A stretch of DNA of 64,000 nt. Source: a bacterium (GTDB lineage Bacteria; Patescibacteriota; UBA1384; 2-12-FULL-50-11). The position numbers and the translations under genes are program-made. This document shows, piece by piece, positions 1 to 64,000 of this stretch (positions within the stretch are counted from its first letter, which is position 1; every line of letters starts with the position of its first letter). The stretch lies in the NCBI GenBank assembly GCA_021463485.1, contig JAJTYJ010000001.1:1378-65377 (forward strand), written 5' to 3'. The notes below the pieces were generated by a model, which was given only the letters and a program-made list of their open reading frames with translations, did not search any database and was not told where the DNA came from.

Positions 1-1035
1 TTTGGACCGAAAACGATCATGATATTACCCGGTGAAGAAGCAGAGAACGGCACTCCTAACATTACGGCAAACTTTGCCCCTTCAACGCTGTTTGTCGATG
101 ACATTATTTATCTTAGCCAGAACGCAAAATTAATCGATCAGCCAGTCGATTACGCTACTTTTATCGGTGGCCTAGTTTCTAAGGGCACAACAAAAATTAG
201 CGGTTTACCTGTTGGCATCACACCGGGAGCGGCTGATTTATTTAGCGTTGTCATAAAAGAGGGTGAAGGTATTTCTCAGGAAAACGTCGATAAAAAAGAA
301 AAAGTTATGGTTATTTCAAAAAATGCCGCGGAAAAACTGGGCGCTACCATCGGTGACGAACTCTCAATTGGTGCTAATAACTTTAAGCTGACCGGTGTAT
401 TTGAGATCGAACAAGAGCTAAACCTAACATCCAGTAGCGGAGATATGTTTCTAATACCTGTTACCGTTGCTAATGAGATCAACCAATCAGAGCAAGTTAA
501 TCGAGTAATTGTTTACGCAAAAGATATAAACGAGGTAGATAAGGCTCGTGAGGAAGTAAAGAATTTACTTACAGCCAAACACGGCTCCACTGATTTTACG
601 GTATTAAAACCGACTGATTTGCTCGAAACGATTAACCAAATTACTGATGTTTTAGCATATATGGTAGTTGGTATCGCTTCAATCTCGCTGCTAGTGGGTG
701 GGATCGGGATCTCAAATATTATGCTTGTAACCGTTGCTGAGCGAACTCGCGAGATCGGAATCCGGAAAGCCGTCGGCGCCACTGAAGGCGCAATTTTGCT
801 CCAATTTTTAATAGAGGCGGTGCTCCTAACAGTGATTGGCTCAGTTATCGGTCTTTTAATGGCCTACGGCACCTCTTTACTGGCAGCAAAATACTCGCCG
901 CTCGAACCGTTAATTACACTACAGACTATTGGGATCGCTTTGAGTATGGGTGGGATTGCCGGTATCGTCTTCGGGCTATTCCCGGCGATTCGCGCTGCTC
1001 GCAAGAACCCTGTCGAAGCGCTCCGATTCGAGTAA
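1..1035 (+). CDS. ABC transporter permease, FtsX/MacB-like (C-terminal part; 5' end lies outside the window)
   Basis: The ORF is open from base 1 in frame 1. It contains a large extracytoplasmic domain followed by the FtsX-type 4-TM bundle, with the motif 'VAERTREIGIRKAVGA', and a C-terminal 'NPVEALRFE'. Confidence 0.8.
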   Translation, partial: FGPKTIMILPGEEAENGTPNITANFAPSTLFVDDIIYLSQNAKLIDQPVDYATFIGGLVSKGTTKISGLPVGITPGAADLFSVVIKEGEGISQENVDKKEKVMVISKNAAEKLGATIGDELSIGANNFKLTGVFEIEQELNLTSSSGDMFLIPVTVANEINQSEQVNRVIVYAKDINEVDKAREEVKNLLTAKHGSTDFTVLKPTDLLETINQITDVLAYMVVGIASISLLVGGIGISNIMLVTVAERTREIGIRKAVGATEGAILLQFLIEAVLLTVIGSVIGLLMAYGTSLLAAKYSPLEPLITLQTIGIALSMGGIAGIVFGLFPAIRAARKNPVEALRFE

Positions 1036-1036
1036 A

Positions 1037-1813
1037 TTACTGAACGCTTGACGGTGGGGTCGATGGCGGCTGGTTATTACCTAATACCATATTCTCATCC
1101 ACTAACGTTGCTGGCGGATCTTGTACGACCACTTCTTCTAATGGTTGGGTAGCTGCGGCTGGCGCTGGTGGCACCTGAGCAGCGATAGGCTGCGCTGGAT
1201 CGTTCATATCGTGAAGCGTCGTCGATGATTCTTGGAGTTTCTTAACGCGTTTTCGCGTATCAGCGACTAGAATCAGAATTAAAACATCGAGCAACAATAG
1301 CGGGAAGAGTAAAATTGGCCACAACGTTCCGCCGCCAGTACTAAACACTCCGCTACCCAACGTTGTTTCTTGTTTAGACGCGCCAGCAGTATCGGTGGTG
1401 TCACCGAGCTGAACACCGGTACCGTTCGTGCTTGGAGCTGTTCCGGTGTTCGTACTACCGCTCCCTGTACCGGTTGAGCCGGGCTGTGTATTACTTGTCG
1501 TACCAGAGCCGGTTGTAGAGCCACTAGTATTACCTGTGGTTGAGTTAGTAGTGTTACTGTTTGTATTTGAGTTGGTAGTTGAGTTGCTCGTGCTATTGCT
1601 GGTTGTATTATTACTCGTGTTACCGGTGTTGCCAGTATTGTTATTGGTAGTTGTGCCGCAGTTTGGATCGGGTGATTCTTCCCCTTCAACTACAACCACG
1701 CACGGCTCAGTTGTGGTTGTGTTACTGTTGTTCGTTGATCCGCTACCAGTGCCTTGTGTTGTTTGCCCCTCACCACCTGGCTCAGTTGCCACCTCAGCTC
1801 GGAAGATCCTCAT
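1037..1813 (-). CDS. Ser/Thr/Asn-rich low-complexity envelope protein with a hydrophobic anchor segment
   Basis: The 258-aa ORF is dominated by T/S/N/G repeats followed by 'LWPILLFPLLLLDVLILILVADTRKRVKK' (TM plus basic tail). The in-frame upstream codons, up to the stop at 1907, encode 'LNNKLILPITAVAVAVAIIVFVFSS', a signal/TM-like segment with no ATG/TTG/GTG, so the start may be non-canonical. The opposite-strand ORF 1428..1910 looks like a complement shadow. Confidence 0.45.
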   Translation of the reverse strand: MRIFRAEVATEPGGEGQTTQGTGSGSTNNSNTTTTEPCVVVVEGEESPDPNCGTTTNNNTGNTGNTSNNTTSNSTSNSTTNSNTNSNTTNSTTGNTSGSTTGSGTTSNTQPGSTGTGSGSTNTGTAPSTNGTGVQLGDTTDTAGASKQETTLGSGVFSTGGGTLWPILLFPLLLLDVLILILVADTRKRVKKLQESSTTLHDMNDPAQPIAAQVPPAPAAATQPLEEVVVQDPPATLVDENMVLGNNQPPSTPPSSVQ

Positions 1814-1956
1814 TGAGGAGAATACAAAAACGATAATCGCAACTGCGACCGCTACGGCAGTGATTGGTAGTATTAATTTATTATTCAGTTCCCCCCTCGC
1901 ATTTTCTTAATGCTAACCAATCAATAACAATTAGACAAGCTTGGGGAGTTTTTATC

Positions 1957-1985
1957 TTGACGCTGTGTAAAGTTTACTTTACATT
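1957..1985 (+). promoter_or_regulatory. Sigma70-like promoter of the HTH-Hsp20 gene (-35 TTGACG, 17-nt spacer, -10 TACATT)
   Basis: TTGACG is at 1957-1962 and TACATT at 1980-1985, with an exact 17-nt spacer. The ATG follows at 1999, so the leader is very short. Confidence 0.55.
1966..1983 (+). promoter_or_regulatory. 18-bp perfect palindrome TGTAAAGT-tt-ACTTTACA in the promoter spacer, overlapping the -10
   Basis: The sequence reads directly as an inverted repeat with 8-bp arms and a 2-bp centre. A near-identical copy occurs in the dnaK promoter at 63294..63311. Confidence 0.6.
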
Positions 1986-1998
1986 ATTCCTAGAAACG

Positions 1999-2697
1999 AT
2001 GACAAAATTTCGGTTATTACTTCGAGAACTGCGGCAAGCGAACGACTTGAGCCAAGAAGAATTGGCTCGAGCACTTCAGGTATCGCGACAGTCGATTATC
2101 TCACTTGAGCGCGGGGAGTATCTACCGAGTATGCCGGTACTGATCTCGCTAATTGAGTTTTTCGACTGTCCGATCGACCAGCTGATCGACGGCGTCTCAC
2201 CGAAAAATAATCAACAATTTGTAAACCAAATCGAGAAAGGGGGTGAAAAGCAGATGCAACTAACGCCATGGAGTCCGTTTCAAGCGATTGATCATATGCA
2301 AGAAGAGATGAATAGTATGATCGAACGAACGTTCGGTCGCGGAGATTGGTCTAACGCTCTACAAGCAACGACCGGTGCGATGAACATTCACGAGAGCGAA
2401 AAAGAGTACGAGATCGAATTCCAGGTTCCGGGTTACACGGAAAAGGAAATTACAATCGAGATGACCGAGAATACCCTAACAGTTTCCGGCGCCAAAGAAG
2501 AGGAGAAAAAAGAGGGTAAAGATGTTGTTCGACGAGAATGGCAACACAGCCAATTCAGACGCTCTATCCGCTTTACCCACCCGATCAAAGAGGATAAAGT
2601 CGAGGCGAAAATGGAGAACGGTACGCTCAAAATCATCGCTCCAAAAATAGAGCCAACAAAACCAAAAGTAAAAAAGATCGAAGTTAAGAAAGGTTAG
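1999..2697 (+). CDS. Fusion protein: N-terminal XRE-family HTH domain plus full-length Hsp20/alpha-crystallin small heat-shock protein
   Basis: The N-terminus 'MTKFRLLLRELRQANDLSQEELARALQVSRQSIISLERGEYLPSMPVLISLIEFFDCPIDQL' is a classic Cro/C1-type HTH. Downstream, 'LTPWSPFQAIDHMQEEMNSMIER' matches the sHSP N-terminal region and is followed by an alpha-crystallin domain ('EIEFQVPGYTEKEITIEMTENTLTVSG...REWQHSQFRRSIRF...ENGTLKIIAPK'). The ORF track begins at 1864, but the ATG at 1999 sits right after the promoter. Confidence 0.8.
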   Translation: MTKFRLLLRELRQANDLSQEELARALQVSRQSIISLERGEYLPSMPVLISLIEFFDCPIDQLIDGVSPKNNQQFVNQIEKGGEKQMQLTPWSPFQAIDHMQEEMNSMIERTFGRGDWSNALQATTGAMNIHESEKEYEIEFQVPGYTEKEITIEMTENTLTVSGAKEEEKKEGKDVVRREWQHSQFRRSIRFTHPIKEDKVEAKMENGTLKIIAPKIEPTKPKVKKIEVKKG

Positions 2698-2716
2698 GAC
2701 CTAACAACTTCTAATG

Positions 2717-2741
2717 AAAAAGGCGCTCAGAGCGCCTTTTT
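2717..2741. terminator. Bidirectional rho-independent terminator
   Basis: aaaa-GGCGCTcagAGCGCC-ttttt lies between the convergent genes ending at 2697 (+) and 2742 (-). Confidence 0.6.
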
Positions 2742-3035
2742 CTATTGCGACTCTTCGAGTTGTTTCTGCCAGTCTTCTTTGTACGCTTCGGGATCACTAA
2801 TTACGCCGATACCGGGGATAAATCTAGTTGTGTAACTATACGTTTTTTCCCCTTTACGTTCTGCTTCCTCGATTGCTAATTTCCGCTCGATTATCATCGG
2901 CGATACTTCACCGTTTGAAGCAACTGGTTTTCGCACACTAAAATACTGGGTTGCCCCGATCATCAAGATAATTGCTCCGACCGCCGGGGCAATTGAAGAA
3001 AATCGTGTTAATGCGTCTACTACTTTCTCTTTCAT
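2742..3035 (-). CDS. Small single-TM protein, last gene of the secreted-paralog operon
   Basis: The 97-aa ORF abuts the stop of paralog A (3036). It has one hydrophobic segment, 'IAPAVGAIILMIGA'. Confidence 0.4.
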   Translation of the reverse strand: MKEKVVDALTRFSSIAPAVGAIILMIGATQYFSVRKPVASNGEVSPMIIERKLAIEEAERKGEKTYSYTTRFIPGIGVISDPEAYKEDWQKQLEESQ

Positions 3036-3626
3036 TTATTGGTATCTACCTTCAACTCGCCAGCGCAACGGAATCATGGCACCAGATTTCATAATAGTTC
3101 CTCCGTCAGTATTCTCATACTTACCGTGTGCCCAGCCGTAAATTCCTGTAGTGGAGATGTTATTTGTGTTGGCGTTATTCATTCCACCTAGCACACCCTG
3201 ACCCCAAGCGTAACCGTGATTCTGAACAAAAAGATCAGCAGAATCAGGGTTAATAAGCTCAAATGTCCAACTGGTATGGGCTTGATCACCTTCAAACGCA
3301 ACTGCCCACAAGTAGTCTCTTGCCATTTGGCTACCCGCGCCACAAAGACCGTAATTTCTGTAACAGTCCGGCAGCGCTGGGAGTTTCCAGGTTGAAATGT
3401 ATTTAGGGACAGAGTTCTCCTCGTAAGTTACCTGCCACTCACCCGGTCCAATTGCAAACTTTTTCTTTGTTGTGCCTAGTTCCGTTCCAGGGTTGTTATT
3501 GACGTTGATCGTTAACAACTTCATCGCTTGCCATACGGTGTGAGTTGGTACGGCGGCAGAACCGATTCCAGGCGCGATCAAAAGTAACAATGATAATGCG
3601 ACTAAAATACTCGATTTATTCTTCAT
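3036..3626 (-). CDS. Secreted Trp/Cys-containing protein, paralog A of an uncharacterised family
   Basis: It has a signal peptide, 'MKNKSSILVALSLLLLIAPGIGSA'. Family motifs are FAIGPGEW, TWKLPALPDCY, AWGQG, GIYGWAHGKY and IPLRWRV. It overlaps paralog B by 11 nt. Confidence 0.7.
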   Translation of the reverse strand: MKNKSSILVALSLLLLIAPGIGSAAVPTHTVWQAMKLLTINVNNNPGTELGTTKKKFAIGPGEWQVTYEENSVPKYISTWKLPALPDCYRNYGLCGAGSQMARDYLWAVAFEGDQAHTSWTFELINPDSADLFVQNHGYAWGQGVLGGMNNANTNNISTTGIYGWAHGKYENTDGGTIMKSGAMIPLRWRVEGRYQ

Positions 3627-4236
3627 AGCTTACTCCTGTGACATCCCAACGAAGAGGAATCATAACACCCGACCATACGAAACCACCACGATCGCAGTTA
3701 CAGTATCTGGCGTGTGACCAACCGTACGTTCCAGTAGCGATCACATTGTGACTGTTGTCACTATTTTTTCCTCCCAGTACTGCCGAGCCTCGTACGTGGC
3801 TACTAATGTTTGAGAATAAACCGGGATTTAATGGCTCCAGTTCCTGAAATGACCATCTCTGAGGATCGTTTGGATAGTCGGAATAGCTCGTTGCTAGTCC
3901 CCATAAATAGTTATTCACCAGAGCACCGCCTGGCTGGCAGGCAGCGCGACCAGCAGAGGTGTAACAATCTGGTAGCGCCGGAAGTTTCCAAGTTTCCTCG
4001 TAAATTGGGGTGTAGTTGCCACCCGATGCCTGCCGTTCATATTTTACGTACCACTCGGATGGACCAATCACAAACTGACGCTTAGTTGTCTCTAGTTCAC
4101 CGCCGCCGTAGCCGTTCGTGTTAACGACTAGCACTTTTTTTGTTTGCCAGGTGGAACTTATATCCTGAGCGTTGACCGTTGCTACATTGCTCAAAGATAG
4201 GAAGATAGCACCGGCTGCTAACAATAGTTTAATCAT
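3616..4236 (-). CDS. Secreted Trp/Cys-containing protein, paralog B
   Basis: Signal peptide plus FVIGPSEW, TWKLPALPDCY, GTYGWSHARY, GGFVWSG and IPLRWDVTG. The ATGA overlap with paralog C indicates translational coupling. Confidence 0.7.
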   Translation of the reverse strand: MIKLLLAAGAIFLSLSNVATVNAQDISSTWQTKKVLVVNTNGYGGGELETTKRQFVIGPSEWYVKYERQASGGNYTPIYEETWKLPALPDCYTSAGRAACQPGGALVNNYLWGLATSYSDYPNDPQRWSFQELEPLNPGLFSNISSHVRGSAVLGGKNSDNSHNVIATGTYGWSHARYCNCDRGGFVWSGVMIPLRWDVTGVSYEE

Positions 4237-4868
4237 AAAATATCACCACTTACCTTCCATTCAGTTGGTAATAGAAAGCCTGCCCATACAAAACCACCAC
4301 GTCCCCCAACATTGTAGCGACCATGAACCCATCCATATGCGCCCATAAGTGACAAATTATGAATGTTTCGACCGTCTTTTCCTGATATTGTTCCTTGTCC
4401 CCAAGCTCGACCGTTATCCCTGATAAATAGCGCGGGATCATCGGGATTCATTAACCCAAACTTCCAAGTTCTCGCCGGACAGCTAGAAACGTTGGTATCA
4501 CAAACTATTCCCCAAATAAATTTTGAAACGTTCGCACCGCCAGGACTACAGCTGGCAGCGTCAGCATAACAATCAGGCATACTAGGCAATGTCCAAGTTT
4601 CTCTGTACTTCTCTACACCACTTTCAGAGTATGATACTGTCCACTCACCTGGGCCAATCGCAAAGTTTCGTTTACTCCTGCCGAGTTCGTTACCGACATT
4701 ACCCTGAGTATCGATAGTTAAAACTTTCGTTGCTCGCCAATCTTCAACGACGTCCGGGGCGGTTTGTGCGCTAATTCGAGAACTATTTTGGTTCGAATAT
4801 ATAAGAAAAACACCAAGCGCAGCTAATATAAATCCGAGAGTATATTGCAGTATAACTTTCCCTCCCAT
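4233..4868 (-). CDS. Secreted or anchored Trp/Cys-containing protein, paralog C
   Basis: N-terminal signal anchor plus FAIGPGEW, TWTLPSMPDCY, GAYGWVHGRY and GGFVWAG. Confidence 0.7.
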   Translation of the reverse strand: MGGKVILQYTLGFILAALGVFLIYSNQNSSRISAQTAPDVVEDWRATKVLTIDTQGNVGNELGRSKRNFAIGPGEWTVSYSESGVEKYRETWTLPSMPDCYADAASCSPGGANVSKFIWGIVCDTNVSSCPARTWKFGLMNPDDPALFIRDNGRAWGQGTISGKDGRNIHNLSLMGAYGWVHGRYNVGGRGGFVWAGFLLPTEWKVSGDIL

Positions 4869-4911
4869 GTCTCTTTTAATACTGTCGGATTTTAATGATT
4901 AGTCAAGCGAG

Positions 4912-5490
4912 CTACTCTATAGTAATTGATTGAATACTGTCACCAACTGAGATTTGTTTGACAACATCCATACCACCGGTGACTTTGCCAAAAATCGTGT
5001 AATTCTTTGGTAGCGAGTCGTTGTCGGCGAGCATAATGAAAAACTGACTGCTATTGGTATTAGGCCCGCGATTAGCCATAGCCAGCACACCTTCTTTGTA
5101 CCCGTTTTTATACGACGGCGTGTCCTCGTTTAGCTCATCTTCGAACTCTGATCCGTAAATTGAGGCTCCGCCGGTACCGTTACCGTCCGGATCGCCGCCT
5201 TGAATAACAAAACCTGGCTCAACCCGGTGAAACGTTAAACCGTCGTAAAAGCCGTTCTTAGCAAGCGTTGCAAAGTTTGTTACCGTTTTCGGCGCGTCTT
5301 GTGGATAAAGCTCCAACCGGATATCACCTTTTTTTGTTTTAATAGTCGCCTTGGTTGCAGAAACTTGTTCAAATGTTGTTGGATCACCTGTCATTTTTTT
5401 AACGCCTCCTTGTTTATCTTCTGACTGCGGAATTAGTAAAAATACGCCAACCACCGCTATAACACCGATAATGATATGTGTAATTTTCAT
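4912..5490 (-). CDS. Cyclophilin-type peptidyl-prolyl cis-trans isomerase with N-terminal membrane anchor
   Basis: N-terminal TM 'IIIGVIAVVGVFLLIP' followed by cyclophilin motifs 'FHRVEPGFVIQGGDP', 'GGASIYGSEFEDE' and 'FFIM'. Confidence 0.85.
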   Translation of the reverse strand: MKITHIIIGVIAVVGVFLLIPQSEDKQGGVKKMTGDPTTFEQVSATKATIKTKKGDIRLELYPQDAPKTVTNFATLAKNGFYDGLTFHRVEPGFVIQGGDPDGNGTGGASIYGSEFEDELNEDTPSYKNGYKEGVLAMANRGPNTNSSQFFIMLADNDSLPKNYTIFGKVTGGMDVVKQISVGDSIQSITIE

Positions 5491-5508
5491 TGTGCGCCCG
5501 TTCAGGAT
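5491..5508. repeat. 18-nt direct copy of the tRNA-Val 3' end (TGTGCGCCCGTTCAGGAT)
   Basis: It is identical to 5558..5575, which covers the tRNA-Val 3' acceptor strand and T-arm. It lies immediately upstream of the cyclophilin start codon, 48 bp from the tRNA. Confidence 0.6.
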
Positions 5509-5559
5509 AGTCGACTAACGTCGCCTTCCTTCACTCTAATACTTTTTATGTTTGTCATG

Positions 5560-5631
5560 TGCGCCCGTTCAGGATCGAACTGAAGACCCCTTCCACGTCA
5601 AGGAAGTGCTCTACCGCTGAGCTACGGGCGC
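5560..5631 (-). tRNA. tRNA-Val (anticodon GAC)
   Basis: The minus-strand sequence 'GCGCCCGTAGCTCAGCGGTAGAGCACTTCCTTGACGTGGAAGGGGTCTTCAGTTCGATCCTGAACGGGCGCA' folds by hand as a cloverleaf: 7-bp acceptor, GCTC/GAGC D-stem, anticodon loop TTGACGT, T-loop TTCGATC. CCA is not encoded. Confidence 0.8.
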
Positions 5632-5683
5632 CTGGCTAATTAACCAGTTAATTTTACTGAAAAATTAGTAGCGTGTGAAGTTG

Positions 5684-6337
5684 TTAGTTCGTAACCGTCC
5701 CTGTAACAGTCCACTTAAGAGGCATTAGCGTTCCGGAACCTAGGAAGCGAGCTCTACTATCAAAACCTGGCTCGTACCAGTGTTGGAACGTGTACGCACC
5801 GCTTTGCATAATACATTCATCTTCGTCGCCATTTCTTGGCGAAGAAATACAGCTAACAGTCTTTTGAGTGCCGGTACCGCCGTTTAGACGATTTTTCGTG
5901 CTAGTAAAGTCGTTTGGCGCTCGAACAGCAAACGTATAAAGCATACTATTTGTGCCGCCAAGAGCATTCTGTTGCGTAAAGCAACCCGCCATTATCTCAG
6001 CCGTGTTAACACCGCTTATATCGCAGCCCTTTTCGTCAGTATGAGCAAGCATCTGGATATTGGTAATACTCGGACCCGCCCATGTTTCGGTGAAGGTTTT
6101 CGAGCCAACAGTACCGGTGACAGTCCAGCCCCAAACACCGATCCCCGCTTGACCAACTTGCGAACTACCAACACGAACGTCAGCAGTTAGGACATTATTG
6201 GCCGTCCACGTACTTGTATACGGCGTAGTGCCCTGCGCAGAGGTTTTAACGTCCCCCTTAGACACGTAGAGCATCGCAGCGCCAGCCAGCGCCAAAACAA
6301 AACCAATTCCCATATGTAACAACGTTGTTCGATTCAT
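5684..6337 (-). CDS. Secreted protein, divergent fourth member (paralog D) of the same family
   Basis: Signal anchor 'MNRTTLLHMGIGFVLALAGAAMLYV'. It shares 'TW.ANNVLTADV' with 'TWQTKKVLVVNT' in the others, and its C-terminal 'GTLMPLKWTVTGTV' matches their 'MIPLRWDVTG'. Confidence 0.6.
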   Translation of the reverse strand: MNRTTLLHMGIGFVLALAGAAMLYVSKGDVKTSAQGTTPYTSTWTANNVLTADVRVGSSQVGQAGIGVWGWTVTGTVGSKTFTETWAGPSITNIQMLAHTDEKGCDISGVNTAEIMAGCFTQQNALGGTNSMLYTFAVRAPNDFTSTKNRLNGGTGTQKTVSCISSPRNGDEDECIMQSGAYTFQHWYEPGFDSRARFLGSGTLMPLKWTVTGTVTN

Positions 6338-6388
6338 ACTTTTATATTCACGACAATCGGCATGGCTGTCAACTTTTGATTACGAAGA

Positions 6389-6417
6389 TTGATTTTCGAT
6401 CCTGTTAAACGTAAAAT
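6389..6417 (+). promoter_or_regulatory. Promoter of tRNA-Glu (-35 TTGATT, 17 nt, -10 TAAAAT)
   Basis: TTGATT at 6389-6394 and TAAAAT at 6412-6417; the tRNA begins 10 nt downstream. Confidence 0.5.
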
Positions 6418-6426
6418 ATTGCTATT

Positions 6427-6500
6427 GGTCCCGTCGTCTAGTGGCCTAGGACGCCTGGTTTTCATCCAGGAAATCACGGGTTCGACTCCCGTCGGGACCG
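6427..6500 (+). tRNA. tRNA-Glu (anticodon UUC)
   Basis: 'GGTCCCGTCGTCTAGTGGCCTAGGACGCCTGGTTTTCATCCAGGAAATCACGGGTTCGACTCCCGTCGGGACCG' gives a full cloverleaf by hand with anticodon loop TTTTCAT. CCA is not encoded. Confidence 0.85.
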
Positions 6501-6530
6501 CAAACAGAATACACACCCGTGTTGCCTTGC

Positions 6531-6561
6531 AATCACGGAAACGACTCCCATTGGGACAGCA
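6531..6561 (+). pseudogene. Degenerate direct copy of the 3' third of tRNA-Glu
   Basis: 'AATCACGGAAACGACTCCCATTGGGACAGCA' versus the tRNA 3' portion 'AATCACGGGTTCGACTCCCGTCGGGACCGCA' (about 6 mismatches in 31 nt). It lies 30 nt downstream of the tRNA. Confidence 0.5.
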
Positions 6562-6567
6562 AAAAAA

Positions 6568-6600
6568 TGTGGCTAACCTAGTTAGCCACATTCGGGTTTT
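6568..6600. terminator. Bidirectional rho-independent terminator (10-bp stem TGTGGCTAAC/GTTAGCCACA)
   Basis: The hairpin is flanked by AAAAAAA upstream and TTCGGGTTTTT downstream. The stop codon of the minus-strand gene lies inside the stem. Confidence 0.7.
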
Positions 6601-7007
6601 TCGGAAGTCTGTTGATCGATTCGCAGGTCTAACTCGTGTTCGCAGTTAGCAGCTGCCTCATCACAAGCTTCGATAGCGAGTCGAGTTGGCAGGGACAAAT
6701 TACGAGTTTCGATTATGCGCTGTTTTTCACGAATAGCCTGTGCCTTAAGCTCTCCGAGAATTGCCTTTACACCCTCGTCCTGCTCAAACTGAATTTTAAG
6801 GTCGATCTCAATGAGCCGCTCATCGAGGATCTTGATTCGAGCGTCATCTCTGAGATCAATCTCCGCCGCGCGCTCTGAGTATTGCTTGTTCTTGTGCCTA
6901 TTCAGAATCCATAACACACCAGCAATTGCCGTAGAGGTAATTCCGATCCCCCACAACATCTTGGTATCGAGTTTCTTTCGCTCTATCTCACGCTTACTCA
7001 AGTACAA
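6582..7007 (-). CDS. Hypothetical membrane-anchored coiled-coil protein
   Basis: The 141-aa ORF has one TM ('MLWGIGITSTAIAGVLWIL') and a charged helical remainder. Confidence 0.45.
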   Translation of the reverse strand: MYLSKREIERKKLDTKMLWGIGITSTAIAGVLWILNRHKNKQYSERAAEIDLRDDARIKILDERLIEIDLKIQFEQDEGVKAILGELKAQAIREKQRIIETRNLSLPTRLAIEACDEAAANCEHELDLRIDQQTSEKPECG

Positions 7008-7063
7008 ATACCTCCAATAAGGAATGTGTTGATATTAGCATTAAAATACGCAACGCTACATAT

Positions 7064-7708
7064 ATGTCTAAACGCGGTTTCACCTTAATTGAGGTACTAA
7101 CAACAATTACGATTATCGGAATTTTAGTCGCTATTACGACGATGGTTTATAGTAGCTCGCTTAAACGTTCTCGAGACGGTCAACGTAAAACGGACTTAGA
7201 CAGTATCAAAAACGCGTTAGAGCAATACTATCTCGATAATCGTAGTTACCCGTCGTTTAACAGCACTCGTGGCAATATTTACAACGCTCGCTGGCAATTC
7301 GAAGCTGGTTTAGTTAGTAATTGCGCTTCAAATCGGGCAGCGCTAGCGCCGCTGATTCTCCCTACGATACCCGAGGATCCTATTAATAAGCTACCGGCCT
7401 CAGCAGGCGGATGTAGCGAACTAACTGGTAATAATATGTCCGGAGAATATATCTACTTTGTCGCTGGGAACACCATACCGCCAAACAGCGATCCGCGCCC
7501 AAAAGCAGGCTATTATCTTTTGGCAAAAATGGAAACAGCACCTAGCGTTAATATTAATAATAACGGCGCTAACGATTCGTCATCGATTACCTTTATCCGC
7601 AATAGAGTCCAGGGATGGGGATATGATTTATCGGGAATAGTAATCGGTAACGGAATAAGCGGATCAGTCACTCACAATTACTTCGTTAACTCTAAGCCAA
7701 ACAACTAG
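7064..7708 (+). CDS. Type IV pilin / GspG-ComGC-like major pseudopilin
   Basis: Prepilin N-terminus 'MSKRGFTLIEVLTTITIIGILVAI', followed by the characteristic 'RDGQRKTDLDSIKNALEQYYLDNRSYP' motif. Confidence 0.8.
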   Translation: MSKRGFTLIEVLTTITIIGILVAITTMVYSSSLKRSRDGQRKTDLDSIKNALEQYYLDNRSYPSFNSTRGNIYNARWQFEAGLVSNCASNRAALAPLILPTIPEDPINKLPASAGGCSELTGNNMSGEYIYFVAGNTIPPNSDPRPKAGYYLLAKMETAPSVNINNNGANDSSSITFIRNRVQGWGYDLSGIVIGNGISGSVTHNYFVNSKPNN

Positions 7709-9219
7709 TCTTTCACTAGCACACCGCTAGGAATCGCGGTTTTTTTGGTGACGTTAAAGACGGTAAATGGCTTATTAAATAACATACGCGTCTGCGAATC
7801 GATCGCCGGAATCGCCGAGAAAAATATGCCGCTAACCGGAAGCAGGATTGGCGCTAACAACCACTCTTTAATAATTGTAAGAATGTAGACCGAGCGCTTA
7901 CCAGGACGTGGTGGCACTAGTAGAGATGCCACGAGCATGTTGGCGATCATACCAGTCCACGCTGCTATCAGAAATGTTCTATAAACAGTAGGAAAGTTAT
8001 AACCGAGCACACTATCTCGAAAATCCGGGTTCACGACTATCGGTAGCCAACCGATTAGCAAAATAAACGACTGGGTAGCAAGCGAGTAGTGGGATTCGAA
8101 CAGCCGTAAAAATTGCAGCCATTTGTAGAAAAACGGAATTCTAGGATTACCAAAAGAATGCCGAAAGACGTACGGAACGTCGGAAACCCCCCAAAACCAG
8201 CGACGACGTTGAAGATACTGCTCGCGAAACGTGTCCATAATATCTTCGCCCTGAACTGCGTCCATATAAACCGGCACAAATAGCGGAACCACGTGGTGAT
8301 TGCCGTCAAATCTGAAGTACGAACGCCAGTACTGATGCCCATCTTCAACCACCGTCGCAACCGACCAGAAATCTGTTTGTACTAGGGCTTCGAAACTCTG
8401 AGCGTGGGCGGCGAAGTTACGCGAGTAGTGCGGTCGCATCGCCTGTATGAGTTGCCAGAATGATGAGCCGAGTGCTGTCAGTTTTACCGGTAACGGCACT
8501 TGCCAGATATTATTGAAAAACATCGGCAGGGGCTGGAAGCTTTTATGAATTGGGTCTGGGTCGGCGCAGTACGACCAAGTAAGGTTGGCAAAATAGTCAC
8601 GATCGACCCGGTTATCGGCGTCGAGTGTTGTGAGAATTGCGTCAGAATACTTAATTTTTTTCTCATCAAGATATTCCTTAACCCGACGCGCCGCCCAGGT
8701 AATGTTTGGCCCCTTGCCGCGAACTTCACCTTCAATATCTGCTGGGTGGCTGGTAGCCATAAAATGGAAAAACGCATGTTCGTACTCGTGCGTTAAGATC
8801 TTGGCATACTCCGGCGCTAACTCTTTTTCACGCCCTTCAAACGCCGCAACAACAATCAACCGATCAGCTGGGTAGTTGCTCATTTTTATGGCATCGATGG
8901 TGTGCCGAAGAATTGAGATATCCTCTTTATACGTTGGCACAATGGCGACGTGGTAAAACCTATTCTGTGCCTCGGGATAATCGTTGTTGAGTTTAGTTAG
9001 CCAATCAATTTTACGCTCACGGTTATATCTAGCAAAACCGGCTAGTAAGTATCCAGTGATGAGAAAGACTTTAATTAACCAGTAGATCGCGTAAAGCAAG
9101 ACTAGCATCGTTAGGACAGGCGGGTTAAAAATTGCAAGCAATATTAATCCAGTTAACGTCGTCCAGGTTAGTAATCCCGGAATAATCTCCCAAACTCGGC
9201 TTCGTTGATACCCCAGCAT
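7705..9219 (-). CDS. Processive family-2 glycosyltransferase (cellulose/chitin-synthase-like membrane GT)
   Basis: Multi-TM N- and C-terminal regions flank a GT2 core with 'ILTTLDADN' and the Q-x-x-R-W motif 'QRRRWFWG'. Confidence 0.75.
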   Translation of the reverse strand: MLGYQRSRVWEIIPGLLTWTTLTGLILLAIFNPPVLTMLVLLYAIYWLIKVFLITGYLLAGFARYNRERKIDWLTKLNNDYPEAQNRFYHVAIVPTYKEDISILRHTIDAIKMSNYPADRLIVVAAFEGREKELAPEYAKILTHEYEHAFFHFMATSHPADIEGEVRGKGPNITWAARRVKEYLDEKKIKYSDAILTTLDADNRVDRDYFANLTWSYCADPDPIHKSFQPLPMFFNNIWQVPLPVKLTALGSSFWQLIQAMRPHYSRNFAAHAQSFEALVQTDFWSVATVVEDGHQYWRSYFRFDGNHHVVPLFVPVYMDAVQGEDIMDTFREQYLQRRRWFWGVSDVPYVFRHSFGNPRIPFFYKWLQFLRLFESHYSLATQSFILLIGWLPIVVNPDFRDSVLGYNFPTVYRTFLIAAWTGMIANMLVASLLVPPRPGKRSVYILTIIKEWLLAPILLPVSGIFFSAIPAIDSQTRMLFNKPFTVFNVTKKTAIPSGVLVKD

Positions 9220-9221
9220 AT

Positions 9222-9563
9222 TTAGATAATGGCAGATCGGGCGACGATGTAGTACCCGATCACCGCCAGTTCAAGCATGATGATGATGGTTAAAAGTAGC
9301 GTTTTAACCGCAGGCATTTGACGATATAACATGAAAAATACCACGCTATCCACGATAAACAGACCGAGCGAGTAGTAGTAAACCGACATTCCGGCCGCTA
9401 ATTGAGTACGGGCAAACAAACCAGTACCAAAAATAACCACAGCAGCAACAAGCCAAACAATTAACGCCTTTCTTTCTGGGATTGGTTGGGAAGAGTACCA
9501 GCTTCGCAGTCGAGTTATCATCCTTTGTTTCCACAGGATACTCGAGAATCTCGAGAATACCAA
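9222..9563 (-). CDS. Small polytopic membrane protein (possibly GtrA-like GT accessory protein)
   Basis: 113 aa with 3-4 hydrophobic helices, lying directly between the GT2 gene and the large surface protein gene. Confidence 0.35.
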   Translation of the reverse strand: MVFSRFSSILWKQRMITRLRSWYSSQPIPERKALIVWLVAAVVIFGTGLFARTQLAAGMSVYYYSLGLFIVDSVVFFMLYRQMPAVKTLLLTIIIMLELAVIGYYIVARSAII

Positions 9564-9574
9564 GAGCTATTTAA

Positions 9575-11614
9575 CTAGTACCTACTAAATAGACGCTGGA
9601 ATCTGCGGCCATTTGACGCCACGAGCAAGCCGAGCGAGCTTAATAGCACCGTGACAATATTCTGATGTTGGCTCGGTATCGAGCCAACAGGCTCCGGATT
9701 ACTGGTTTGGTTGGCGATCGGAGTAATTTTTTTAGTCGCGGCTGCCACTACAGCTGGCGCTGGAGTTGATTTTGAGACGGCCGGTTGAGTAGTTCTTTTA
9801 ACTGGTGCGGGTTGTGGTTTCGGCGACTCAGTTTTAGTTGTTTGCACCCTGCTAACTACGACTGATTCAGGAAATACCCAGGTCTCCACCGCCTCGCTGG
9901 CTGAATTCCAGTCGACGATCGCCGAAAACTGTATCGAGTCCCCCACGCTTAAGTATTTTTTACTCTCAGTTAGATGCGCTTTAATCCGCGCCAACTGAGA
10001 GCTAAGTGTAAAATAATCGCTCTCAACGTCGGTAGCTGTACTATTGAGCGCTACTTTTTCACCGAGTCGTTGCTGGAGTTCGTCTGACATTGAGACGTCC
10101 GCCGGATCGATAGTAGCAATCCCTCCAATTATCGCGTCATCTGGTGCGTCGATAATTATTCTTTTCGTTTGACTCGAGCTTAGCTCGCCGGTTACGAGCG
10201 CTGTTTTATCTTTAATATTTGGGATGACACCCTTGGTTCTACTTAAAAATACTTGAATACCAGCTGTTTGATCTTGTAGGTAAAATGCTTCGTCAGAAAC
10301 CTGCCCCTGATCGGCCGTCACAACACCAGATACCTCAAGGAGCGTCCCCGCTAACGCCAGACGCGCCTCACGAACAGAGAGTTGATGCGTTGGTTTCGTC
10401 GGAAGGGTTGCCCTAATCCAGCTAGTGAGCGTTGCCGTTCGATACAGATTGGGGGCCAAGCTGCTGTTTAGTAGTAGCAGAAAAACCTCTTGATTATGCT
10501 CCAGCAACGCTTTGAATTTTGCCGATCGAGCCCAAGAGCCATTACGCAGCGAAAAGCTTAGGCCATCTGCTGAGAACTGGATATCAGCGCTTTCGTATTT
10601 CCATAGCACAACACCACTACTTAGTTTATTAGCACGGTCGTAACCCGCCGAGATTGTAGCGGGCAGCCAACTGCCGAATTCTGTCGATAGCCAATGTTCG
10701 CTCCCGCTTTGAAAATACAGCCAGTTTGCACCTTCGACCGCCACTAATTCACCGCCCTCAGTTGGAGCCGCAGTTAGCTCTGGAATAGCCCGCCCGTAGT
10801 CTAACTCGTGTAATCGGCCTTCTATCTCTAGAAATACTCTACTCCCCAATGTCCTAGCAGAGAGTATCGGTGAGGAAATCGAGAGAGTGAGTTCGATCAG
10901 TTCGTTCGGCGTCAGAATTACGACGATAACGATATCAGTTTTCCCAACAAATACCGAGAGCGTGTCGGAGCTAGACAAGAGTGATAATTGGGCGCTGCTT
11001 AGCTGAATGAAGGTGTTGCCAGTAGAAAGCTGAAAGAGTTTGCCGTCACAAACGACTGTTGGCAACAGTGCAGTTACGCGAGTAACTTCTAAGCAATCTA
11101 ACTCGTCTAAGTTACTCCAGGCTTCCCCAGCCCAACCGAAAACCGTCACTTTACTAGCCTGTAGATCAAGATAATAAAATTGGTCGCTAGATAGATAAAA
11201 CTGATCTAATTTTGATCCGACAATCGGTTCTGTTATTTCAGTAAATTCACTCCCAGCATAAAACAGTATCTTATTGTTTGTCCGAACCAATAACGGTGCC
11301 TGGCGGCTATACTCCAGTATCGGCTCATCCATTAACCCGGGCACAGGATAATAACCGAGACCATCCTTTGATCGAAGTAGTAATTTCTCTCCGATCCTAT
11401 CCACCACAACAAATAGTTCCCCATTAATTAAGAACTGCTCTAAAACCGTCCCGTTAATAACAGCGAGCTGAAACGGCTTCGAATTTGCCCGTAAGCGATA
11501 CTGTTTTTCGCCAGCTTTGATCACTAGCTTATTTTCAACTCTTTCTAAATCGGCCGCCAACGAGACAGTTGGGAGAAAAAGAAAAAGGATGAAGAGCCAA
11601 ACTTGCCGCTTCAT
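9575..11614 (-). CDS. Large secreted surface protein with Pro-rich stalk and C-terminal TM anchor
   Basis: Signal peptide 'MKRQVWLFILFLFLPTVSLAAD', a Pro/Thr/Ser-rich linker near the C-terminus, and a final 'IVTVLLSSLGLLVASNGRRFQRLFSRY' hydrophobic segment with basic tail. Confidence 0.55.
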   Translation of the reverse strand: MKRQVWLFILFLFLPTVSLAADLERVENKLVIKAGEKQYRLRANSKPFQLAVINGTVLEQFLINGELFVVVDRIGEKLLLRSKDGLGYYPVPGLMDEPILEYSRQAPLLVRTNNKILFYAGSEFTEITEPIVGSKLDQFYLSSDQFYYLDLQASKVTVFGWAGEAWSNLDELDCLEVTRVTALLPTVVCDGKLFQLSTGNTFIQLSSAQLSLLSSSDTLSVFVGKTDIVIVVILTPNELIELTLSISSPILSARTLGSRVFLEIEGRLHELDYGRAIPELTAAPTEGGELVAVEGANWLYFQSGSEHWLSTEFGSWLPATISAGYDRANKLSSGVVLWKYESADIQFSADGLSFSLRNGSWARSAKFKALLEHNQEVFLLLLNSSLAPNLYRTATLTSWIRATLPTKPTHQLSVREARLALAGTLLEVSGVVTADQGQVSDEAFYLQDQTAGIQVFLSRTKGVIPNIKDKTALVTGELSSSQTKRIIIDAPDDAIIGGIATIDPADVSMSDELQQRLGEKVALNSTATDVESDYFTLSSQLARIKAHLTESKKYLSVGDSIQFSAIVDWNSASEAVETWVFPESVVVSRVQTTKTESPKPQPAPVKRTTQPAVSKSTPAPAVVAAATKKITPIANQTSNPEPVGSIPSQHQNIVTVLLSSLGLLVASNGRRFQRLFSRY

Positions 11615-12207
11615 CCTTCTTCGCCAACCAACGCCCGGTGCATCTCGAGGATCACGCGGGCAAGTCGATTCGGGTCGGGTACATCGGTGATAGTAAAGTA
11701 ACCTTGTAAGCCTGGTTTGTGCGGATCATCCGTGGTGCCGCCGCCCGCAGTTTCAACGATGAGTAAGCCGTAATTAAAGAAGCTTTGTAGAAACCCAGTA
11801 ACCTCAGCCGAGACGTTTTGAACTTGTTTTAACGATAGCTCAGAGGTTTTACGACTCAATAGCCCTTCTTGAGACACGTTAATTAGTCGCTCGTTGGTGA
11901 TAAAGATAATGTCGTAATAAAAATTAATCCACGAACCAAACAGAAACGTTAGCAGAAAGATGTAATAACCAGACAATAGCACGGTAATAATGGGAACGAA
12001 GTCCGACACTCCGTTAGTAAAGCCGATCCCGATCGCAAACAACAGAAAAAGTGGGAAGAGTCCCATCGCTAATACAATTAGTAGCGTTGTTAAAAAGCCG
12101 GCCCAGTGATGTCGCACGGCGTACTTAATTTCTTCTCCAGGATGAAGGTTAAGATACAAAAACGCTGGGTCGTTACTGTTTATATGTTCTTCGATTAGAT
12201 GCGGCAT
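11611..12207 (-). CDS. Membrane protein with bacterial PH domain (YdbS/YdbT-like, bPH_2)
   Basis: Two TM helices followed by 'FITNERLINVSQEGLLSRKTSELSLKQVQNV...YGLLIVETAGGG', which is typical of the DUF304/bPH_2 fold. Confidence 0.55.
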   Translation of the reverse strand: MPHLIEEHINSNDPAFLYLNLHPGEEIKYAVRHHWAGFLTTLLIVLAMGLFPLFLLFAIGIGFTNGVSDFVPIITVLLSGYYIFLLTFLFGSWINFYYDIIFITNERLINVSQEGLLSRKTSELSLKQVQNVSAEVTGFLQSFFNYGLLIVETAGGGTTDDPHKPGLQGYFTITDVPDPNRLARVILEMHRALVGEEG

Positions 12208-12398
12208 TACTTAATCCCGATATAAATACCGCTAAATATCAATATCAATAGCACCAAGAGTATATGTGTCGATAATACCGGTATCGAGGCATCGCCGGGC
12301 AAGCGGTACTTAAAAACCTGAAAAAAGTACAGCAAATTTACCACAAGCATAATCGCTAAAAATAGACCGTAGCCAATTAAGATGTAGCTATTAAGCAT
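12207..12398 (-). CDS. Small two-helix membrane protein
   Basis: 63-aa hydrophobic ORF in an ATGA overlap with the bPH gene. Confidence 0.3.
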   Translation of the reverse strand: MLNSYILIGYGLFLAIMLVVNLLYFFQVFKYRLPGDASIPVLSTHILLVLLILIFSGIYIGIK

Positions 12399-12399
12399 T

Positions 12400-13569
12400 T
12401 TACGGGCGGATGTATCGCGGTGTTCCCCAATTGCTTGGGTTTATTCTCCGCTGCGAGTATTTTTTAGCCGGACTCCAGTTATATTCCGAAACCAAGATAT
12501 CGCTTGACGAGTAGACAGCTTCGACAACCGCAACGTGTCCCCATTCGTCACCCGGGAATAGCGGTCGGTTCCAGGACACGACGTCACCGACTCGAGGCAA
12601 CCCGCCGTACTGGACTTTATACCCTTGATCTGTGGCTAGCGCCGGCCAGTTGTATGCACTACCGCTACCGGGTCTGGTGTTATTAAATGGTACTCCGTGT
12701 ATCTGAAGGAACTTCCATGCAGCATACGATGTACACTGACAAGTGTAGTACAGCCAGTTATCTACACGATCACAGCTACCTGCCCATGGGTATCCTCCTG
12801 TGCCACCGGAGTTAGTAAATCCGCCAGCAGCAAGACGCGCCTGGTAGATATCGTTACTAATTTGTGCAGATTGTTTTTTAATTTGCTCTAATAGTTCCTC
12901 ATATTTCGCCTGCTCACCCTGGGTTTGGTTGAGAAGGTAATTCTTTTGGTTTTTCTGACTCGTTAGCGTACCCCTTGATCGATCAAGCTCTTGTCGGAGG
13001 GTTTCGAGGCTTGCCTTTTGGCTTTCACTATCTGTTTTCTTCTTTTCGAGATCGGTCTTTAACGCGTTAACGGTGTCGATATTTTTTCGCAGATCAGTTT
13101 GAATCGCTTGGATATACTCCGCTTGCGAGAGCGCTTCTTCAAGATTAGGGCTCTGGAGTAATAACTCCATCGTACTAGTTTGTGAGAGCTGGTAGAGATT
13201 TACGTATGCGCCCTTGAGTTTAGCCGACAAGACATCAAGCTCAGTCTGTTGCTTCTGGATATCTTGAATCAAAAGATTAATAACACTATTTGTTGCCGCG
13301 ATTTGCTCTTCGGTGTTTTGAATTCGGCTTGAAGTATAACTAATGTCTCCATCCAGATCTCCAATCAACTCTCGCAAGTTACTTGCTTCTCGTTTTTTCT
13401 GCTCAAGGGCTTTTCGGTTTTGCTCTTCTTTTCTCTTTAATTCTGCTTGACGCCTTAGTAGCTCGTCGAGCGTCTCAGCTTGCGCGCTCATCGGCGCGAG
13501 CGTTGCAATTCCAAGCGTTAGTACGAGAAAAAAGCTAATAAGTCGCACAGCTAACGATTTACTCATCAT
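12400..13569 (-). CDS. PcsB-like coiled-coil peptidoglycan hydrolase with C-terminal CHAP domain
   Basis: Signal peptide, long coiled-coil and a C-terminal CHAP domain ('CQCTSYAAWKF...GHVAVVEAV'). It lies immediately downstream of ftsE-ftsX. The start is placed at the internal ATG (13569) after an AGGA motif, because the longer ORF would overlap ftsX. Confidence 0.75.
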   Translation of the reverse strand: MMSKSLAVRLISFFLVLTLGIATLAPMSAQAETLDELLRRQAELKRKEEQNRKALEQKKREASNLRELIGDLDGDISYTSSRIQNTEEQIAATNSVINLLIQDIQKQQTELDVLSAKLKGAYVNLYQLSQTSTMELLLQSPNLEEALSQAEYIQAIQTDLRKNIDTVNALKTDLEKKKTDSESQKASLETLRQELDRSRGTLTSQKNQKNYLLNQTQGEQAKYEELLEQIKKQSAQISNDIYQARLAAGGFTNSGGTGGYPWAGSCDRVDNWLYYTCQCTSYAAWKFLQIHGVPFNNTRPGSGSAYNWPALATDQGYKVQYGGLPRVGDVVSWNRPLFPGDEWGHVAVVEAVYSSSDILVSEYNWSPAKKYSQRRINPSNWGTPRYIRP

Positions 13570-13603
13570 ACCTATCCTAGCATGCCGCTTGTCGGTTGCA
13601 ATG

Positions 13604-14530
13604 TTAGGCTCGCAAATACCGACGCATCGAGATAACACTAACAACTACGCCTAGAATTACACCGATAAGCAGCTGAAAACCGATAATTTGCCAGATGTAA
13701 TGGAGTACGTACGCGCCGAAACTTAAGTTCAAAACGTCGGCGGTGATACTAATATATCCGCTGGCAATTTGTGAAACCAACACAATAAACAGGGTAGTTA
13801 TTATTGTGCCAAGCACTCCGTAGAGTACCCCTTCAACTATAAACGGGCCGCGGACAAAGGCGTTTGACGCACCGACGTATCGCATAATTTCGATCTCATC
13901 TGAACGGGCAGAGATGGTGATGCGAATAATATTAAGAACGTTGAATATGGCAATTATTCCAAAGAAAATACTCAAAAACAGCCCAACCCGCTGTACTAGC
14001 CGAGTAATACTAACGAGCTTGTTAACTGCGTCTTTGTTTTTAACGTACGACACGCACTCGTTACAGATGAGTTTCTCGGTATCGGCGATTTCGATACTAC
14101 TCACTACTCCCTGTATTTCGTCTGGGTCGGTTGTATCAACCTGGAGACTGCGGGGCAGCGGGTTGTAGGAGTCGCTCACTGGCTTTTTAACGTCCTCATT
14201 AATCGGCAGCCGCTGCCAGATTTCTAGCGCTTGTTTCTTGTTCACAAAGATAACTTCCTGAATGTTTGGCTGCGATTTAATTCGATCGGCAAGTGCCATA
14301 ATTTTCTCGTCTGCCACGGCGTCATCGGTAAAGTAAATGGTGACGTCGATCTTCGAACGAATCGCCTCCGCGGTATCTCGAACGATAAACGAGAAGAGCA
14401 GAAAGACGCTAATCATCGTTAGCGTTAGCGTCATTAAAAGTGTCGCCCCGAGCGTTAACCAGCGGTTTCTCCAAAAATTATTTAGGCCGAGTTTTACAAT
14501 CCGCAACACGGTTTCGAGTTTATATGACAT
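13604..14530 (-). CDS. ftsX: Cell division permease-like protein FtsX
   Basis: N-terminal cytoplasmic segment, one TM, large extracytoplasmic loop and a C-terminal 3-TM bundle. It overlaps ftsE by 11 nt. Confidence 0.85.
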   Translation of the reverse strand: MSYKLETVLRIVKLGLNNFWRNRWLTLGATLLMTLTLTMISVFLLFSFIVRDTAEAIRSKIDVTIYFTDDAVADEKIMALADRIKSQPNIQEVIFVNKKQALEIWQRLPINEDVKKPVSDSYNPLPRSLQVDTTDPDEIQGVVSSIEIADTEKLICNECVSYVKNKDAVNKLVSITRLVQRVGLFLSIFFGIIAIFNVLNIIRITISARSDEIEIMRYVGASNAFVRGPFIVEGVLYGVLGTIITTLFIVLVSQIASGYISITADVLNLSFGAYVLHYIWQIIGFQLLIGVILGVVVSVISMRRYLRA

Positions 14531-15290
14531 ACTTACCTCCGTGCTGATCGCTGACGATTTTCCCAGACTTCATCAGTACTACTCGCTTCTGGATACGATC
14601 GACAACTTGGCGGTTGTGCGTGGCAAGAATAATTGTTGTTCCTTTCTGATGAATTCGGTACAACAATTCGATAATTTCCCAGGTATTAACTGGATCTAGG
14701 TTCCCCGTTGGCTCATCGGCGATCAATATTTTTGGGGAGTGAACTAGGGCTCGAGCGATCGCGACGCGCTGTCGTTCGCCGCCAGAGAGTTCGTGCGGAT
14801 AATTCTTTGCCCGCCGACCCAAATTAACCAAATCAAGCACTTTTTCTGTTCGCTTCGCGATCTCAGCGTTCGAAAAACCACAAACCTCCATGGCAAACGC
14901 CACATTTTCCCAAACAGTTTTCTGGGGCAGTAACTTAAAGTCCTGAAACACTACTCCGATTTTTCTTCGGTAGAGCGGCACTTCTTTACTACGCAAATCC
15001 GCCAAGTTCCGGCCGGCGACGTACACCTCCCCGGTAGTCGGGGATTCCTGAATAGTCAGAAGCTTAATTAGAGTTGTTTTACCAACACCGCTTTGACCAA
15101 CCAAACAGACAAACTCGCCCTCGCGGATTTCCAGATCAACTTCTCTTACCGCCAGCCGACCAGGGTACTGCATCGTTACTTTTTTAAATTCGATCAACGG
15201 CCTTGAAGACGTATTTATTTTCCGCTCGGATTTAGCCGGCGCCCCGATGCGAAGAATTTCCTGGTCAGCTTTTTGTATGTCGGTTGTCAT
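14520..15290 (-). CDS. ftsE: Cell division ABC ATPase FtsE
   Basis: Walker A 'GQSGVGKTT', signature 'LSGGERQRVAIARAL' and Walker B 'ILIADEPTGNLD'. Confidence 0.9.
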   Translation of the reverse strand: MTTDIQKADQEILRIGAPAKSERKINTSSRPLIEFKKVTMQYPGRLAVREVDLEIREGEFVCLVGQSGVGKTTLIKLLTIQESPTTGEVYVAGRNLADLRSKEVPLYRRKIGVVFQDFKLLPQKTVWENVAFAMEVCGFSNAEIAKRTEKVLDLVNLGRRAKNYPHELSGGERQRVAIARALVHSPKILIADEPTGNLDPVNTWEIIELLYRIHQKGTTIILATHNRQVVDRIQKRVVLMKSGKIVSDQHGGKYVI

Positions 15291-15325
15291 CCGAGTTTGA
15301 GCATAACAAGCTTTTACGCCTGCTC

Positions 15326-16570
15326 CTAGAGCAGAATCAGCGCTATCAGCGCAGTAGACATAATGAAGAACGTCGCGTAGCCAACGATGTTGGTTGCCAG
15401 CGAATTAGTGAACTTTCCCATAATTTTTTTGTTATTGGCGACATGAAGAATAACAAAGATAAGAATTGGCGCCGTACAACCGAAGAAAATGCCGGTATAA
15501 ACTAACGCTTTAATCGGATCAACACCAAGTAATGGGATTAATAATCCTACTAGTGTCGAAATAATAATTATTAAATAAAATTGAGGCGCTTGGTGGAACT
15601 TTTTATTCAGACCCTCCTTCCAACCAAATGTTTCAGCTAGCGCATATGAGCTTGCACCAGCGAGTACCGGGATAGCTAGAAATCCGACGCTAACTACACC
15701 TAGAGAGAAAATAACATATGCTAAATCTCCGGCAAAAGGACGAAGCGCTTCCGCCGCTTCCTTTGTAGTGTTAATCGTTGTAATACCGTTTGAATTCAAC
15801 GCCACCGCCGCTGTCACGATAATAAACCACATAACGATATTAGAAAGTAGCATTCCAAGCGTGACATCCTGTTTCATATCGTTTAACTCACGTTTACGGA
15901 TAAACCAATGCGCAAAGAGCCGCTTAATTTTAGTCTTCTTATCTTCCACCTCCATCGAGGTCTGCCAGAAAAATAAATACGGCGAGATTGTTGTGCCAAA
16001 AATTGCGACAATAAGAGCAAGAGTTTCTTTCTTAAACTCTAAGCTTGGTACTAAGGTACCGCGGATCGCGCCGGCCCAATCTGTCTCTGTGAAAAACGGC
16101 ACTGCCACATAGACAAGCAACGTTAACGCCACCCACTTGAGAACGTTCGCGATAGTTTGATACGAGCTGTAAAGTAGGGCGATGAGAATAAGTACTGTGT
16201 AGAAGATCGCTAAAATCGGTTCGGGTATCGGGACTAGTAGGTGTGTAGTAGCCGCCATTGCCGAGAGATCGGCACCGATATTTAACGTATTACCGGCAAC
16301 CACTAGTAGCATCAGCGTAACAAGAAGTGGTTTTGAGTAGTTACGTTTTAAATTCCCAGCCAGACCGTGACCGGTAACCAAGCCAATCCTAGCGCACATT
16401 TCCTGAACCACTGTCATTAGCGGGAAAGTTAGAAGCGCCGTCCAAAGCAAGCTAAAGCCTGTCTGGGCACCAACTTGTGAATAAATCGCGATGCCCGACG
16501 GATCGTCGTCACTAGCACCAGTTACCAGCCCTGGACCGATTTTCCTCCAAAAAGAACCTAAGCGAGACAT
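15326..16570 (-). CDS. mntH: NRAMP-family divalent metal (Mn2+/Fe2+) transporter
   Basis: 'GPGLVTGASDDDPSGIAIYSQVGAQTGFSLLWTALLTFPLMTVVQEMCARIGLVTG' is the NRAMP consensus region; about 11 TM helices. Confidence 0.85.
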   Translation of the reverse strand: MSRLGSFWRKIGPGLVTGASDDDPSGIAIYSQVGAQTGFSLLWTALLTFPLMTVVQEMCARIGLVTGHGLAGNLKRNYSKPLLVTLMLLVVAGNTLNIGADLSAMAATTHLLVPIPEPILAIFYTVLILIALLYSSYQTIANVLKWVALTLLVYVAVPFFTETDWAGAIRGTLVPSLEFKKETLALIVAIFGTTISPYLFFWQTSMEVEDKKTKIKRLFAHWFIRKRELNDMKQDVTLGMLLSNIVMWFIIVTAAVALNSNGITTINTTKEAAEALRPFAGDLAYVIFSLGVVSVGFLAIPVLAGASSYALAETFGWKEGLNKKFHQAPQFYLIIIISTLVGLLIPLLGVDPIKALVYTGIFFGCTAPILIFVILHVANNKKIMGKFTNSLATNIVGYATFFIMSTALIALILL

Positions 16571-16604
16571 CTCTATTTACAACGATGAAGCACAAAGCTG
16601 CTTT

Positions 16605-17408
16605 CTACAAGAGTGACTCTAACTCGACTTGAATGTTTTTAGCGGAGCGCGGATCGATCCTTTTCAACCCTTGTTCGAAGAGCACTCCAAACCTCACGGC
16701 CTCTTTTTCTTTAGCGATATGGGTGCAGATCACCGAAAGTAATCCGTACAGTTGGGTCTGTCGGTAATCGTAGCGCTCACCGCCGTGGTCGGCCGAAAAC
16801 CATCCGAGACTTTGCTCGGCTATTTCGTATGCCTCAAGATACTCTTTTTTCTTTAAATGGAGTGAAGCGATAGATAACAACGTTGTAGCTAGGTAGAAAC
16901 CTTTCGTCGGATCTTTTTTAAAACAGTCGAGGGCTTTCTGATAATACTGGTTGGCGGGATCGAGATCGTTGTGTGCGAGATAATAGTCGCCAAATTTTGT
17001 ATACGTTGCGCCGAGCTCGCCGAATTCGTCGCCCTGCTGTAACTCAACGATGCTCTTCTGGAAATAATCTAGCGCCTGCGAGCTTAAGCCTGCTTTAGCA
17101 AACGCACTTGCGCCATCTCTGTAAATTGTGCCTAGTTGCACAGTTTCGTCGATCGAACGGAACACTTCTGCGGCTTTGTGGAGATAATTAAGTCCGTCTC
17201 GGAGGTAACTCGACTCTTGATTATTACTATCAGCGCTTTGGAAGGCAGCTATCGCTGCGCCGTGCAGGGCTCTACCGAGTTCAAAATTATTTCCCTCTAG
17301 CTCGGCCGCTCTGGCAATCGTCGCGTACGCTTCGATCGCTTGATCGACTTTGCCAGAATTGCGAAGATTATCTGCCTTTAAAAATTCTGACTCAAAGTCG
17401 ATCGTCAT
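16605..17408 (-). CDS. TPR-repeat protein
   Basis: Repeated 34-residue helical pattern with the A/Y/L periodicity of TPR units. Confidence 0.55.
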   Translation of the reverse strand: MTIDFESEFLKADNLRNSGKVDQAIEAYATIARAAELEGNNFELGRALHGAAIAAFQSADSNNQESSYLRDGLNYLHKAAEVFRSIDETVQLGTIYRDGASAFAKAGLSSQALDYFQKSIVELQQGDEFGELGATYTKFGDYYLAHNDLDPANQYYQKALDCFKKDPTKGFYLATTLLSIASLHLKKKEYLEAYEIAEQSLGWFSADHGGERYDYRQTQLYGLLSVICTHIAKEKEAVRFGVLFEQGLKRIDPRSAKNIQVELESLL

Positions 17409-17425
17409 GTTTTTAGCATACCGTA

Positions 17426-20011
17426 CTACTGGCGGTGATGCGGCGCGTTAATTAAGCCGCATTTTTTATACTTGTAGACCTTACCCGTAACTGGATCGAT
17501 CGCTCCGCACGGGCACGGATCGTTTCGACCGATTTTATTTGTTTGGCTTTGGGGCTGAGTAACTTCTTCCTGCTTATTGTACGCCACCCTCTGATTCGTC
17601 TGCTGCTCTGGGGGCGCGGAACCGACGTTGACGTGTAGAAGCATTTCAACAATTTGTCGATTAATCGTATCCTGGAGCTCAGAAAATATTCGGTAGGCTT
17701 GTTGTTTATACTCTACGAGCGGTTCACGCTGACCGTACGCTTGTAACCCGATACTCTCACGTAAATCTTCGAGGTTTTTAAGATGCTCAACCCAAAGTAC
17801 GTCGATAGCGCGCAATACTACAGCTCGCTCAACTTCAAATCGTAGCTGCGTTCCCCAATCTTTCGAACGAGCTTCGTACGACTTTTGCTGCTCTTCAGTG
17901 AAAAGCTGTACTAGCTCATCGTGAAATTCGATGGCCGCTTCGTCGCTAAACGTTGATCGGACTATCCGCTCTCGACGCCGATAGATCGCTTCGCGATGCT
18001 TGTTCATAACGTCGTCGTATTCAACAAGTTGTTTACGAATATCGAAGTTGTGAGTCTCCACCTTTGACTGGGCTTGTTCGATGGCCCTTGAGAGAAGTTT
18101 GTTATTGATACTCAGGTCTTCTGGGATATTAAGCCTTTCCATAATCGCTTTCATTCGATCGCCGCCGAAAATTCTCATTAAATCGTCCTCCATCGAGACA
18201 AAGAACTGACTAACACCTGGGTCGCCTTGACGGCCGGCTCGACCACGCAGCTGATTGTCGATACGTCGCGACTCGTGTCGTTCGGTACCGATTACGTATA
18301 ATCCCCCTCTTTCCAATATCTCTTGGTGTCGCTTCTCCCAGATCGTAAATTCTTGTTTGGGCGCATCGCTCGACGGCGGTGGACCGCCCAGTACGATGTC
18401 GACGCCACGACCAGCCATATTAGTCGCAACCGTTACCGACCCAGGCAGTCCAGCTTCGGCTACGATCTCGCCTTCTTTCTGATGGAATTTAGCGTTAAGA
18501 ACGCGGTGCTCAATTTTTTCGCTTTTCAGTAGTTTGCTGATCACTTCAGACTTGGCGATCGAGACTGTTCCAATTAACACCGGTTGACCGTTTTGCTGCA
18601 ACTCCCGAACTAATTCCGCTACTGCCTTAAATTTTGCTCTCTCTGTTTTATACACTACATCAGCTAAATCGCGTCGCTGCGACGGCCGATTTGTCGGTAT
18701 CGAAACAACTTCTAGGTGGTAAATCTTCGAGAATTCTTCTGCTTCCGTGCTTGCTGTTCCGGTCATACCGGCAAGCTTGAAGTAGAGTCGGAAGTAGTTT
18801 TGGAATGTAATCGTAGCGAGCGTAACCGACTCCTCTTGTACTATCACCCCTTCTTTAGCTTCAATCGCCTGGTGAAGTCCACTTGAGTATCGACGCCCGT
18901 GCAGTAATCGCCCAGTAAATTCATCAACAATAACTATCTGCCCGTCTTTAACTACATAATCCTTATTTTTCTTAAATAAAGCATATGCTTTTAAGCTCGT
19001 ATCAGCATAATGGACCAGTTGGGCATTAGAAGGATCGTAGAGGTTGTTAACACCGGCTGCTTTCTCGAGTTTCTGTATACCTTCGTTGGTTAGCGACGCG
19101 CTTTTGGCTTTCTCATCTACGATAAAGTCTGTTTGTGGTTTTAATGTTTTAATGTGTTTGGCAAATTCTTTATAATAGCCAGCTGATTCTGATGATGGTG
19201 CCGAGATTATCAACGGCGTTCGAGCTTCATCAATTAAAATTGAGTCTACTTCATCCACAATAGCATATGCTAGTTCTCTTTGTACAAGCTGCCTTGCATC
19301 CTGAAGCATGTTGTCGCGAAGGTAGTCAAAACCGTACTCATTATTTGTGCCGTAGGTAATGTCGGCAGCGTACGCTTCACGTCGCTCGACTGGGCGCAAC
19401 CGCTGAAGTCTCCAGTCGTTCTCGCCGTTATCGAAAGAGGAATCGTAAACAAAAGAAAACTGCGGTCCGATTACACCAACAGTTAGTCCAAGGAAGTCGT
19501 AAATTTGGCTCATCCACCCCGCGTCTCGGCGGGCAAGGTAATCGTTGACTGTAACCAAGTGAACGCCAAGTCCTGTCAACGCGTTAAGGTAAAGTGGCAA
19601 CGTCGCTACTAATGTCTTACCTTCTCCTGTCTGCATCTCAGCGATCTGCCCTTGATGGAGAACGACGCCACCGATAATCTGAACGTCGTAGTGTCGCAAC
19701 CCGAGTGTTCGTTTAGAAGCCTCTCGCACTAACGCAAAAGCATATGCTAATTCTGGTTCAAGTATATTGTTTATCAACTTCTTACGAGTTGTGTTTTGTT
19801 CGACACGGTCAGAAATGGGTTCAGTTTCGGCGATCACCGTAGCCACTGCTACCCTGATCTTGTCGCGCAACTCAAGCGACTGTTTGCGCAACTCTGCATC
19901 CGTTTTCTTCTCTAGAACTGGTTCGAGTGCGTTAACTTCGTCAACAGCTTTCTGATATTTGCTGACTTCTTTCTCGTTTGGGTCACCAAAAATTTTTTGA
20001 AAAAAACCCAT
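17426..20011 (-). CDS. secA: Preprotein translocase ATPase SecA
   Basis: Canonical N-terminus 'MGFFQKIFGDPNEKEV'; DEAD motor motifs 'MQTGEGKTL' and 'DEVDSILIDEARTPLIIS'; C-terminal zinc-binding tail 'CPCG...KKCG'. The ORF track extends 20 codons further upstream, but this ATG avoids overlap with serS. Confidence 0.95.
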   Translation of the reverse strand: MGFFQKIFGDPNEKEVSKYQKAVDEVNALEPVLEKKTDAELRKQSLELRDKIRVAVATVIAETEPISDRVEQNTTRKKLINNILEPELAYAFALVREASKRTLGLRHYDVQIIGGVVLHQGQIAEMQTGEGKTLVATLPLYLNALTGLGVHLVTVNDYLARRDAGWMSQIYDFLGLTVGVIGPQFSFVYDSSFDNGENDWRLQRLRPVERREAYAADITYGTNNEYGFDYLRDNMLQDARQLVQRELAYAIVDEVDSILIDEARTPLIISAPSSESAGYYKEFAKHIKTLKPQTDFIVDEKAKSASLTNEGIQKLEKAAGVNNLYDPSNAQLVHYADTSLKAYALFKKNKDYVVKDGQIVIVDEFTGRLLHGRRYSSGLHQAIEAKEGVIVQEESVTLATITFQNYFRLYFKLAGMTGTASTEAEEFSKIYHLEVVSIPTNRPSQRRDLADVVYKTERAKFKAVAELVRELQQNGQPVLIGTVSIAKSEVISKLLKSEKIEHRVLNAKFHQKEGEIVAEAGLPGSVTVATNMAGRGVDIVLGGPPPSSDAPKQEFTIWEKRHQEILERGGLYVIGTERHESRRIDNQLRGRAGRQGDPGVSQFFVSMEDDLMRIFGGDRMKAIMERLNIPEDLSINNKLLSRAIEQAQSKVETHNFDIRKQLVEYDDVMNKHREAIYRRRERIVRSTFSDEAAIEFHDELVQLFTEEQQKSYEARSKDWGTQLRFEVERAVVLRAIDVLWVEHLKNLEDLRESIGLQAYGQREPLVEYKQQAYRIFSELQDTINRQIVEMLLHVNVGSAPPEQQTNQRVAYNKQEEVTQPQSQTNKIGRNDPCPCGAIDPVTGKVYKYKKCGLINAPHHRQ

Positions 20012-20015
20012 TAAA

Positions 20016-21218
20016 TTACTTGAGCTCACTCGGAAGGTTGACAGTACCGTCTTCTTCTTGGTTATTCTCAATCAGTGCTAAAAGTAGACGTTCGGTCGCT
20101 AGAGTACCGTTTAGCGTATGTGCGAGTACGGTCGTTTGACCGTCTGAAACTTTTGTTTTTAACAACCGTGCTTGAAAATCACCGCAGTTACTCGCCGAAT
20201 GGGTTTCGCGGTACTGACCTTGCGACGGAAACCATGTCTCGATATCGATTTGCTTCATTGCAATATGGCTTTGGTCGCCGCTCGAAAGTAGTACTTTTTG
20301 ATATGGCAGATTGAACCGCGAGACAAACTCTTCCTGCATAGAAACGATAAGTTCGTGCTCTTTTTCTGAATCATCCGGGTGGCAGATCGAGACTAGCTCT
20401 ACTTTGTCAAATTGGTGCATGCGAAACATTCCTTTAACGTCACGACCGTACGAACCGGCCTCTTTACGGAAACAACTTGAGTAACCAACGAAGCGCATTG
20501 GTAAATCGTTCCGGTTATAAGTTTTATTCGCCGCGAGCATTAGTAACATCGGCTCCGATGTCCCAACTAGGTATTGATCGTCCCCAACCCGAAACGTGTC
20601 TTCCGCACCACGCGGGAAGAACCCGGTCGAAAGCAGCGTCTCGCCGCGACTAATTACAGGTGGCACGACGTAGGTGAAACCTTTCGACTCGGCGAACGCG
20701 ATTGCAGTGGTGAATAGTTGTCGATGCGCTTTTGCCGCTTCACCGATCAAATAACGGAAACGTGCGCCGCTCGCTTTGGCGGCCGATTCTAGATCGAGCC
20801 AACCAAGGTCCTTCATTATTTCCTCGTGCGGCCGACCGTCTTTAACTGTAATCTTGCCGTTGGTAGCTAATACTTTATTACTCGTAGCATCCTTACCAAC
20901 TGGTACGTCTGGCGCGAGTATATTCGGTAGTACCGAGACGGCAGAGTGCAACTCAAGCTGACATTCGCGTACCTCGCCCTCAGCCTGATCGATCATTTTT
21001 TTCAAAGCTACTAACCTCGAGCGATGCTCTTGGGCTGACTGTTTAGTTTTGGTGAGACCGTTTCGCTCGGCCTGCAATGCCTCGAGTTTTTGTACGGCTG
21101 TGCGCCACTGTAGATCAAGTTTTAATAAGGAGTCGACAACATCGGGGTTATCGTTACGCTTCCTTAACGTCTCTTTTATCTCTTCTGGTTTACTGCGAAG
21201 TAACGCGATATCAATCAT
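20016..21218 (-). CDS. serS: Seryl-tRNA synthetase
   Basis: N-terminal coiled-coil arm 'MIDIALLRSKPEEIKETLRKR', and a class II core with 'FRKEAGS' and 'RMHQFDKVE'. Confidence 0.95.
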   Translation of the reverse strand: MIDIALLRSKPEEIKETLRKRNDNPDVVDSLLKLDLQWRTAVQKLEALQAERNGLTKTKQSAQEHRSRLVALKKMIDQAEGEVRECQLELHSAVSVLPNILAPDVPVGKDATSNKVLATNGKITVKDGRPHEEIMKDLGWLDLESAAKASGARFRYLIGEAAKAHRQLFTTAIAFAESKGFTYVVPPVISRGETLLSTGFFPRGAEDTFRVGDDQYLVGTSEPMLLMLAANKTYNRNDLPMRFVGYSSCFRKEAGSYGRDVKGMFRMHQFDKVELVSICHPDDSEKEHELIVSMQEEFVSRFNLPYQKVLLSSGDQSHIAMKQIDIETWFPSQGQYRETHSASNCGDFQARLLKTKVSDGQTTVLAHTLNGTLATERLLLALIENNQEEDGTVNLPSELK

Positions 21219-21263
21219 CGGTCAAAGTGTAACAGACCTTACCTGGAGTATTCCAGAGCCCTG

Positions 21264-21725
21264 TCACGCAACCGAAATAATTTCGTAGATAACGGAACCG
21301 TCAGGAGTCTCTACTTTGACTTTGTCTTTAACTTTGTGACCTAGTAAAGCTTGCCCAACTGGCGAATCAACTGAAATTTTGCCCTTTTCCGGATCTGACT
21401 CTGTCGGTCCGACTAGCTCAAAACTATCTTTATCGCCGTCAACACTAAAAGTAACAGTTGTACCGATACCGATCGTACCAGTGTGGTTTTCGGCGACAAC
21501 TTTTGCCTGCTTTAGAACTTGCTCGATTTCCTGGATACGCCCTTCGACAAACGATTGCTCCTCTTTGGCTGATGTGTATTCGGCATTCTCACTCAAATCG
21601 CCGAGCTCTTTTGCTACTTTGATACGATTAACGATCTCTGGTCGTCGGATAGTCGTTAATTCATGCAACTCTTGTTGCAACTTGTCTAAACCCTCTTGTG
21701 TAATAAGAATCTCTTTCTTGGGCAT
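21264..21725 (-). CDS. greA: Transcription elongation factor GreA
   Basis: 153 aa; N-terminal coiled-coil ('GDLSENAEY') and a C-terminal FKBP-like domain. Confidence 0.9.
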   Translation of the reverse strand: MPKKEILITQEGLDKLQQELHELTTIRRPEIVNRIKVAKELGDLSENAEYTSAKEEQSFVEGRIQEIEQVLKQAKVVAENHTGTIGIGTTVTFSVDGDKDSFELVGPTESDPEKGKISVDSPVGQALLGHKVKDKVKVETPDGSVIYEIISVA

Positions 21726-21860
21726 AGTGCTCTCCTACATCAGTGGCGGCAATAAAAAAAATAAAACGCCGACCAACTTGTTAATTACTAATACAGAAAT
21801 TCTAGCGCATCCGCCCCTTCTGTCAATACTCTACCTTCCAATACTCTGTAATTTCGTTAA

Positions 21861-21878
21861 TTTGTAACAAATTACAAA
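21861..21878 (+). promoter_or_regulatory. Inverted repeat TTTGTAA-N4-TTACAAA in the greA / histidine-kinase divergent region
   Basis: 7-bp arms read directly from the sequence; it lies about 75 nt upstream of the kinase start. Confidence 0.3.
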
Positions 21879-21954
21879 TCGTGCCGCTCGAAAGCTATAC
21901 AATAAGAACACGTTGTCATAGGTTAAAGAACGGTAAACGACTATACTTCTTGAG

Positions 21955-23571
21955 ATGAGAGATGAACAAACGCCAAAATCTACAGCACTCTGGGAACAGT
22001 GGCTACAGCGCTTGAGCGGAATAGAGCATCACGAAGCGGATCTCTTCCGAGTAGAACTGCTCGAATTAGTAGCCGACAGCCTAACTGACACCGATCAATT
22101 CTTTACAAGATTTGGAACGATTGCCCAACGATGCCTAGCGGTTCCGGTTTTACTTGTGCAAAGAACCGATAAGAATCAGGTTTTATTCTCTAATATTAAC
22201 CGCGCTCGCGAAGCTAAAATCGTTCAAGTACTGCCAGGGTCATCAGAATCAAACAATACACTGACTGAACGACGCCTTAAAACAGCGATCGCGACTGATT
22301 TCTTAGAAGAGCCGCTACGAATTATCTATCAATTACCGCTCCAGCACGGGCAATCACCAATCCTATTAACTCTGTTAACTACCAATCCAATTAGCGTTGA
22401 AAAAAGGAAGTATTTGCATTTCGTCAATTTACTACTAGGAATTCGGCGACGACGGCAGCTTTTGCAAAATCAGCTAGCTCAAGAGCAACAGCGACTTGCT
22501 GCCCTTACCCATCATTTGAGCGAGGGGTTGATCGTATTAACGCAACAATTAGATATAACAATATGGAATCGGCCGCTCTACCGACTTACTGGCTATTCCG
22601 TCAAAGAAACTCTAGGCAAACCCCTAACAGATTTCCTCCAGATTCCTGGCAACAATCGCTGGCTAACTTCGTTAATTGCAGAGTATGGCCCGCAGACAAC
22701 CAAAAATACGTTCGCCAGCGACGTACAAATATTAACTAAGCAGCGACAAACGAAGTGGGTTAATATTTCCGGCTCGTTCATCCGAGATGATAACGGGGAG
22801 ATAACTCAAACTATCATTTTGGTTCGAGATATCTCTCATCTTAAAGAGCTAGAGCAGCGCAAGAACGAATTTATCTCTATCGCCACCCACGAACTTCGTA
22901 CGCCCATCACCGCTGTAAAGGGTTACTTAAGCTTACTTAGTAAAGACACGAGTACCTTCAGCGAAAAACAGTCTGGTTACTTGGCACGAGCAACTGAAGC
23001 GAGCGAGCGGTTAGTTCGATTAGCTGAGGATTTACTAGAAGTAGTGAGAGTCGAAGAGAACCGTATGCAGTTTACGATTAGACCGGTTGACGTTTCGTTA
23101 GTTATTAAGAAAGTCTGTAACGATTTTAGTAGTAAGGCCACCCAAAAGAATGTGGAGATTAACTTCACAGCGCCGGCCGAGCGTGTTCTAATTGCTGCTG
23201 ATCGCATTAGGGTCGAGCAGGTTTTTGCAAACCTGATCGATAACGCCCTGAAGTACACCAAAAGAGGTGGTGTAACTATTACACTGTCCCATCCAATTAC
23301 CGCTAATAAGCGGTTCGTTTCCGTTGAGATTAAAGACACCGGTGTTGGCATCGACCAAAAGGACATCGCCGGCATCTTCGAAAAGTTCCATCGCACCAGA
23401 ACCGCTGCCACGAGCCGGGAGTCGGGCGTCGGCCTGGGTTTGTACATTGTAAAATCGTTCATTGAAAAACAAGGCGGAACGATTACTGTCCAGAGTAGGG
23501 TCGGTCGCGGCAGTACGTTTACAGTTACTTTCCCGGCACTAAAAACTAATAAGAAAACTAGAAAGAAATAA
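21955..23571 (+). CDS. Cytoplasmic sensor histidine kinase (sensor domain, PAS, HisKA, HATPase_c)
   Basis: No TM helices. H-box 'ATHELRTPITAVKGY', N-box 'NLIDNALKYT', and G-boxes 'DTGVGID' and 'GVGLGLYIV'. Confidence 0.85.
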   Translation: MRDEQTPKSTALWEQWLQRLSGIEHHEADLFRVELLELVADSLTDTDQFFTRFGTIAQRCLAVPVLLVQRTDKNQVLFSNINRAREAKIVQVLPGSSESNNTLTERRLKTAIATDFLEEPLRIIYQLPLQHGQSPILLTLLTTNPISVEKRKYLHFVNLLLGIRRRRQLLQNQLAQEQQRLAALTHHLSEGLIVLTQQLDITIWNRPLYRLTGYSVKETLGKPLTDFLQIPGNNRWLTSLIAEYGPQTTKNTFASDVQILTKQRQTKWVNISGSFIRDDNGEITQTIILVRDISHLKELEQRKNEFISIATHELRTPITAVKGYLSLLSKDTSTFSEKQSGYLARATEASERLVRLAEDLLEVVRVEENRMQFTIRPVDVSLVIKKVCNDFSSKATQKNVEINFTAPAERVLIAADRIRVEQVFANLIDNALKYTKRGGVTITLSHPITANKRFVSVEIKDTGVGIDQKDIAGIFEKFHRTRTAATSRESGVGLGLYIVKSFIEKQGGTITVQSRVGRGSTFTVTFPALKTNKKTRKK

Positions 23572-23987
23572 TGAAAAAAATACTACTTGTTGAAGACGAA
23601 CCACTATTAATCGACTTATATAAGGAGGCTTTTAGCGAAGACGTTTTTGATTTACACGTCGCCACTACTGGCAGTGAAGGGCTGAAGGCCGCTAGATCTA
23701 ACCCCGATTTAATACTGCTCGATATTTTACTACCTGAGATGAACGGTTTTGAAGTGCTACGATCGATCAAAGCTAATAGTAAAACGAAGCACATCCCAGT
23801 TATTGTTCTCACTAACCTAGGTAGCGAGCAGACCGATAAAGACAAACAGCTTGCTTTATCGCTTGGAGCGATCGACTACTTAGTGAAGTCGTATCACACT
23901 CCAGATGAACTAGTTTCCATCGTTAAAAAACTACTAAAAATTACCCTCCAACAAACGAAGAATTCAACTAGCCAAAAATCTGCCTGA
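23571..23987 (+). CDS. Stand-alone receiver-domain response regulator (CheY-like, no output domain)
   Basis: 'KILLVEDEPLL', phospho-acceptor 'LILLDILLPEMNG', and 'KHIPVIVLTN'. It is 138 aa and forms an ATGA overlap with the kinase. Confidence 0.85.
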   Translation: MKKILLVEDEPLLIDLYKEAFSEDVFDLHVATTGSEGLKAARSNPDLILLDILLPEMNGFEVLRSIKANSKTKHIPVIVLTNLGSEQTDKDKQLALSLGAIDYLVKSYHTPDELVSIVKKLLKITLQQTKNSTSQKSA

Positions 23988-25119
23988 ATCTCAGGGCTAT
24001 ATACAGCGAGACGGCGTCCTCAAAACTTCTCGGATCCTTACCGAGTAATTCCTCAATTTTATCCAGGCGATAAATTACAGTGTTGCGATGGACCTTCAGT
24101 ATCTCTGCAGTCTGAGTAAGATTTAGGTTTGCATTAAGAAACGCTTGAAGTGTCACAAGCAGCTCTTCGTCGTTCAACTTTCGCAGAACCTCCTCAGCAA
24201 ACGTTCTTTTGCTCTCGGTGGAGTTCGAGAGGAGCATTGGGATAATCCCAAGCCCTTCCTTGCGGTACACTTTTTTACTCGGGTCTACACGCTCGCCGAT
24301 CTCAAGAATTTCTACCGCCTCACGAGCGCTCGGTATAAGCTCGTCGATCGAATTTGCGGCGCTACTAATTGAAACTTTTACATCAGTGATGTGCACGTTC
24401 TTTAATGCATCAGTAATCTCTGAGAGATGTGTCGTAATAAGTTCGCAGAATCTCTGGTAGTCAGTTGTTGAGAGATCTTTCAGCACCAAAAACGAGTCAT
24501 TGCCTATATAACCGATAACGTTATCTTGATTTTTACTAAAAAAACTAGTTAACGCTTGTTCGATATCGTGTTTTTTGGCGGCAATTAAATTTTGTTTTTC
24601 TCCTAACGGCTGCCCGACGCTTTGCAGATAATTATCCCAAAATCCGCTAAGCTTCAAAACCATACTCGCTCGTTGTAAATCGAGCCGAAATCCGAGTGCT
24701 GCCATCTGCTGCTCAAGCTCTTCTGCATCGATCGTACTCGGACGGTACGCCAATCGAGTCATCAATAAATCGACCGCATCTGGTTTTGGTTTGTGAGTAT
24801 CTACAAATTGTTGGATGATCAATTCTGCTAGACTCAGCAACACTTGAATAGTTTGGCTGTCCTCCTCTGAAGTTTCGATAACGAGTAACCCGGACAACTT
24901 CCCTTGCTGAAACAGCGGTAAGGCTCGGAGATGGGTTTTACCGTCGACGGCAACAGAGCGTTTTTCTGGAGAAATCGTATCTCGAATCGGGAACTCCTTA
25001 ATTGGGGAAAAATCGTTAGCGCTCGGGTAAGGTTTACCGTTGCGATCGATAATCGCAATCGATCTAGTGATGACTTGCTTTATTTGCTGATACAGTTGTT
25101 GTACTAGTAGCGGTGACAT
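23968..25119 (-). CDS. PucR/CdaR-family transcriptional regulator
   Basis: C-terminal PucR-type HTH 'LVTLQAFLNANLNLTQTAEILKVHRNTVIYRLDKIEELLG'. Confidence 0.7.
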   Translation of the reverse strand: MSPLLVQQLYQQIKQVITRSIAIIDRNGKPYPSANDFSPIKEFPIRDTISPEKRSVAVDGKTHLRALPLFQQGKLSGLLVIETSEEDSQTIQVLLSLAELIIQQFVDTHKPKPDAVDLLMTRLAYRPSTIDAEELEQQMAALGFRLDLQRASMVLKLSGFWDNYLQSVGQPLGEKQNLIAAKKHDIEQALTSFFSKNQDNVIGYIGNDSFLVLKDLSTTDYQRFCELITTHLSEITDALKNVHITDVKVSISSAANSIDELIPSAREAVEILEIGERVDPSKKVYRKEGLGIIPMLLSNSTESKRTFAEEVLRKLNDEELLVTLQAFLNANLNLTQTAEILKVHRNTVIYRLDKIEELLGKDPRSFEDAVSLYIALRFRQIFG

Positions 25120-25131
25120 GTTCCCCCTTTA

Positions 25132-25218
25132 TATGTTTATACAAAAAAATATACTAATTTAGTATCTGTAAACCAGAATATCTAAATAAGTAAGTAAATA
25201 AACTGTATGTTTATACAA
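25132..25218. repeat. Two 13-bp direct repeats TATGTTTATACAA (25132-25144 and 25206-25218) in the AT-rich PucR-like promoter region
   Basis: Exact repeats spaced 74 bp apart, upstream of the regulator start at 25119. Confidence 0.4.
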
Positions 25219-27201
25219 TTATTCCGTTGTGACCGCTGGAACAATTGGCGTTAACGGTAATCGAAAATACTGCTCAAAGATATTTTTCGCAACTGGAGCG
25301 GCTACAGAGAATCCTTCACCACCACCCTCTACGATAACCGAAATAGCGATCTCAGGATTATCGAACGGCGCAAAAGCAGTAAACCAAGAGTGGGTTTTCT
25401 CTTTCCCAATACTAAACTGTGCTGTGCCGGTTTTTGCTGCAATCGGGATCGGTAACGTTAAAAACGAGCGCGCCGAGCCACTAAGAACTGTTTGTCTCAT
25501 CCCTTCTCGAACGACCGAGAGCGCTTCCGAGCTCACAATCTGATTAGCTTGTTGTTTTGGCGCAAAGTCTCTAGTTTCAGTTTCGTCTGACGAGAGGACC
25601 GACTTAATAAACTTGGGTTGGTAGAGTGTGCCGCCATTAGCGATGGCAGCAGTTGCACGCGTTAACTGGAGCGGCGTAAGCAGAAAGTCTCCCTGCCCAA
25701 TCGCCAAATTGTAGGTGTCGCCGATATACCACGACTCCTTTTTCACCTTCTTTTTCCAATCCGGCCTCGGCACTATGCCTTTAGTCTCCCCTGGAAGGTC
25801 GACACCAGTTGACTTACCAAAACCGAATTTTTCGAGATAATTTGCTAGTCGTTCAACTCCGAGCCCACCGATATTCTTATGGCCGCCGCCGATAGTGTAA
25901 AAGAAAATGTTATTACTCTCAGCAATTGCCTGTTTCACGTCGGCCACGCCATGCGTCTTCCAGTCTGGAAACGTCCACTGGCCGATAGTGATTTTACCTT
26001 CTGATGTGTCGATCTTTGTCGTCGGTGTAATCACTTTTTCTTGCAACGCTGCGGCAGCAACTACCGGCTTAATTGTTGAGCCAGACGGATACTGGCCGCT
26101 AATTGCACGGTTAACTAATGGCGAAAGTGGATTAGCTAGTACCGCTTTTCGCTGCTCTTGGTCGACGGCTCTTGAAAAAATATTGTTATCAAAGAAAGGC
26201 GCGCTCACCATCGCTAATATGTCACCGCTTCTCGGATCAAGTGCAACGGCGGCGCCGCTGGTTGCGCCGTTTTTCTCGATCGCTTCTTGGAGCGATTTTG
26301 CCGCCACTTCTTGAACAGCAGCGTCGATCGTTAATACTAGAGTCTGGCCGGGTCTGGCCGGCTGAACGCCGACAGATCGAATTTTCCGACCAAGCGAATC
26401 GACTTCGAGCGTTTCGATGCCGGGACGTCCTTGCAATTCACGATCGTACGTTTGCTCTAATCCAGTCTTGCCAACGAGCGATGTCGGCAAGAGATCGTCT
26501 CGTTGCTCTAGATCATCAGCGTCAACTTTACCGATGTAGCCTAATATGTGGCCGAGACCGGGAACCGACGAGTAAAGACGGCTAGGGGTTTTAACGACAT
26601 CAACTCCCTCAATACCATTAAGACGGAGCTCAACAGAAAGCGCTGTTTCTCGATCTAACCCTTCCAATAGCGTCACGGCATCTCTGGTTTTGGTCTCTTC
26701 TACTGTTTTTTTGAAAACAGTAGATTCTATTTTGAGTGCGCTCGACACCCGAGTAATAAATTCTTCTCTCAATTCTTTTTTGTTTGGTACTTCTTGAGGA
26801 GAAAGAACAACAGAAAAATTTGGAACGTTTTTGACAAGAACAACGCCGTTACGATCAAGGAATAACCCCCGAGCCGGAATCACTGCTTCAGCTTTAAGTC
26901 TATTACCTTCTGCAAGTTGATAGTTGGCTTGCCCCTGAGATATTTGTAGCACCGTCAACCGCAAGACAACACCAGCAACAATTAGCACAAGAATGAGTTT
27001 AAACGGCATAAACTGACGTCGTTGCATTACTTGTTCGGAGAAAAAAGGATCAGCCTCTTCGGCGATTCGATCAAAGCTTTGCTCGTCGTCAACTTTCTTT
27101 ACAGAAGCAATTGGTAAAAACGGGTCAAATAACCCCGTATCTGAAGATCTCAGATTTTGCTTACCGAATAACTGCTGTAACCATCGAAAAAAACTTTTCA
27201 T
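25219..27201 (-). CDS. mrdA: Penicillin-binding protein 2 (elongasome transpeptidase)
   Basis: N-terminal TM, dimerisation domain and a transpeptidase domain with 'STIKP', 'SNN' and 'KTGT' motifs. Confidence 0.9.
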   Translation of the reverse strand: MKSFFRWLQQLFGKQNLRSSDTGLFDPFLPIASVKKVDDEQSFDRIAEEADPFFSEQVMQRRQFMPFKLILVLIVAGVVLRLTVLQISQGQANYQLAEGNRLKAEAVIPARGLFLDRNGVVLVKNVPNFSVVLSPQEVPNKKELREEFITRVSSALKIESTVFKKTVEETKTRDAVTLLEGLDRETALSVELRLNGIEGVDVVKTPSRLYSSVPGLGHILGYIGKVDADDLEQRDDLLPTSLVGKTGLEQTYDRELQGRPGIETLEVDSLGRKIRSVGVQPARPGQTLVLTIDAAVQEVAAKSLQEAIEKNGATSGAAVALDPRSGDILAMVSAPFFDNNIFSRAVDQEQRKAVLANPLSPLVNRAISGQYPSGSTIKPVVAAAALQEKVITPTTKIDTSEGKITIGQWTFPDWKTHGVADVKQAIAESNNIFFYTIGGGHKNIGGLGVERLANYLEKFGFGKSTGVDLPGETKGIVPRPDWKKKVKKESWYIGDTYNLAIGQGDFLLTPLQLTRATAAIANGGTLYQPKFIKSVLSSDETETRDFAPKQQANQIVSSEALSVVREGMRQTVLSGSARSFLTLPIPIAAKTGTAQFSIGKEKTHSWFTAFAPFDNPEIAISVIVEGGGEGFSVAAPVAKNIFEQYFRLPLTPIVPAVTTE

Positions 27202-27683
27202 AATCTTCGCCCCAACCAGCGCTGTAGTAATTTATATCGAACAGCAAACACATAGTACACCAGCGATCCAAACAGAATACTGTAAAAAAGTGAGAAGATT
27301 GCAGCTGTTGTGAGGATTTGACGCGCCGAAAGTGCAATAATTATCTCCCACAACACAAGTTGGAGACCGAGCACTAGTAGCGACTGAGAGAGCGAGGACA
27401 GCTCGAAAAAGCGGTCCTTTAATTGGTTGGTCAGATACGTCAAAAGTACCAACACAGCCACCCAAAACCCAAACGGCAGAAAACTAACGAAATCCAGTGT
27501 TAAACCGAGAATAATCGCCCAACGATACGCGATCTGGATATTTCCAAACCACACAAATGCCCAAATAGTTACTACTACCAAATTTGGTGCGCCGTACCCT
27601 GCGAGCGTAAAGTGACTAACAGGACCGAGCGTCAGACTGGCGACGATTAACGCAGCCAGAACAAGAAAAATATAAATCATCAC
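27198..27683 (-). CDS. mreD: Rod shape-determining protein MreD
   Basis: 161-aa polytopic membrane protein in the mreB-mreC-mreD-pbp2 order, overlapping both neighbours by 4 nt. Confidence 0.7.
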   Translation of the reverse strand: MMIYIFLVLAALIVASLTLGPVSHFTLAGYGAPNLVVVTIWAFVWFGNIQIAYRWAIILGLTLDFVSFLPFGFWVAVLVLLTYLTNQLKDRFFELSSLSQSLLVLGLQLVLWEIIIALSARQILTTAAIFSLFYSILFGSLVYYVFAVRYKLLQRWLGRRL

Positions 27684-28462
27684 TTAATCACAAAAACCGT
27701 TTGAATATTTCGGATATTAATCGGCGAGGCGATACGCGCAGAAACGAAGATCTCCTCTTTAGTAGAAGTTACCTCTTCGATCGTGCCGACTGCGATTCCC
27801 GCCGGGTATAAACCCTCCATCGAAGATGTAACAACCAAATCACCGACTTTTACCGCGGCGTCAACTGGAATGGTGTCGACAACTAACCCGCGAATACCGC
27901 CCTTTAATATCCCCGAAGTTTTGCCCTCAGTTAATAGGACGGGGGTGAGAAGATTTCGATTAGATAATAACCACACTTCCGAGGTTGATTCGCTGACTTT
28001 CTTTATCTTTCCGATTAGATAGCCGTTTGAGACAACCGCTTGTTCAAGAGCAACGCCGTCTTTTGTGCCACGGTTAAGCGTCAGGGCTTGGAAAGTTCCG
28101 GCCGGTGAATAATTAAGAATTGTGGCTGGCAGCAGCGTGAGATCGCTACGCGTCTTTGAAAATCCGAGATCTTTCTTTAATAATTCGTTTTCGTTTTTCA
28201 GTGCTGACAAGTTTGAGAGCTGCGCACGCAGTTCGTTATTTTGTTGTTTTAGTTCAGCGTTTTCTTTCGATAACTCGGTAATTGAGCCGATTAGCGAAAA
28301 AAACGTGCGGACCTTACGAACTGATGTGTCGAACGCAATTACTGGGGCAGCGATCGCGTTACGGGCCACATCGCGTACTGGTTTGAACAACGCAAACTGA
28401 GCAACAACGATTAAGAGAATAACAATAATAATTGCAGTCGGTCGACGACGGAATCGCCTCAT
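27680..28462 (-). CDS. mreC: Rod shape-determining protein MreC
   Basis: N-terminal TM, coiled-coil 'ELKQQNNELRAQLSNL', and a beta-rich C-terminal domain. Confidence 0.85.
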   Translation of the reverse strand: MRRFRRRPTAIIIVILLIVVAQFALFKPVRDVARNAIAAPVIAFDTSVRKVRTFFSLIGSITELSKENAELKQQNNELRAQLSNLSALKNENELLKKDLGFSKTRSDLTLLPATILNYSPAGTFQALTLNRGTKDGVALEQAVVSNGYLIGKIKKVSESTSEVWLLSNRNLLTPVLLTEGKTSGILKGGIRGLVVDTIPVDAAVKVGDLVVTSSMEGLYPAGIAVGTIEEVTSTKEEIFVSARIASPINIRNIQTVFVIK

Positions 28463-29499
28463 CGCAACGCGCTACTAAGCAGTACACTGTCTAACGTTTC
28501 TAGGTCTTCCAACACGACCCCAGTGCCGCGGGCCACAGCGGTTAGCGGTTCGTCAGCGATATAAACTTTCGTCTGCGTTGCTTGCGAGATCAGGGTGTCG
28601 ATGTCTTTAAGTAGCGCGCCGCCGCCGGCCAAAACGATACCGCGATCCATAATATCCGCAACTAGCTCTGGTGGGGTTTCCTCAATAGTTTGTTTTACTG
28701 ATTCAACGATGATCGTTATCGACTTAGCGATGGCTCGTCGAACTTGTTCGTCGTTGATAATAACCTCTCTTGGCAAACCGCTAACTAAGTCTCGGCCGCG
28801 CATCGGACGCTCGAGTTTATCTTTTAATGGATAAGCTGACCCGATCTCAATTTTAATCCGTTCAGCCGTTCGCTCGCCAAGCAGTAAATTAAAGTTATCT
28901 CTAGCAAAGTCGATAATATCTTGGTTCATTTCGTCGCCAGCAGTCCGCACCGAACGCGACGCGACTATTCCGCCCATCGAAATAACAGCGACCTCAGTTG
29001 TACCGCCTCCGATATCAACGATCATACTGCCCGTAGCTTCCTGTATCGGCAGACGGGCGCCGATCGCCGCAGCGACTGGTTCCTCGATCAAGAAAGCTTG
29101 ACGAGCGCCAGCGTTCATCGCAGCTTCTTCAACGGCACGTCGCTCAACCTCCGTGACGCCGTACGGGATACCGATCAGCACTCGGGGACGAGGGAGAAAA
29201 GAAAACCGCTCCTTATGAACGCGATCGATAAAGTACTTCAACATTTGCTCGGTTATTTCGAAGTCGCTAACGACGCCGTCGACTAACGGTCTAGTGGCGA
29301 CGATATGACCTGGCGTTTTTCCAACCATAATTTGCGCCTCGTGACCGATTGCTAGCACTTGTTTTGTTTTTTGGTTAACCGCTACAACCGACGGCTCGTT
29401 GATGACAATCCCTTTACCGCGTACGTACACTAGGGTGTTAGCAGTACCTAAATCGATGCCGATATCATGTGAAAATGCACCGAAAAAGCGGTTAATCAT
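28459..29499 (-). CDS. mreB: Actin-like rod shape protein MreB
   Basis: 'DIGIDLGTANTLVYV', 'MIVDIGGGTTEVAVISMGG' and 'LAGGGALL' motifs. Confidence 0.95.
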   Translation of the reverse strand: MINRFFGAFSHDIGIDLGTANTLVYVRGKGIVINEPSVVAVNQKTKQVLAIGHEAQIMVGKTPGHIVATRPLVDGVVSDFEITEQMLKYFIDRVHKERFSFLPRPRVLIGIPYGVTEVERRAVEEAAMNAGARQAFLIEEPVAAAIGARLPIQEATGSMIVDIGGGTTEVAVISMGGIVASRSVRTAGDEMNQDIIDFARDNFNLLLGERTAERIKIEIGSAYPLKDKLERPMRGRDLVSGLPREVIINDEQVRRAIAKSITIIVESVKQTIEETPPELVADIMDRGIVLAGGGALLKDIDTLISQATQTKVYIADEPLTAVARGTGVVLEDLETLDSVLLSSALR

Positions 29500-29546
29500 T
29501 GTGATTGAATTCTATGGTATGAGGGTTCGAAAATCAATGACGAGTC

Positions 29547-30302
29547 CTAGCGGTACACCAGGATGTTACGACTGCCGGTGGTGATGTCGCCGGCCGTGTA
29601 GTCGTGGATGGCGTTTAATAAGTCGTTCTTCTGGTAACGAAAGTGCTCACCTCGTCGCGTACCGGGATCGTTAGTAATAAACTCGTCGCTATCGTAACCG
29701 ATCACCACCAGCATATGATAACGCGGTCCCGGAGGAGTAAAATACGGATTTGGTAAAAGACGGCCAGCCGCTGGTAAAATTACTGGATTGCCATCGACGA
29801 TCTCTTGCTCAATTTGTTCAGCAGTTGGGTTTTTTATAATTTCAGCGCCGTCAAAACCAAGATACGAACGTGCGGCGTCACGGAGTTCTTTGACTGTCAC
29901 ATCGTACCCGTATCCGCTCAACGTCTGCCACTCCACAAAGTTGATTAACTTTCGATCGAGCGCTTCAAGCTCCATCGCCGGCTCCTTTTTCTTATAGGTG
30001 TAGACCATTAACAGACTTGCTTCTTCACATGTTTCCTTGTGAATAGCGCCCCACCGCCCAAACGGAGCTTGCGAATAAAAGGGCACCTCAAGCAGCGCGC
30101 TGGTTGGGAGCGGCTTCTTTACTTCTGGTTCTTTTTTCTCTTCGGGCGGTGGATTTACGACTGTCGGCGTGTTGCTTGTTGGTGTAGTTGTAAACGTCGG
30201 TTTTATATCTTGCTTACGTGTACCAAGATATAAAACCGTACTGCTAATACCAATAAACAGACCAATTGCCACAACATAAGCAAATTGAGAACTCTTATAC
30301 AT
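29547..30302 (-). CDS. Membrane-anchored papain-like peptidase, C39_2 (YvpB/BtrH-like) family
   Basis: TM anchor and Pro/Thr linker, then 'FYSQAPFGRWGAIHKETCEEASLLM' (the catalytic Cys context of C39-like domains). The start is set at Met14, which gives a 1-nt ATGA-type overlap with the upstream stop. Confidence 0.6.
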   Translation of the reverse strand: MYKSSQFAYVVAIGLFIGISSTVLYLGTRKQDIKPTFTTTPTSNTPTVVNPPPEEKKEPEVKKPLPTSALLEVPFYSQAPFGRWGAIHKETCEEASLLMVYTYKKKEPAMELEALDRKLINFVEWQTLSGYGYDVTVKELRDAARSYLGFDGAEIIKNPTAEQIEQEIVDGNPVILPAAGRLLPNPYFTPPGPRYHMLVVIGYDSDEFITNDPGTRRGEHFRYQKNDLLNAIHDYTAGDITTGSRNILVYR

Positions 30303-32194
30303 CAGTACACCACCACTCCCGCCCGGCTTAATCTCGCCCAATTACTGTCAAATTCCGCTGCTTTCCAAGTAACTCGCCCGGCGATCGGGTCGTTAACGAT
30401 AATTGCTGTTGGCGACTGAACGTTGCCTTTATAACCGATCACAGTCCGTGCGTGCTCGCCTTTCCAAGCCGGGATAGTTTTACCACTCGGCGTTACCCAA
30501 GGATCATAATATGCTCTACCCTGAGTTCCCCAAACAACGATCGGATTCCCGGCGTCGATCTCTCTTGCTAAATCCTGAAGCGTCATATTTGTTTGCGCCT
30601 TAGCAGCTCGGTAGCTCGACGCGGCTTTTGCAATCGGCGCCCAGTGAACCCCGTATCCAGTACTATTTTGTGAGCCGTTAATATCACCAACAAATGCTAG
30701 GTCTGGATCGCCCCAAACATTCCCAGACCGAGTCGTTGGGTCATAACCGATATGACTCATGATCTCATCTTCGCTCACACGAACTCCCCGATACGCCAGC
30801 GCCATTTTCAACGCAGCGGCTTCGCACGAGAGCGCCCGATCTTGTTTATCAAGTGTTACGTTAAGCGTAATGATCTTCTCTTCAGTTGAAAATGTACTAG
30901 TAACCGCCGATCTCATCGTCTTTTGATAACGGCTCGCCGCACTTGATCCGATCGAAACTGTGTATTGAGTTGAGTACTCAAGTGACGCGGCAGGAATTAG
31001 TTGAAGCGTAACGTCGTCTTTCCAGTTCTTGGAGTAAATAATGGTTGGCGAGATACTGACGGCGCGTTCGACCGAGCTTCTATCGACCGGTTGGTTGAAT
31101 TTTATCGTGACAACAGACAATCTCGAGACACCGGTTGATTTTGAGGTCGGGACGATACTACGAATCTCTAACGGCCCGACTGTGGAAAACGAATACGTCC
31201 CGGCACTAACGATCGTGCTTCCTTCGGACGACGATAGTCCTGGTTGAACTGTTAATCTGTAAGTGGTTTCAAATTTGAGGCGCTCGTTAAACAGATACTC
31301 TGCAACCTGCCCACTCGCCAGAACCCAGCTTCCAGCAGTTTTAGGCTCTAAACTAAGAAAAGTGATTGCCGATTCAGACACGTCTTGAGCAAATGTTACA
31401 GTCAGCTTCGAGAGATCGGGTAATACGTCTGCTCCTTGAGGCGAAACAGCAGCAATCCCTAGCGGCTCAGTTGTAGTAAATTGCTTTGTAATTACTTGTT
31501 CGCGTGCACCTCTCTGTATGACTTTTTGCAAACCGGTATCGTACCGAATAATCTCTCGATCGACAGTCAATTCGTACGTAACCCCTTGTTGTAACGGTGC
31601 CTTCGGAGTTAATAGAAATTGACTCTGGTTTTTTGCGCTCACTACATCAAACTCAAACTCTGGTTTGAACGAGAAAAAGTACTCGACAACGCGCTCGGCA
31701 GGGAAATCAAGGTCGACAACAACTGGCTCAGTTATTTTATGCGGCGAGCCGACGGTAATATTTTTGATCGATGGCAATGGTTGAGTCATAAAACTTACGG
31801 TGTGTGCTGTGCCGTCACTGGAGCTAAGTACCCCACGGATACCAGAAAGAGTAACGGTATACGTGGTGTTCGGCTGAAGCGCGCTGGTTGGCTCGAAAAC
31901 GACTGTGCGGAATAACCGACCGGCGATCACCGGATCTTCCCAGTGCCAACGCCCCTCGGTCTCCGGCGTGATAACCGGCGTAAAACTTTCGCGTGAGACC
32001 GGTAAAGAAAATGAAACTCTAATATCGGTTAATAGCTCCGCGCGGCTATTTTGTGACGCGATCAGCGTTTCTTGAACCTTGGGCGACACAAACGATAACA
32101 TCACACCAACGACAGCTAGAATAGCTAGCGCTCCCAGCGATAACTGGACAACAAACGCTCGAGGATGCTCAGCCCATGAGCGCCAAAGTTTCAT
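30302..32194 (-). CDS. Large envelope protein: TM anchor, tandem Ig-like domains and a C-terminal C39_2-like peptidase domain
   Basis: The C-terminal region 'LSCEAAALKMALAYRG...PIVVWGTQG...WKGEHARTVIGY...VNDP' is paralogous to the 29547..30302 product. Upstream are repeated beta-rich segments of about 100 aa. Confidence 0.6.
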   Translation of the reverse strand: MKLWRSWAEHPRAFVVQLSLGALAILAVVGVMLSFVSPKVQETLIASQNSRAELLTDIRVSFSLPVSRESFTPVITPETEGRWHWEDPVIAGRLFRTVVFEPTSALQPNTTYTVTLSGIRGVLSSSDGTAHTVSFMTQPLPSIKNITVGSPHKITEPVVVDLDFPAERVVEYFFSFKPEFEFDVVSAKNQSQFLLTPKAPLQQGVTYELTVDREIIRYDTGLQKVIQRGAREQVITKQFTTTEPLGIAAVSPQGADVLPDLSKLTVTFAQDVSESAITFLSLEPKTAGSWVLASGQVAEYLFNERLKFETTYRLTVQPGLSSSEGSTIVSAGTYSFSTVGPLEIRSIVPTSKSTGVSRLSVVTIKFNQPVDRSSVERAVSISPTIIYSKNWKDDVTLQLIPAASLEYSTQYTVSIGSSAASRYQKTMRSAVTSTFSTEEKIITLNVTLDKQDRALSCEAAALKMALAYRGVRVSEDEIMSHIGYDPTTRSGNVWGDPDLAFVGDINGSQNSTGYGVHWAPIAKAASSYRAAKAQTNMTLQDLAREIDAGNPIVVWGTQGRAYYDPWVTPSGKTIPAWKGEHARTVIGYKGNVQSPTAIIVNDPIAGRVTWKAAEFDSNWARLSRAGVVVY

Positions 32195-32835
32195 CGCTCG
32201 TACAATGACTTAGCCGCCGAGTAGATCGGGCCAAAGAAAGCACCGAACAACGCCACCACAATTAATTCTTCAAGCGGTAGCCCGGCTACTGTTGCGCCGC
32301 TTAGCCCCTCGGTAAACCACAAGCTACTAAGCGAGCCAGATCCGTGGGTAATAAGCGAAAATAGTACCGCGTACAACAATCCTGTACCGATCGCGGAAAA
32401 CATCGCGTCCCAAAATAGATCTGATCGTAATAGCATAAGTAGAACCACGTTTATCGCTAATCCTATTATCACCGCTACCACCAACGGAACGACTCCAAAT
32501 AAGAATAGCGATAAGCCAATCATTAAGCCGATCAGAAATACTGATAGGTGCTGTCGCGTCGATGAGCGCTTCTTTGTAAAATGTGTCGAAAATACTAGTT
32601 CGTAGATAACCGCTGAAAGACCACCAAACAGAAACACGATCAGCGCTTGAATTAGAAAATATTGATACAGCTGCGTTGTAGTTAGCTGTTCGAAATACCC
32701 AGTTCTTAACAACGGATCGATAATTACTAACGGCAGGGCACAGAGCCCCCCAAGTACGTAGTGTTTTCGAATCTCTCGGTTACGAGTTAATATCGTCACG
32801 CTTACTATTATTAATAGAGCAACAGCATATGCCAT
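32191..32835 (-). CDS. Polytopic membrane protein, unknown function
   Basis: 214 aa with 5-6 hydrophobic helices. Confidence 0.4.
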   Translation of the reverse strand: MAYAVALLIIVSVTILTRNREIRKHYVLGGLCALPLVIIDPLLRTGYFEQLTTTQLYQYFLIQALIVFLFGGLSAVIYELVFSTHFTKKRSSTRQHLSVFLIGLMIGLSLFLFGVVPLVVAVIIGLAINVVLLMLLRSDLFWDAMFSAIGTGLLYAVLFSLITHGSGSLSSLWFTEGLSGATVAGLPLEELIVVALFGAFFGPIYSAAKSLYER

Positions 32836-33758
32836 TAGAAATACTGTCTAACCTTAGCCCGATGCTCCTCGTAGGTTTTTGAAAAAATCGTCTCGCCTTT
32901 CGCGTGAAAATAATAGAAGTAATCGTGAGTTTCTGGGTTTAGAACTGCTTTAATACTCTCTAGCCCAGGATTAGCGATAGGACCAGGAGGCAAGCCGTCG
33001 TTGAGGTAAGTATTATACGGGGAGATAACATTACGATAATCATCAACGGTTACGATCGATTTCGACGACCCCTTGGCGTATTGTATCGTCGCATCAGCCT
33101 CAAGTCTCATACCCTTTTTTAACCGATTCACGTAAACTCCTGCGATCGCAGCTCGGTCGCTCGGACCCTTAGCTTCGCGCTCAATTATTGAGGCCAATAT
33201 CACTACGTCCGGGTCGACTCGTAACTCCTTAGTACGCAATTCAAAGTTATCGCGTAAACGCTCGATCACCCCCTCGATAGTTTCGTCGATCTTGAACTCG
33301 TAGGTATCAGGAAAAAGATAGCCCTCGTATTGTTTGGCAGCGGCGGCAAATCCGACCATCTGCTTTAGACCCTTCTGCTCAACGAGCTCTGTTTCAATAT
33401 CGCTTGCCCACCAACCTTCTTTGATAGTAATACGGATGACTTTAAATTTGCCTTTGTTGAGTTGCTCAAGAATTGTACTGGCTGAGTCTCCGGCTGACAG
33501 CTCGTATGTGCCAGGAATAATCACACCTTTTACGAGCTTACTGTATACAAAAAAAGCAAACTGACTTTTAATAAGCCCTTCGGATGATAGCGTCTGAGCG
33601 ATACTCGCTCGCGACATACCGGCGACAATTTTTATTTCTTTTTTATCTGTATTACCGGCGTCTTTCGGGCCTAGTAGATAAATAAAAGTCACTGAAAAAA
33701 TCAGCAGTAGAGCTAGTAACACTAATGCGCCGCGCTTAAGAAACACCATTCTCTTCAA
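32835..33758 (-). CDS. mltG: Endolytic murein transglycosylase MltG (YceG-like)
   Basis: N-terminal TM and YceG domain with the 'KGPSDRAAIAGVYVNRL' motif. Confidence 0.85.
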   Translation of the reverse strand: MKRMVFLKRGALVLLALLLIFSVTFIYLLGPKDAGNTDKKEIKIVAGMSRASIAQTLSSEGLIKSQFAFFVYSKLVKGVIIPGTYELSAGDSASTILEQLNKGKFKVIRITIKEGWWASDIETELVEQKGLKQMVGFAAAAKQYEGYLFPDTYEFKIDETIEGVIERLRDNFELRTKELRVDPDVVILASIIEREAKGPSDRAAIAGVYVNRLKKGMRLEADATIQYAKGSSKSIVTVDDYRNVISPYNTYLNDGLPPGPIANPGLESIKAVLNPETHDYFYYFHAKGETIFSKTYEEHRAKVRQYF

Positions 33759-34170
33759 AGTATTGCTGTAAAATTAACTGCGCCGATACCTGGTGAACCC
33801 GCTCTTTGGCGTTAGTTACAGAGATTCCTTGGGATTCCAGAATTTCCTGCGCCATAAAACTAGTTAACGTCTCATTAACAAAATGAACCTGACAGTTTGT
33901 TTTCTTCTCTAGCTCAGCCACAAACGATGAGATCTTCTTTGACTCTTCTGTATGTTTATTGCGCTCATTGACAGGTAGCCCAACAACAAACGCGCTCGCC
34001 TCTTCGATCTCAAGTAGTGTTTGTAGCTCCGCAATCGCAGTTTTTTTAGTCTCACCGAAATAGAACGATTCGTTCTTTTTACAACTTAACGTTGTTAATT
34101 CAGTTGCAAGCGCTTCGCCAACCGCCACTCCGATGTATCGACTACCAATATCTAAACCTAAGTAACGCAT
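33736..34170 (-). CDS. ruvX: RuvX/YqgF-family Holliday-junction-resolvase-like ribonuclease
   Basis: 'YLGLDIGSRYIGVAVG' N-terminus; about 144 aa. Confidence 0.85.
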   Translation of the reverse strand: MRYLGLDIGSRYIGVAVGEALATELTTLSCKKNESFYFGETKKTAIAELQTLLEIEEASAFVVGLPVNERNKHTEESKKISSFVAELEKKTNCQVHFVNETLTSFMAQEILESQGISVTNAKERVHQVSAQLILQQYFEENGVS

Positions 34171-35937
34171 TTACTCGATCGGTTTTTTATTACTAAATCC
34201 GTACTCGACCCGTATTGCGCCTTCCAGTAATGGCAGACGTGCGATCCACCAACTCGGCGAGATACTAACCTCAACTGAATCAGCTTTGTACGTCTCTATG
34301 ATCGAGTTTTTGGCAGAATCGACACTTTTATTTTTAACCGAGCGAGCGATTGTGGCTTTGTCGATCTTCTCAACCATATAGCCGCTCCCCGCTACCTCGA
34401 TTGTTAGTTTGGTCTTATCATCGGTAATACCTTTTGTTGTTATCGATGGCTCTTTGCCATCCTCAAATACCAACTCCTGAGTCTCGGTCAAGGTAGAGGA
34501 TAGCTTAGCTCTGAACTGGTCGTCTACAAGTTTTTTCTCGAAGGCTAGGCTGGCAAATTCTATCTTTAGAGTTAAATTAACGCTCTGTGCTTCCTCATCT
34601 ACTTTCTTATCGGTTGTTTGCTCTTTCACTGTCTGCCAAACAGCATCAGGAAGAATTAATAGACCCTTTGCTTTTTCCGCCAAATCGGCTTTTGCTTTCG
34701 TTTCCATCTCCGCCTTAGCGGTGGCGACGGCGGTATCGAGATCTTGTTGTGAAAGAACAGTAATTTGTTTGGTTAACCCGCCCGAAAACGCTTCAGTACT
34801 TTCGATAACGGTATTATCAAGCGCGCCCGCCAACGTAAACGACGATTTAGGAATATTGTAGCTCTCGCCCGGCTCGACGGCAGTGACCTTTACGGTTTTT
34901 GTGTCGTAAATAGGTTGCCCGTTGTTTGGGTTGAACGTAACTCTCGAAACGGTCACCGCATTATTAAGAGTGAAAACTTTTTTTGTAGAGACATCTGTCG
35001 CCTTCGTTCCGGTGGCAAATGTCTGGTCTTTACCGGCCCCAGACCCGTCACGGTACTTATTGGTGATACTAATAGTACCCGTAGCTTTACTGCCGATATC
35101 TTTTTTACCGGTCGCCGTGATAGTTGTACTCGAAGACTGCTCACTGGTGACAACACTACCCTTTACCGCGCCTTCGGCAGTTTCCGTTTGCACCGCCAAT
35201 AACAACGTATCGCTAACTGGCTCAGCTGGTAAGACAACAGTGATTGTGGCTTTCGGCAACAGGAAAAACGTTACTGTGGTTAATACTATAAGAATTCCCA
35301 GCGCGATTAACGCCGCCTTCCAGGGAAATTTAAACGGTTCCGAGGCTCGTGGAGCGCCGACTCGAGTTACGATCGGCGGCAGCGATGCGCCGTCAGCTTC
35401 CTTGGGCTGCTCCTCGGCATCAGGCTGCTTATCGTCAGTAGTTTCGATTGATGATGGGGTAGTAACCGTAATGATTTTTTCCTCGGTATCGGCATCGGCC
35501 GTCGCCTCTGACTCAGAAAACTCTTCGAGTTCGCTACTCTCATGCTCCGCAACCGAAGTTGCACCGCCCATAACTGGGCGGTTGGGATTATACTGGCGAA
35601 CCGGAACACCGTCGATCGTCGTGTCTACAGTTGCTGGCTCTTCAGGCGCTGTCGATCTAACCGGTTGCTGGGGCGAGTTTGCGATAGCACCGAGCGAAGC
35701 GTATGTCGGTACCCCTACTTGTTTTGCGAGTCTCGTACCGATCTTGTTTCCAGAGATAATTACTACCTCTTTTTGGAGATTCTTTGCCTCTTTTGCTAAG
35801 AGTTTTAAATTAACCAAGCTCTGGAAAAGCGAGCTATTTTTCGGGACAACAAGCGCAACGCTTCCGTCGCCTTCGGCGCCGATTTTCTCGATAACTGAGG
35901 TTATTTCCTCGTCTGGTTCTAAATAAATCTGTTTCAT
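34171..35937 (-). CDS. Hypothetical bitopic protein (N-terminal cytoplasmic domain, TM, extracytoplasmic T/K-rich domain) translationally coupled to ftsA
   Basis: 588 aa, with its start codon overlapping the ftsA stop. It has an about 85-aa N-terminal globular region, an acidic linker and a TM ('AALIALGILIVLTTVTFFLLP'). The long opposite-strand ORF 34922..35926 looks like a low-complexity complement shadow. Confidence 0.5.
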   Translation of the reverse strand: MKQIYLEPDEEITSVIEKIGAEGDGSVALVVPKNSSLFQSLVNLKLLAKEAKNLQKEVVIISGNKIGTRLAKQVGVPTYASLGAIANSPQQPVRSTAPEEPATVDTTIDGVPVRQYNPNRPVMGGATSVAEHESSELEEFSESEATADADTEEKIITVTTPSSIETTDDKQPDAEEQPKEADGASLPPIVTRVGAPRASEPFKFPWKAALIALGILIVLTTVTFFLLPKATITVVLPAEPVSDTLLLAVQTETAEGAVKGSVVTSEQSSSTTITATGKKDIGSKATGTISITNKYRDGSGAGKDQTFATGTKATDVSTKKVFTLNNAVTVSRVTFNPNNGQPIYDTKTVKVTAVEPGESYNIPKSSFTLAGALDNTVIESTEAFSGGLTKQITVLSQQDLDTAVATAKAEMETKAKADLAEKAKGLLILPDAVWQTVKEQTTDKKVDEEAQSVNLTLKIEFASLAFEKKLVDDQFRAKLSSTLTETQELVFEDGKEPSITTKGITDDKTKLTIEVAGSGYMVEKIDKATIARSVKNKSVDSAKNSIIETYKADSVEVSISPSWWIARLPLLEGAIRVEYGFSNKKPIE

Positions 35938-37250
35938 TACTGTTTAAGTCCCGCTACTGCCTTCTTCATAACACTTTCCAGAATACTGGATTCTCCGATT
36001 AAATCTAAGGCGACGTTCGCCAACGCTAACGGCGTCACTTCCGACACGTCGGATAACTGTTTTGTCTCATCGACCATATTAGCGACGTCACTTGGTTTAA
36101 TAAATTGAACATCGGGCTGCCTGGCAAACGGTAAACTCTTATACCAGTCGCTGCTTTGAAGTGCCTGCTTTATTTCTGGTAAGTTACTCCCACCGCCACA
36201 AAGTAGAATCTTTGAAGGTAACAAATCGCCCTCACCAAACTCTTCAAGAGAGATCTCGAGCGCCGAGAGCCAAACGCGAACATCCGCTTTGAGAGCATGT
36301 TTAATTAACTCAGCCTTTTCGGCTTCAAGAGTAGCGGCGCTGTATTGAAGTTTAGCTTCTTCGCCGATCTGGAACGTTTCGCCAAGCGCCGCCGCAACGC
36401 GTTTTGTAAACGCTCGGCCGCCGATTGCAAACATCTTAGTCCCCTCAACGCCGCCGTTTCGTACGACCGCTACGTCGGTGGTGCCGCCGCCGATATCGAT
36501 AAAAATCGCGGCAAAGTCGGTCGATTCTTCGTCGATGCAGCGGGCCACCGCGTATGGCTCGGCCGCGACGGCTAAGAGCTCTAATCCGAGCTCTCGAACG
36601 ACTGTTTCGATCGCCCCAAGTTGAACGATCGGCGCAAACGAATTATAAACACCGACAGCCAGCTGCTTCCCTTGATAACTCATCGGGTTCGCGACTTTGT
36701 AGCCGTCGATAACAACGCTAACGATTGCGGCGTTTACTAGTTGAACGTCGATCTCATCTTGACCGGTTTCGGCTGCTAGTTCTGCGCGCGCCTGGCGAAA
36801 CGCCTCGGCTTGAACTTGATTGACGATGTCTTGAAGCTCGCTCATCTGGATCTGCTGTTGCGGTTTGGTTCGATTCACCTTGATACTAGCTGTGGTTCCT
36901 TTAACAAGTTCGCCGGCGATACCTACGATCACTTTATCTGGTAAAAATTTGGCTTGCTCAGCTGCTTGCTCGATCGCTTTCTCACAGTTAATCGCAACGC
37001 CGTGAATATCGGTTACGCCGCCGCCTTGCATATCAGAAAGTCGCTGTCTGGCTCTACCGGCGCCGCGAACAATACCCTTACCATCAATAACTTCAAAAAC
37101 CAAAGCTTTTACGTACTCGGTACCGATATCTAAGCTAATCGCCCAGTTACTCTGCTTCTTCTTCCCTCCAAAAAGTCCCATTCGTATCCTCAAAATACCA
37201 GTTTGACCCTGGACAAGCAACGTAATTATCAGTAAAATTACCTCGTTCAT
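35937..37250 (-). CDS. ftsA: Cell division protein FtsA (actin-like ATPase)
   Basis: 'ISLDIGTEYVKALVFE', 'IFIDIGGGTTDVAVV' and 'LLCGGGSNLPEI'. The start may be the internal Met at about 37181. Confidence 0.8.
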   Translation of the reverse strand: MNEVILLIITLLVQGQTGILRIRMGLFGGKKKQSNWAISLDIGTEYVKALVFEVIDGKGIVRGAGRARQRLSDMQGGGVTDIHGVAINCEKAIEQAAEQAKFLPDKVIVGIAGELVKGTTASIKVNRTKPQQQIQMSELQDIVNQVQAEAFRQARAELAAETGQDEIDVQLVNAAIVSVVIDGYKVANPMSYQGKQLAVGVYNSFAPIVQLGAIETVVRELGLELLAVAAEPYAVARCIDEESTDFAAIFIDIGGGTTDVAVVRNGGVEGTKMFAIGGRAFTKRVAAALGETFQIGEEAKLQYSAATLEAEKAELIKHALKADVRVWLSALEISLEEFGEGDLLPSKILLCGGGSNLPEIKQALQSSDWYKSLPFARQPDVQFIKPSDVANMVDETKQLSDVSEVTPLALANVALDLIGESSILESVMKKAVAGLKQ

Positions 37251-37265
37251 ATTTAGGAGAAAATT

Positions 37266-37817
37266 GTGTCTGCAAAACTGGAAATACTGGAGTTCCTTAA
37301 TAACTCACTGCAATCGCCACCACTCGACATTCTATGTTCATACAGTGAAGAGGTCTTTGATCGTGCTACTACCTCTCAAGACCTAATCAAAGGAGATATT
37401 GAGGGGCAGGTTAGGCTGTGGTGTCGACGTGGATCATTCTTCAAAAACCTTGCCCAATCAGATCTCGAGAATCTTCGAGATCAAAAGGCGGGAGCTGCTC
37501 GATCAATCTTATACTCACGACTTTGTGTTACCTTGTTGGGCCACCGACCAAATTCTATAGAGATGGCTAACCTTTTCGCAGGAGATAAGCCGATCGCTAA
37601 AAGAATCCTGGCGAGTACCAACCCTGAAGCCATAAAGATTCGTGAACACCTGGCTCCCGCTATGATCACTATGGAATTGTTTGGACTCGCTGAAGTACTT
37701 GCACTTCGAAACATAAACTATGAAAACGAAGTAGAGGTTGCTCAGGCAACTGAACGATTTATGCATCGTGCTGATCGCCTAACCGAACTGCTTGTCTTCA
37801 GACGCAGCGTGCTTTGA
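37266..37817 (+). CDS. Hypothetical protein
   Basis: 183-aa ORF convergent with alaS; no recognisable motifs. Confidence 0.35.
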   Translation: MSAKLEILEFLNNSLQSPPLDILCSYSEEVFDRATTSQDLIKGDIEGQVRLWCRRGSFFKNLAQSDLENLRDQKAGAARSILYSRLCVTLLGHRPNSIEMANLFAGDKPIAKRILASTNPEAIKIREHLAPAMITMELFGLAEVLALRNINYENEVEVAQATERFMHRADRLTELLVFRRSVL

Positions 37818-39483
37818 TCCGTCGTACACCTTGGGAGGAAGCTTCCTCTTTCAAGATTTCAAACCGGCCTAACTCGCCGGTTTTTTTTACGTGCGGTCCA
37901 CCGCAGAGTTCCTTAGAAAAGTCACCGATCGTGTACACGGAGACCATTTCGTCGTATTTGGTGCCGAACTCGGCTTGGGCACCGCTGGCAAGCGCTTCGA
38001 CTTTACTCATTTCTTCTTGAACAACAGGCAAATCTTCTGCAATCTTTGCGTTCACAATTGTCTCAACCTCTTTTAACTCTTCATCGGTTAACTTGCGGTC
38101 AAAATTAAAATCAATTCGCAACCGCTCACTCGTTACGTTCGAGCCTTTCTGAACAACATCGTTTCCGAGAACTTTCTGTAAGGCAGCAAGTAACAGATGG
38201 TGCGCCGTGTGGTGTTTGATTGTTTGGGGTTCGTGATCGGCTAAGCCACCTTTAAACTGTCCGGCCAGACCCGCTCGAGAAACTTCTTGGTGTTGGGTGA
38301 AGAGCTTGGCAAAATAACTTGTGTCAACAGAAAGTCCTTGAGTCACAAGGTACTCAATCACTAGTTCTTTTGGAAAACCGAACGACTCGTACATATAGAA
38401 CGCCAGTTCGGTAATAGATTTCTCACGAGTAATTATTTCTGAGTCAGTGTGAACATCCAGCCATTTCTCAAGATACAAACGGGCTCGCGTGAGATTCTTC
38501 TCAAATTGTTCGTGCTCTTTTTTATAAACTATCAGGACTTCTTCTAAGTCTAATAGCTGATACTGTTCGGAGTAAAATGTTCTAACTTCAGCAAGAATTG
38601 TTGCTGGAATTTGAGGATTGCTTTCAAGAAAGCTAACTTTACGAATTAACCTCCTTAAGATATAGCCTCGGCCTTTATTACTTGGCTCGATTCCAGCACT
38701 AATTAAAAATAATGCTGCTCGCAAGTGATCAACGATAATTCGACTTTCGTATTCTCTTTCTGGATCAACCAACTTGACCCAATTAGCATATGGCTCGATC
38801 TGCCATACCGACGTTTTTCCTTGCAATGTTGCCGCCAGGCGTTCTAGGCCCGAGCCAGTATCTAGTCCTTGACTATTTAATTCAACAAAACTCCCCTCTC
38901 GATCTTTGTAGTACTGATTAAACACCAGGTTCCAAACTTCAACGCCGTCGATATAAATCTCGCTCGTCGGTCCGCACGGACCTTCGTCGCCAGTCGGTCC
39001 CCAAAAGTTATCTTCCCGTCCGGCTTTTTCAACGCGAACGCCGAGTTCTGCCCAAACTTTTTCCGAATCAGTATCCGCCGGCGTTGTGTCGTCGCCCCTG
39101 AACACTGTTGCGTGTACGCGTTCTTTTTCAACACCCAGCTCCAAATTCACAAACTGCCAAGCTTCTTTAATTGCTCGCTCTTTCATTTCGTAGGATTCTG
39201 CCTCGCCGAATCTAAAGTTGCCAAGCATCTCGAAGCTAGTTAAGTGCGTATCATCACCGACTTCGGCTATATCAGATGTTCGAATTACTGGCTGCACTGT
39301 CGCTACCGCTGATGCTGGCGCCTCAGAGGGATGCGAGTAAAAATCTTTAAACTGTTGCATACCAGCAGTAGTAAATAAGACGCTCGGATCGTTTTCTGGT
39401 ACAAGCGAAGATCCGGGCAATACTTTGTAGCCCCTACTCTGAAAAAACTGTAAAAATTTTTCTCGAACTGTCGCTAATTCCAT
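37798..39483 (-). CDS. alaS: Alanyl-tRNA synthetase, short form lacking the C-terminal (C-Ala) domain
   Basis: Catalytic core 'FFQSRGYKVLPGSSLVPENDPSVLFTTAGMQQFK', and editing-domain zinc motifs 'HHTAHHLL' and 'CGGPHV'. It is only 561 aa, whereas canonical AlaRS is about 870. Confidence 0.85.
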   Translation of the reverse strand: MELATVREKFLQFFQSRGYKVLPGSSLVPENDPSVLFTTAGMQQFKDFYSHPSEAPASAVATVQPVIRTSDIAEVGDDTHLTSFEMLGNFRFGEAESYEMKERAIKEAWQFVNLELGVEKERVHATVFRGDDTTPADTDSEKVWAELGVRVEKAGREDNFWGPTGDEGPCGPTSEIYIDGVEVWNLVFNQYYKDREGSFVELNSQGLDTGSGLERLAATLQGKTSVWQIEPYANWVKLVDPEREYESRIIVDHLRAALFLISAGIEPSNKGRGYILRRLIRKVSFLESNPQIPATILAEVRTFYSEQYQLLDLEEVLIVYKKEHEQFEKNLTRARLYLEKWLDVHTDSEIITREKSITELAFYMYESFGFPKELVIEYLVTQGLSVDTSYFAKLFTQHQEVSRAGLAGQFKGGLADHEPQTIKHHTAHHLLLAALQKVLGNDVVQKGSNVTSERLRIDFNFDRKLTDEELKEVETIVNAKIAEDLPVVQEEMSKVEALASGAQAEFGTKYDEMVSVYTIGDFSKELCGGPHVKKTGELGRFEILKEEASSQGVRRIKARCV

Positions 39484-40224
39484 TTAATTTCCAGGGAGGA
39501 AAACTCGCCACAGATCGTTGACGCCGCTAGCATCTTCAGCTGGCTCTTGATCTGAAATAGGATTCGACAGGAGTCCGCGCCAAAAATCGATTATCGGTAC
39601 AGTCGTGATTAAACTGATATCGGTTTTGGGCTGGACGTTAAAGCTACCCGTCTCACCGGCAGGGTTTTCCCACCACTTGCCGTAGATCTTATCATACGCG
39701 CGCCACATTGCCAGAATTTTGTCGGCGTAACCGACCGTCCCGCGTACCGGTGTGCCACGCTCGTAAGCGAGTACTGCTCCGCCACCGCCGTTATAGGCGA
39801 TTAGACCCTTCTTCATATCGCCTTTATAATCTCGAATTCTCGTACAGATGTAATACGCCCCGAATCTAATGGAAAGATCAGGATTTTTCGTTAGATCGCT
39901 CGGTGTAAACGGGGAAACACCTAAGCGTTTAGCCGTGGCAACCGCGGTCGAGGGGATAAACTGCGTCAAGCCAACTGCACCAGCGTACGACTTGGCGTTC
40001 TCGCGCCAACCGCTTTCGGTCATAATTAGCGCTGCCAGGAAGTTCGGAGTAACAGGAAGACCCTGGCAGTATTCTTGCGTCCATTTAGCTACCGAGGCTC
40101 GATACTTTTCAGGCAACGGGTAGCTCACGCTGGCAAACAGTACCGGCCCGAGAAAAAAGACTGTCACGCCAGAAAGCAGCAGAATTCCTGTAATTAGTAA
40201 CGTAATTTTCTTACGCATCGCCAT
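39484..40224 (-). CDS. Lytic transglycosylase (SLT-domain) with N-terminal TM anchor
   Basis: 'ALIMTESGWRENAKSYAGAVGLTQFIPSTA' is the SLT catalytic Glu-Ser motif. Confidence 0.8.
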   Translation of the reverse strand: MAMRKKITLLITGILLLSGVTVFFLGPVLFASVSYPLPEKYRASVAKWTQEYCQGLPVTPNFLAALIMTESGWRENAKSYAGAVGLTQFIPSTAVATAKRLGVSPFTPSDLTKNPDLSIRFGAYYICTRIRDYKGDMKKGLIAYNGGGGAVLAYERGTPVRGTVGYADKILAMWRAYDKIYGKWWENPAGETGSFNVQPKTDISLITTVPIIDFWRGLLSNPISDQEPAEDASGVNDLWRVFLPGN

Positions 40225-40250
40225 TTCGTCTAGTGTACCAGAGATAGTTA

Positions 40251-40328
40251 GTGCGCGAGAGAGGAATGTCGCTACGCTCCTTCTCCTTCACTTCGTTCAG
40301 TCGCAGTGAACCTTAGGTTTAAGTCGCT
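40251..40328. repeat. Repeat module 1: a 15-nt copy of the tRNA-Leu(GAG) 3' end plus a shared ~63-nt element
   Basis: 'GTGCGCGAGAGAGGA' is identical to the tRNA-Leu(GAG) 3' end. The next 47 nt, 'ATGTCGCTACGCTCCTTCTCCTTCACTTCGTTCAGTCGCAGTGAACC', are identical to module 2, followed by a similar GGTTtAAGtCGCT tail. Confidence 0.6.
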
Positions 40329-40334
40329 CTGTAG

Positions 40335-40418
40335 TGCGCGAGAGAGGACTTGAACCTCCACGGGGTTGCCCCCACAGCCACCTCAAGGCTGCGTGTATAC
40401 CAATTTCACCACTCGCGC
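40335..40418 (-). tRNA. tRNA-Leu (anticodon GAG), type II with long variable arm
   Basis: Minus strand 'GCGCGAGTGGTGAAATTGGTATACACGCAGCCTTGAGGTGGCTGTGGGGGCAACCCCGTGGAGGTTCAAGTCCTCTCTCGCGCA'; anticodon loop TTGAGGT; CCA is not encoded. Confidence 0.85.
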
Positions 40419-40430
40419 ATAATGTTAACA

Positions 40431-40508
40431 GTGCCGGAAAGAGGAATGTCGCTACGCTCCTTCTCCTTCACTTCGTTCAGTCGCAGTGAACCATGGGTTC
40501 AAGCCGCT
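40431..40508. repeat. Repeat module 2: a 16-nt near-copy of the tRNA-Leu(CAG) 3' end plus the shared element
   Basis: 'GTGCCGGAAAGAGGA' versus the tRNA 3' end 'GTGCCGGAGAGAGGA' (one mismatch), then the same 47-nt sequence as module 1 and a GGTTcAAGcCGCT tail. Confidence 0.6.
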
Positions 40509-40554
40509 ACCGAAAGAGCGAAACGCCGCCACCTCTGGTGGCAACATCTCGCTG

Positions 40555-40639
40555 TGCCGGAGAGAGGACTTGAACCTCCACGAGCCGTAAGGCTCACTGG
40601 CACCTGAAGCCAGCGTGTCTACCGTTTCACCACCCCGGC
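40555..40639 (-). tRNA. tRNA-Leu (anticodon CAG), type II
   Basis: Minus strand 'GCCGGGGTGGTGAAACGGTAGACACGCTGGCTTCAGGTGCCAGTGAGCCTTACGGCTCGTGGAGGTTCAAGTCCTCTCTCCGGCA'; anticodon loop TTCAGGT. Confidence 0.85.
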
Positions 40640-40682
40640 AAATTACACCTGATAATTTTACCAAAGAAGTAGCTATTTTTCA

Positions 40683-41975
40683 CTACTTGACCGACCATTG
40701 GCTGATCGATTGCCAGCGATCACGAAGCGCCAGCGGTAGCCATGGCTCTTTATAATTAATCGAATCTTTCAAAAGGAATGATTCCTCTTCCTGCTCTAAA
40801 ACTAAGGCGACACCCAAGTCTTTAAGAAGAATGTGCAAAGAATTAATCATCTCGCGTCGCTTTGCCGGACTTAATTCTCCTTGAATCTGAGCGATAAGCG
40901 TATCAACTTGCTGGTCTTTAACGCCGCTAATATTGTTCGACGGCGGTCGGAGTTGGCTGGAGTGCCAGACGTAGTACGGATCGAGTTCGGCGCCGTACTC
41001 TACTCCAACCAACATCGCCTGAAAATCTCTTGAAGGGCTAATTTTGTTAATTATCTCTTCCTGAGACTTATACTCGACAGTAGCTGGAACGTTTGCCGCT
41101 TGCCATTCGGCGCTGAGTTTAGTGGCAATACTTTTATACGGCTCGACATCCGGAACAGTTAACGTGAATGGCTTAGTTAGGCTCTGGGTAAATAATTGTT
41201 GTCGCGGGACTAACTCTCGGAATGGAGCGCGGTTGATATTTAGAACCAGTACGTAATATCGCGGTAGTTGGAACGATTTTTTTTCGTAACCATCTGGCAC
41301 TGCGTCAATAGCTGAGAGCGTACCGCCGTCGATATTCTTTTTCTCGAAAGCTTTCTTCAGTGCTGCCTCGTCGGGAAAAGTATGGACAATAATCTTATTA
41401 ATATACGCACTTTGCGCTTTGGCTCGCGTATTTCGAGTAAACACAGTAGTTTTTTCGGTCATCTTTCCGACCTTGTACGGCCCGTAATCAAATAATGGCT
41501 GTGCTAATAACAGAGGGAGATTGCTATTTGGTGTAATCAACTCAACCGTTAATGTGTTACCCTCCAATAAATTAAGCTGTGACGGCCCGATGAGATCAAG
41601 ATTTTCGTTAAGACTCTGGAGAATCTCCTCTCCATCAACCTCGGGCGCGATTTGGAAGCTGTACAGCGTTTTCTCCGGATTAACTTCCCATTTGGTAATA
41701 AGCTGATTCTGTAAATTCCCTTGAGCATCGATAGTAAACAGTCCGCTTTTCGTCAACTTTGAGGCGATTGTTTGAACCTCGCGTTCTCCGCCCACTATTC
41801 CGTCTACATAGGTGCCACCGATCGTTGGCGACGATCCTTGTGAACCAGCAAATTGGCGGAACCAAAAAGTACCGCTAATTACGATCACTACAGAAAGAAC
41901 CGCTAGAAGAATTTTTTCGTACTGGGCGACAAGTGAGCTAACTTTATTAGCTACCCGCGCAACGATGCGCAACAT
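40683..41975 (-). CDS. Membrane-anchored solute-binding-protein family 5-like protein (orphan; no ABC partners adjacent)
   Basis: N-terminal TM. 'GPYKVGKMTE' and 'YYVLVLNINRAPFRELVPRQ' resemble the SBP_bac_5 core, but divergently. Confidence 0.45.
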   Translation of the reverse strand: MLRIVARVANKVSSLVAQYEKILLAVLSVVIVISGTFWFRQFAGSQGSSPTIGGTYVDGIVGGEREVQTIASKLTKSGLFTIDAQGNLQNQLITKWEVNPEKTLYSFQIAPEVDGEEILQSLNENLDLIGPSQLNLLEGNTLTVELITPNSNLPLLLAQPLFDYGPYKVGKMTEKTTVFTRNTRAKAQSAYINKIIVHTFPDEAALKKAFEKKNIDGGTLSAIDAVPDGYEKKSFQLPRYYVLVLNINRAPFRELVPRQQLFTQSLTKPFTLTVPDVEPYKSIATKLSAEWQAANVPATVEYKSQEEIINKISPSRDFQAMLVGVEYGAELDPYYVWHSSQLRPPSNNISGVKDQQVDTLIAQIQGELSPAKRREMINSLHILLKDLGVALVLEQEEESFLLKDSINYKEPWLPLALRDRWQSISQWSVK

Positions 41976-41978
41976 CGT

Positions 41979-42194
41979 TTACAAGAAGAGTTGGGCAATT
42001 GCTGAAACAACAAAGACGGCTGCAAAAAGTATAGTCGTTCGAAATAGCAATCGCTCAACGCCTCGACGAGACCGATATGATAGATCTTCACCACCGAACG
42101 CTCCCCCTAAACCGGTACCACGATGCTGAAGAAGTATTGAAACGATCAAAATTACCGCAGCGATAATTTGGATCACCTGGACAGTATTGGCCAT
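41979..42194 (-). CDS. secG: Preprotein translocase subunit SecG
   Basis: 71 aa; 'IIAAVILIVSILLQHRGTGLGGAFGG' and a second C-terminal TM. Confidence 0.7.
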   Translation of the reverse strand: MANTVQVIQIIAAVILIVSILLQHRGTGLGGAFGGEDLSYRSRRGVERLLFRTTILFAAVFVVSAIAQLFL

Positions 42195-42242
42195 GTGTGC
42201 AAAATATTAGCCTTCTCCAGAGAGTAAGTCAAGGTAAAACTG

Positions 42243-42314
42243 AGGCCAGAAGGGGATTTGCACCCCTGTAAAACGGTTTTGCAGACCGTTCCCTAACTAC
42301 TCGGGCACCTGGCC
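42243..42314 (-). tRNA. tRNA-Cys (anticodon GCA), probable
   Basis: Minus strand 'GGCCAGGTGCCCGAGTAGTTAGGGAACGGTCTGCAAAACCGTTTTACAGGGGTGCAAATCCCCTTCTGGCC' has a 7-bp acceptor, anticodon loop CTGCAAA and T-arm AGGGG/CCCCT. The D-stem has only 3 bp and position 55 is G, so this should be confirmed with tRNAscan/ARAGORN. Confidence 0.6.
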
Positions 42315-42419
42315 AATTACTCGATGATTATACCTGTATTTTCTTCAGCTAACGAGCTGTTTTAGATCATATTTACTTTTGCTACACTTCCGACATCAAC
42401 TGAAGGAGGTTGAAGCACC

Positions 42420-43607
42420 TTGGCAATTAAATATTTGAATGATCGACTCTACTTCCAAATCCCCGTCAGCAACGACGATCTTCGCCTATACCAGACTAGG
42501 GAAATGACCCGACTTAGAGAAGTGTCTCTCTCAGCCATCCCACCTTGGGTTCTGCCCTGCGGGCTATGTGCTACGAAGTTTGAGCACTCCGTTGGTGTCG
42601 AGTACTTAGCACGAATTGTCTGCGAGCAACACGGATTCAGCGATCAGGCGATTAATATCCGATTCGCTGCGCTTGGCCACGATGTCGGCACGCCGCCGTT
42701 TTCGCATATGTCCGAGTACTATCTCAAACTACTTCACGGCAAGGATCACGAAGAGTTTGCAGAAGATGTACTGCTAAACTCTGAGCTGAGCGAAGAAATG
42801 ACACGTCAGGGTGGAAATGTCGAGACAATTACTCGAATGATCACTGGCAAATATCCGCCGCTTAGCGATATCGTTAACGGATCGATTGACGTCGACAATC
42901 TAGATAACTCTTTGCGGTATTGCATCAGTATGGGCCTAGTGAACCACCCAACATACAGCCCTGTTACTTTGGCTAGTAGCTACCGGTTTTCTGAGTCCAG
43001 AGGTATATATCTAGACGAACGTGCCCTACCGGAGCTACCAGGCTGGGAAGAATGTCGATCACGCACATATAGCTTTGTGTACTCGGATCGCAATCTTGCT
43101 CCGGGCAGTATGCTCCACCGAGCAATGGATCTTGCAACTAGGATAGGGGTTGACGAGATTCCACCAGAGTTTTTCCGAATGACTGATTCAGCCGCATATC
43201 AGTGGTTACTCACTAAGTGCAACAGCAGAACAAGGAATCTAGCTGAATGTGTGCAACACTTCCAACAACATGAATTGGTTGTATCTGCGACATTGGATCA
43301 TGAAGACGAGGCGTTAGCTGAGCTAATTAGCACACCGTGGTCGCGAGGAATCCTTGCCGATGAGGTGGCAGATGAGCTCTCAATTTCACCTGAAAGCGTC
43401 TCCGTATATCACGGCAAGAATAAGGGTTATAAAGCTATCCACCTACCGATCCTGGACGACGCAGGCTCTGCCTTGCCTATGCACCAATCGATCCTGCATG
43501 AAAGTTGGTATCTCCGAATATTTGTAGATCCGGCTAAAATCAACCAGAGGACTAAGTCAACAATACGGAGGTTGCTAGAGAAAAAACTCACATCATTACA
43601 ACTATAA
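42420..43607 (+). CDS. HD-domain phosphohydrolase, dNTP triphosphohydrolase (dGTPase/SAMHD1)-like
   Basis: 'HSVGVEYLARIV...ALGHDVGTPPFSH' is the HD metal-binding motif in the arrangement seen in dGTPase-like enzymes; 395 aa. Confidence 0.65.
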   Translation: MAIKYLNDRLYFQIPVSNDDLRLYQTREMTRLREVSLSAIPPWVLPCGLCATKFEHSVGVEYLARIVCEQHGFSDQAINIRFAALGHDVGTPPFSHMSEYYLKLLHGKDHEEFAEDVLLNSELSEEMTRQGGNVETITRMITGKYPPLSDIVNGSIDVDNLDNSLRYCISMGLVNHPTYSPVTLASSYRFSESRGIYLDERALPELPGWEECRSRTYSFVYSDRNLAPGSMLHRAMDLATRIGVDEIPPEFFRMTDSAAYQWLLTKCNSRTRNLAECVQHFQQHELVVSATLDHEDEALAELISTPWSRGILADEVADELSISPESVSVYHGKNKGYKAIHLPILDDAGSALPMHQSILHESWYLRIFVDPAKINQRTKSTIRRLLEKKLTSLQL

Positions 43608-43630
43608 CCCGGCGATCGCCGGGTATTTTT
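43607..43630 (+). terminator. Rho-independent terminator of the HD gene
   Basis: CCCGGCGATCGCCGGG hairpin followed by TATTTTTT; it abuts the convergent tRNA-Gly. Confidence 0.6.
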
Positions 43631-43631
43631 T

Positions 43632-43704
<73 letters not shown>

Positions 43705-43737
43705 CAATTCAACCAATATTCTATCTGCTGAACTCGG

Positions 43738-44085
43738 TTGTGTAAAGGAGAAAACTCGGTTAGTATCCAGTTAGAAATGAGTAAAAAATCTAAGAAAAAC
43801 CTACAAAAGATACTGGCTAAGCGGCAGCAGCTCCAACAGCTTAAACCAAGTTCGCCGGCCGAAACGCTGTTACCCGTGCCTGAAAAGCACGTGGCGCTGC
43901 CAGCCGAACCTAAGCCAGCAACCCAACTACCAGCTTACTCTCACGGACGCGAGCTAATCCGCACTTCAGTCAGTATCGGTATTATCACTCTGTTGTTAGT
44001 TGCGATAATCATTTTCGATCAGCAGAGAAACGATTTAGAGACGTTTGGCAATTGGCTATACCAGGCACTTCGGCTTGATCAGTAG
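43738..44085 (+). CDS. Hypothetical small protein with C-terminal TM
   Basis: Lys-rich N-terminus and 'IGIITLLLVAIIIF' helix. The start may be the internal Met at about 43777. Confidence 0.3.
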   Translation: MCKGENSVSIQLEMSKKSKKNLQKILAKRQQLQQLKPSSPAETLLPVPEKHVALPAEPKPATQLPAYSHGRELIRTSVSIGIITLLLVAIIIFDQQRNDLETFGNWLYQALRLDQ

Positions 44086-45501
44086 TTAAAGAATCGGCTC
44101 TTCTTTCCAAGAAAGAATTGCGTGAGACCCGGTTTTAGGAAATAGCGGCGGCGGGTTAAGCGTTAGATACGGGTCGTACGTTTGCGTTGTATTTTGGTAC
44201 CCGGAAACTACCGTGCCGCTCCCGTTTACCCAACTCCACGTCCACCAGGAATTACTAGCGATACCGCCGTAGATACTAATACTATTCCGGACATTCCCGG
44301 AATAAAGCGGACGGAAAACTTTTCCTTTCTGCGAAAGCAGATACGCGTCTAATACTAAATCGTTCTCGCTATTAGAGTTAACCCGGATATCAGATTGGCT
44401 AACGATCCCAAGCGCCACACTACCGTCCTTAGCGGCGTAAACAATATCGTTTTGCAAATAGACGCTAGTATTAGTTGAAGTAGTATCTGGTAGCCTACCG
44501 GAAGCGACTGTTAGTCTTGAAGTAATTGTTCCCCAAATCCAGGCGTTATCGGCAACGTAAATAATGCCGTTATTCGGTAATGCGGTCGCGGTAGCATCCC
44601 ACACAACAGACTGTATCAACGAATCGGCTCGACTGTGCGCCGTACAGGTACCCCCCGAATTACCGGCGTCGCGACTAGCAGTAACCTTCCCGATCAGCAC
44701 CGTCCCGTTGGCGTTGAATTGCAAGGCGTAACCGCTATATGTTTTTCTTCCTTGGTTGTCGACTAACGTCGGCAGGTGGATACCGTCGTCAATCGCCGCC
44801 GTTTGCAGCGCGCTGAGGTCAGTCGTAATTTGGTTAAAGTCGATTTGTGGAACCGGGAAATTCCAGTACGTTGTCGGTCCGCCGGTACCCCAAACACCAC
44901 TTTTCACGCTGCCGTCGCCGCCAAAACAGGTAGAGGGCGTATATGTCGAAACAGCAGCCGTTACCAAACCGTTAGCCAAACCGTCGAAATGAATTCCCTT
45001 ATTTGAGTGCACCAAACCATTAGTCGTTTCCGTGTTGCCAAACCAAGCTTCTGAGTTAGTAACAAACGAGTATTGCGCGAATGACGGAACGCCAAGACTG
45101 GCAAGAATGGTCCGTTTCTCCCCCGTTACGGTCTCGCCGACGGATCGAACAGTAACAGTATTACCGCCAGAAACAGGCGGAGTAATCGTTAGCTCGTATT
45201 CACCTAAGATATTACCATCGACGTCTTTGTATTGGTGTGTGTACGGCCCGAACGGTCCGTTCCCGGTGCAAGAATTACCGTCACAGTAATCTTGGCTGTT
45301 GTGCGAGAGATGCCAGAGGTAATAGTTTATCCCTGCTTCCGCTACGTTTAGCGCTGTTGTCGATTGGCCTTGTTTTTTAACGATTCGAAAGTTACTGAAC
45401 GCCAACGAAAGAATTGCAGTTGTGATAATAAACACAACTGCAGCGATCGTCATGATTAACGGCAAGTAATACCCAGACTTTTTTCGTAGGAATATCTTCA
45501 T
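44086..45501 (-). CDS. PilX-like type IV pilus minor component
   Basis: N-terminal TM followed by 'TTALNVAEAGINYYLWHL' (PilX N-terminal signature); large Gly/Thr-rich beta region. Confidence 0.55.
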   Translation of the reverse strand: MKIFLRKKSGYYLPLIMTIAAVVFIITTAILSLAFSNFRIVKKQGQSTTALNVAEAGINYYLWHLSHNSQDYCDGNSCTGNGPFGPYTHQYKDVDGNILGEYELTITPPVSGGNTVTVRSVGETVTGEKRTILASLGVPSFAQYSFVTNSEAWFGNTETTNGLVHSNKGIHFDGLANGLVTAAVSTYTPSTCFGGDGSVKSGVWGTGGPTTYWNFPVPQIDFNQITTDLSALQTAAIDDGIHLPTLVDNQGRKTYSGYALQFNANGTVLIGKVTASRDAGNSGGTCTAHSRADSLIQSVVWDATATALPNNGIIYVADNAWIWGTITSRLTVASGRLPDTTSTNTSVYLQNDIVYAAKDGSVALGIVSQSDIRVNSNSENDLVLDAYLLSQKGKVFRPLYSGNVRNSISIYGGIASNSWWTWSWVNGSGTVVSGYQNTTQTYDPYLTLNPPPLFPKTGSHAILSWKEEPIL

Positions 45502-46091
45502 AAATTAGTTTTAAAATTTCTTAGCGTGGCTTTTGTGGTAACTGTTATCGGGTTAGCTAGCATACCAGTAATATCAAGACAACTTGGTAATACCTCGATA
45601 ACCCTCACCTCCGAGAGTGAGACCGGTACAGGCAATAACGTGTTCTCTTCGTTGTAGTACTTAAATAGAGGTAGAAGATCGCTATTTGTAACCTTTGGTA
45701 GCAGGGTAAACGTTTCAGTGTCTTGAGGGTCGTAGGTGTAATTTGGCGCTGTACCGCTGGCTGGGGTTACATCGTATCTAACAGCTTGCTCGCCGTTATG
45801 GGAGGCGATTCGGTAGTAAATCTCGCTAGGCGCGGCGTCGCCGACGTTACGATACGCCCGCACTCGTAATGTTGTATTAGTTGCTTCCAATATTTGGGTG
45901 GTACTTCGTAGTACTTTATTAATATTATCTACCCCTAGATTAATATCACGTTGGACTAGCGAGGTCGCCTCCACCCGACGATTATCTGAGAGACTCTTTA
46001 CGACCACCGAAATAACGATAGCGCCCAGAATAGAACCGAGACCGGCAACAACTATCAGCTCAATAATCGTAAACGCCCGACGGCTGCCCAT
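45498..46091 (-). CDS. Type IV minor pilin / pseudopilin
   Basis: Prepilin-type N-terminus 'RRAFTIIELIVVAGLGSILGAIVI'. Confidence 0.65.
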   Translation of the reverse strand: MGSRRAFTIIELIVVAGLGSILGAIVISVVVKSLSDNRRVEATSLVQRDINLGVDNINKVLRSTTQILEATNTTLRVRAYRNVGDAAPSEIYYRIASHNGEQAVRYDVTPASGTAPNYTYDPQDTETFTLLPKVTNSDLLPLFKYYNEENTLLPVPVSLSEVRVIEVLPSCLDITGMLANPITVTTKATLRNFKTNL

Positions 46092-47467
46092 CAGGAAACG
46101 GTGAAGCCGCCGACTTGTGTAATAACCTTGCCCGCGGCATCAACAACGATATCCCAAACCCCAGTAGCAACTCCGCTAAGATTTAGTGTTACGGTAATTG
46201 TCTTTTGGTTTGCATCTACAACTATTGTGGTTGGGTTTACATCACTATAACCCGCTCGCGAAAGTTTCACTGTGGTACTACCAGGAAAACTATCTCCCTC
46301 AATCACAATTTCAACTGTACTCCCCGCCACGCCAGAGGTCGGGCTAACGGTTGAAATAATCGGCCAGCTACTAGCAGTGGTAGCAGTCATGGCGACATTA
46401 GTCGTTGCGCTTGGCACCACCGACACGGCTTGATACGGGCTGGTAGTAAGAATGGTGTAGCCGGACGGAACACTTAACGCGTAGCTATCCCACTCGATAT
46501 TATTGAACGTTGCGATGCCGCTGGCGTTGGTTGTTTGGTTATAAACATTCTTCGGCAACTCTGGATTGAACTGTGTTATTTTTGTGCTCGTTGCCGTAAC
46601 TTGTATGCCGCTCACCGGCTGGTTTAATTCGTTAACAACAGTTACAGCCATATCGGCTAAATAATCGATCGCTAAGTTCTGGATAGTAATTTGCTGCTGG
46701 TTAATATCGACGTCGGGCTGAACTTGATTCGGGTTTTGAGCGGTGCGCGGTGTCGTAAAATCACTCGAGTAACCGTCTTTAGTAACCACAATGTGATATC
46801 CGTTCTGGTTATCAGGCGGTACATTAGCCACGAACACACATCCTTGGTTATTTGTTATTCCTTGAACGTTCACGCCCAACACCGTATTAGTTATCGTTAC
46901 AGTCGCATTCGGTACAGCTAGGCCTTGGGAGTCATTAATACAGACCAACAACATACCCGTGTTTGATGGCGTTTCGGCTGCTTTCGCCGCAGCGTTACTT
47001 GCGAGCGTCGCAAGTACGGTTGGGTTATTGAGCTGAGTAACGGTAATCTGTATACGTTTGTAATCAACCGGTACTGTGTCTTGTTGCGTTGAGGTCTGTC
47101 CGTCGGTACATTCGTACACTCCGGCACCAGCTGGAACTGCACAACCGTCGTACGGATCATCGATTGTAATAATGATAGTTGAGAGGGTAAAGTCTAACCC
47201 GCTTCGATTAACAGTTTGGGTGTCTGGGATATCACCTTGCGGTAGAATCGTTCCGTTTTGCGTCGCTAGATCGTTGTACGGCAAGTTGCGCAGCGTCTCC
47301 ATCTGCTCGTTTGCCAACAGCGTCGCTGCAGTCCTGGCCTTACCGGCGCCAACTACATTTAGTACTAGGATAAAACTTGTTACTAGTACGCCAAAAACGG
47401 CCGTAATAATAAACGTGTCGATAACGATTTCCAGTATTGTGAACGCTCGACGGTTTTTTAGTTTCAT
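46091..47467 (-). CDS. PilV-like minor pilin with Ig/carboxypeptidase-regulatory-like and IPT/TIG-like domains
   Basis: Prepilin-type N-terminus 'RRAFTILEIVIDTFIITAVFGVLV' and C-terminal 'PIISTVSPTSGVAGSTVEIVIEGDSF' (IPT-like). Confidence 0.6.
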   Translation of the reverse strand: MKLKNRRAFTILEIVIDTFIITAVFGVLVTSFILVLNVVGAGKARTAATLLANEQMETLRNLPYNDLATQNGTILPQGDIPDTQTVNRSGLDFTLSTIIITIDDPYDGCAVPAGAGVYECTDGQTSTQQDTVPVDYKRIQITVTQLNNPTVLATLASNAAAKAAETPSNTGMLLVCINDSQGLAVPNATVTITNTVLGVNVQGITNNQGCVFVANVPPDNQNGYHIVVTKDGYSSDFTTPRTAQNPNQVQPDVDINQQQITIQNLAIDYLADMAVTVVNELNQPVSGIQVTATSTKITQFNPELPKNVYNQTTNASGIATFNNIEWDSYALSVPSGYTILTTSPYQAVSVVPSATTNVAMTATTASSWPIISTVSPTSGVAGSTVEIVIEGDSFPGSTTVKLSRAGYSDVNPTTIVVDANQKTITVTLNLSGVATGVWDIVVDAAGKVITQVGGFTVS

Positions 47468-47508
47468 CCCCTCTTACTCATCATAGTACAGAAGCAGCTG
47501 TAGGCAAG

Positions 47509-49005
47509 TTAAGCTTCAAAGCGATATTGAAGCGCTTCCGAGACGTGCGGACTAGTTATAACCTCGTGTCCCGAGAGATCGGCGATAGTTCTTGAGACTT
47601 TCAGTACTTTATGAACCCCACGACCGCTTAAGCCGTATACATCAACCGCTTTTTTTAGAATTTGCTCCGCCGTTTCATCGATCACGCAAATAGTATTTAG
47701 CGCTTTCGGCGGAATCCGACTATTAAGGCAGCCGTTTCTCTTAATCTGCAGTTGACGTGTTTTAGTAATGAGCGAGCGAATTTGCGCCAATTCACTACGC
47801 CCGTCTTTTTCTGTACGGAGCTCGTCGTAAGTCATCGAAGGGAGTCGCATCGAGATATCGATACGATCAACGATCGGCCCGCTTACTTTCTTCTGATATT
47901 TTTGAATCTGTTGAGGAGAGCACTGACACTCTCTCTTTTCAGACCCAAACCACCCGCAGGGGCAGGGATTCATCGTCGCAACGAATAAAAATTCTGCCGG
48001 ATACCGGACCGACCCCTCAGCTCTGGCAACTGTGATTACCCCGTCTTCGAGCGGTTGTCGTAACGATTCAAGAATGGAACGGGGGAACTCCGGCAACTCA
48101 TCAAAAAACAACACTCCACGATGCGCATACGAGATTTCGCCCGGATGCGGTGGCGAGCCGCCGCCGACAACCGCGACAGGGCTAGCGGAGTGGTGTGGGT
48201 TGCGAAACGGTCGCTCAATTGTTAGATGATCGTAGTTACGTTTTGTTTGTAATCCGTGAATTTTTAGCATTTCAATTTGCTCATAGATGTTCAGCGGCGG
48301 CAGCAGTGCTCGGATGCCTCGCGCTAGCAACGTTTTACCAGCGCCAGGTTCACCATGTAAAAGAATATTGTGATTACCGGCAGCTGCAATCACTGCCGCC
48401 CGTTTCGCTTGCGACTGACCCCTAACTTGTAACCAATCGTCATCGTGCTCGTTAATGGTTGCTCGTTTAACAGCGGGAGTTGGTGTTTCGATCCCATCAA
48501 AATACGCAATTACATCTTTAAACGTCTCAACCGGAATGACATTAATAGTTTTAATTAATGAGGCTTCTGCGTAGTTCTCAAGTGGTAGTACAACGTTCTC
48601 AAACCCGTTTCTTGCCGCCCAGTCAGTTAATATTAGCGCCCCAAAAACTGGCTGGATGCGTCCGTCAAGTTGTAAACCTCCGAGCAGCAACGTCTTTTCC
48701 CAACGTTCGCTTTTGGCGATCTGCTCGTCGGCAACTAAAACTGCTAGTGCGATCGGCAGGTCAAAGTGAACTCCGCTTTTCTTCACCGCTGACGGCGCTA
48801 GATGCACAGTAACCCGGGCTATCGGTAATTTATATCCGCTGTGTTTAAGCGCTGAGCGAATACGTTCTTTACTCTCGTCGACAGACTTATCGGCAAGACC
48901 AACGATCGTAAAGCTCGGCAATCCTTGAGCGACGTCAACTTCGACTCGAACCGCCAGGCCGTCAACCCCATCTACTGTCGCAGAACGGAGGGTTGAGAGC
49001 GCCAT
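47509..49005 (-). CDS. comM: ComM/YifB-family Mg-chelatase-like AAA+ ATPase
   Basis: Lon-like N domain, Walker A 'GEPGAGKT', Walker B 'GVLFFDEL' and the C-terminal Mg-chelatase helix-bundle. Confidence 0.9.
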   Translation of the reverse strand: MALSTLRSATVDGVDGLAVRVEVDVAQGLPSFTIVGLADKSVDESKERIRSALKHSGYKLPIARVTVHLAPSAVKKSGVHFDLPIALAVLVADEQIAKSERWEKTLLLGGLQLDGRIQPVFGALILTDWAARNGFENVVLPLENYAEASLIKTINVIPVETFKDVIAYFDGIETPTPAVKRATINEHDDDWLQVRGQSQAKRAAVIAAAGNHNILLHGEPGAGKTLLARGIRALLPPLNIYEQIEMLKIHGLQTKRNYDHLTIERPFRNPHHSASPVAVVGGGSPPHPGEISYAHRGVLFFDELPEFPRSILESLRQPLEDGVITVARAEGSVRYPAEFLFVATMNPCPCGWFGSEKRECQCSPQQIQKYQKKVSGPIVDRIDISMRLPSMTYDELRTEKDGRSELAQIRSLITKTRQLQIKRNGCLNSRIPPKALNTICVIDETAEQILKKAVDVYGLSGRGVHKVLKVSRTIADLSGHEVITSPHVSEALQYRFEA

Positions 49006-49008
49006 CGG

Positions 49009-49659
49009 CTACGGGCCAAAAATAATAACTGAGAAACCAACCAAACAGATCGCTATCACACCCCACCCGAGTAAAATAACGGGTAATTTCCGACCAAGTA
49101 CAGCTAGGACTGTTCCTGCCAGATAAGTAACTGCCAAAAGTAGCAACGTCAGCACGTTCGGGCCGGTGGACGGTAATGTTTGGGTACTGGCTGCCTGGTA
49201 ATTCAAGTTACTAAGCGACGCCATCACCATAACAAATAGTCCGCTAATCGAGAGAATACCGGTTGTTGCTTGGGTTCGAGTTATCGCGCCGATCGCTGCT
49301 GGAGTGCCAGGCTGATTATCGATTTGCCACTGAGTATACAGGGCTAGTTGACCGCGCGGGAAAAATTGTCCGTTACAATCGGGACAACTCCAATACTGTC
49401 CGGATTGCGGATTTAAATCGTGGTCTGATCGTTCAAGTAGAGTGTTATCGTTCGGACAAACAACATCCGAAGCTTGTACTGAGTAGTTTGGAGCACCTGT
49501 TTCGAATTGTTGAACGCTCGTTATATCTAACCGATCGCCTAGCGGACGCGGAAACCAAAAACCGTTGCACTGCGTGCATCGCTTGGCTTCAACTGTTCGA
49601 GCGCCGCTACTTCGTAGTATAACCGGCTCGGAGTCGCTGTCGCACAGCGGACACTTCAT
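49009..49659 (-). CDS. Double zinc-ribbon membrane protein
   Basis: Two 'CPxC...CxxCNGxFFP' ribbons followed by 3 TM helices. Confidence 0.5.
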   Translation of the reverse strand: MKCPLCDSDSEPVILRSSGARTVEAKRCTQCNGFWFPRPLGDRLDITSVQQFETGAPNYSVQASDVVCPNDNTLLERSDHDLNPQSGQYWSCPDCNGQFFPRGQLALYTQWQIDNQPGTPAAIGAITRTQATTGILSISGLFVMVMASLSNLNYQAASTQTLPSTGPNVLTLLLLAVTYLAGTVLAVLGRKLPVILLGWGVIAICLVGFSVIIFGP

Positions 49660-49683
49660 TAATTTTTCCCCTCACACATACCA

Positions 49684-50469
49684 CTACTTTACGTTTTTTT
49701 CTCGGTGATTCAAGAATTCATCCACTGCCATATTCGCTTGTTCGTCAGTCGAGCACTTAACTAAGACGCCATGATGTCGCCACCAAGTGAGTTGTCGACG
49801 GATATAGGCTCGACTTGACCGCTGAAACTGGTCGATCGCCAGCTCACGATTCATCGCTCCGGTAATATACTGCGTCGCAAACCGGTAATCTAATCCGATA
49901 TCAAACAGCCAGTCAGCGCTTACTCCGCTATTTAGTAACTCCTGTGTTTCGATTACCAATTCGTTAAATATACGCTCAAACCGCTGATCAGATTTTCGGT
50001 ACAGCCACTCACGATCTTTGTCGATATAAAGTGTTAGCTGTTCGAATTCCACCGATTTTCTATTCTTTGAATTACGCCCTCCTCCGAGCTCGTAGCCATC
50101 GAGCAGCGCACTAACGTACAAACCAGTTCCCCCGACGACAATAGGTAACAAGTTTGATTCCCAGATCTGCTCGATCGCCGTGTTAGCGCTTTCCAACCAA
50201 TCAGCAACAGTAAAACGCGTGCCCGGCTCAGCGCAATCAATTAGCAGCTGCGGTACCCTGTCGATGCATCTGGCGTTGTACCCGCGCCAGTCGCACGGTT
50301 CGCCCTCTTTATTTGTGCCGACATCAAGACCCCTATAAACCTGTCGGGAGTCGGCAGAAAGAAGCACTCCGTTGTATTTCTTTGCCAAATTCACAGCGAG
50401 CACCGTTTTACCAGAACCGGTCGGTCCGACTACGGCGATAACTCTCTTGCGTATTTCCATTGAACCCAT
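49684..50469 (-). CDS. miaA: tRNA dimethylallyltransferase
   Basis: P-loop 'VVGPTGSGKT' and 'LLSADSRQVYRGLDVGTNK'. Confidence 0.85.
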   Translation of the reverse strand: MGSMEIRKRVIAVVGPTGSGKTVLAVNLAKKYNGVLLSADSRQVYRGLDVGTNKEGEPCDWRGYNARCIDRVPQLLIDCAEPGTRFTVADWLESANTAIEQIWESNLLPIVVGGTGLYVSALLDGYELGGGRNSKNRKSVEFEQLTLYIDKDREWLYRKSDQRFERIFNELVIETQELLNSGVSADWLFDIGLDYRFATQYITGAMNRELAIDQFQRSSRAYIRRQLTWWRHHGVLVKCSTDEQANMAVDEFLNHREKNVK

Positions 50470-51206
50470 ATTATGGGTTCAGACAAATGTTGAAAATAGA
50501 CAAGCTTGTGAAAGCCTACCAATTTCGTCGCGAAACCGTACCAGTTCTTCTTAATATTTCGCTAGAAGTACCGAGAGGTAAAATATTTGGGTTTCTTGGC
50601 GCTAACGGCGCCGGTAAAACCACAACTATTAAAGTGATCGTCGATTTACTCTTCGCTGACAGCGGAACGGTAACGATCGATAATGTACCGCATAGCTCAA
50701 TTAAAGCTAAGCGGCTAATCGGATTTATGCCTGAGCAGCCTCAGTTTTACCACCACCTGAGTGCGCGCGAAGTGTTGCTATTTGTTGGGGAGCTCTTCGA
50801 GCTTGAACCAAAAGATGTAGAGACAAAAGCCAAGAATTTACTACGACAAGTCGGGCTAGCCGACGCAGAGAATACTGTAGTTCGACGATTCTCTAAGGGA
50901 ATGCACCAACGACTCGCCTTTGCTGTCGCGCTGATGAACAATCCAAAACTACTCATTATGGACGAACCGCTTGACGGCCTCGACCCGCTTGGACGCCTCG
51001 ATTTTAAACGACTATTTCTCGAGCAAAAAAAATTAGGTACTACAATATTTCTTAGTTCCCATATCCTTTCGGATGTTGAAGAGATCTGCGACGAAGTAGC
51101 GATTATTAATAAAGGACAGATCGTGAAACAAGGAACTCCTCAAAAGCTACGCGGCACCTACCCAACGCTCGAAGAGTACTTCGTCAGTACGGTTCAAAAG
51201 CAATGA
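50460..51206 (+). CDS. ABC transporter ATP-binding protein
   Basis: 'GANGAGKTT', 'FSKGMHQRLAFAVAL' and 'LIMDEPLDGLDP'. Confidence 0.9.
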   Translation: MNPYYGFRQMLKIDKLVKAYQFRRETVPVLLNISLEVPRGKIFGFLGANGAGKTTTIKVIVDLLFADSGTVTIDNVPHSSIKAKRLIGFMPEQPQFYHHLSAREVLLFVGELFELEPKDVETKAKNLLRQVGLADAENTVVRRFSKGMHQRLAFAVALMNNPKLLIMDEPLDGLDPLGRLDFKRLFLEQKKLGTTIFLSSHILSDVEEICDEVAIINKGQIVKQGTPQKLRGTYPTLEEYFVSTVQKQ

Positions 51207-51976
51207 AACTCAACGCATCGATAATCAAAAGTATCGCCATAAACACGTTCCGCGAAACTGTTCGTGACAAACTTCTTTATTCACTGCTCGGATTCGCAGT
51301 GTTAACGATCGCGGCGAGCCTACTGGCAGGTTCGGTGTCGCTCGGACAAGACGCTCGGGTCATCCAGAATTTCGGCATAACTGCGCTACTCGTATTTTTA
51401 TTAATTATCACTATTTTTATCGGCACCCAGCTTGTGTACCGAGAAGTCGAACGAAAAACGATTTATCTGACGCTCTCAAAACCGTTAACCCGCGAATCAT
51501 TTTATCTCGGAAAATATATCGGGCTTTGCCTAACGATTGCCGTTAGCGCTTTAGTGATGGGCGTTGTCTTTCTAGCGGTCTTACGCTGGAAAACCGGGCA
51601 ATTCTCTACACCAGTGATTTGGGCGACTAGCTTCGTTGTTTTGGAGGCATGGTTATTAACGGCTGTGGGGTTGTTGTTTAGCAGCTTCACTAGCGCCTTA
51701 GCCAGCGCCGTTTATACGTTTGGAATTGTACTTATTGGCCACTCGGCAACAACTATTTGGATACTTAGCCAGAAATCCCAGGGAATTTTGCGATACGTCT
51801 TGGAGGTGATTTACTATCTCTTCCCGAACCTAGAGAAATTTAACTTACGCAACGAAATCGTTTACAACTTCCAGCCAGATCTTCAGCAAGTGTTACTAGT
51901 CATAGCTTATTTTATCGCCTACACCGCTGCCGTTTTATTTGCTGGCTTAGCGATTTTTCGCCGGGATGAGTTTTAA
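51203..51976 (+). CDS. ABC-2-type permease
   Basis: 6-TM hydrophobic protein in an ATGA overlap with the ATPase. Confidence 0.7.
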   Translation: MKLNASIIKSIAINTFRETVRDKLLYSLLGFAVLTIAASLLAGSVSLGQDARVIQNFGITALLVFLLIITIFIGTQLVYREVERKTIYLTLSKPLTRESFYLGKYIGLCLTIAVSALVMGVVFLAVLRWKTGQFSTPVIWATSFVVLEAWLLTAVGLLFSSFTSALASAVYTFGIVLIGHSATTIWILSQKSQGILRYVLEVIYYLFPNLEKFNLRNEIVYNFQPDLQQVLLVIAYFIAYTAAVLFAGLAIFRRDEF

Positions 51977-52814
51977 ACAACTACAATTCGAGCGGATATC
52001 TTGGTTACTACCGATCGCGCTACTGCTTTTCTCGTACGTTGCGCAAATCAACTACGACGTCTGGCGCCGCTACTCAGCACCCAAAATTCAAACCACTTAT
52101 AATTTGTATATTGAGCCTCAACCGCTCTCGACCGAAAGCTCTAAGGCGGTTAGTTTCGGCGCTAAGGAATTTGTCGCCGATCTGTACTGGCTTAAACTAA
52201 TTCAGTATTACGGCGGCGGCGACCCAAACGGTAAATACCGCAAACTAGCAGAGTTGTTTACCACTATCACAGATCTTTCGCCGAGGTTTACCGCCGCTTA
52301 TCAAGCTGGACTCTTAATACTACCAGGCGAGGGTTTTATTAACGAAGCAATCGCACTTGGTGAGAAAGGGATTAAAAATTTACCCGATCATTGGGAGATG
52401 CCGTATTACACTGGCATCGTTTACCACATCTATAAAAAAGACTACCTCACCGCCGGTAAGTACTTCGAAGACGCTGCCAAGTTACCGGGCGCACCCGAGA
52501 ACGCCAAATACTTAGCCGCTATCTATTACAATAAAGGCGATCAGCGCCAAACCGCTTACGCCTTGTTTAAAACTGTCTACGACGGCACACGCGATAGTTT
52601 TATTAAGGAGCGAACTGCTAAGTATCTCGCCCACCTCGAAGGGATTTTTTTGCTCGACGCAAAAATTGCTGAATTTAAGCAGCGGTATAACCGGTTGCCA
52701 AGAACATTAAACGAACTAATATCCACAAAATTGCTGGACAGTATCCCCGTCAGTCCGCTTGGGCTTACGTACCAATACGACGCCGAAAACGGCAAAATTA
52801 TTGAGACAAAGTAG
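51966..52814 (+). CDS. Hypothetical anchored helical-repeat protein, third gene of the ABC operon
   Basis: N-terminal TM then Tyr/Ala-rich helical repeats; overlaps the permease stop. Confidence 0.4.
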   Translation: MSFKQLQFERISWLLPIALLLFSYVAQINYDVWRRYSAPKIQTTYNLYIEPQPLSTESSKAVSFGAKEFVADLYWLKLIQYYGGGDPNGKYRKLAELFTTITDLSPRFTAAYQAGLLILPGEGFINEAIALGEKGIKNLPDHWEMPYYTGIVYHIYKKDYLTAGKYFEDAAKLPGAPENAKYLAAIYYNKGDQRQTAYALFKTVYDGTRDSFIKERTAKYLAHLEGIFLLDAKIAEFKQRYNRLPRTLNELISTKLLDSIPVSPLGLTYQYDAENGKIIETK

Positions 52815-53763
52815 CCTCGCCGGTAAATATCTGCCAAATTGCGTTGGCAAGTTTGCGCGCATCGTGGTATAGCGGCGAGTGTTCGTCGATTAAATCCGCA
52901 AGCACGATCGGAATATCAGCGATTTCAGTTTTATTCGTAGTGATATTTCTGATCGTACCCAGCTTCCCCTCTTGGCCGCTACTCTCAACAATTCTTGAGT
53001 TAACCAGAGCTGCGTCAAATCGAGTGCCGTTCACGTACTCACGAAGTTTAGTGATGTGATCGTCAACGCTATACCCCTCAGTTTCGCCGCGCTCGGTCGA
53101 TGCGTTACATACGTAAATTTTTCGAGCAGACGATTCTTCAAAGGCAGTACGCAAATCTTTAATTAAAAAATTAGGAACGATACTTGTGTAAAAGCTACCC
53201 GGCCCGACGACAATCAAATCGGCGTTTTTAATAAAGTGCAACGCGGTCGGGTGAGCGTGGGCATCTTCGGGTATGATCGAAACTCGCTTTATCCCAAACC
53301 TGTGACCCTGGATTGCGGTATCAACTTCACCGAGCGCCTGCTGCCCGTTCTTTAGTTCGCTGATCAAACTGACGTGCTCGAGCGTCGATGGGATAACCTC
53401 GCCTTTGATCGCGAGAATTTTACTGCTAGCTCGGACAGCCGACTCAAAATCCCCAGTGATATCAGCGAGCGCGATTAACAGTAAATTACCAAGCGAGTGA
53501 CCGCTCAGTCCCCGCCCTTTATTAAAGCGATACTCAAACAGTTTCGTCAGCAACTGTTCGTCGTTTGAAAGCGCCGCTAAACACTTGCGGACGTCACCGG
53601 GCGGTAGTACGCCCATTTCACGACTAAGCCGACCGCTCGATTTACCGTTGTCGGTCATCGTGACGATACCAGACAAACTAATTGGAAAATGCTTTAAGCC
53701 ACGTAAAAGCGTTGAGAGTCCACTTCCGCCACCGATAGCAACTACTTTAGGTTTCTCAGTCAT
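52798..53763 (-). CDS. yvcK: YvcK/UPF0052 gluconeogenesis-factor (CofD-like) protein
   Basis: 'VVAIGGGSGLSTLLRGLK...IVTMTDNGKSSGRL' N-terminus. Confidence 0.85.
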   Translation of the reverse strand: MTEKPKVVAIGGGSGLSTLLRGLKHFPISLSGIVTMTDNGKSSGRLSREMGVLPPGDVRKCLAALSNDEQLLTKLFEYRFNKGRGLSGHSLGNLLLIALADITGDFESAVRASSKILAIKGEVIPSTLEHVSLISELKNGQQALGEVDTAIQGHRFGIKRVSIIPEDAHAHPTALHFIKNADLIVVGPGSFYTSIVPNFLIKDLRTAFEESSARKIYVCNASTERGETEGYSVDDHITKLREYVNGTRFDAALVNSRIVESSGQEGKLGTIRNITTNKTEIADIPIVLADLIDEHSPLYHDARKLANAIWQIFTGEATLSQ

Positions 53764-54263
53764 GGAACCAGAGGGTGGACGTACCGATCATCCCCCTGAT
53801 CACTTGTATCCGCTGACCACGGCTGCAACGCAAATACTTGGGCCGCTTCCGAAGTTTTTGTATCCGATATCGCAACAACCGCCGTCTTGATAACACCTAG
53901 GTAGTTAAAGTCGCTAAGCTTGTATTTCATTGTGTAGCTGCCGTTAGCGTCTGCTTTGGCGTGGGTTGTTTGTGGATTATCGATCGTGCCATCGGGATAT
54001 GTAGTTACAATATCAAGCTCAGCGAACGGGACGGTCTCAATCGTCATTTCTTGAACCTGACCGAGCTTCATTACTGGTCGGGAAAACGAGATAGAGAGCG
54101 GAAAAACCTGTTCGTCAATGCCGAGCGATTGCGACGCTAAAACCGAGCGACCGATCGCGACTGGGTCGTGCTGACGGGCGACTTCTTTATTCCAATACAG
54201 TCCGAGGGTTGTTAACCCAAGCGCCACTACGGTAAAAACTGTATTTCGCAGAGCTTTCATCAT
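53760..54263 (-). CDS. Hypothetical secreted protein
   Basis: Signal peptide 'MMKALRNTVFTVVALGLTTLGL' when started at the internal Met; the longer ORF would overlap trxB. Confidence 0.4.
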   Translation of the reverse strand: MMKALRNTVFTVVALGLTTLGLYWNKEVARQHDPVAIGRSVLASQSLGIDEQVFPLSISFSRPVMKLGQVQEMTIETVPFAELDIVTTYPDGTIDNPQTTHAKADANGSYTMKYKLSDFNYLGVIKTAVVAISDTKTSEAAQVFALQPWSADTSDQGDDRYVHPLVP

Positions 54264-54357
54264 CTTGTACCAACATTGTAGCAAGCCGTAATCCAAAATG
54301 AAGCGACTTTCAAGGGTTGCCGCTTCGACCAAAACCCGGTACGTTCGAAAGTACGAA

Positions 54358-55302
54358 ATGGAAAAACAGGTTGATACTATAATTATTGGTTCAGGTGTAG
54401 CGGGGTTAAGTGCGGCGTTATACGCGGCTCGCTACGAGCTTTCGACGATTGTAATTGGCGACATGCTCGGCGGCGCTACCGCCTCGGCGTGGATTATCGA
54501 GAACTACCCAGGATACGAATCGATCGACGGTTACGATCTCGTTGTTAAGATGCGCGATCAGGTTGAAAAAATAGGCGTTGAGATTGTCGCCGATCGCGTT
54601 ACCGATATCAAAAAGACTGGCTCGACGTTTGAGCTCACGACCGAGACTGGAAAAACATTTGGCACCACAACCGTCATTTTAACGATGGGCGCTGCCAGGA
54701 AAAAGTTAGGGCTAGCTCGTGAAGATGAGCTAGCACTCGGAAAAGGCATCCATTACTGCACTACCTGTGACGGCCCGCTCTACAAAGGAAAAACGATCGG
54801 GATCGTCGGCGCCGGCGACGCTGCGGTAAAGGGAATGAGCCTTGCTGTCCAATACGCCGATAAAATCTATTCGTTCGTTCGCGGCGACCAATTCAAGGCC
54901 GAACCAGTTAATTACGAGCGGATCAAAGGACATATCGACAGCGGTAAAATTGAGGTGATGTTTCACGAAGAAGTTGCTGAGTTCTTGGGCACGGAGCGAC
55001 TAAACGGCGTCAAATTAAAAAGTGGCAAAGAAGTCGCGCTCGATGGGCTCTTTATTGAGATCGGCGCCACTCCTGAGGTAGAATTAGCCGTTAAGATGGG
55101 GGTTGAGTTAGATAACTACGGTTATATCAGCGTTAATAATATGATGGAGACCAACGTTGAGGGCATATACGCCGCTGGCGACACTACCAACTTTTTTGGT
55201 CACTTCAAACAAGTAATTACTGCTAGCGCTATGGGCTCTGTCGCTGCCACTAGCGCATTCAAGCACGCTACCGGCAACATCGCGCAGGTTGAAGGCGACT
55301 AA
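54358..55302 (+). CDS. trxB: Thioredoxin reductase
   Basis: FAD site 'IIIGSGVAGLSAALYAAR', redox-active 'CTTCDG' and NADPH site 'IVGAGDAAVKG'. Confidence 0.9.
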   Translation: MEKQVDTIIIGSGVAGLSAALYAARYELSTIVIGDMLGGATASAWIIENYPGYESIDGYDLVVKMRDQVEKIGVEIVADRVTDIKKTGSTFELTTETGKTFGTTTVILTMGAARKKLGLAREDELALGKGIHYCTTCDGPLYKGKTIGIVGAGDAAVKGMSLAVQYADKIYSFVRGDQFKAEPVNYERIKGHIDSGKIEVMFHEEVAEFLGTERLNGVKLKSGKEVALDGLFIEIGATPEVELAVKMGVELDNYGYISVNNMMETNVEGIYAAGDTTNFFGHFKQVITASAMGSVAATSAFKHATGNIAQVEGD

Positions 55303-55342
55303 ACTTGCATCACACCTACACTCGGAGTATGCAGGGAATGTG

Positions 55343-56542
55343 ATGCGAAGATATTTTATTACCGCCCTTTTCATACTCTCGCTCGGCTGGACAGTTCCAG
55401 CTGCTTACGCCGAAGAAAACCTTATCCCGAATAATTCGGTCGAGAATTCAGTTAATAGCGCTCCGATCGATTGGCACCCCGGATACCTATGGGGAGATTT
55501 GGATGCTCAGTACGAGTATGTAAGCGTTGGTTACCAAGGTAGCTACGCCGTGCGCACCACAATTACTCGCTACAACTCAGGAGATGCCAAATGGTATTTT
55601 ACGCCACAACCAATTATCGGCGGACAGCTGTACCGGTTTTCCGATTATTACTTCGCCGATACAACGAGCCGCGTTGTAGCAATGGTTCAACATCAAGATG
55701 ACTCAATAACCTATACAGAGTTGCGCTCTGCAGCGCCGAGTTCAAATTGGACGTTATATAGCGATGTGTTTACTACACCGCTATCTGCAAAAATGGTTAG
55801 CGTTTTTCACTTAATCTCAACAATCGGTTCATTGACAACAGATTCGTTCTCGTTAACTCCTGAGTCAATAAGTAACTCAGGATTTGAGCGCGGACTCGTG
55901 AGCGTTACTTTTGATGACGGCTGGCAGTCGATCTACCAAAACGCGCTGCCGATCCTTGAACAAAATAACATTAAGAGTACGCAGTATATTGTTACCGGTT
56001 TCATCGGCACTCCTGGCTACATGTCGTTAGCAGAAATTAGTGATTTTTATTCCAAGGGGCACCAAGTAGCGTCGCATACCGTCAATCACTACGACTTAAC
56101 TACTTTATCCAGGAAGAAGCTCATTACCGAACTAGCGCAATCGAAATTATACTTGGAGCGATATGTGGGGGGAGTTGTGACCGATATCGCGGCGCCGTAC
56201 GGCGCGTACAATGCTGCCACCACAACGCAAATAAAAAAGTACTATCGCTCACAAAGAACCTCAGATGTCGGGTTTAATACCAAAACCAATTTCAATCAAT
56301 ACCAGTTACGCTCACAATACCTAACTCCCAACACCAGTATTGAACAGTTCCGATCATGGCTAACAACAGCCCAGACAGAAAAATCTTGGCTGATACTCAT
56401 GTACCACAACATTGACTACTCTGGGTCGGCATACAGTGTGACACCAGAAGCACTTGCTACTCAATTAGCCGAAATCAGAGAAAGCGGATTAATTGTTGAA
56501 ACTATTAACCAGGCTCTTGAGGAAATTTTCTCTCAATTGTAA
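55343..56542 (+). CDS. Secreted polysaccharide deacetylase (NodB domain) with N-terminal beta-sandwich domain
   Basis: Signal peptide 'MRRYFITALFILSLGWTVPAAYA'; NodB motifs 'VTFDDGW' and 'HTVNHYDLT'. Confidence 0.8.
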   Translation: MRRYFITALFILSLGWTVPAAYAEENLIPNNSVENSVNSAPIDWHPGYLWGDLDAQYEYVSVGYQGSYAVRTTITRYNSGDAKWYFTPQPIIGGQLYRFSDYYFADTTSRVVAMVQHQDDSITYTELRSAAPSSNWTLYSDVFTTPLSAKMVSVFHLISTIGSLTTDSFSLTPESISNSGFERGLVSVTFDDGWQSIYQNALPILEQNNIKSTQYIVTGFIGTPGYMSLAEISDFYSKGHQVASHTVNHYDLTTLSRKKLITELAQSKLYLERYVGGVVTDIAAPYGAYNAATTTQIKKYYRSQRTSDVGFNTKTNFNQYQLRSQYLTPNTSIEQFRSWLTTAQTEKSWLILMYHNIDYSGSAYSVTPEALATQLAEIRESGLIVETINQALEEIFSQL

Positions 56543-56551
56543 GTGTCTATG

Positions 56552-56624
56552 TGGGCCCGGTGGGACTCGAACCCACGACGCTCGCCTTAAAAGGGCGACG
56601 CTCTACCGACTGAGCTACAGGCCC
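56552..56624 (-). tRNA. tRNA-Lys (anticodon UUU)
   Basis: Minus strand 'GGGCCTGTAGCTCAGTCGGTAGAGCGTCGCCCTTTTAAGGCGAGCGTCGTGGGTTCGAGTCCCACCGGGCCCA'; anticodon loop CTTTTAA. Confidence 0.85.
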
Positions 56625-56638
56625 GCAGTTACCCATAG

Positions 56639-56667
56639 ATTTTACTACATCCACCCCAAAACCTCAA
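56639..56667 (-). promoter_or_regulatory. Promoter of tRNA-Lys (-35 TTGAGG, 17 nt, -10 TAAAAT)
   Basis: Read on the minus strand; the -10 ends 14 nt upstream of the mature tRNA 5' end. Confidence 0.5.
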
Positions 56668-56739
56668 TCTGTTAATACGTCGTAATTTGACCCGCAGCCG
56701 TTTTTTGTTACGTTTTTACTAACACCAGGAGGGTGGACA

Positions 56740-56865
56740 TTGCACTTACTTACTCGCAAACCTAAGATCTCGAACGCACACATGGTTGCCCGATGGGCAC
56801 GACGATTTCAGCGGCCGCAAGGCTACAGCGACAAACGTCGTGGCAGGCGTTGCCGAGCGAGATAA
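56740..56865 (+). CDS. Candidate 41-codon Arg/Lys-rich small protein (TTG start; internal ATG at 56782 gives 27 aa)
   Basis: AGGAGG at 56727-56732 is followed 7 nt later by TTG. The product is '(M)HLLTRKPKISNAHMVARWARRFQRPQGYSDKRRGRRCRAR', and the stop is immediately followed by a GCCGGG-ctcga-CCCGGC hairpin. It is too short for the ORF track. Confidence 0.3.
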   Translation: MHLLTRKPKISNAHMVARWARRFQRPQGYSDKRRGRRCRAR

Positions 56866-56871
56866 CAACAT

Positions 56872-56896
56872 GCCGGGCTCGACCCGGCACTTTTAG
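56872..56896. terminator. Hairpin terminator between the small basic ORF and the convergent CvpA-like gene
   Basis: GCCGGGCTCGACCCGGC stem followed by ACTTTT; the U-tract is weak. Confidence 0.4.
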
Positions 56897-57420
56897 TAAT
56901 CTGAGCTTCTACCCTTACCGAGTCCGCCCGTTGCTATTAGCGCAATGAGCGGCGCTATCATCCACCAAACTTCCTTGTTAATTATAACTCTCGCCACACG
57001 AGAAGTTTCGGCAAACGCGGTTTTGGCTTCGGGTGTCATGAACGAGAAAACCGCAGCCAAAATTAACGCTGAATTTAAAAAACTAAAAATCGCCAGCTCA
57101 AATGCAGTTAATTTCCCGCGCGATGACGAGCCGATTCCCAGCCCAGAGCGTATCGTCACAAGAATAATAGTAAGTAGGAAGACGCCACTCTGAATCGAAA
57201 ACGGCGAGGCGTTGGCTCGAATGAATAACTGGTTCGCAACGGTTTTGTCGCCGTTAAAGAACGCTTGTAACGGTCCACCGAGAATATTGGCCATCACGAT
57301 ACCAACATATATGGCGAGAAGTGTCACAACTACCTTATCTCGCTGAAGCACAAAGCTGTACCCGATGCTAACGATGAAAAAGATGATTAAAAATAAATCC
57401 CAACTTGGAACGGTTTGCAC
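56893..57420 (-). CDS. CvpA-like polytopic membrane protein
   Basis: 175 aa with 4 TM helices and overall CvpA (colicin V production) topology. Confidence 0.4.
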   Translation of the reverse strand: MQTVPSWDLFLIIFFIVSIGYSFVLQRDKVVVTLLAIYVGIVMANILGGPLQAFFNGDKTVANQLFIRANASPFSIQSGVFLLTIILVTIRSGLGIGSSSRGKLTAFELAIFSFLNSALILAAVFSFMTPEAKTAFAETSRVARVIINKEVWWMIAPLIALIATGGLGKGRSSDY

Positions 57421-57496
57421 CCTTTGTCCTCCTATAAATTAGTATCTAAAGAAGCGGCTCGAGTGTCAAATCTACAAGTCGTGTTACACTACCCAC

Positions 57497-58552
57497 ATGA
57501 GCGATGCTGTTGAGCTCGTCAAAAACCCTGTCGAATCTGCAAAAGAAGCTGGTTTGCGCTATTTTACCGACTCAAAACTAACAATCTCCCGCCTTAAACA
57601 CGGCGAAGGCTTTAGGTACGTAGATAAAGACGAGCAACCAATTACTGATAAAGAAACGATCGTTAGGATTAAGTCGCTAGTGCTACCGCCTGGCTGGACA
57701 AACGTTCGGATCTCACCAGTAGCTAACAGCCATCTTCAAGCAATTGGCGTAGATGAAAAGGGCCGCAAACAATACCGCTACCACCCCGATTGGCTTAAAT
57801 TTCGCGATCAAACCAAATACGACAAGCTAATCGATTTCGGCAAAGCCCTACCAAAAATTCGTACTCAGGTCTCAGAAGATCTCGCCAAGCACGGCCTGCC
57901 GCGCGAGAAAGTGTTGGCCACAATCGTTAAATTACTCGAAAAAACGATGATTCGAATCGGTAACGAGCAGTACGCTAGAGAGAATCAGTCGTACGGTTTA
58001 ACGACGCTCCAAAATCGCCACGTGGATGTCGGCACTCAAAAAGTAACGATCAATTTCAAGGGCAAAAGTGGGCAATTCCACACCATCGAACTCGAAGATC
58101 GCCGGCTTGCTCGTCTAATTGGCCGGCTTCAGGACTTGCCCGGCCAGGATTTATTCCAGTTTATCGACGAAGACGACAATCTCCACTCAATCGACTCATC
58201 AGACGTTAACGAATATATCCAAGATGCTGCCAACGACTTATTCACCGCCAAGGATTTTCGGACTTGGCGCGGTACCGTGTTAGCCGCCTGGTTTCTAGCA
58301 GACGCTGAGCGCGCCAGAAGCGAGCGAGAAAACAAGCGAATTGTTTCGCAGATTGTTAAAGAAGTCGCCAAAGAGCTCGGTAACACCCCAACAGTCTGTC
58401 GCAAGTGTTACATTCACCCAACCGTTATCGAAACGTTCTTGAGCGACTCTGGTCTAACAATTAAAGAAATTAACACCATTGAAATCGACACGGTCGATTT
58501 ACTGCCGGAAGAAAAAATTGTTTTAGAGTTCTTGAAACAAAATACGGCCTAG
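57497..58552 (+). CDS. Bacterial type IB DNA topoisomerase (poxvirus-like TopIB)
   Basis: 351 aa; 'GFRYVDKDEQPI', 'YRYHPDWLKFRDQTKYDKL', 'IRIGNEQYARENQSYGLTTL', 'FKGKSGQ' and C-terminal 'CRKCYIHP' matching the TopIB catalytic R-K-R-H...Y arrangement. Confidence 0.8.
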   Translation: MSDAVELVKNPVESAKEAGLRYFTDSKLTISRLKHGEGFRYVDKDEQPITDKETIVRIKSLVLPPGWTNVRISPVANSHLQAIGVDEKGRKQYRYHPDWLKFRDQTKYDKLIDFGKALPKIRTQVSEDLAKHGLPREKVLATIVKLLEKTMIRIGNEQYARENQSYGLTTLQNRHVDVGTQKVTINFKGKSGQFHTIELEDRRLARLIGRLQDLPGQDLFQFIDEDDNLHSIDSSDVNEYIQDAANDLFTAKDFRTWRGTVLAAWFLADAERARSERENKRIVSQIVKEVAKELGNTPTVCRKCYIHPTVIETFLSDSGLTIKEINTIEIDTVDLLPEEKIVLEFLKQNTA

Positions 58553-59152
58553 CTATCTATCGAGACTTTTAAGCTGTTCGTAAAGTTCGCGCTGCTCGCG
58601 AGTGAGGCGCTTCGGGATTTCGACGTGCAGCACAACAGTTAAATCACCACGACCGCGACGGGTTTGCTGACCCTTACCACGGAAACGAAAGGCCATACCA
58701 TCTTGGGCACCGGCAGGAATTTTTAACTCAATCTCATCACCAAAGTTAGTTTTAAATCGGACTGTATCTCCGAGCACTGCTTGGGGGATAGAGATGGAGA
58801 GCTGGACTTGAACCTGCGAGAACGCAGATTCAAATAAGTCCTCGAAAATTGAGCCAAAGCCGCCGGCCTGTCCGCCGAATCCCGCTCCAGAAAAATCAAA
58901 TCCGCCAAAACCTTGTCCGCCGGCCTGTCCGCCGAATCCGCCATGCGTTCCAGCGTGGCCGAACTGGTCGTACTGCGCTCGTTTCTGCGGATCCCCAAGT
59001 ACTTGATACGCTTCGTTTATTTCTTTAAATTTTTCGGCATCGCCACCTTTGTCTGGGTGTAACTTATGCGCCTTACTTCGGTAGGCTTTTTTAATCTCTG
59101 CTTCAGACGCAGTTTTTGAAACACCAAGAACGTCGTAATAGTCTTTAGACAT
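58553..59152 (-). CDS. DnaJ-like J-domain co-chaperone lacking the zinc-finger domain
   Basis: J-domain '[32 protein letters not shown]', a G/F-rich region '[22 protein letters not shown]', and a single C-terminal DnaJ beta-domain; no CxxCxGxG repeats. Confidence 0.8.
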
Positions 59153-59789
59153 AGTTAAGCTTTACTTTTCCATTGTGCACTACCAAGAAACTTGCCAGAC
59201 CTGGTCGTAAGAATATCCCAGAGTTAGCAAATCTAGTCGCCGCGTCAATCTCGGGGAGGTGGCTGTGTCCGCAAATTAACCACTTTTCTGACTTATTACT
59301 TTTATGCCAATTTTTCATCCTCTGGTTGCTGGTTTGGTATACATTTAGATATGGTCTCCCGATAAATCTTATTAGCAACCGTTCTAGTACTGAACCAAAA
59401 TACAAAATCCACTTAGGTAAGTTTGGATGTCGCATATCTAGCGTTGGATCGAGTAGATCGCCATGCGCAACGTAGAATTCTGTACCAGCTTGCGAAAACT
59501 CATAGCTCGTCGCTACTCTCTCGGAAAGAATTGAATAATCCTCTACGCTTTTCGGATCGTGGTTACCGAACAAATATACAGCGTTTTTCTGTTTAAAAAG
59601 CGGAAATAACTCTTTCCATCGAGAATCTAAAAATTCTTGCAGGCTCATGCCAAAACCTTCCCACAAATCCCCGTTAATTATTAGCTGATCTGCGTCCGAG
59701 ACAATATTCTTGATTAATTCAAATTTGGCGGGCTCAAACCGCTTTGTTAAATGTAAATCAGAAATAATTACTATTTTCTCGGTAGACAT
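59145..59789 (-). CDS. Calcineurin-like metallophosphoesterase
   Basis: 'IISDLHL', 'INGDLWE', 'LFGNHD' and 'CGHSH' metal-binding motifs. Confidence 0.75.
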
Positions 59790-59812
59790 CCAGCAATATT
59801 TTACCTCAAAAA

Positions 59813-59830
59813 AGTAAAGTTTGCTTTACG
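59813..59830. promoter_or_regulatory. Third copy of the GTAAAG-N4-CTTTAC palindrome (aGTAAAGtttgCTTTACg) in a 56-bp divergent promoter region
   Basis: On the plus side it lies 4 nt upstream of a TACAAT -10 (59834-59839) that would make the 59846 ORF leaderless. On the minus side it lies 10 nt upstream of a TAAAAT -10 (59798-59803) for the phosphoesterase/DnaJ-like operon. Confidence 0.45.
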
Positions 59831-59845
59831 TGCTACAATGTTTTT

Positions 59846-60076
59846 ATGAATGAAGTGCGAGAAGTTAATATCAACGTCCCGAAAAAAGCGATCGTTATTA
59901 ATAAATACGCCGAGAACGGCGGCGGCTGGATTTGGTGCTTAGGTTTTATCGGTGCCATCGTTTACTATTGGCAGAACGCCAACGGCTTTGGAGAATACTT
60001 TTTTGGATTTCTAAAAGCCTTGGTTTGGCCAGCCTATATGGTCTACGACCTGTTTAAGTTTTTGGGTGTTAACTAA
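59846..60076 (+). CDS. Small two-helix membrane protein, probably leaderless
   Basis: 76 aa; the ATG lies 7 nt after a TACAAT -10; hydrophobic segments 'WIWCLGFIGAIVYYW' and 'FLKALVWPAYMVY'. Confidence 0.35.
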   Translation: MNEVREVNINVPKKAIVINKYAENGGGWIWCLGFIGAIVYYWQNANGFGEYFFGFLKALVWPAYMVYDLFKFLGVN

Positions 60077-60738
60077 TCTTCTTTGTTTTTAAAAACTCCA
60101 CTGCAAACATCTGGGTAATCTTTTTTAAACTCGCTATCAGCAGGAACAGCTGCCCAAATTGCATCGATCCTCTTGCGAGAATCCGCGTCGAAATAGCCCA
60201 TCGGGCATAACCGATCGATAAGTAGTGACGAAGATGCTAGCTCCCAGTGAATCTGCCCGGAGCCGTCTTCTTTAGTTGGTGCACGTTGAAGTATCTCCTT
60301 GCGGCCGGTATAGCCAAGTAGCTGACCCTTCTTTATTTTGGCCAGTGGTTTGATTTCTGGTTCGATTGTATTTAGCTCCTTGTACTCAATTTTATAAAAA
60401 CCGCTATAGATCGTAACATCAATTGACCCCGCTTTGGTCTTACTGGCAGTAAAAATACGCCCATCAGCTGAAGCAATAATCGGCGTCACACCCATAAAAC
60501 CAAAATAGATACCTGGGTGACCGTTCGGGTTACCGTTGGCTTCGTTATGTTCTATTTTTTCGCCCATTGGAATTAGGCTAACCCGCGAGTCGTATTCGGG
60601 AGTAAACGGTAATGAAATTTCGATATGTTTGTGCGGTAAATACGCCCAAGGCTGGAATAGAAATAACGCCAATAGTAGTACGATTGCGCCAACCGTAATC
60701 CCCAACCATTTCAGCAATCTCATTCTTACTGTAAGCAT
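60073..60738 (-). CDS. Membrane-anchored LytM/M23-like domain protein (possibly degenerate, non-catalytic)
   Basis: TM anchor then 'GHPGIYFGF...IIASADGRIFTAS...IYSGFYKIEYKEL...GQLLGYTG...GQIHWEL', resembling the M23 HxxxD...HxH scaffold with substitutions. The start is set at the internal Met. Confidence 0.4.
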   Translation of the reverse strand: MLTVRMRLLKWLGITVGAIVLLLALFLFQPWAYLPHKHIEISLPFTPEYDSRVSLIPMGEKIEHNEANGNPNGHPGIYFGFMGVTPIIASADGRIFTASKTKAGSIDVTIYSGFYKIEYKELNTIEPEIKPLAKIKKGQLLGYTGRKEILQRAPTKEDGSGQIHWELASSSLLIDRLCPMGYFDADSRKRIDAIWAAVPADSEFKKDYPDVCSGVFKNKED

Positions 60739-60782
60739 GGCAGAAAATAAAAAAACGCGAAGGGGATGCCTTCGCGTGTCGG

Positions 60783-60995
60783 TTAGCGGCGCGCGGCGTC
60801 GTACGCTTGCCGTTCTTCCTCTGATGACGGACACGGTTTTACCAAATTACCGTAGAAGTATTTTCTTCCGAAATACAGCAACGGATTATCGGTAGCTCCG
60901 CAGAGAACGCAAACTTCGTCGTAGAGCGACGAGTCGGAGTAACGAGTTCGGTGCGTTGGGTGGCACCGGTCTTGGTATTCATTAGTGATGTCCAA
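60783..60995 (-). CDS. Hypothetical small Cys-containing protein
   Basis: 70-aa ORF with C...C...C spacing; no recognisable motif. Confidence 0.25.
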   Translation of the reverse strand: MDITNEYQDRCHPTHRTRYSDSSLYDEVCVLCGATDNPLLYFGRKYFYGNLVKPCPSSEEERQAYDAARR

Positions 60996-61067
60996 ACTGG
61001 ATATTTATCGCAAACAGTACAACGTATGTCTAGTCGACAAACGTTGACGTAATGACGGACTACCTCC

Positions 61068-61096
61068 TTGAGTAGTGAGAAGCTAGATGGTAAAAT
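61068..61096 (+). promoter_or_regulatory. Promoter (-35 TTGAGT, 17 nt, -10 TAAAAT) for the zf-HC2-like ORF
   Basis: TTGAGT at 61068-61073 and TAAAAT at 61091-61096. Confidence 0.4.
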
Positions 61097-61108
61097 GGCG
61101 CCGGAGCA

Positions 61109-61315
61109 TTGCACATGGATCAACAAAATTTAGCAACCCTCAGACGCCCCTTGGCCTGCGTTAGCCCCGAGCGAATTCGTGAGATGGCTCAGTCTGGCGA
61201 CCGCACTCAATTTCGCGCAGAAATTCTACATATGAACAGCTGTGACAAGTGTCGAAGCGCCCTCAACGAAGCCGAGGCATCTCACAAACGCGGCCGGCCT
61301 GGATACGTCGGCTAA
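61109..61315 (+). CDS. Small protein with H-x3-C-x2-C zinc-binding anti-sigma-like (zf-HC2) motif
   Basis: 'ILHMNSCDKCRSAL' fits the ZAS/zf-HC2 pattern. The ORF begins with TTG (61109), with an alternative ATG at 61115. Confidence 0.4.
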   Translation: MHMDQQNLATLRRPLACVSPERIREMAQSGDRTQFRAEILHMNSCDKCRSALNEAEASHKRGRPGYVG

Positions 61316-61328
61316 GTACACTCCCCTT

Positions 61329-61368
61329 ACGGCTCGGTTTGGACTCGTTTCAACCGAGCCGTTTTTTT
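61329..61368. terminator. Rho-independent terminator (ACGGCTCGGTT...AACCGAGCCGT plus TTTTTTT)
   Basis: 11-bp stem followed by 7 T on the plus strand; the U-tract overlaps the dnaK stop codon. Confidence 0.55.
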
Positions 61369-63256
61369 ATTTTGTTTCTTTTGGCTCGTCTGAAGATGGT
61401 TCTTCGGACTTTTTCTCATCACCTGGAGCTGGATCGGCAGACTGTTCGTACATCGCTTGACCAACTTTTTGCATCGCAGATGAGAGTTTCTCTGCTTCGG
61501 CTTTAACTTTTTCGACGTCGTCGCCACCTAAGGCTGCACGTGTCGCGGTGATCGCATCTTCGACTTCGCGCTTATCTTCTGGTTTTACTTTGTCGCCGGC
61601 GTCTTTGAGTGATTTTTCGGCAGTGTGGATAAGAGCTTCGGCCAGATTGCGCTGCTCAACGAGTTCTTTTTTCTTTTTGTCTTCTTCAGCGTGTTTTTCG
61701 GCTTCAGCTTTCATTTTTTCGATTTCGTCGTCAGACAAACCGCTGGAAGACGTGATAGTAATTTTTTGCTCTTTGTTAGTTGCTTTGTCTTTGGCCGAAA
61801 CGTTAAGAATTCCGTTAGCGTCGATATCAAACGTAACTTCGATCTGCGGAACACCGCGCGGCGCAGTTGGGATGCCATCAAGATGAAACTTACCGAGTGT
61901 TCGATTGTCGCTTGCCATCGGTCGCTCGCCTTGTAGAACGTGAATTTCAACTGAGGTTTGATTGTCGGCGGCGGTTGAGAACGTCTCGGTTTTTGAAGCC
62001 GGAATCGTGGTGTTGCGGGCAATCAACGGTGTCATCACGCCACCTAATGTTTCGAGTCCGAGCGTTAGCGGCGTTACATCGAGTAAGAGAATATCTTTCA
62101 CTTCGCCCGACAGAACACCTGCTTGTAGCGCGGCGCCGAGCGCAACCGCTTCGTCTGGGTTGACACCCTTTGACGGCTCTTTTCCGAAAACTTCTTTAAC
62201 CGTTTCTTGAATTAACGGCATTCGGGTCATACCACCAACTAAAATAACTTCGTCGATATCGCTCTTCGAGAGCTTGGCGTCTTTAATCGCTGATTCGCAA
62301 ATGGCAACAGTTTTTTTGATGAGTTCGCCGGTTAGCTGTTCGAGCTTAGCACGGCTGAGTGTTGTAACTAAGTTTTTTGGACCGTCGGCATCGGCTGCGA
62401 TAAACGGCAGATTAATCTCAGCTTCCTGTGTGGTTGAGAGTTCGATCTTGGCTTTTTCAACCGCCTCTTTAATCCGTTGCATCGCCATCGCATCGCCGCG
62501 GAGATCCATACCTTCGGATTTGTTGAATTCTTCAACAACCCAGTCCATAACTTTTAGATCGACATCGTCTCCGCCTAGGTGGGTGTCGCCGTTAGTGGAA
62601 AGTACTTCGAAGCTCGACTCGCCGTCGGTTTCGCCGACTTCGATAATAGTGATATCAAACGTACCGCCACCGAAGTCATAAATCGCGATTTTCTGATCTT
62701 TTTTAGTTTCTTTACCGAGCCCGTACGCAAGTGCGGCAGCGGTTGGCTCGTTGATGATTCGTTTAACTTCTAAACCAGCAATAGTACCGGCGTCTTTAGT
62801 AGCTTGGCGCTGCGAATCGTTAAAATAAGCCGGGACAGTTACAACTGCGCCGTCGACTTTTTCGCCGAGATAACTTTCGGCGTCGGCTTTAATCTTAGCC
62901 AAAATCATCGAGGAAACTTCTTGTGGTGAGTAATCTTTGTCGCCCATTTTTACTTTGACAGCGCTGTCAGATTTAACGATTTTGTACGGCATAAGTTTAA
63001 TGTCACGCTGCACTTCGTCGTCTTCGAACTTGCGTCCAATTAATCTCTTAACTGAATAAATGGTGTTCTCCGGATTCGTAACTGACTGACGCTTTGCCAA
63101 CTGACCAACAAGTCGTTCGCCTTTTTTATTAATGGCCACGATTGATGGCACTAAATTTCCGCCTTCGGCGGTCGGGATCATTTTGGCTTTGCCGCCTTCC
63201 ATAACAGCCGCAGCTGAGTTAGTTGTTCCTAAGTCGATACCAATTATTTTACCCAT
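61367..63256 (-). CDS. dnaK: Molecular chaperone DnaK (Hsp70)
   Basis: '[22 protein letters not shown]', 'DLGGGTFD' and '[22 protein letters not shown]'. Confidence 0.95.
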
Positions 63257-63291
63257 GTAATTCCTCCGTTAGATTTTGCATTACACAAAAA

Positions 63292-63319
63292 ATTGTAAAG
63301 TTTCCTTTACATTTGTCAA
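63292..63319 (-). promoter_or_regulatory. dnaK promoter: -35 TTGACA, 16-nt spacer, -10 TACAAT (minus strand)
   Basis: Read on the minus strand as 'TTGACAaatgtaaaggaaacttTACAAT'. A GGAGG Shine-Dalgarno lies 6 nt upstream of the dnaK ATG. Confidence 0.6.
63294..63311. promoter_or_regulatory. 18-bp palindrome TGTAAAGTTTCCTTTACA in the dnaK promoter spacer, overlapping the -10
   Basis: It differs from the 1966..1983 element at one central position. The geometry is the same: the terminal TACA of the repeat is the first four bases of the -10. Confidence 0.6.
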
Positions 63320-63338
63320 GAAATACTGCTCTAAGTAA

Positions 63339-63713
63339 TTGCCTCTGCGGGAGAATATGGTACAATTCTCGCACAACTGGAGGTGCACTTTGGAGTTGGG
63401 GCCGAATTCAAGGAGAAACTACGACTACTTCGTAGCGAACTTCCCACGACTGAGGCATTTTATCGAGATCACCTACTCGACTTGCCCACACAGGGCAACG
63501 CGCATGATCTTCGGGCTTCTCCGGGCAACCAGGTCGCCGGGCACGTACGATCCCACAATATCACGCATGAGTAATAACGAGATAATCTCGCCCGAGACCC
63601 GATCTCGTCTGGAAGAAGTCAGAGGAATCGGGGTGGGATGCGTGGTGCTCTTCGACGAGGTGACCAAACAGTGGCGAGAGGAATATCCCGAGGACTTTTC
63701 GTCGGAAGACTAA
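63339..63713 (+). CDS. Hypothetical protein divergent from dnaK
   Basis: 124-aa ORF with a TTG start (ATG at 63357), followed by a terminator hairpin. Confidence 0.3.
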   Translation: MPLRENMVQFSHNWRCTLELGPNSRRNYDYFVANFPRLRHFIEITYSTCPHRATRMIFGLLRATRSPGTYDPTISRMSNNEIISPETRSRLEEVRGIGVGCVVLFDEVTKQWREEYPEDFSSED

Positions 63714-63747
63714 GTTTGAGAGCAATAAGGTATGTAATGTAATTGGT

Positions 63748-63790
63748 CCAAATGCCGCCTTTTACCTTTCGGGGAATGGCGGCGTTTTTC
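63748..63790. terminator. Terminator hairpin (GCCGCC...GGCGGC plus GTTTTTC) between the 63339 ORF and grpE
   Basis: 'atGCCGCCttttacctttcggggaatGGCGGCgtttttc'. Confidence 0.5.
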
Positions 63791-63794
63791 TTTA

Positions 63795-64000
63795 ACTCTT
63801 TGAGACCCGGACCTTAGCTGGGCGAATTACTTTACCATTAATCTGCCAGCCGGATTCAACCTCGTCGATGATATGCTCAGCCGGAACTTCGGTGCTATTT
63901 TCGTACGAGATCGCCTCGTGCAAGTTGTGGTTAAACGGTTGGCCTTTAGTCGGGATACGTTCCAGCCCGGCTGCGGCCAGTGTCGCTTCGAGCTGCTGTT
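63795..64000 (-). CDS. grpE: Nucleotide exchange factor GrpE (C-terminal part; 5' end outside the window)
   Basis: The minus-strand translation ends '...LEATLAAAGLERIPTKGQPFNHNLHEAISYENSTEVPAEHIIDEVESGWQINGKVIRPAKVRVSKS', the GrpE beta-domain. The stop is at 63792-63794. Confidence 0.85.

Follow-up and report, generated by a model that had tools for sequence, protein, structure and literature searches.

Does a small heat-shock protein (sHSP) that is joined to a DNA-binding domain serve as a transcriptional regulator of chaperone genes? This question is raised by a gene within the stretch of bacterial DNA analysed here, which spans 64,000 nucleotides and is called the window below. The initial annotation described a single open reading frame (ORF) that encodes a Cro/C1-type (XRE) helix-turn-helix (HTH) domain fused to a complete Hsp20 protein. 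Profile searches bear out this description, as both the HTH_3 and HSP20 models of Pfam match the uninterrupted ORF, and the resulting architecture is established computationally as follows.

1999 to 2697, plus strand: full-length ORF (ATG at 1999, stop codon at 2695–2697) that encodes 232 amino acids comprising an XRE-HTH, a linker and a complete sHSP (ORF call, Pfam).
1999 to 2196, plus strand: Cro/C1 (XRE) HTH, amino acids 1–66 (Pfam HTH_3, PF01381, matching amino acids 8–62 with E 4e-16, bit score 59.1, curated cut-off 23; invariant columns; AF2).
2197 to 2253, plus strand: variable linker, amino acids 67–85 (poor conservation; AF2 pLDDT below 50).
2386 to 2688, plus strand: alpha-crystallin domain (ACD), amino acids 130–230 (Pfam HSP20, PF00011, E 2e-20, bit score 73.2, cut-off 20.8; AF2; PDB relatives).
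2677 to 2685, plus strand: C-terminal I-x-I/V motif (IEV), amino acids 227–229 (read from the sequence).
2717 to 2742, no strand assigned: GGCGCUC-aga-GAGCGCC between a run of A and a run of U, an intrinsic terminator common to this gene and the convergent one (folding energy −18.5 kcal/mol, z −4.2).

The recognition region of the HTH, SRQSIISLE, is almost invariant among homologues. Residues S29, R30, Q31, S32, I34, L36 and E37 never vary, and I33 and S35 are at least 90% conserved. By direct reading, the sHSP portion is whole, with an N-terminal region that includes WSPF, the ACD motif AKMENGTLKIIAPK and a C-terminal I-x-V. The WSPF-containing region (amino acids 86–125) aligns with the N-termini of free sHSPs. 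The I-x-I/V motif is the oligomerisation anchor of sHSPs, and both I227 and V229 are conserved in at least 90% of sequences. Among solved structures, the nearest relative of the HTH is CylR2 (2xiu/1utx), and the sHSP portion matches proteins including wheat Hsp16.9 (1gme) and M. jannaschii Hsp16.5 (1shs) with E values down to 1e-11. An AF2 model of the monomer contains two confident domains (HTH helices with pLDDT 82–94 and an ACD beta-sandwich with pLDDT of about 80–94), between which the linker and the sHSP N-terminal region are disordered. Its pTM of 0.43 indicates no fixed arrangement of the HTH relative to the ACD, and the model is uninformative with regard to a DNA-bound dimer. Holdase activity and oligomer formation by the sHSP portion are only inferred.

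A fused reading frame of this type could be produced by an assembly join or a frameshift between two separate genes, a concern that had accompanied the original description together with the suggestion that related genomes be examined for the same architecture. Some database entries are in keeping with such an artefact, in that they are HSP20-only (148–179 amino acids) or HTH-only. However, the HSP20-only entry examined (P0095) proves to be an intact fusion ORF for which the gene caller took an internal start. Moreover, among 131 homologues, more than 100 sequence clusters are full-length fusions (about 60–90 clusters at 50% identity), and the same unbroken ORF is observed at 28 loci from independent genome assemblies, with protein identity as low as 31%. 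These reference-genome loci are mostly labelled Berkelbacteria, Saccharibacteria or Patescibacteria. Because the fusion is conserved across so many clusters and genomes, we reject the assembly or frameshift explanation, to which we assign a negligible chance. The habit of gene callers to drop the HTH, or to label the fusion merely as an Hsp20 family protein, constitutes a systematic annotation error.

The fusion gene is monocistronic, with its own terminator and no membrane-protein partner. Neither the window nor the 20-kb flanks around the 28 loci hold a second sHSP gene of at least 80 amino acids, and it seems that the fusion gene alone encodes an sHSP there.

If the protein is a regulator, then its own promoter is an obvious place to look for a binding site. 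The following elements were identified there.

1957 to 1962, plus strand: −35 hexamer TTGACG (promoter scan).
1966 to 1983, no strand assigned: predicted operator, an inverted repeat TGTAAAGT-tt-ACTTTACA that takes up the spacer and extends into the −10 (sequence and motif scan; no binding data).
1980 to 1985, plus strand: −10 hexamer TACATT, for which the operator's right arm supplies the sequence (promoter scan).

The promoter scan returned the same elements that had been proposed previously (TTGACG, a 17-nucleotide spacer and TACATT), and the placement of the palindrome within the spacer and over the −10 likewise holds. The repeat had also been called a perfect 18-bp palindrome. This is correct for the arms, which are perfect over 8 bp, but not for the centre, where TT is not self-complementary, such that the repeat is best described as 8-2-8. 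The core that is kept among relatives is 7-4-7 (TGTAAAG-N4-CTTTACA). All 28 loci carry it in the fusion gene's promoter, exactly in 27 and with one mismatch in the remaining one, always beginning 2–4 nucleotides after TTGAC and always forming the −10. The TTGAC itself is kept at nearly all of these loci, and the −10 is either TACATT or TACAAT. Elsewhere, almost no copies of the operator are present in about 550 kb of flanking DNA. Within the 64 kb of the window, three sites with two or fewer mismatches are found compared to 0.28 expected, and none of 100 shuffled sequences reaches three.

The remaining two sites in the window are associated with chaperone genes.

63292 to 63319, minus strand: dnaK promoter TTGACA-16-TACAAT with an exact operator, TGTAAAGgaaaCTTTACA (63294–63311), in the same geometry (motif and promoter scan).
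61367 to 63256, minus strand: dnaK, a predicted regulon member (Pfam HSP70).
59811 to 59838, minus strand: TTGTAG-16-TACTTT, which resembles a promoter and carries a weaker operator, CGTAAAGcaaaCTTTACT (59813–59830, 2 mismatches), upstream of the dnaJ operon (motif scan).
58553 to 59789, minus strand: operon of a metallophosphoesterase (59145–59789) and a DnaJ-like J-protein (58553–59152) (Pfam Metallophos, DnaJ, DnaJ_C).

Exact copies in the window are confined to the fusion gene and dnaK, and the copy before the dnaJ operon combines its two mismatches with a weak −10. Among seven relatives that were picked blind, two have an equivalent site upstream of dnaJ, namely loci L157 (2 mismatches) and L160 (exact). 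We judge the metallophosphoesterase-dnaJ operon to be a probable member of the regulon.

These observations can be reconciled with a more modest role for the fusion protein, in which it acts purely as a local autoregulator of its own sHSP gene, and the sites at dnaK, groES and other genes are bound by something else or are non-functional. XRE proteins are typically local regulators, and the autoregulatory sites are the most uniformly kept of all (28 of 28). However, the exact operator is present in identical promoter geometry not only at dnaK in the window but also at all seven dnaK loci of relatives that were picked by protein similarity alone (72–82% identity). Furthermore, an unbiased metagenome scan for the combination of promoter and operator recovered, in addition to at least 20 fusion genes, 19 dnaK, 10 groES and 4 grpE genes, along with one clpB-like gene and one clpP. 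The scarcity of stray copies in the flanking DNA also speaks against a purely local role. Note that the groES sites come from metagenome loci and not from the genome that holds the window. At one locus (L025), clpB is positioned directly 3′ of the fusion gene. Overall, the computational checks suggested with the initial annotation all turned out in its favour. The palindrome is tied to promoters and not placed at random, and this extends from the gene's own promoter to those of dnaK, dnaJ, groES, grpE, clpB and clpP.

One result that favours strictly local control is the absence of an operator upstream of grpE in the genome of the window and in the seven relatives. Given that four metagenome grpE promoters do carry a site, this absence leads us to conclude that regulon membership varies. 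Even with this result, we find the purely local role very improbable. Rather, the likely product of the gene is a transcriptional repressor that controls its own promoter together with a chaperone regulon and that consists of an XRE-HTH joined to a complete sHSP.

Separately, grpE was considered as a regulon member in the genome of the window and was rejected for want of an upstream site.

Could the operator belong to one of the regulators that are already known? The short list of bacterial heat-shock regulators comprises sigma-32, HrcA, HspR, CtsR and RheA. The CIRCE element (TTAGCACTC-N9-GAGTGCTAA) was not found in the window or in 154 loci when up to 3–4 mismatches were allowed, where the scan of the 154 loci left out the seven dnaK loci L157–L163. 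Pfam gave no HrcA family match, and no hrcA gene lies beside grpE in eight genomes. Likewise, the HAIR element (CTTGAGT-N7-ACTCAAG) yielded no matches in the window with three or fewer mismatches, compared to 2.6 expected, and the fusion protein has no Pfam match to a MerR-type HTH. The tandem heptad of CtsR (GGTCAAA-NAN-GGTCAAA) has four weak matches in the window versus 2.0 expected, none of which is near a chaperone gene, and there is no Pfam match to the CtsR protein domain. With CIRCE and HAIR not found and the CtsR box at chance level, the initial annotation was right to regard the palindrome as unlike these operators. Full-text literature searches did not locate any account of an XRE-Hsp20 protein or of the operator motif, DNA-binding fusions go unmentioned in a 2021 review of bacterial sHSPs, and no description of chaperone control in the large and mostly uncultured CPR/Patescibacteria was found.

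A large and widespread family of small XRE proteins outside CPR that shares both the HTH and the operator was absent from the initial annotation. About 35 of the 122 metagenome operator matches are operons of other bacteria that encode a DUF2178-like membrane protein and a small XRE, and 25 of 34 membrane-first loci have the small XRE downstream. These proteins (60–90 amino acids, encoded after the DUF2178-like proteins) have a homologous HTH with an SRQ[ST]I[IV].[LI]E.G recognition region, and a profile built from the HTH domains of fusions matches them with E values of 1e-10 to 1e-18. Their promoter and operator, TTGAC-N3/4-TGTAAAG-N4-CTTTACA, are identical to those of the fusion genes. In contrast to the fusion protein, which has 232 amino acids with an ACD and is encoded by a monocistronic gene, the small XREs lack an ACD, and their own sites precede membrane-protein operons rather than chaperone genes. 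The G+C content of their loci (0.28–0.67) spans a wider range than that of the chaperone and fusion loci (0.29–0.54). Considered globally, the operator is not restricted to heat-shock genes.

These non-CPR operons, with a small XRE of the same subfamily and the same operator, lend support to assigning the operator to the HTH of the fusion protein. Direct binding remains an inference. The DUF2178-linked small XREs are probably the evolutionary source of the fusion's DNA-binding module and of its site. In principle, the operator might instead be bound by another small XRE encoded in the same CPR genome; a search of the window and of the 20-kb flanks around the 28 loci yielded no second XRE of this subfamily with 80 or more amino acids.

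The fusion gene also has an unusual arrangement of translation start signals. The ATG at 1999 lacks a Shine-Dalgarno (SD) sequence and is located 13 nucleotides past the −10, which makes the message near-leaderless. This first start lies 5–13 nucleotides past the −10 and is without an SD in about 30 of 47 fusion genes, and its mean SD duplex energy across the 47 is only −0.4 kcal/mol. Judged by sequence, the full-length protein starts on a leaderless or near-leaderless mRNA, an arrangement that had not been reported in the initial annotation. A second set of signals, which also went unreported, lies within the coding region and spans nucleotides 2238–2256.

2238 to 2246, plus strand: internal SD AGGGGGTGA, 7 nucleotides ahead of an internal ATG (duplex with the 16S tail −11.9 kcal/mol).
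2254 to 2697, plus strand: predicted short isoform, a free sHSP of 147 amino acids beginning MQLTPWSPF (SD, alignment, gene caller).

The SD core is present in all 38 fusion genes that have the internal Met, and the mean duplex energy at this start is −10.4 kcal/mol versus −2.1 kcal/mol at control positions. One gene caller took the internal start at locus L155. The feature is not universal, as about 9 of 47 fusions have neither the N-terminal region of the sHSP nor the internal start.

It remains possible that the internal SD and ATG are an unused fossil of the event that joined an XRE gene to an sHSP gene, and that only the full-length protein is made. Residue 1 of stand-alone sHSPs aligns to profile position 86, which is the internal Met, as a fusion scar would predict, and the KGGE residues of the closest relatives could be under selection at the protein level. 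However, the signal is still present in lineages whose proteins are only about 31–35% identical, despite a surrounding linker that otherwise varies freely in length and sequence. The amino acids ahead of the internal Met differ among these lineages (KGGE, NKEA, RKEN, NEED, SGGI and others), and yet the GGAG(G) core persists at an unchanged distance. Synonymous sites tell a similar story, as evidenced by the use of GGA-GGT for 13 of 16 Gly-Gly pairs ahead of the internal Met versus 7.6% expected, with the caveat that this statistic counts related sequences as independent. We regard a fossil as unlikely but not negligible. The internal SD and ATG very probably also yield the free 147-amino-acid sHSP, where internal initiation is inferred and has not been shown. 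If this is correct, the conserved internal start offers a clean natural case in which one gene gives rise to a regulator and to its effector or partner.

A mechanism can be envisioned from these features, for which there are no binding, expression or proteomic data. The dimer or oligomer formed by the alpha-crystallin portion would hold two HTH domains together, and these paired domains would bind TGTAAAG-N4-CTTTACA, a repeat with 11 bp between the centres of its half-sites. Since the repeat fills the −35/−10 spacer and forms the −10, the bound protein is expected to exclude RNA polymerase from these sigma-70-type promoters, and repression is inferred on this basis. The predicted targets here are its own gene, dnaK and probably the dnaJ operon, with groES(-groEL), grpE, clpB and clpP as further predicted targets in relatives.

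Responsiveness to temperature or unfolded protein by way of the sHSP domain is likewise an inference. When unfolded proteins accumulate, the sHSP moiety may be drawn into sHSP-substrate assemblies, or its oligomeric state may shift with temperature, or both. The repressor would then leave the DNA and the regulon would be induced. Once DnaK and ClpB clear the substrates, freed repressor could rebind, closing what would amount to a chaperone-titration feedback loop whose sensor is fused in cis. We further propose that one mRNA generates two products, namely a small amount of full-length repressor from the leaderless or SD-less start and the free 147-amino-acid sHSP from the internal SD and ATG. 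The latter might form joint assemblies with the repressor by way of the N-terminal region, ACD and I-x-V that the two share, although co-assembly, like use of the internal start, is inferred.

A repressor of this type need not be a stress sensor. The sHSP could serve merely as a scaffold for dimerisation or oligomerisation of an otherwise constitutive repressor, with a different trigger for induction, for instance degradation of the repressor by ClpP or Lon, or mere dilution. Many XRE regulators use a C-terminal domain just to dimerise, some fusions are without the substrate-binding N-terminal region, and the presence of clpP and clpB in the regulon is consistent with a proteolytic loop. Nevertheless, the sHSP of most members is complete, with conserved N-terminal WSPF and I-x-V elements that exceed what dimerisation needs, and the conserved internal start gives a free sHSP from the same mRNA. 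In addition, the predicted targets are exactly those chaperones that process sHSP-bound substrates. A mere scaffold therefore seems rather improbable to us, and we favour an sHSP domain that senses stress.

Regulation of this kind would resemble known systems in part. HrcA is a chaperone-titrated repressor that acts through CIRCE on the dnaK and groESL operons, and its activity depends on GroEL. The fusion protein is similar in that an inverted-repeat operator resides in sigma-70-type dnaK and groES promoters under negative control (inferred for the fusion) and in its proposed feedback via chaperone availability. The two proteins, however, are unrelated, as the fusion consists of an XRE-HTH and an ACD without an HrcA domain, and so are their operators. 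Moreover, the chaperone module of the fusion is an ATP-independent sHSP in cis, whereas GroEL acts on HrcA in trans. HspR, which recognises HAIR, is a MerR-type repressor with DnaK as its co-repressor (titration model), and CtsR and RheA are repressors that act as intrinsic thermosensors, with RheA controlling the sHSP gene hsp18. All three are dedicated heat-shock repressors that are often autoregulated, and titration as for HspR and DnaK and direct thermosensing as for CtsR and RheA are the two mechanisms that we propose for the fusion. Unlike HspR and CtsR, the fusion protein has no MerR or CtsR domain, and to our knowledge none of HspR, CtsR and RheA has a chaperone domain.

From the side of the chaperones, the full N-terminal region, ACD and C-terminal I-x-V are those of canonical sHSPs of the Hsp20/IbpA family, and the predicted short isoform is an ordinary 147-amino-acid sHSP. 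Only the long isoform is set apart by an N-terminal DNA-binding domain. IbpA of E. coli is an aggregation sensor that represses translation of ibpA and rpoH mRNAs and is titrated by aggregates (PMC10410725; bioRxiv 10.1101/2020.04.20.050740). There, as proposed for the fusion, an sHSP is the sensor and its sequestration by aggregates lifts repression of heat-shock gene expression. IbpA differs in that it acts post-transcriptionally by binding mRNA itself, whereas the fusion has a dedicated DNA-binding domain and is proposed to control the promoters of the whole chaperone set.

A broader proposal, which we advance tentatively and with somewhat less than even confidence, is that these proteins are an unrecognised class of heat-shock master regulator, seemingly in place of HrcA or sigma-32 in much of Patescibacteria. 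With the sHSP sensor fused in cis and a leaderless mRNA supplying both the repressor and a co-assembling free chaperone, operator occupancy would directly show how heavily unfolded protein burdens the sHSP pool of the cell. If true, this would add a new regulator family for heat shock and a new principle of sensing, with an ATP-independent holdase coupled straight to a domain that binds DNA, and it would provide a transcriptional counterpart of the recently discovered mRNA-based aggregation sensor IbpA. Such a protein might also serve as a compact biosensor of protein misfolding in synthetic biology, and TGTAAAG-N4-CTTTACA could be a ready regulon marker for the reading of CPR metatranscriptomes.

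An additional small ORF is found next to the weaker operator.

59846 to 60076, plus strand: divergent small hydrophobic ORF of 76 amino acids (ORF and promoter reading).

An extended −10 (TGcTACAAT, 59831–59839) ends 6 nucleotides ahead of its ATG, so its mRNA is read as leaderless, and a 76-amino-acid ORF occupies the same position at locus L157. Because the weak operator abuts its promoter, this ORF may be co-regulated.

The initial annotation proposed that one reading frame joins an XRE-type helix-turn-helix (HTH) domain to a complete small heat-shock protein (sHSP), and this architecture is borne out by an uninterrupted ORF in which both Pfam domains score above their cut-offs. HTH_3 spans residues 8-62 (E 4e-16, 59 bits, cut-off 23) and HSP20 spans residues 130-230 (E 2e-20, 73 bits, cut-off 20.8); NCBIfam gave only sub-threshold matches, to Hsp18, Hsp14, IbpA and assorted XRE repressors and antitoxins. 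The gene and its control elements are arranged as follows.

1957-1962 and 1980-1985, + strand: fusion-gene promoter from the promoter scan, TTGACG, 17 nt, TACATT
1966-1983: inverted repeat TGTAAAGT-tt-ACTTTACA, filling the spacer and reaching four bases into the -10
1999 (ATG) to 2695-2697 (stop), + strand: fusion ORF, 232 aa, read without interruption
2238-2246, + strand: internal Shine-Dalgarno (SD) sequence AGGGGGTGA, with the internal ATG at 2254-2256

Direct reading of the protein indicates that the sHSP half is complete, with an N-terminal region (MQLTPWSPFQAIDHMQEEMNSMIERTF), an alpha-crystallin domain (ACD) carrying AKMENGTLKIIAPK, and, at the C-terminus, the I-x-V motif in KKIEVKK. 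An AlphaFold2 model, made with the 112-sequence alignment of homologues, is confident for the HTH (residues 1-66, pLDDT 82-94) and for the ACD beta-sandwich (residues 124-220), and leaves the linker and sHSP N-terminal region (residues 67-123) disordered at pLDDT below 50. The pTM of 0.43 implies that the HTH and ACD have no fixed mutual orientation. Among solved structures, the C-terminal half is closest to sHSPs, including wheat Hsp16.9, and the HTH to CylR2, a 66-aa dimeric repressor. The gene is monocistronic, because just past its stop lies a strong hairpin (-18.5 kcal/mol, z -4.2) bordered by A and U runs.

The fusion is also conserved in related genomes. A homologue search over ~5.8 billion proteins returned 131 homologues, among which the HTH_3 plus HSP20 architecture occurs in more than 100 distinct 90% clusters with lengths of ~199-273 aa, and the named sources are Candidatus Berkelbacteria, the Patescibacteria group and Saccharimonadales MAGs. 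A profile run exhaustively against 1.84 billion representatives yielded 71 clusters with E up to 1e-30, and ~60-90 of the best 150 clusters span both domains end to end. When one genome per species was scanned, 28 fusion loci were recovered at 31-96% identity, the closest (96%) being from Patescibacteria bacterium BroJett034. An alignment of 112 sequences shows little or no variation in SRQSIISLE.G.Y.PS, the recognition region of the HTH.

Full-length fusions are publicly annotated as Hsp20 family or hypothetical proteins. Moreover, gene callers start at an internal SD-ATG, so that databases list intact fusions as ordinary Hsp20 proteins of 148 aa, and this annotation blind spot is systematic. 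We considered whether entries with HSP20 alone represent split genes, and rejected this reading because the fusion ORF at one such relative's locus (L155) is intact and the gene caller had simply taken the internal start. That gene (L155 1174-1868, protein P0095) and the entries P0094, P0096, P0099 and P0103 were all called from the internal SD-ATG, with the HTH dropped.

The promoter scan recovered the fusion promoter that had been claimed. A perfect 18-bp palindrome had also been placed in its spacer, overlapping the -10; the position stands, whereas the perfection does not, since the repeat has an 8-2-8 form with a conserved 7-4-7 core, TGTAAAG-N4-CTTTACA. This core, hereafter the operator, lies immediately 5′ of the fusion gene in every one of the 28 genome loci, whose selection rested on the protein rather than on the DNA motif; it is exact in 27 and carries one mismatch in the remaining locus, L025. 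At these loci the operator almost always begins 2-4 nt past a TTGAC -35 element, and its right arm provides the -10 (TACATT or TACAAT). Essentially no further copy exists in ~550 kb of DNA flanking the 28 loci, where the only two matches, each with two mismatches, look like chance. The motif is thus not scattered at random positions, and copies are carried by chaperone promoters as well.

Two further sites of this kind occur in the window.

63294-63311: second exact operator; it lies in the promoter of dnaK, TTGACA-16-TACAAT, and shares the geometry of the fusion promoter
59813-59830, - strand: third operator site, CGTAAAGcaaaCTTTACT, with two mismatches, 5′ of a metallophosphoesterase and DnaJ-like operon

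The third site holds the same position relative to a promoter-like TTGTAG-16-TACTTT as do the other two relative to their promoters. Three sites at up to two mismatches compare with 0.28 expected, and none of 100 shuffles gave three; allowing three mismatches added just one site, which is at chance level. Scanning metagenome contigs for TTGAC-N3/4-TGTAAAG-N4-CTTTACA produced at least 120 stretches. Among the matches listed, the first downstream gene encodes an XRE protein in at least 31 (at least 20 with a detectable ACD, five cut by contig ends and undecidable, and six small stand-alone XREs), DnaK in at least 19 (65-84% identical to the DnaK of the window), GroES (Cpn10) in at least ten, GrpE in at least four (L049, L055, L060, L069), and a ClpB-like protein (Clp_N plus AAA) and ClpP in at least one each. 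As a blind test, seven DnaK homologues of 72-82% identity were picked from a protein search solely by the length of their contigs, without regard to the motif; for four of them, the contig is equal in length to one known to bear the fusion. At all seven dnaK loci a TTGACA promoter contains the operator without mismatch, its end lying 35-156 nt 5′ of the annotated start of dnaK, and in two of them dnaJ is also preceded by an operator (L157, of the two-mismatch type as in the window; L160, exact). That fusion-gene and chaperone promoters have this operator in common is therefore supported by three independent lines: the window, the metagenome scan and the blind test.

The regulon differs between lineages, as evident by grpE, which lacks an operator in the genome of the window and in the seven relatives (L157-L163) but has one in the metagenome cases. 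In this clade grpE lies apart from dnaK (L152 8879-8940, just past the window end; L157-L163). In one relative, L025, a ClpB-like AAA+ gene (9956-13455, 887 aa) lies directly 3′ of the fusion gene in the same orientation, and probably belongs to the same operator-controlled transcript.

The palindrome was said to match none of the five heat-shock systems named in the initial annotation, which agrees with our searches for the operators of three of them. No CIRCE element was found in the window at up to three mismatches or in 154 loci at up to four, no HAIR was found in the window sequence searched, and CtsR-box matches in the window are at chance level. The neighbor of grpE is comEC, with no hrcA, in the grpE flanks (not whole genomes) of these same eight genomes.

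Two features absent from the initial annotation concern translation. Across 47 fusion genes, the first start codon lacks an SD (duplex energy averages -0.4 kcal/mol for pairing with the 16S tail), and in ~30 of them the first ATG lies 5-13 nt past the -10, most commonly 6 nt (13 nt in the window). With a distance of 6 nt, transcription would begin at the A of the ATG, and the mRNAs are therefore predicted to be leaderless or nearly so. In 38 of the 47, an in-frame internal ATG occurs ~6 codons before P-W-(S/R)-P-F, with a canonical SD (GGAGG, AGGAG or similar) ahead of it. The mean duplex energy of this SD is -10.4 kcal/mol; across 7863 control codon positions the mean is -2.1, and -8 is reached by only 2% of them. 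The residues encoded over this SD vary by lineage (KGGE, EGGE, NKEA, DKED, RKEN, AREA, SGGI, NEED and others), with the purine core and spacing kept. Gly-Gly is encoded there by GGA-GGT in 13 of 16 cases and by GGG-GGT in the other three; Gly codon use in the remainder of these genes predicts GGA-GGT at 7.6% (binomial P ~1e-12), although the true significance is lower because lineages are not independent. Residue 1 of stand-alone sHSPs in the representative library aligns exactly to the internal Met, at profile position 86. In the window, use of the internal start, which we infer, is predicted to yield a free 147-aa sHSP. Approximately nine of the 47 have a short linker and neither the internal SD-ATG nor the N-terminal region of the sHSP. 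Such variants may act solely as regulators, and they offer a ready-made control for the idea of two isoforms. Short variants of 142-220 aa, with hardly any sequence between the HTH and the ACD, are seen in L011-L014, L017, L028, L039, L051 and L100.

An operator overlapping the -10 and spacer argues for repression by exclusion of RNA polymerase, and the 11-bp half-site spacing is compatible with a dimer bound along a single helix face. In sHSPs, dimers form through the ACD, and larger assemblies through the I-x-V motif and the N-terminal region. The operator-bearing targets comprise the machinery for sHSP-bound substrates (DnaK, DnaJ, GrpE, ClpB), GroES/EL and ClpP. The most economical model that we can infer is a titration loop, wherein the operator-bound fusion would shut out RNA polymerase at its own and chaperone promoters, unfolded proteins would recruit fused and free sHSP modules and thereby take the repressor off DNA, and the induced chaperones would clear these substrates to set the repressor free again. 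A temperature-driven change in sHSP oligomer state might be an additional or alternative trigger. DNA binding, repression, stress response and internal-start use are all inferred from comparative genomics.

Heat-shock repressor logic with chaperone feedback is known from HrcA-GroEL and HspR-DnaK, which parallel this scheme in logic, although the protein is unrelated to either. The closest concept in the literature consulted is E. coli IbpA, which represses translation of its own and rpoH mRNA and is titrated by aggregates (PMC10410725; bioRxiv 10.1101/2020.04.20.050740); IbpA acts on translation, whereas the fusion is proposed to act on transcription through its HTH. Consistent with the earlier statement that no XRE-sHSP heat-shock regulator has been characterized, we found no description in the full-text literature of such a fusion, its motif or heat-shock regulation in the candidate phyla radiation, and DNA-binding fusions go unmentioned in a 2021 review of bacterial sHSPs. 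We rate a heat-shock repressor with operator and chaperone feedback as known, and the protein family, sensor arrangement and two-product gene as new, with function inferred.

The HTH-operator pair probably came from elsewhere. Approximately 35 of the 122 metagenome matches listed have no chaperone gene, and instead precede small membrane proteins (130-155 aa) with a weak or clear DUF2178 match. Loci with the identical promoter and operator are L047, L052, L053, L064, L067, L085, L093, L104, L122, L127, L131 and ~25 more. Contig G+C is 0.28-0.67 for these loci versus 0.29-0.54 for chaperone and fusion loci, and in 25 of 34 an XRE of the same HTH subfamily (60-90 aa) is next on the same strand. 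The presence of this small XRE downstream of an identical operator indicates that the pair belongs to this operon type, which is apparently widespread, autoregulated and uncharacterized. Probably, the Patescibacteria lineage joined such an HTH to an sHSP and put its operator into chaperone promoters. The shared HTH subfamily and operator support assigning the operator to the HTH of the fusion; they also mean that the palindrome alone is not diagnostic of heat-shock genes outside Patescibacteria lineages. Two Glutamicibacter (Actinobacteria) loci (L029, L030, 9436-9470) have tandem TGTAAAG-containing, half-site-like repeats ~550 bp 5′ of an XRE gene 52-54% identical to the fusion HTH.

Several neighboring genes in the window were also noted. 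A 76-aa hydrophobic ORF without a Pfam family (59846-60076, +) points away from the dnaJ operon and lies directly against the weak operator; its extended -10 (TGcTACAAT) ends 6 nt before the ATG, which suggests that it is leaderless, and L157 has a 76-aa ORF at the equivalent position. Between grpE and dnaK, on the opposite strand, is a small ORF without a family match (63339-63713, +; L153 9544-9753; 69 aa as called). Immediately 5′ of the fusion gene and divergent from it, 1037-1813 (-) encodes a 258-aa protein that is extremely rich in Asn/Thr/Ser/Gly low-complexity repeats and has one hydrophobic segment. Four tandem paralogous genes at 3036-6337 (-) encode secreted or membrane-anchored proteins of 196-217 aa and constitute a lineage-specific expanded family; the three at 3036-4868 share WKLPALPDCY and GAYGW.HGRY, and the fourth (5684-6337) is more divergent and lacks these motifs. 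Beside the dnaJ operon lies a type IB topoisomerase gene (57497-58552, +), identified by Pfam Top1B_N_bact and Topoisom_I on the identical L152 gene.

Follow-up and report, generated by a model that had tools for sequence, protein, structure and literature searches.

What do the small tandem genes beside two tRNA genes in this Patescibacteria genome encode, and why does their number and kind differ between close strains? The genes lie in a 64,000-nucleotide stretch of contig JAJTYJ010000001.1 (hereafter the window; Table 1). A sequence-only reading had taken them for rapidly diversifying secreted paralogs in an accessory-like locus of a putative episymbiont, and the genome is indeed that of a Patescibacteria member. 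Our analysis points to a conserved module of exported proteins and a small membrane protein, which we tentatively interpret as a surface assembly that varies between strains.

Table 1 Features of the locus in window coordinates.
Feature	Position	Strand	Description
XRE-HTH/HSP20 fusion	1999-2697	plus	convergent; HSP20 E=3e-20, HTH_3 E=7e-16 (Pfam)
Small partner	2742-3035	minus	97 aa; single-pass membrane protein; N-terminal TM helix
Paralog A	3036-3626	minus	196 aa; short classical signal peptide; 2 Cys in mature part
Paralog B	3616-4236	minus	206 aa; short classical signal peptide, end VNA↓Q
Paralog C	4233-4868	minus	211 aa; long Gly-containing N-terminal helix, then ISA↓Q; 4 Cys
Cyclophilin-type peptidyl-prolyl isomerase	4912-5490	minus	PF00160 + N-terminal TM anchor; 43 nt upstream of paralog C
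tRNA-Val 3'-end copy	5491-5508		exact, 18 nt; 0.07 matches expected by chance
tRNA-Val(GAC)	5559-5631	minus	conserved landmark of locus
Paralog D	5684-6337	minus	217 aa; divergent 'core' type
tRNA-Glu(UUC)	6427-6501	plus	conserved landmark of locus
tRNA-Glu 3'-end copy	6534-6561	plus	degenerate, 22/28; 33 nt downstream of tRNA
N_methyl (PF07963) pilin gene	7064-7708	divergent from paralogs	Pfam

The three tandem open reading frames (A, B, and C) are exactly as first described, overlapping by 11 nt (A/B) and 4 nt (B/C) in the ORF list and sitting between the cyclophilin gene and the convergent HTH-HSP20 gene. Their products share 39–42% pairwise identity (C vs. A, BLASTP E=3e-51). By sequence comparison, the proposed fourth member, D, is a true homolog of the trio, matching C at E=3e-17 (27% identity) and the family HMM at E=3e-61 (A, E=2e-47; B, E=8e-47). 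The motif blocks said to be common to the tandem proteins exist, though most are found in only two of them, with (A/R)WGQG missing from B, GGFVW missing from A, and IPLRW replaced by LPTEW in C.

Signal peptides had been proposed for these proteins, and an N-terminal hydrophobic segment is present in all four. An AXA-type site was found by rule in A, B, and D; the C site, Ile-Ser-Ala↓Gln, was assigned by eye, as Ile at -3 falls outside the pattern applied. Paralog D resembles C in its long Gly-containing N-terminal helix, followed by TSA↓Q, and has four conserved Cys. Rule-based checks of 109 family members found a 15-aa window with mean Kyte-Doolittle hydropathy of at least 1.6 in every one, a Lys or Arg ahead of that window in 102, an AXA-like site 2–16 aa before a conserved Trp in 106, and an even Cys count (2, 4, or 6) in the mature part of 106. 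An Ala-Gln is conserved at the AXA-type cleavage sites across the family, while the N-terminal helix carries conserved small-x6-Gly positions (G in 63/105 and 81/109). From these leaders, AXA sites, and paired cysteines we infer that the paralogs are Sec-exported, disulfide-bonded extracytoplasmic proteins. For the leaders themselves, cleavage (release) and retention (anchoring) are both candidate fates.

An exhaustive HMMER search recovered 144 representatives of this family, of which 96 score E<=1e-10; almost all are full-length matches of 200–260 aa. Pfam-A yielded no matches to A, B, or C at E<=1 and for D only a non-significant match to DUF6113 (E=0.052, 13.7 bits vs. a cut-off of 27), and the 109 members gave a single spurious Pfam match (Fst_toxin, E=0.008). 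NCBIfam and PHROGs did not match the paralogs, a PDB sequence search at E<=10 did not match the family, and a name for any member was found in no source. An AF2 model of paralog C (pLDDT 93.6, pTM 0.78) consists of a helix (residues 3–25) and a domain of ~11 strands. This confidently predicted fold matches no solved structure or fold relative in PDB and BFVD, the two collections compared. The earlier view of exported, beta-rich proteins that contain Cys and have no known fold to which they can be assigned was upheld, while the suggestion of a lectin- or toxin-like domain found no structural or sequence match to either. The conserved residues of the family are Trp, Gly, Pro, Val, and one Glu, with invariant prolines (P95 and P201) and a Trp-containing motif near the C-terminus (MPL-x-W-x-V-x-G). 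They resemble a structural core and not an active site, which makes binding or a structural function a more probable role than enzymatic activity. Two named families were considered and rejected. The paralogs are not type IV pilins or pseudopilins, as N_methyl occurs only in the separate pilin gene and the leaders are Sec-type; nor are they WxL-domain proteins, Pfam being negative and the neighbors being cyclophilin, HTH-HSP20, and pilin genes.

Directly behind the trio lies the small-partner gene, which was absent from the sequence-only reading and whose ATG abuts the stop codon of paralog A. After the TM helix its product has a conserved domain of ~45 aa (ER-x2-AI-x-EA-x3-G-x3-Y-x-[FY]-x3-F-x-PG-x-G), with no Pfam, NCBIfam, or PHROGs match, and its homologs gave no significant profile match. 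In a read-through model this domain forms a helix, beta-hairpin, and helix (pLDDT ~77–85); the model did not settle the docking of paralog and small protein (pTM 0.60, linker and TM segment <50). By our reading of the sequences, the positive-inside rule gives no clear orientation for the small protein.

In all informative related contigs, a paralog is immediately followed by a homolog of the small gene (window, L001/2, L003, L006–8, L010 twice, L011, L012, L013/14, L016, L017, L018, L020, L021, and L022; L013–L018 were retrieved with the small protein as query). Because of this constant order, paralog(s) and small protein form, on gene-order evidence, one module. Operons of three paralogs plus the small gene also occur in the distant contigs L020 and L021. 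L020 repeats the window in its leader order (long, short, short) and in its best BLAST hits (C, B, A); L021 differs, its long-leader paralog coming third instead of first. Module members are not strictly co-inherited, since the small gene and paralog A have differing histories between the window and L006 (98.6% vs. 82.8% nucleotide identity).

The neighborhood (pilin, tRNA-Glu, paralogs, tRNA-Val, cyclophilin, HTH-HSP20, MacB/FtsX) is syntenic even where the paralogs are only ~20–35% identical. The membrane-anchored cyclophilin noted earlier was borne out (PF00160, E=9.8e-46, 156 bits vs. a cut-off of 21.7, residues 49–184, after a hydrophobic segment), and in all related loci of sufficient length a cyclophilin lies within three genes of a module. 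This proximity makes a link plausible, with the paralogs as candidate clients. In every long contig, a gene beyond tRNA-Glu encodes a pilin of 201–214 aa with the N_methyl domain; both the cyclophilin and pilin neighbors may reflect general synteny in one lineage instead of function. The HTH-HSP20 gene, adjacent in every locus, is the fixed boundary of the cassette slot and is context rather than a demonstrated module member. Other neighbors have envelope functions: a polysaccharide deacetylase, a GT-like 504-aa protein, PMT/GT2, CHAP, and FtsX.

Each of the four paralogs (A, B, C, and D) has an old orthogroup of its own. Orthologs of A in L006/L002 are 85–90% identical and those of B 76–82%. 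Between strains, dN/dS is 0.044 for A, 0.029 for C, and 0.046 for D (dS is saturated for B), so that purifying selection acts within each allele of A, C, and D (0.03–0.05). Substitutions among C orthologs are not enriched in the loops (p=0.35). Together with the recurrent operons, these results do not support the idea of rapidly diversifying paralogs. What changes is the cassette: DNA of the window and L003 aligns at ~91% on both sides, with nothing aligning over 2822–4910. Flank proteins in this strain comparison are 90–100% identical and D 66–67%; in the same strains, the small protein is 44–49% identical and the A/B/C slot holds relatives of 28–32%. The expectation that content would differ between close strains therefore held; synteny and purifying selection hold as well, with cassette content varying between otherwise near-identical strains.

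These features could also be expected of ordinary, lineage-specific structural or biogenesis factors of the cell-wall zone that play no part in recognizing a partner, with strain differences as a by-product of a recombination hot spot beside two tRNA genes. Deep synteny, strong purifying selection, and the envelope-rich neighborhood fit such housekeeping, as do unrelated adjacent genes that are equally mosaic (FtsX 54 vs. 99%, CHAP 68–77%), which indicate that the variability is regional and not specific to the paralog family. Nevertheless, D is a pseudogene in two assemblies (L013/L014), loci carry between one and five paralog copies, and whole subfamilies substitute for one another in the same slot, all of which argue against a fixed essential role. 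We consider this explanation unlikely, if worth retaining.

It is similarly doubtful that the paralogs are released in soluble form after leader cleavage, to act on a host bacterium or competitors as binding proteins, effectors, or bacteriocin-like toxins, with the small protein serving in immunity, export, or maturation. The AXA-type sites with their Ala-Gln, the lack of any C-terminal anchor in the paralogs, and a small membrane protein in the classic immunity-gene position immediately downstream all agree with release, and toxin/immunity loci typically show the kind of cassette replacement seen here between closely related strains. However, the identities to the L003-type copy, higher for the small protein than for the paralogs, are the opposite of what co-diversifying immunity proteins would give, and the C-terminal domain of the small protein likewise seems the better conserved (in an alignment read by eye). 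A single small gene accompanies one to three paralogs, D is without a small partner of its own, and the small genes of the window and L006 are near-identical although their paralogs have diverged. We also found no conserved polar or catalytic constellation among family residues and no toxin-fold match.

Less probable again are accessories of type IV pili, for instance adhesins of the pilus tip or shaft that act together with the divergently encoded pilin. The constant presence of that pilin beyond tRNA-Glu would fit, and type IV pili drive episymbiosis in cultivated Saccharibacteria (e.g., PMC9894109). On the other hand, the paralog leaders are Sec-type and not class III (prepilin), the operon is without pilus assembly genes, and the pilin adjacency may be synteny only.

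The tRNA genes had suggested a bracketed, accessory-like locus. Both are present, though only D lies between them and the trio lies outside, and both reported 3'-end duplications were recovered. A 67-nt insert separates tRNA-Val from the start codon of the cyclophilin gene and ends in the tRNA-Val copy, which L003/L006 have and L001/L002 lack; the tRNA-Glu copy matches at 25/28 in L010 and in L020 follows that genome's own tRNA variant. A block integrated at the tRNA genes is nonetheless very improbable: for it speak these copies, an extra 1.9-kb segment in L010 (paralog, small gene, and 210-aa ORF) just beyond the tRNA-Glu copy, and a serine recombinase farther away in L001, and against it the finding of no integrase or recombinase ORF or domain within 1–12000, flat GC across the locus (0.43–0.50), copies 33–50 nt from their tRNAs that enclose no genes, gene order kept across deep divergence, and no relatives in 2.9 million viral contigs. 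Composition and presence taken together point both ways: GC is uniform and the family occupies the site in every relative examined, yet cassette content differs between strains.

The reading that we favor, while holding it as somewhat less than an even prospect, is that the module is a lineage-specific, strain-variable surface assembly in which exported beta-proteins are tethered by membrane helices, a putative function. It would be a hitherto undescribed envelope module confined to Patescibacteria, each copy comprising one to three Sec-exported, disulfide-bonded all-beta proteins of ~19 kDa and then the ~95-aa single-pass protein with its helix-hairpin-helix domain (in the window, in the order C-B-A-small, with a separate D between tRNA-Glu and tRNA-Val). 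Leaders, AXA sites, and even Cys counts suggest export by Sec; folding outside the membrane might be aided by the membrane-anchored cyclophilin, as gene proximity hints. Recurrent multi-paralog operons and the conserved helix pattern further suggest that different paralogs assemble into a hetero-oligomeric cell-surface structure with two kinds of membrane tether, the small partner and the N-terminal helices of C/D-type members, whose Gly-bearing pattern is unusually conserved. If this structure faced the exterior, where it would meet a host cell, phage, or competitors, that would explain the cassette exchange, duplication, and loss observed between strains with near-identical flanks, together with the purifying selection seen within each allele.

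Known systems offer partial parallels to such an assembly. The WxL/Csc clusters of Firmicutes (WxL PF13731, DUF916, DUF3324) combine paralogous, Sec-exported, beta-rich proteins of ~200–250 aa with a small anchored partner. Our locus resembles them in its multi-paralog operon of exported beta-rich proteins, small membrane- or wall-anchored partner, Gram-positive-type envelope, and Trp-containing motif near the C-terminus. It differs in that the paralogs have no sequence relationship (0/109 match any credible Pfam model) and in having no LPXTG protein or DUF916, its partner being an unnamed 95-aa protein and its bearers Patescibacteria. TasA/TapA-type secreted fiber subunits (Peptidase_M73) have accessory anchor proteins; as in our locus, the beta-rich subunits are exported and comparable in size, paralogs share an operon, and a distinct small protein is the proposed tether. 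The cyclophilin recalls membrane-anchored extracytoplasmic foldases, with a bona fide domain behind a TM helix upstream of exported, client-like proteins with invariant prolines; the differences are that the paralogs are putative clients, that the L020 cyclophilin (154 aa) has no anchor, and that in L011 and L020 a deacetylase and tRNA-Val stand between module and cyclophilin. A further parallel is a hypervariable surface gene in the CPR genome of a Gracilibacterium (PMC6851277); its product is exported and has a membrane segment at the N-terminus, and its local variation far above the genomic background was read as pressure on a surface or attachment function. There the variation consists of within-gene repeats, whereas the window locus varies by whole-cassette replacement, duplication, and loss, with purifying selection inside each allele.

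A more specific and decidedly speculative extension of the surface-assembly reading is that paralogs and small partner build a Patescibacteria-specific, hetero-oligomeric surface structure from a protein fold lacking any solved relative, with cassettes swapped among strains that occur together so that specificity for host cells or phages changes. Were this so, ultrasmall episymbionts would have a recognition apparatus of a new class.

The four related genes described in the sequence-only reading were recovered as open reading frames, with C and B overlapping by 4 nt and B and A by 11 nt, as that reading had it. The tandem paralogs A, B and C share 39-42% pairwise identity (C versus A, E=3e-51), and D is a genuine, distant family member (27% identity to C, E=3e-17). 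When a family HMM was run on window ORFs of at least 50 aa, it returned these four members only. The shared motif blocks noted earlier do exist, though most occur in only two of the three tandem proteins, and the 97-aa ORF following A had gone unmentioned.

Features of the paralog locus (window coordinates, in transcription order from D to the small gene, followed by tRNA-Glu)
Feature	Position	Strand	Remarks
Paralog D	5684-6337	-	217 aa; first in transcription order
tRNA-Val(GAC)	5559-5631	-	after D in transcription order
Cyclophilin with N-terminal hydrophobic anchor	4912-5490	-	PF00160, E=1e-45
Paralog C	4233-4868	-	211 aa
Paralog B	3616-4236	-	206 aa
Paralog A	3036-3626	-	196 aa
Small-protein ORF	2742-3035	-	97 aa; ATG abuts stop codon of A
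tRNA-Glu(UUC)	6427-6501	+	

All of the aligned members (109/109) have a hydrophobic N-terminal segment, in 106/109 an AXA-type site closely precedes the first conserved Trp, and 106/109 have an even number of cysteines (2, 4 or 6) in the mature part, as would be expected of proteins that are exported and disulfide-bonded. The leaders are unusually conserved for signal peptides, with small-x6-Gly positions (Gly in 63/105 and 81/109), conserved Leu positions and an Ala-Gln pair at the presumed cleavage site; they form long helices in C- and D-type members and short classical signal peptides in A and B. Residues that are invariant or nearly so (W44, A46, G72, W76, V78, E90, W92, P95, G176, Y178, P201, W204, V206 and G208 in C numbering) make up a hydrophobic, Gly- and Pro-marked pattern of the kind seen in structural cores, and no set among them looks catalytic. 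The AlphaFold2 model built on the 109-sequence alignment (pLDDT 93.6, pTM 0.78) places an N-terminal helix (residues 3-25) ahead of a domain made up of about eleven beta-strands and three short helices. Foldseek returned no match at E<=1e-3 from the whole PDB (TM <=0.17 among the 50 best matches listed) and none from BFVD, and on this evidence the modelled domain has no solved relative and is probably a new fold. The earlier view of secreted, beta-rich proteins of unassigned fold is upheld, while its suggestion of a lectin- or toxin-like domain found no support from Foldseek relatives in PDB and BFVD or from family matches; a binding function for the paralogs is still compatible with these data.

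The family is rare. Word-indexed searches of 5.8 billion proteins yielded 19 relatives, and an exhaustive HMMER search over 1.84 billion representatives yielded 144 at E<=1e-3, 96 at E<=1e-10 and 19 at E<=1e-30; almost every one is 200-260 aa long and aligns over its full length. No source names any of these relatives, a Pfam scan of the 109 members recovered no known family, NCBIfam and PHROGs gave no match, and PDB sequences gave none even at E<=10. The sole match in a narrower, D-type scan of a genome collection was "Patescibacteria group bacterium BroJett034"; other relatives came from groundwater, reactor and soil-type metagenomes. Our search of the literature on comparable CPR families found nothing specific. 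The family and its module are undescribed, although host-dependent bacteria are already known to carry variable cassettes of exported or surface proteins, the general category to which these belong.

The 97-aa protein consists of one transmembrane helix and, at its C-terminus, a conserved domain (ER-x2-AI-x-EA-x3-G-x3-Y-x-[FY]-x3-F-x-PG-x-G). Any likeness of this domain to PepSY-type helix/hairpin domains found no support in Pfam, which gave no match. We queried metagenome contigs with this protein and annotated all fetched loci (L numbers) by HMM. A small homolog comes directly after a family member in the window, in L001/2, L003, L006-8, L010 (two modules), L011, L012, L013/14, L016, L017, L018, L020, L021 and L022; in L015 and L019, the only loci without this arrangement, the sequence starts too near the small gene for a judgement. 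The number of paralogs preceding it varies: one in L016, L018, L022 and the extra module of L010, two in L003, L010 and L013, and three in the window, L020 and L021, while L011, L012 and L017 have the order paralog-small-paralog. Since L020 mirrors the window both in leader order (long, short, short) and in best BLAST partners (C, B, A), the sequences suggest that the three-gene arrangement is old and its subunits differentiated. So close a pairing invites the explanation that the paralogs are released effectors or toxins accompanied by an immunity-like partner; we regard this as rather unlikely. The D-type genes, located between the two tRNAs, lack a small partner that is theirs alone.

An apparent Rosetta-stone fusion of a paralog with the small protein (P0016, 373 aa; L012 245-1366) was refuted by two in-frame TAG codons in its DNA, which the public gene call had read as Gln. 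P0016 is therefore evidence of paralog-small adjacency only, and a caution on database-derived "fusions" in CPR contigs. In a model of the read-through product (paralog-only MSA), the beta domain was confident and the small domain was predicted, with moderate confidence, as helix, hairpin and helix (pLDDT about 77-85), with no usable information on how the two domains dock.

Our data do not bear out the proposal that the paralogs diversify rapidly. A, B, C, D and the fifth paralog type, D2, form separate orthogroups, and NG86 dN/dS was 0.044 for A, 0.029 for C, 0.046 for D and 0.035 for the cyclophilin (synonymous sites being saturated for B and for comparisons with L002). Orthologs are under strong purifying selection, and positive selection was rejected for the four genes on these values. 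Family-wide entropy was 3.0 bits outside strands versus 2.4 bits within them, and loop-focused diversification was rejected because variable sites among C orthologs showed no significant excess outside strands (42% vs 35%, Fisher p=0.35).

Gene content differs sharply between close strains, and whole cassettes are replaced. L003 matches the window DNA at ~91% over 1-2822 and 4910-12400, and nothing aligns over 2822-4910; the corresponding slot in L003, L010 and L013 is occupied by a pair of D2-type paralogs together with a different small gene. Between close strains, protein identity is 90-100% in the flanks, 66-67% for D, 44-49% for the small protein and 28-32% for relatives in the A-B-C slot. 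Copy number also varies, with an extra D2 copy in L006 and an extra paralog-small module adjoining tRNA-Glu in L010. The D ortholog of L013 (3256-3905) carries an in-frame stop and a frameshift, and L014 has the identical truncated ORF; D is likely a pseudogene in both strains, whose flanks match those of the window at 91-99% identity. Divergence at synonymous sites is mosaic (0.03 in the small gene, about 0.3-0.5 in the flanks, about 1.2 or saturated in A/B/C), a sign that deep allelic lineages have recombined. Envelope genes nearby are likewise mosaic (FtsX 54 vs 99%, CHAP 68-77%), so the hot spot is regional. The paralogs could be plain envelope housekeeping proteins caught in a recombination hot spot, which we also think improbable. 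Cassette swapping between near-identical strains is what one would expect, at the population level, of recognition or receptor molecules that are exposed.

Gene order around the module is conserved (504-aa membrane protein, pilin, tRNA-Glu, paralogs, tRNA-Val, cyclophilin, HTH-HSP20, MacB/FtsX), even where the paralogs are only ~20-35% identical to those of the window and the cyclophilin, where measured, 62-69%. A pilin is part of this order, and the paralogs might be pilus accessory proteins, an explanation to which we give little credence. The sequence-only reading had also called the locus accessory-like and tRNA-flanked, and noted 3'-end duplications of both tRNAs. Both copies exist: the final 18 nt of tRNA-Val are repeated exactly at 5491-5508, just ahead of the cyclophilin ATG (chance expectation 0.07 matches), and a degenerate copy (22/28) of the T-arm and acceptor 3' end of tRNA-Glu lies at 6534-6561, about 33 nt downstream of the tRNA. 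They stand 33-50 nt from their tRNAs, enclose no genes and do not delimit the gene block. In the window, the tRNA-Val copy ends a 67-nt insert between that tRNA and the cyclophilin ATG, an insert present in L003 and L006 and missing from L001 and L002, where the ATG abuts the tRNA; in L010, tRNA-Val and its downstream copy have different T-arm variants, suggesting a recombination junction inside the tRNA. The tRNA-Glu copy is kept in relatives (25/28 at L010 9740-9767; that of L020 matches its genome's own tRNA variant) and is a candidate att scar, processing signal or termination signal. Though these copies may be old recombination or integration junctions, a classical tRNA-integrated island or a phage origin is unlikely given the deep synteny, flat GC across the locus, lack of an integrase at the locus and lack of relatives of the paralogs or small protein on viral contigs.

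Several neighbours deserve mention in their own right. The MacB/FtsX-type permease (19-1035) is dimorphic among strains that are otherwise nearly identical, being 99% identical in L003/L013 and 52-54% in L006/L010/L002, and its form does not follow the paralog cassette present. The adjacent 258-aa protein (1037-1813), whose sequence includes a long low-complexity stretch rich in Thr, Asn, Ser and Gly as well as a hydrophobic segment and a Pro-rich tail, is strain-variable (76-93% identical; in L002, 67% over about half its length). The gene at 1864-2697 (probable start 1999) has an unusual architecture, an XRE-type HTH fused to an HSP20/alpha-crystallin domain, and invariably lies beside the module, in convergent orientation, in all related loci. 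The 504-aa multi-pass membrane protein (7705-9219; 99-100% identical between strains) has only faint GT2/chitin- or cellulose-synthase similarity; the end of its gene overlaps the end of an orphan type IV pilin gene (N_methyl, 7064-7708), and the pair is syntenic in all relatives. A 679-aa exported protein (9575-11614) is 91-92% identical in L003 and L010 and missing from L006, a further presence/absence difference here. Among the more distant relatives, L011 (9797-10804) and L020 (9586-10467) have a same-strand gene for a polysaccharide deacetylase (PF01522) immediately after the small gene; the window's module lacks it.

The best-supported reading, which we put forward tentatively, is a lineage-specific envelope module of exported beta-proteins at the cell surface. 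The paralogs would assemble there, possibly as hetero-oligomers, tethered by the small single-pass partner and perhaps also by retained Gly-zipper-like leaders, with the adjacent anchored cyclophilin a plausible folding helper. Because such an assembly would be exposed, a presumed selective agent could drive the turnover of cassettes between strains.

Exported proteins of Patescibacteria are mostly unannotated, and we know of little beyond type IV pili that explains how these organisms recognize, attach to and exploit their hosts. This locus is a candidate, combining a compact, recognizable module, a confidently predicted fold, a lineage-conserved position and cassette swaps between near-identical strains. 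Ecologists could use the module to mark strains, and this marker may follow the specificity for host or phage. Even if it proves to be plain envelope housekeeping, the family would still be an undescribed one worth a Pfam entry, and the module, its function putative, is a good lead for structural genomics and CPR biology.

What the first reader, a model, noticed from the sequence alone, without database searches (positions are those of the whole stretch)
40225..40682. Two tRNA-Leu genes each followed by a copy of their own 3' end plus a shared 60-80-nt module (att-like scars)
Downstream of tRNA-Leu(GAG) lies module 1, which starts with GTGCGCGAGAGAGGA, an exact copy of that tRNA's 3' end. Downstream of tRNA-Leu(CAG) lies module 2, which starts with GTGCCGGAAAGAGGA, copying that tRNA's 3' end with one mismatch. 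Both then continue with the same 47 nt and a similar tail. A tRNA followed at 80-110 bp by a direct repeat of its 3' end is the attL/attR signature of integrase-mediated insertion into tRNA genes. The shared inner sequence would be the common arm of one element type that used both tRNA-Leu genes and was later almost completely deleted. Alternatively the module could be a small structured RNA or a miniature mobile element that targets tRNA-Leu.
Basis: seen in the sequence. Interest (0 to 1): 0.55.

Follow-up and report, generated by a model that had tools for sequence, protein, structure and literature searches.

The report
Miniature insertion modules at tRNA gene ends
Behind both tRNA-Leu genes, and also tRNA-Val, of this Berkelbacteria-like (CPR) genome sits a short, hairpin-rich, non-coding insert bounded by a copy of the tRNA's last ~15 bases; close relatives lack it precisely, so it is a strain-variable, probably mobile mini-element rather than a dead scar, though what moves it is unknown.

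Summary
Each tRNA-Leu is followed by an insert of 68 or 108 nt and then a copy of its own last 15 nt (15/15 and 14/15). The two inserts share 47 identical nt.

The integrase-scar reading is only partly right.
- A relative with 93-94% nt identity in the flanking genes has both tRNAs and neither insert, cut exactly at the repeat. These are therefore insertion/deletion alleles.
- A genome whose flanking genes are only ~70% identical carries 89%-identical inserts, each ending in its own tRNA's 3' end.
- Related modules follow tRNA-Val here, and tRNA-Cys and tRNA-Gly in relatives. Mirror-image versions sit at tRNA 5' ends.

All 3' modules share three features. The duplicated target starts at TCC at or near the end of the TψC loop. 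A GA-flanked hairpin ends 1-3 nt before that junction, and its closing pair covaries. Most also carry an inverted copy of the local T-arm.

No integrase, transposase, reverse transcriptase or Cas1 was found in the window. No module lay away from a tRNA in any scan, and there was no Rfam match.

Best reading: a non-autonomous mini-element that targets tRNA gene ends. Its mobilising enzyme is unknown.

The parts
40554..40639 (-). tRNA-Leu(CAG), intact, CCA not encoded
   Evidence: ARAGORN; Rfam tRNA, 50.4 bits
40655..40683 (-). sigma-70-like promoter (GTGAAA-17-TAAAAT, with TG) upstream of tRNA-Leu(CAG); likely drives both tRNA-Leu genes and module 2
   Evidence: Consensus scan. Co-transcription is inferred from the 12-nt tRNA-tRNA spacer in the empty allele L001.
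40446..40553 (-). Module 2 insert (108 nt). It contains a 17-bp hairpin with 4 G.U pairs (about 40517-40553), an antisense T-loop piece S1 GGCTTGAACC (40496-40505), a sense T-arm piece S2 GGTTCA (40487-40492), the core, and a GA-flanked mini-hairpin GGAGCGTAGCGAC (40448-40460).
   Evidence: (z = -5.1). Absent from L001/L003.
40431..40445 (-). D2: displaced or duplicated copy of the last 15 nt of tRNA-Leu(CAG) (14/15)
40419..40430 (-). Native 12-nt tRNA-tRNA spacer (TGTTAACATTAT), identical to the spacer in the empty allele
40334..40418 (-). tRNA-Leu(GAG), intact
40266..40333 (-). Module 1 insert (68 nt): S1 GACTTAAACC (40316-40325), S2 GGTTCA (40307-40312), the core, and the GA-flanked mini-hairpin (40268-40280)
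   Evidence: Absent from L001/L003.
40251..40265 (-). D1: exact copy of the last 15 nt of tRNA-Leu(GAG); the match extends 2 nt further (TA)
5559..5631 (-). tRNA-Val(GAC), host of a third module of the same family
5492..5558 (-). Val module: 51-nt insert (5508-5558) whose tail AGTGAAGGAAGGCGACGTTAGTCGACTA resembles the Leu core, followed by an exact 16-nt copy of the tRNA-Val 3' end (5492-5507). The PPIase ATG follows 1 nt later.
   Evidence: alignment score reached by 18 of 2000 shuffles. Empty site in L088; also filled in L085-L087.
6502..6560 (+). tRNA-Glu trailer: an antisense T-stem piece CCCGTG (6516-6521) and a degenerate sense copy of the T-arm through the 3' end (6531-6560, about 21/27). 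It has no core and looks like a decaying member.
   Evidence: The copy has diverged differently in L085.

Best explanation
The two Leu modules belong to a family of miniature (13-148 nt), non-coding, hairpin-rich insertion elements that live at the ends of tRNA genes in Berkelbacteria-like CPR bacteria.

Each insertion lies at a fixed point in or just after the TψC loop, immediately 5' of a TCC. It is accompanied by a second copy of the target from that point to the tRNA's end (11-16 nt), sometimes with 1-9 nt of flank. One intact tRNA therefore survives on the inner side, and a 3' fragment (D) sits on the outer side.

The element is polar. Its outer end is constant: a GA-flanked hairpin ending 1-3 nt from the junction. 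Its inner part varies or is truncated. Most copies also carry an inverted copy of the local T-arm that pairs with the adjacent sense copy.

The elements encode nothing and must be moved in trans by an enzyme not present in the window. Their terminal hairpin, together with the target-complementary segment, is the likely recognition structure.

Shown:
- Insertion/deletion polymorphism with precise empty sites.
- A shared core at four different tRNA species.
- The boundaries of the duplicated target.
- Higher conservation than the flanking genes.
- Covarying hairpins.
- No detectable mobility gene in the window.

Inferred:
- That the spread is active mobility rather than loss alone.
- The nature of the enzyme. 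A polar copy-in process (target-primed) or a tRNA-specific site-specific recombinase are the two leading options.
- That module 2 is transcribed as part of the tRNA operon.
For: Empty versus filled alleles:
- L001/L003 are 93-94% nt identical to the window in SLT (the lytic transglycosylase gene next to tRNA-Leu(GAG)) and SBP, the two genes flanking the tRNA-Leu pair. They have both tRNA-Leu genes and neither module, with breakpoints exactly at the repeat.
- L005 versus L004, which encode the identical SLT protein, differ in the same way.
- L042, L043, L017 and L015 are empty.
- L088 is the empty site for tRNA-Val.

Patchy distribution with high conservation:
- L028 has flanking genes only about 70% identical, yet carries both modules at 89% identity.
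- Its D2 is TCCTCTCCCAGGCAC, the 3' end of its own, different tRNA-Leu(CAG).

One family across several tRNAs:
- The Leu core and the Cys core align at 75% identity; no shuffle of 2000 reached that score.
- The Val tail is weaker (18 of 2000 shuffles).
- Gly modules share the terminal hairpin.

Constant geometry:
- Every duplicated fragment D in a homologous module contains TCC at or within 2 nt of its start.
- A GA-[hairpin]-GA unit ends 1-3 nt before D in 11 of the 13 modules tested (not L013-Leu or the Val module). The closing pair is C:G, U:G, G:C or U:A in different lineages.
- The hp1 stems covary: CTACC/GGTAG, CTGCC/GGCAG and TTGCC/GGCAA.

Other points:
- The length series is anchored at the outer end: 13, 51, 68 and 96-148 nt.
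- The duplication is 11-24 nt, with a fixed left edge and a variable right edge.
- Mirror-image 5' modules have the same terminal unit on the other strand.
- Folding z-scores are -5.35 (L014), -5.55 (Gly) and -5.1 (window module 2 with its tRNA).
Against: - No autonomous copy or mobilising enzyme was found anywhere. The Pfam scan of the window's ORFs and the DNA scans of GTDB genomes, JGI metagenomes and IMG/VR returned only tRNA-adjacent mini copies or chance hits.
- The long-type Leu(GAG) modules in L004, L013, L014 and L018 could equally be one ancient, vertically inherited locus lost repeatedly by deletion between the 15-nt repeats. Mobility is therefore not proven.
- The tailor-made inverted T-arm copies are not explained by any simple target-duplication mechanism.
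- Folding z-scores of the short window modules alone are weak (-0.6 to -1.5).
- D is not better paired than expected from composition.
- The sample is small, about 14 modules from about 8 lineages.
Confidence: 0.5

Rival explanations
1. Host-useful structured RNA. The module is a cis-acting part of the tRNA primary transcript: a 3' trailer or inter-tRNA spacer. It may act as a terminator, insulator or processing element, with hairpins that sequester tRNA-like fragments or guide RNase processing. It may also define the 5' end of the downstream, nearly leaderless mRNA. Presence or absence would then reflect gain and loss of an accessory RNA.
For: - Module 2 lies between two tRNAs that are only 12 nt apart in the empty allele, downstream of the only promoter-like site. 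It must therefore be transcribed.
- G.U-containing pairs exist only on the tRNA-sense strand: the 17-bp hairpin with 4 G.U pairs in module 2, and the U:G closing pairs.
- Hairpins covary and folding z-scores are strong (-5.35, -5.55).
- Conservation exceeds that of the flanking genes.
- ORFs start 0-1 nt after a tRNA end or after D (PPIase, LAGLIDADG gene).
Against: - Close relatives lack the modules entirely.
- D decays in L013 and L014, and the Glu copy decays.
- The same core sits behind four different tRNAs, and in both orientations at 5' ends. That points to insertion rather than a locus-specific function.
- In L004, L013, L014, L018 and L028 an intrinsic terminator or terminator-like hairpin lies between the tRNA and the module (scan-confirmed only in L013).
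- No Rfam family matches.
- D is no more paired than in shuffled controls.
Confidence: 0.2
2. By-products of replication template switching or break repair at tRNA genes, with no dedicated enzyme. The order sense, antisense, sense (tRNA T-arm, inverted copy, second sense copy) is what two template switches at the T-arm or D-arm palindromes would give. Alleles would then spread between strains by transformation and homologous recombination, possibly helped by the LAGLIDADG endonuclease found at this locus in some relatives.
For: - The sense-antisense-sense architecture occurs at both 3' and 5' ends of tRNA genes.
- No mobility enzyme was found.
- The length of the duplication varies.
- LAGLIDADG_3 ORFs sit between the two tRNA-Leu genes in L007 and L015. 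In L007 a foreign tRNA-Leu(GAG) allele is followed by the resident allele's displaced 3' end.
- Type IV pilin-like genes in the window are compatible with DNA uptake.
Against: - It does not explain a homologous non-tRNA core shared by Leu, Cys and Val modules in different genomes.
- It does not explain the constant GA-hairpin 1-3 nt from the junction, or the constant left boundary.
- Random repair scars should not be 89% conserved between genomes that are 70% identical.
Confidence: 0.13
3. One reading: inert attL/attR remnants of large tyrosine-integrase islands or prophages that used the tRNA genes and were later almost wholly deleted. The shared sequence would be the common arm of attP.
For: - The direct repeat runs from the TψC loop to the tRNA end or slightly beyond, as at classical tRNA att sites (background in bioRxiv 10.1101/2020.12.28.424599).
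- L004 and L018 show inverted hexamers around a 7-nt spacer at the junction (GCGAGA AATCCTC TCTCGC).
- The tRNA-Glu copy behaves like a decaying scar.
Against: - No integrase was found in the window or at any module-bearing tRNA in the related loci.
- No junction was found far from its tRNA in any scan.
- All copies are 148 nt or shorter.
- Conservation and covariation are incompatible with neutral remnants.
Confidence: 0.12
4. Casposase/Cas1-type insertion. A Cas1-like integrase would use the TψC-loop palindrome as a leader and a roughly 15-bp yardstick, duplicating the last 15 bp of the tRNA gene, as casposons do at tRNA-Pro and tRNA-Leu.
For: - The modal duplication is 15 nt and starts at the TψC loop.
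- The A. boonei casposon makes a 15-bp target duplication and needs the adjacent TψC-loop segment (PMC5137440).
- M. mazei casposons insert into tRNA-Leu with a 14-bp duplication (PMC4779613).
- In L004 the two outer ends look like inverted repeats, TCGAS-hairpin-SGAGA.
Against: - The duplication ranges from 11 to 24 nt.
- The single 3' modules have no terminal inverted repeats.
- No cas1 or polB gene is in the window.
- In the 2016 survey, all bacterial casposons lay in intergenic regions (PMC4779613).
Confidence: 0.03

Closest known systems
tRNA-targeting integrative elements with tyrosine integrases (classical att sites in tRNA 3' halves; e.g. tycheposons, bioRxiv 10.1101/2020.12.28.424599)
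   Same: The insertion is bounded by a direct repeat of the tRNA's 3' segment, starting in the TψC loop and reaching the gene's end. The tRNA is left intact. Strains are polymorphic, with empty sites.
   Different: The inserts are 13-148 nt with no gene. No integrase was seen anywhere. A conserved hairpin core and target-derived inverted copies are present, and mirror versions sit at tRNA 5' ends.
Casposons (Cas1-solo transposons; PMC5137440, PMC4779613)
   Same: They target the 3' end of tRNA genes, depend on the TψC-loop region and duplicate about 14-15 bp of target.
   Different: The duplication length is not fixed (11-24 nt). There are no clear terminal inverted repeats, no cas1 or polB gene, and the size is 100-fold smaller.
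MITEs and PATEs (miniature derivatives of IS elements, including IS200/IS605, whose hairpin ends recognise the flanking target by base pairing; from my own knowledge)
   Same: They are small, non-coding, hairpin-ended and present in several copies. A segment next to the terminal hairpin is complementary to the flanking target.
   Different: IS200/IS605 elements make no target duplication and use 4-5-nt guides. Here 7-16 nt are complementary and 11-24 nt are duplicated. No parent IS was found.
SINE/LINE-type target-primed retroposition (eukaryotic; from my own knowledge)
   Same: One edge of the target duplication is fixed and the other variable. The copy series is anchored at one end and truncated at the other. 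There is a structured terminal hairpin, and the elements are non-autonomous and linked to tRNA genes.
   Different: No such system is known in bacteria. No reverse transcriptase was seen in the window. Target-derived inverted copies are not a SINE feature.
Free-standing homing endonuclease cassettes in tRNA gene clusters (e.g. T4 SegB, PMC2330249)
   Same: A LAGLIDADG gene occupies the spacer between the two tRNA-Leu genes in relatives (L007, L015). In L007 it arrived together with a foreign tRNA-Leu allele.
   Different: The window has no endonuclease gene. Homing by homologous repair leaves no duplicated target or hairpin core.

Membership tests
Integrase att remnant (tyrosine-recombinase island in a tRNA gene) | Direct repeat of the tRNA 3' segment on both sides of the insert | tested here: met
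   15/15, 14/15 and 16/16 nt repeats
Integrase att remnant (tyrosine-recombinase island in a tRNA gene) | An integrase gene inside or next to at least some copies | tested here: not met
   No Phage_integrase or any recombinase in the window's ORFs. None at module-bearing tRNAs in the related loci. No tRNA-distant junction in any scan.
Integrase att remnant (tyrosine-recombinase island in a tRNA gene) | Neutral decay of the remnant | tested here: not met
   89% identity between genomes whose flanks are about 70% identical; covarying hairpins. Only the Glu copy decays.
Casposon | Fixed 14-15-bp target site duplication | tested here: not met
   Duplications of 11, 13, 15, 17, 20 and 24 nt
Casposon | Terminal inverted repeats plus cas1 and polB genes | tested here: not met
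   No cas1 or polB in the window. TIR-like ends appear only when the L004 5' and 3' modules are read as one cassette.
MITE | Short, non-coding, multi-copy | tested here: met
   Three homologous copies in 64 kb and further copies in relatives
MITE | Terminal inverted repeats and a target duplication of fixed length | tested here: not met
   Single modules have one hairpin end only, and the duplication length varies
IS200/IS605-derived PATE | Subterminal hairpins at both ends and insertion without target duplication | tested here: not met
   Hairpin units are present, but every insertion carries a duplicated target
Target-primed (SINE-like) retroposon | Variable target duplication with one fixed edge; copies truncated from one end | tested here: met
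   The left edge is always at TCC, and the right edge lies 0-9 nt past the tRNA end. Length series of 13 to 148 nt sharing the outer end.
Target-primed (SINE-like) retroposon | A reverse transcriptase in the same genome | not testable with these tools
   None in the 64-kb window. The rest of the genome is not available.
Any described RNA family (Rfam 15) | Covariance-model match | tested here: not met
   Only tRNAs pass; module regions give nothing, or chance hits far below threshold

The most novel reading that the evidence does not exclude
The modules are a bacterial, tRNA-gene-specific, non-autonomous element that finds its target by nucleic-acid complementarity. Each copy carries inverted T-arm or 5'-end segments of 7-16 nt next to its terminal hairpin, and these would act as guides. 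It would be copied in by a polar, target-primed process, making it a SINE-like or guide-directed insertion system in CPR bacteria with no described counterpart.
Probability: 0.15. Interest if true: 0.85.

Novelty: new variant of a known kind. Interest (0 to 1): 0.6.

Why it matters
CPR/Patescibacteria have tiny genomes that are thought to be poor in mobile DNA. Here 3 of 7 tRNA genes in one 64-kb window carry homologous strain-variable mini-inserts, and a fourth carries a decaying copy of its own 3' end.

If the modules are mobile, they define a new way of colonising essential genes without killing them: insert in the TψC or D loop and duplicate the gene's end. Their target-complementary segments could reveal a programmable targeting principle.

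If they are instead functional RNAs, they are an undescribed class of tRNA-operon elements. In either case they explain assembly breaks and partial-tRNA annotations at these loci, and they provide strain-level markers for Berkelbacteria populations.

Tried and rejected
- Rfam, with permissive thresholds on the window region and on five related loci: only tRNAs passed.
- GTDB genome scan with a 24-nt core pattern: one hit, the already known L007-type Cys module.
- JGI metagenome scan for the core-D junction: 24 loci, of which 21 were chance hits in GC-rich coding DNA. The 3 real hits were all tRNA-linked.
- Three IMG/VR scans: all hits were chance matches inside ORFs with no adjacent tRNA-linked module, so no viral or plasmid attP was found.
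- Pfam scan of 38 window ORFs outside the central syntenic block, which was annotated only through relatives' gene tables: no integrase, transposase, reverse transcriptase, Cas1 or HUH protein. A type IB topoisomerase (57497-58552) was considered as a possible strand-transferase, but nothing links it to the modules.
- Test of whether module sequences sequester D: pairing probability of D was no higher than with shuffled inserts. The idea was dropped as unsupported.
- The GA-hairpin motif as a stand-alone search key: too common by chance (38 in the window versus about 18 in shuffles). Only its fixed position next to D is informative.
- MAFFT alignment of short and long modules was unreliable, so helices were compared by hand-anchored scripts and no covariance model was built.
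- Ideas considered and rejected or left without any supporting evidence: box C/D-like or K-turn motif, T-box, group I or BHB intron, integron attC, IS110 bridge RNA, CAST homing crRNA and DGR.
- Promoter scans gave no support for antisense transcription of the modules.
Full report
**Observation.** All features are on the - strand. The order is: tRNA-Leu(CAG) (40554-40639), a 108-nt insert (40446-40553), a 14/15 copy of that tRNA's last 15 nt (40431-40445), a 12-nt spacer, tRNA-Leu(GAG) (40334-40418), a 68-nt insert (40266-40333), and an exact copy of its last 15 nt (40251-40265). The copy covers TψC-loop nt 60, the T-stem 3' strand, the acceptor 3' strand, A73 and C74. The 47-nt core is identical in both inserts and occurs nowhere else in the window, nor in 100 shuffles.

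**The phenomenon is wider than reported.**
- tRNA-Val (5559-5631) is followed by a 51-nt insert and then an exact 16-nt copy of its 3' end (5492-5507). The insert's tail, AGTGAAGGAAGGCGACGTTAGTCGACTA, resembles the Leu core (the alignment score was reached by 18 of 2000 shuffles).
- tRNA-Glu (6427-6501) is followed by an antisense T-stem piece and a degenerate copy of its T-arm through its 3' end (6531-6560).
- tRNA-Cys, -Gly and -Lys in the window have nothing comparable.

**Organism and orthologous loci.** Homologues of the flanking lytic transglycosylase (SLT) are named Candidatus Berkelbacteria or Patescibacteria by their sources. The gene order SBP_bac_5, tRNA-Leu(CAG), tRNA-Leu(GAG), SLT, short AlaRS is conserved.

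The decisive comparison is with L001/L003. They are 93-94% nt identical to the window in SLT and SBP. They have both tRNA-Leu genes with identical sequence but no modules...GGCAC|TGTTAACATTAT|tRNA...GCGCAC|TAATTATCTCT. The difference is exactly insert plus one repeat.

The same holds for L004 (filled) and L005 (empty), which encode the identical SLT protein.

At tRNA-Leu(GAG), filled alleles are the window, L028, L004, L013, L014, L018 and L007 (a 13-nt mini version). Empty alleles are L001-L003, L005, L015/L016, L017, L042 and L043.

For tRNA-Val, L085-L087 (PPIase 93% aa) are filled. L088 (84%) is empty, with the PPIase ATG directly abutting the tRNA.

**Conservation.** L028's flanking genes are only about 70% nt identical to the window. 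Its two Leu modules are nevertheless 89% identical to the window's. Its distal repeat behind tRNA-Leu(CAG), TCCTCTCCCAGGCAC, is the 3' end of its own, different tRNA. Within each genome the two modules are more alike (93% and 97%) than orthologous modules are between genomes. The closer relative L001 has none. Patchy distribution, high similarity across divergent hosts and locally matching repeats argue against inert scars.

**Anatomy**. Reading in the tRNA sense, a full module has these parts:
1. Often an intrinsic terminator or a long hairpin. In window module 2 this is a 17-bp stem with four G.U pairs, which is possible only on this strand.
2. S1, an antisense copy of the local T-loop/T-stem: GACTTGAACC for Leu, GACCGGATTAGAAACC for Gly, ATGGGAT for Cys.
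3. A triloop or a variable hairpin, whose stem covaries: CTACC/GGTAG, CTGCC/GGCAG, TTGCC/GGCAA.
4. S2, a sense copy of the T-arm's 5' part (GGTTCA[A], GGTTCGA, ATCCCAT).
5. A core, CTGCGAS ... GAAGTGAAG ...
6. A terminal unit N-GA-[G-stem-loop-stem-C]-GA-N' that ends 1-3 nt before D.
7. D itself, which contains TCC at or within 2 nt of its start.

The terminal unit is found in 11 of the 13 modules tested, covering Leu, Cys and Gly; L013-Leu and the Val module lack it in this form. Its closing pair N:N' is C:G, U:G, G:C or U:A in different lineages, and its loops are GTA, GAA, GTTA, GCAA, GTCA and GTAT. The loose motif is common by chance, so the evidence lies in its fixed position and covariation.

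The Leu and Cys cores are clearly homologous: no shuffle of 2000 reached their alignment score. S3 and S5 (GCGAG) copy nt 3-7 of tRNA-Leu(GAG). They persist in the Cys and Leu(CAG) modules, where they cannot pair with D. This suggests the family arose at tRNA-Leu(GAG) and spread.

Predicted folds are strong for L014 (z = -5.35), Gly (-5.55) and L013 (-2.95), and weak for the short window modules. No Rfam family matches.

**Boundaries of the duplicated target.** The left edge is constant, immediately 5' of TCC. For Leu, Val and Gly this is TψC-loop nt 59/60; for Cys it is nt 63/64. The right edge lies at C74 or 1-9 nt beyond it, for a total of 11-24 nt. In Val the proximal copy continues into a copy of the downstream ORF's first codons. 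Only insertions whose duplication reaches past the gene's end leave an intact tRNA, which explains the right edge by survivorship. Modules form a length series that shares the outer end: 13 nt in L007, 51 nt in Val, 67-68 nt in Cys and short Leu, and 96-148 nt in the long forms.

**Mirror-image 5' modules.** Three examples were found:
- L004 tRNA-Leu(GAG): TAACAATAA-GCGCGAGTGGTGAAAT | TCTC[TGGC TAAA GCCG]TCGA - ATTTCACCAACGCAC - TAACATTAT - tRNA.
- L004 tRNA-Gly, with the analogous structure; it is absent from L005.
- L088 tRNA-Val, with a similar structure.

Read on the other strand, these have the same order as the 3' modules: target, inverted copy, TCGAC[hairpin]GAGA, then the outer target copy. 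The terminal unit resembles the 3' unit TCGAG[hairpin]CGAGAAA. L026, from another lineage with encoded CCA, has a module facing a tRNA-Leu across a terminator. The family can therefore sit at either end of a tRNA gene and in either orientation.

**Search for an autonomous partner.** Pfam found no integrase, transposase, reverse transcriptase, Cas1 or HUH protein in the 38 window ORFs scanned outside the central syntenic block, which was annotated only through relatives' gene tables. One GTDB scan, one metagenome scan and three viral scans returned only tRNA-adjacent mini copies or chance matches.

The only enzyme repeatedly seen at this locus is a LAGLIDADG_3 protein that fills the tRNA-tRNA spacer in L007 and L015/L016. 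In L007 it is followed by a foreign tRNA-Leu(GAG) allele (acceptor GCCCAGG), then 13 nt, then the displaced 3' end of the usual allele. So tRNA replacement does occur here, but homing alone does not create the module architecture.

**Most likely explanation.** These are non-autonomous mini-elements that insert at fixed points in the TψC loop (or the D loop) of tRNA genes with duplication of the gene's end. They are polar, recognised through a terminal GA-hairpin plus target-complementary segments, and moved in trans by an unidentified enzyme (confidence 0.5).

The enzymology is open. A fixed first edge, a variable second edge and one-sided truncation point towards a target-primed copy-in process. 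Repeats confined to the tRNA 3' end point towards a tRNA-specific site-specific recombinase. The casposase model, with its 15-bp yardstick and TψC-loop leader (PMC5137440, PMC4779613), is attractive but is contradicted by the 11-24-nt range and the lack of inverted terminal repeats.

Rivals are:
- a host-useful structured trailer RNA (0.2);
- template-switch or repair by-products spread by recombination (0.13);
- casposase-type insertion (0.03).

**Verdict.** The feature is a new variant of tRNA-targeting mobile DNA in a poorly known phylum, with an unexplained target-tailoring feature. Interest 0.6.

Noticed in passing
window 5492-5631 (-): tRNA-Val(GAC) carries a module of the same family: a 51-nt insert plus an exact 16-nt copy of its 3' end. 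The cyclophilin-type PPIase ORF (4912-5490) starts 1 nt after the copy. In the empty allele (L088) the ATG directly abuts the tRNA end, which suggests tRNA-mRNA co-transcripts processed into nearly leaderless mRNAs.
   Followed up: partly
window 6502-6560 (+): The tRNA-Glu(TTC) trailer holds an antisense T-stem piece and a degenerate copy of the T-arm through the 3' end. The copy has diverged far more between the window and L085 than the surrounding DNA.
   Followed up: partly
L007 4255-4902; L015 9187-9843; L016 2744-3400: A free-standing LAGLIDADG_3 homing-endonuclease-like ORF fills the spacer between tRNA-Leu(CAG) and tRNA-Leu(GAG) in two divergent relatives. In L015 its ATG starts immediately after the tRNA. 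In L007 it is linked to a foreign tRNA-Leu(GAG) allele.
   Followed up: partly
L004 9667-9740 and about 6810-6857; L088 20-81: Mirror-image modules sit at tRNA 5' ends. Each has an outer copy of the tRNA's first 8-16 nt, a hairpin unit, an inverted copy, a spacer and then the tRNA. They are polymorphic between L004 and L005.
   Followed up: partly
window, all 7 tRNA genes: None encodes CCA. Every gene is followed by C, and in 6 of 7 cases then by A (N73-C-A).
   Followed up: no
window 57497-58552 (+): A bacterial type IB (poxvirus-like) topoisomerase gene lies next to tRNA-Lys. This is an uncommon gene, and no link to the modules was found.
   Followed up: no
window 37798-39483 (-): The alanyl-tRNA synthetase is only 561 aa (tRNA-synt_2c plus tRNA_SAD). 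This short form is conserved in all relatives.
   Followed up: no
L026 2190-2580: In another lineage, whose tRNA has encoded CCA, a module-like region with GAGAGGACTTG pieces ends in a 19-nt tRNA-Leu 3'-end sequence. That sequence faces a convergent tRNA-Leu(CAG) across a bidirectional terminator.
   Followed up: partly
L002, L006, L042, L043 (contig ends): Several metagenome contigs end inside or just beside tRNA-Leu(GAG). This fits assembly breaks caused by the repeated T-arm or by strain heterogeneity at this locus.
   Followed up: no
L088 8174-9748 (-): A large serine recombinase (Resolvase plus Recombinase domains, 524 aa) lies next to a MerR-like gene in a relative. It is not adjacent to any tRNA.
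   Followed up: no
L014 4330-4390: The distal repeat behind tRNA-Leu(GAG) is degenerate (TCCGAATTCGCGCAC) and is present twice in tandem together with the preceding CGAGAAA.
   Followed up: no
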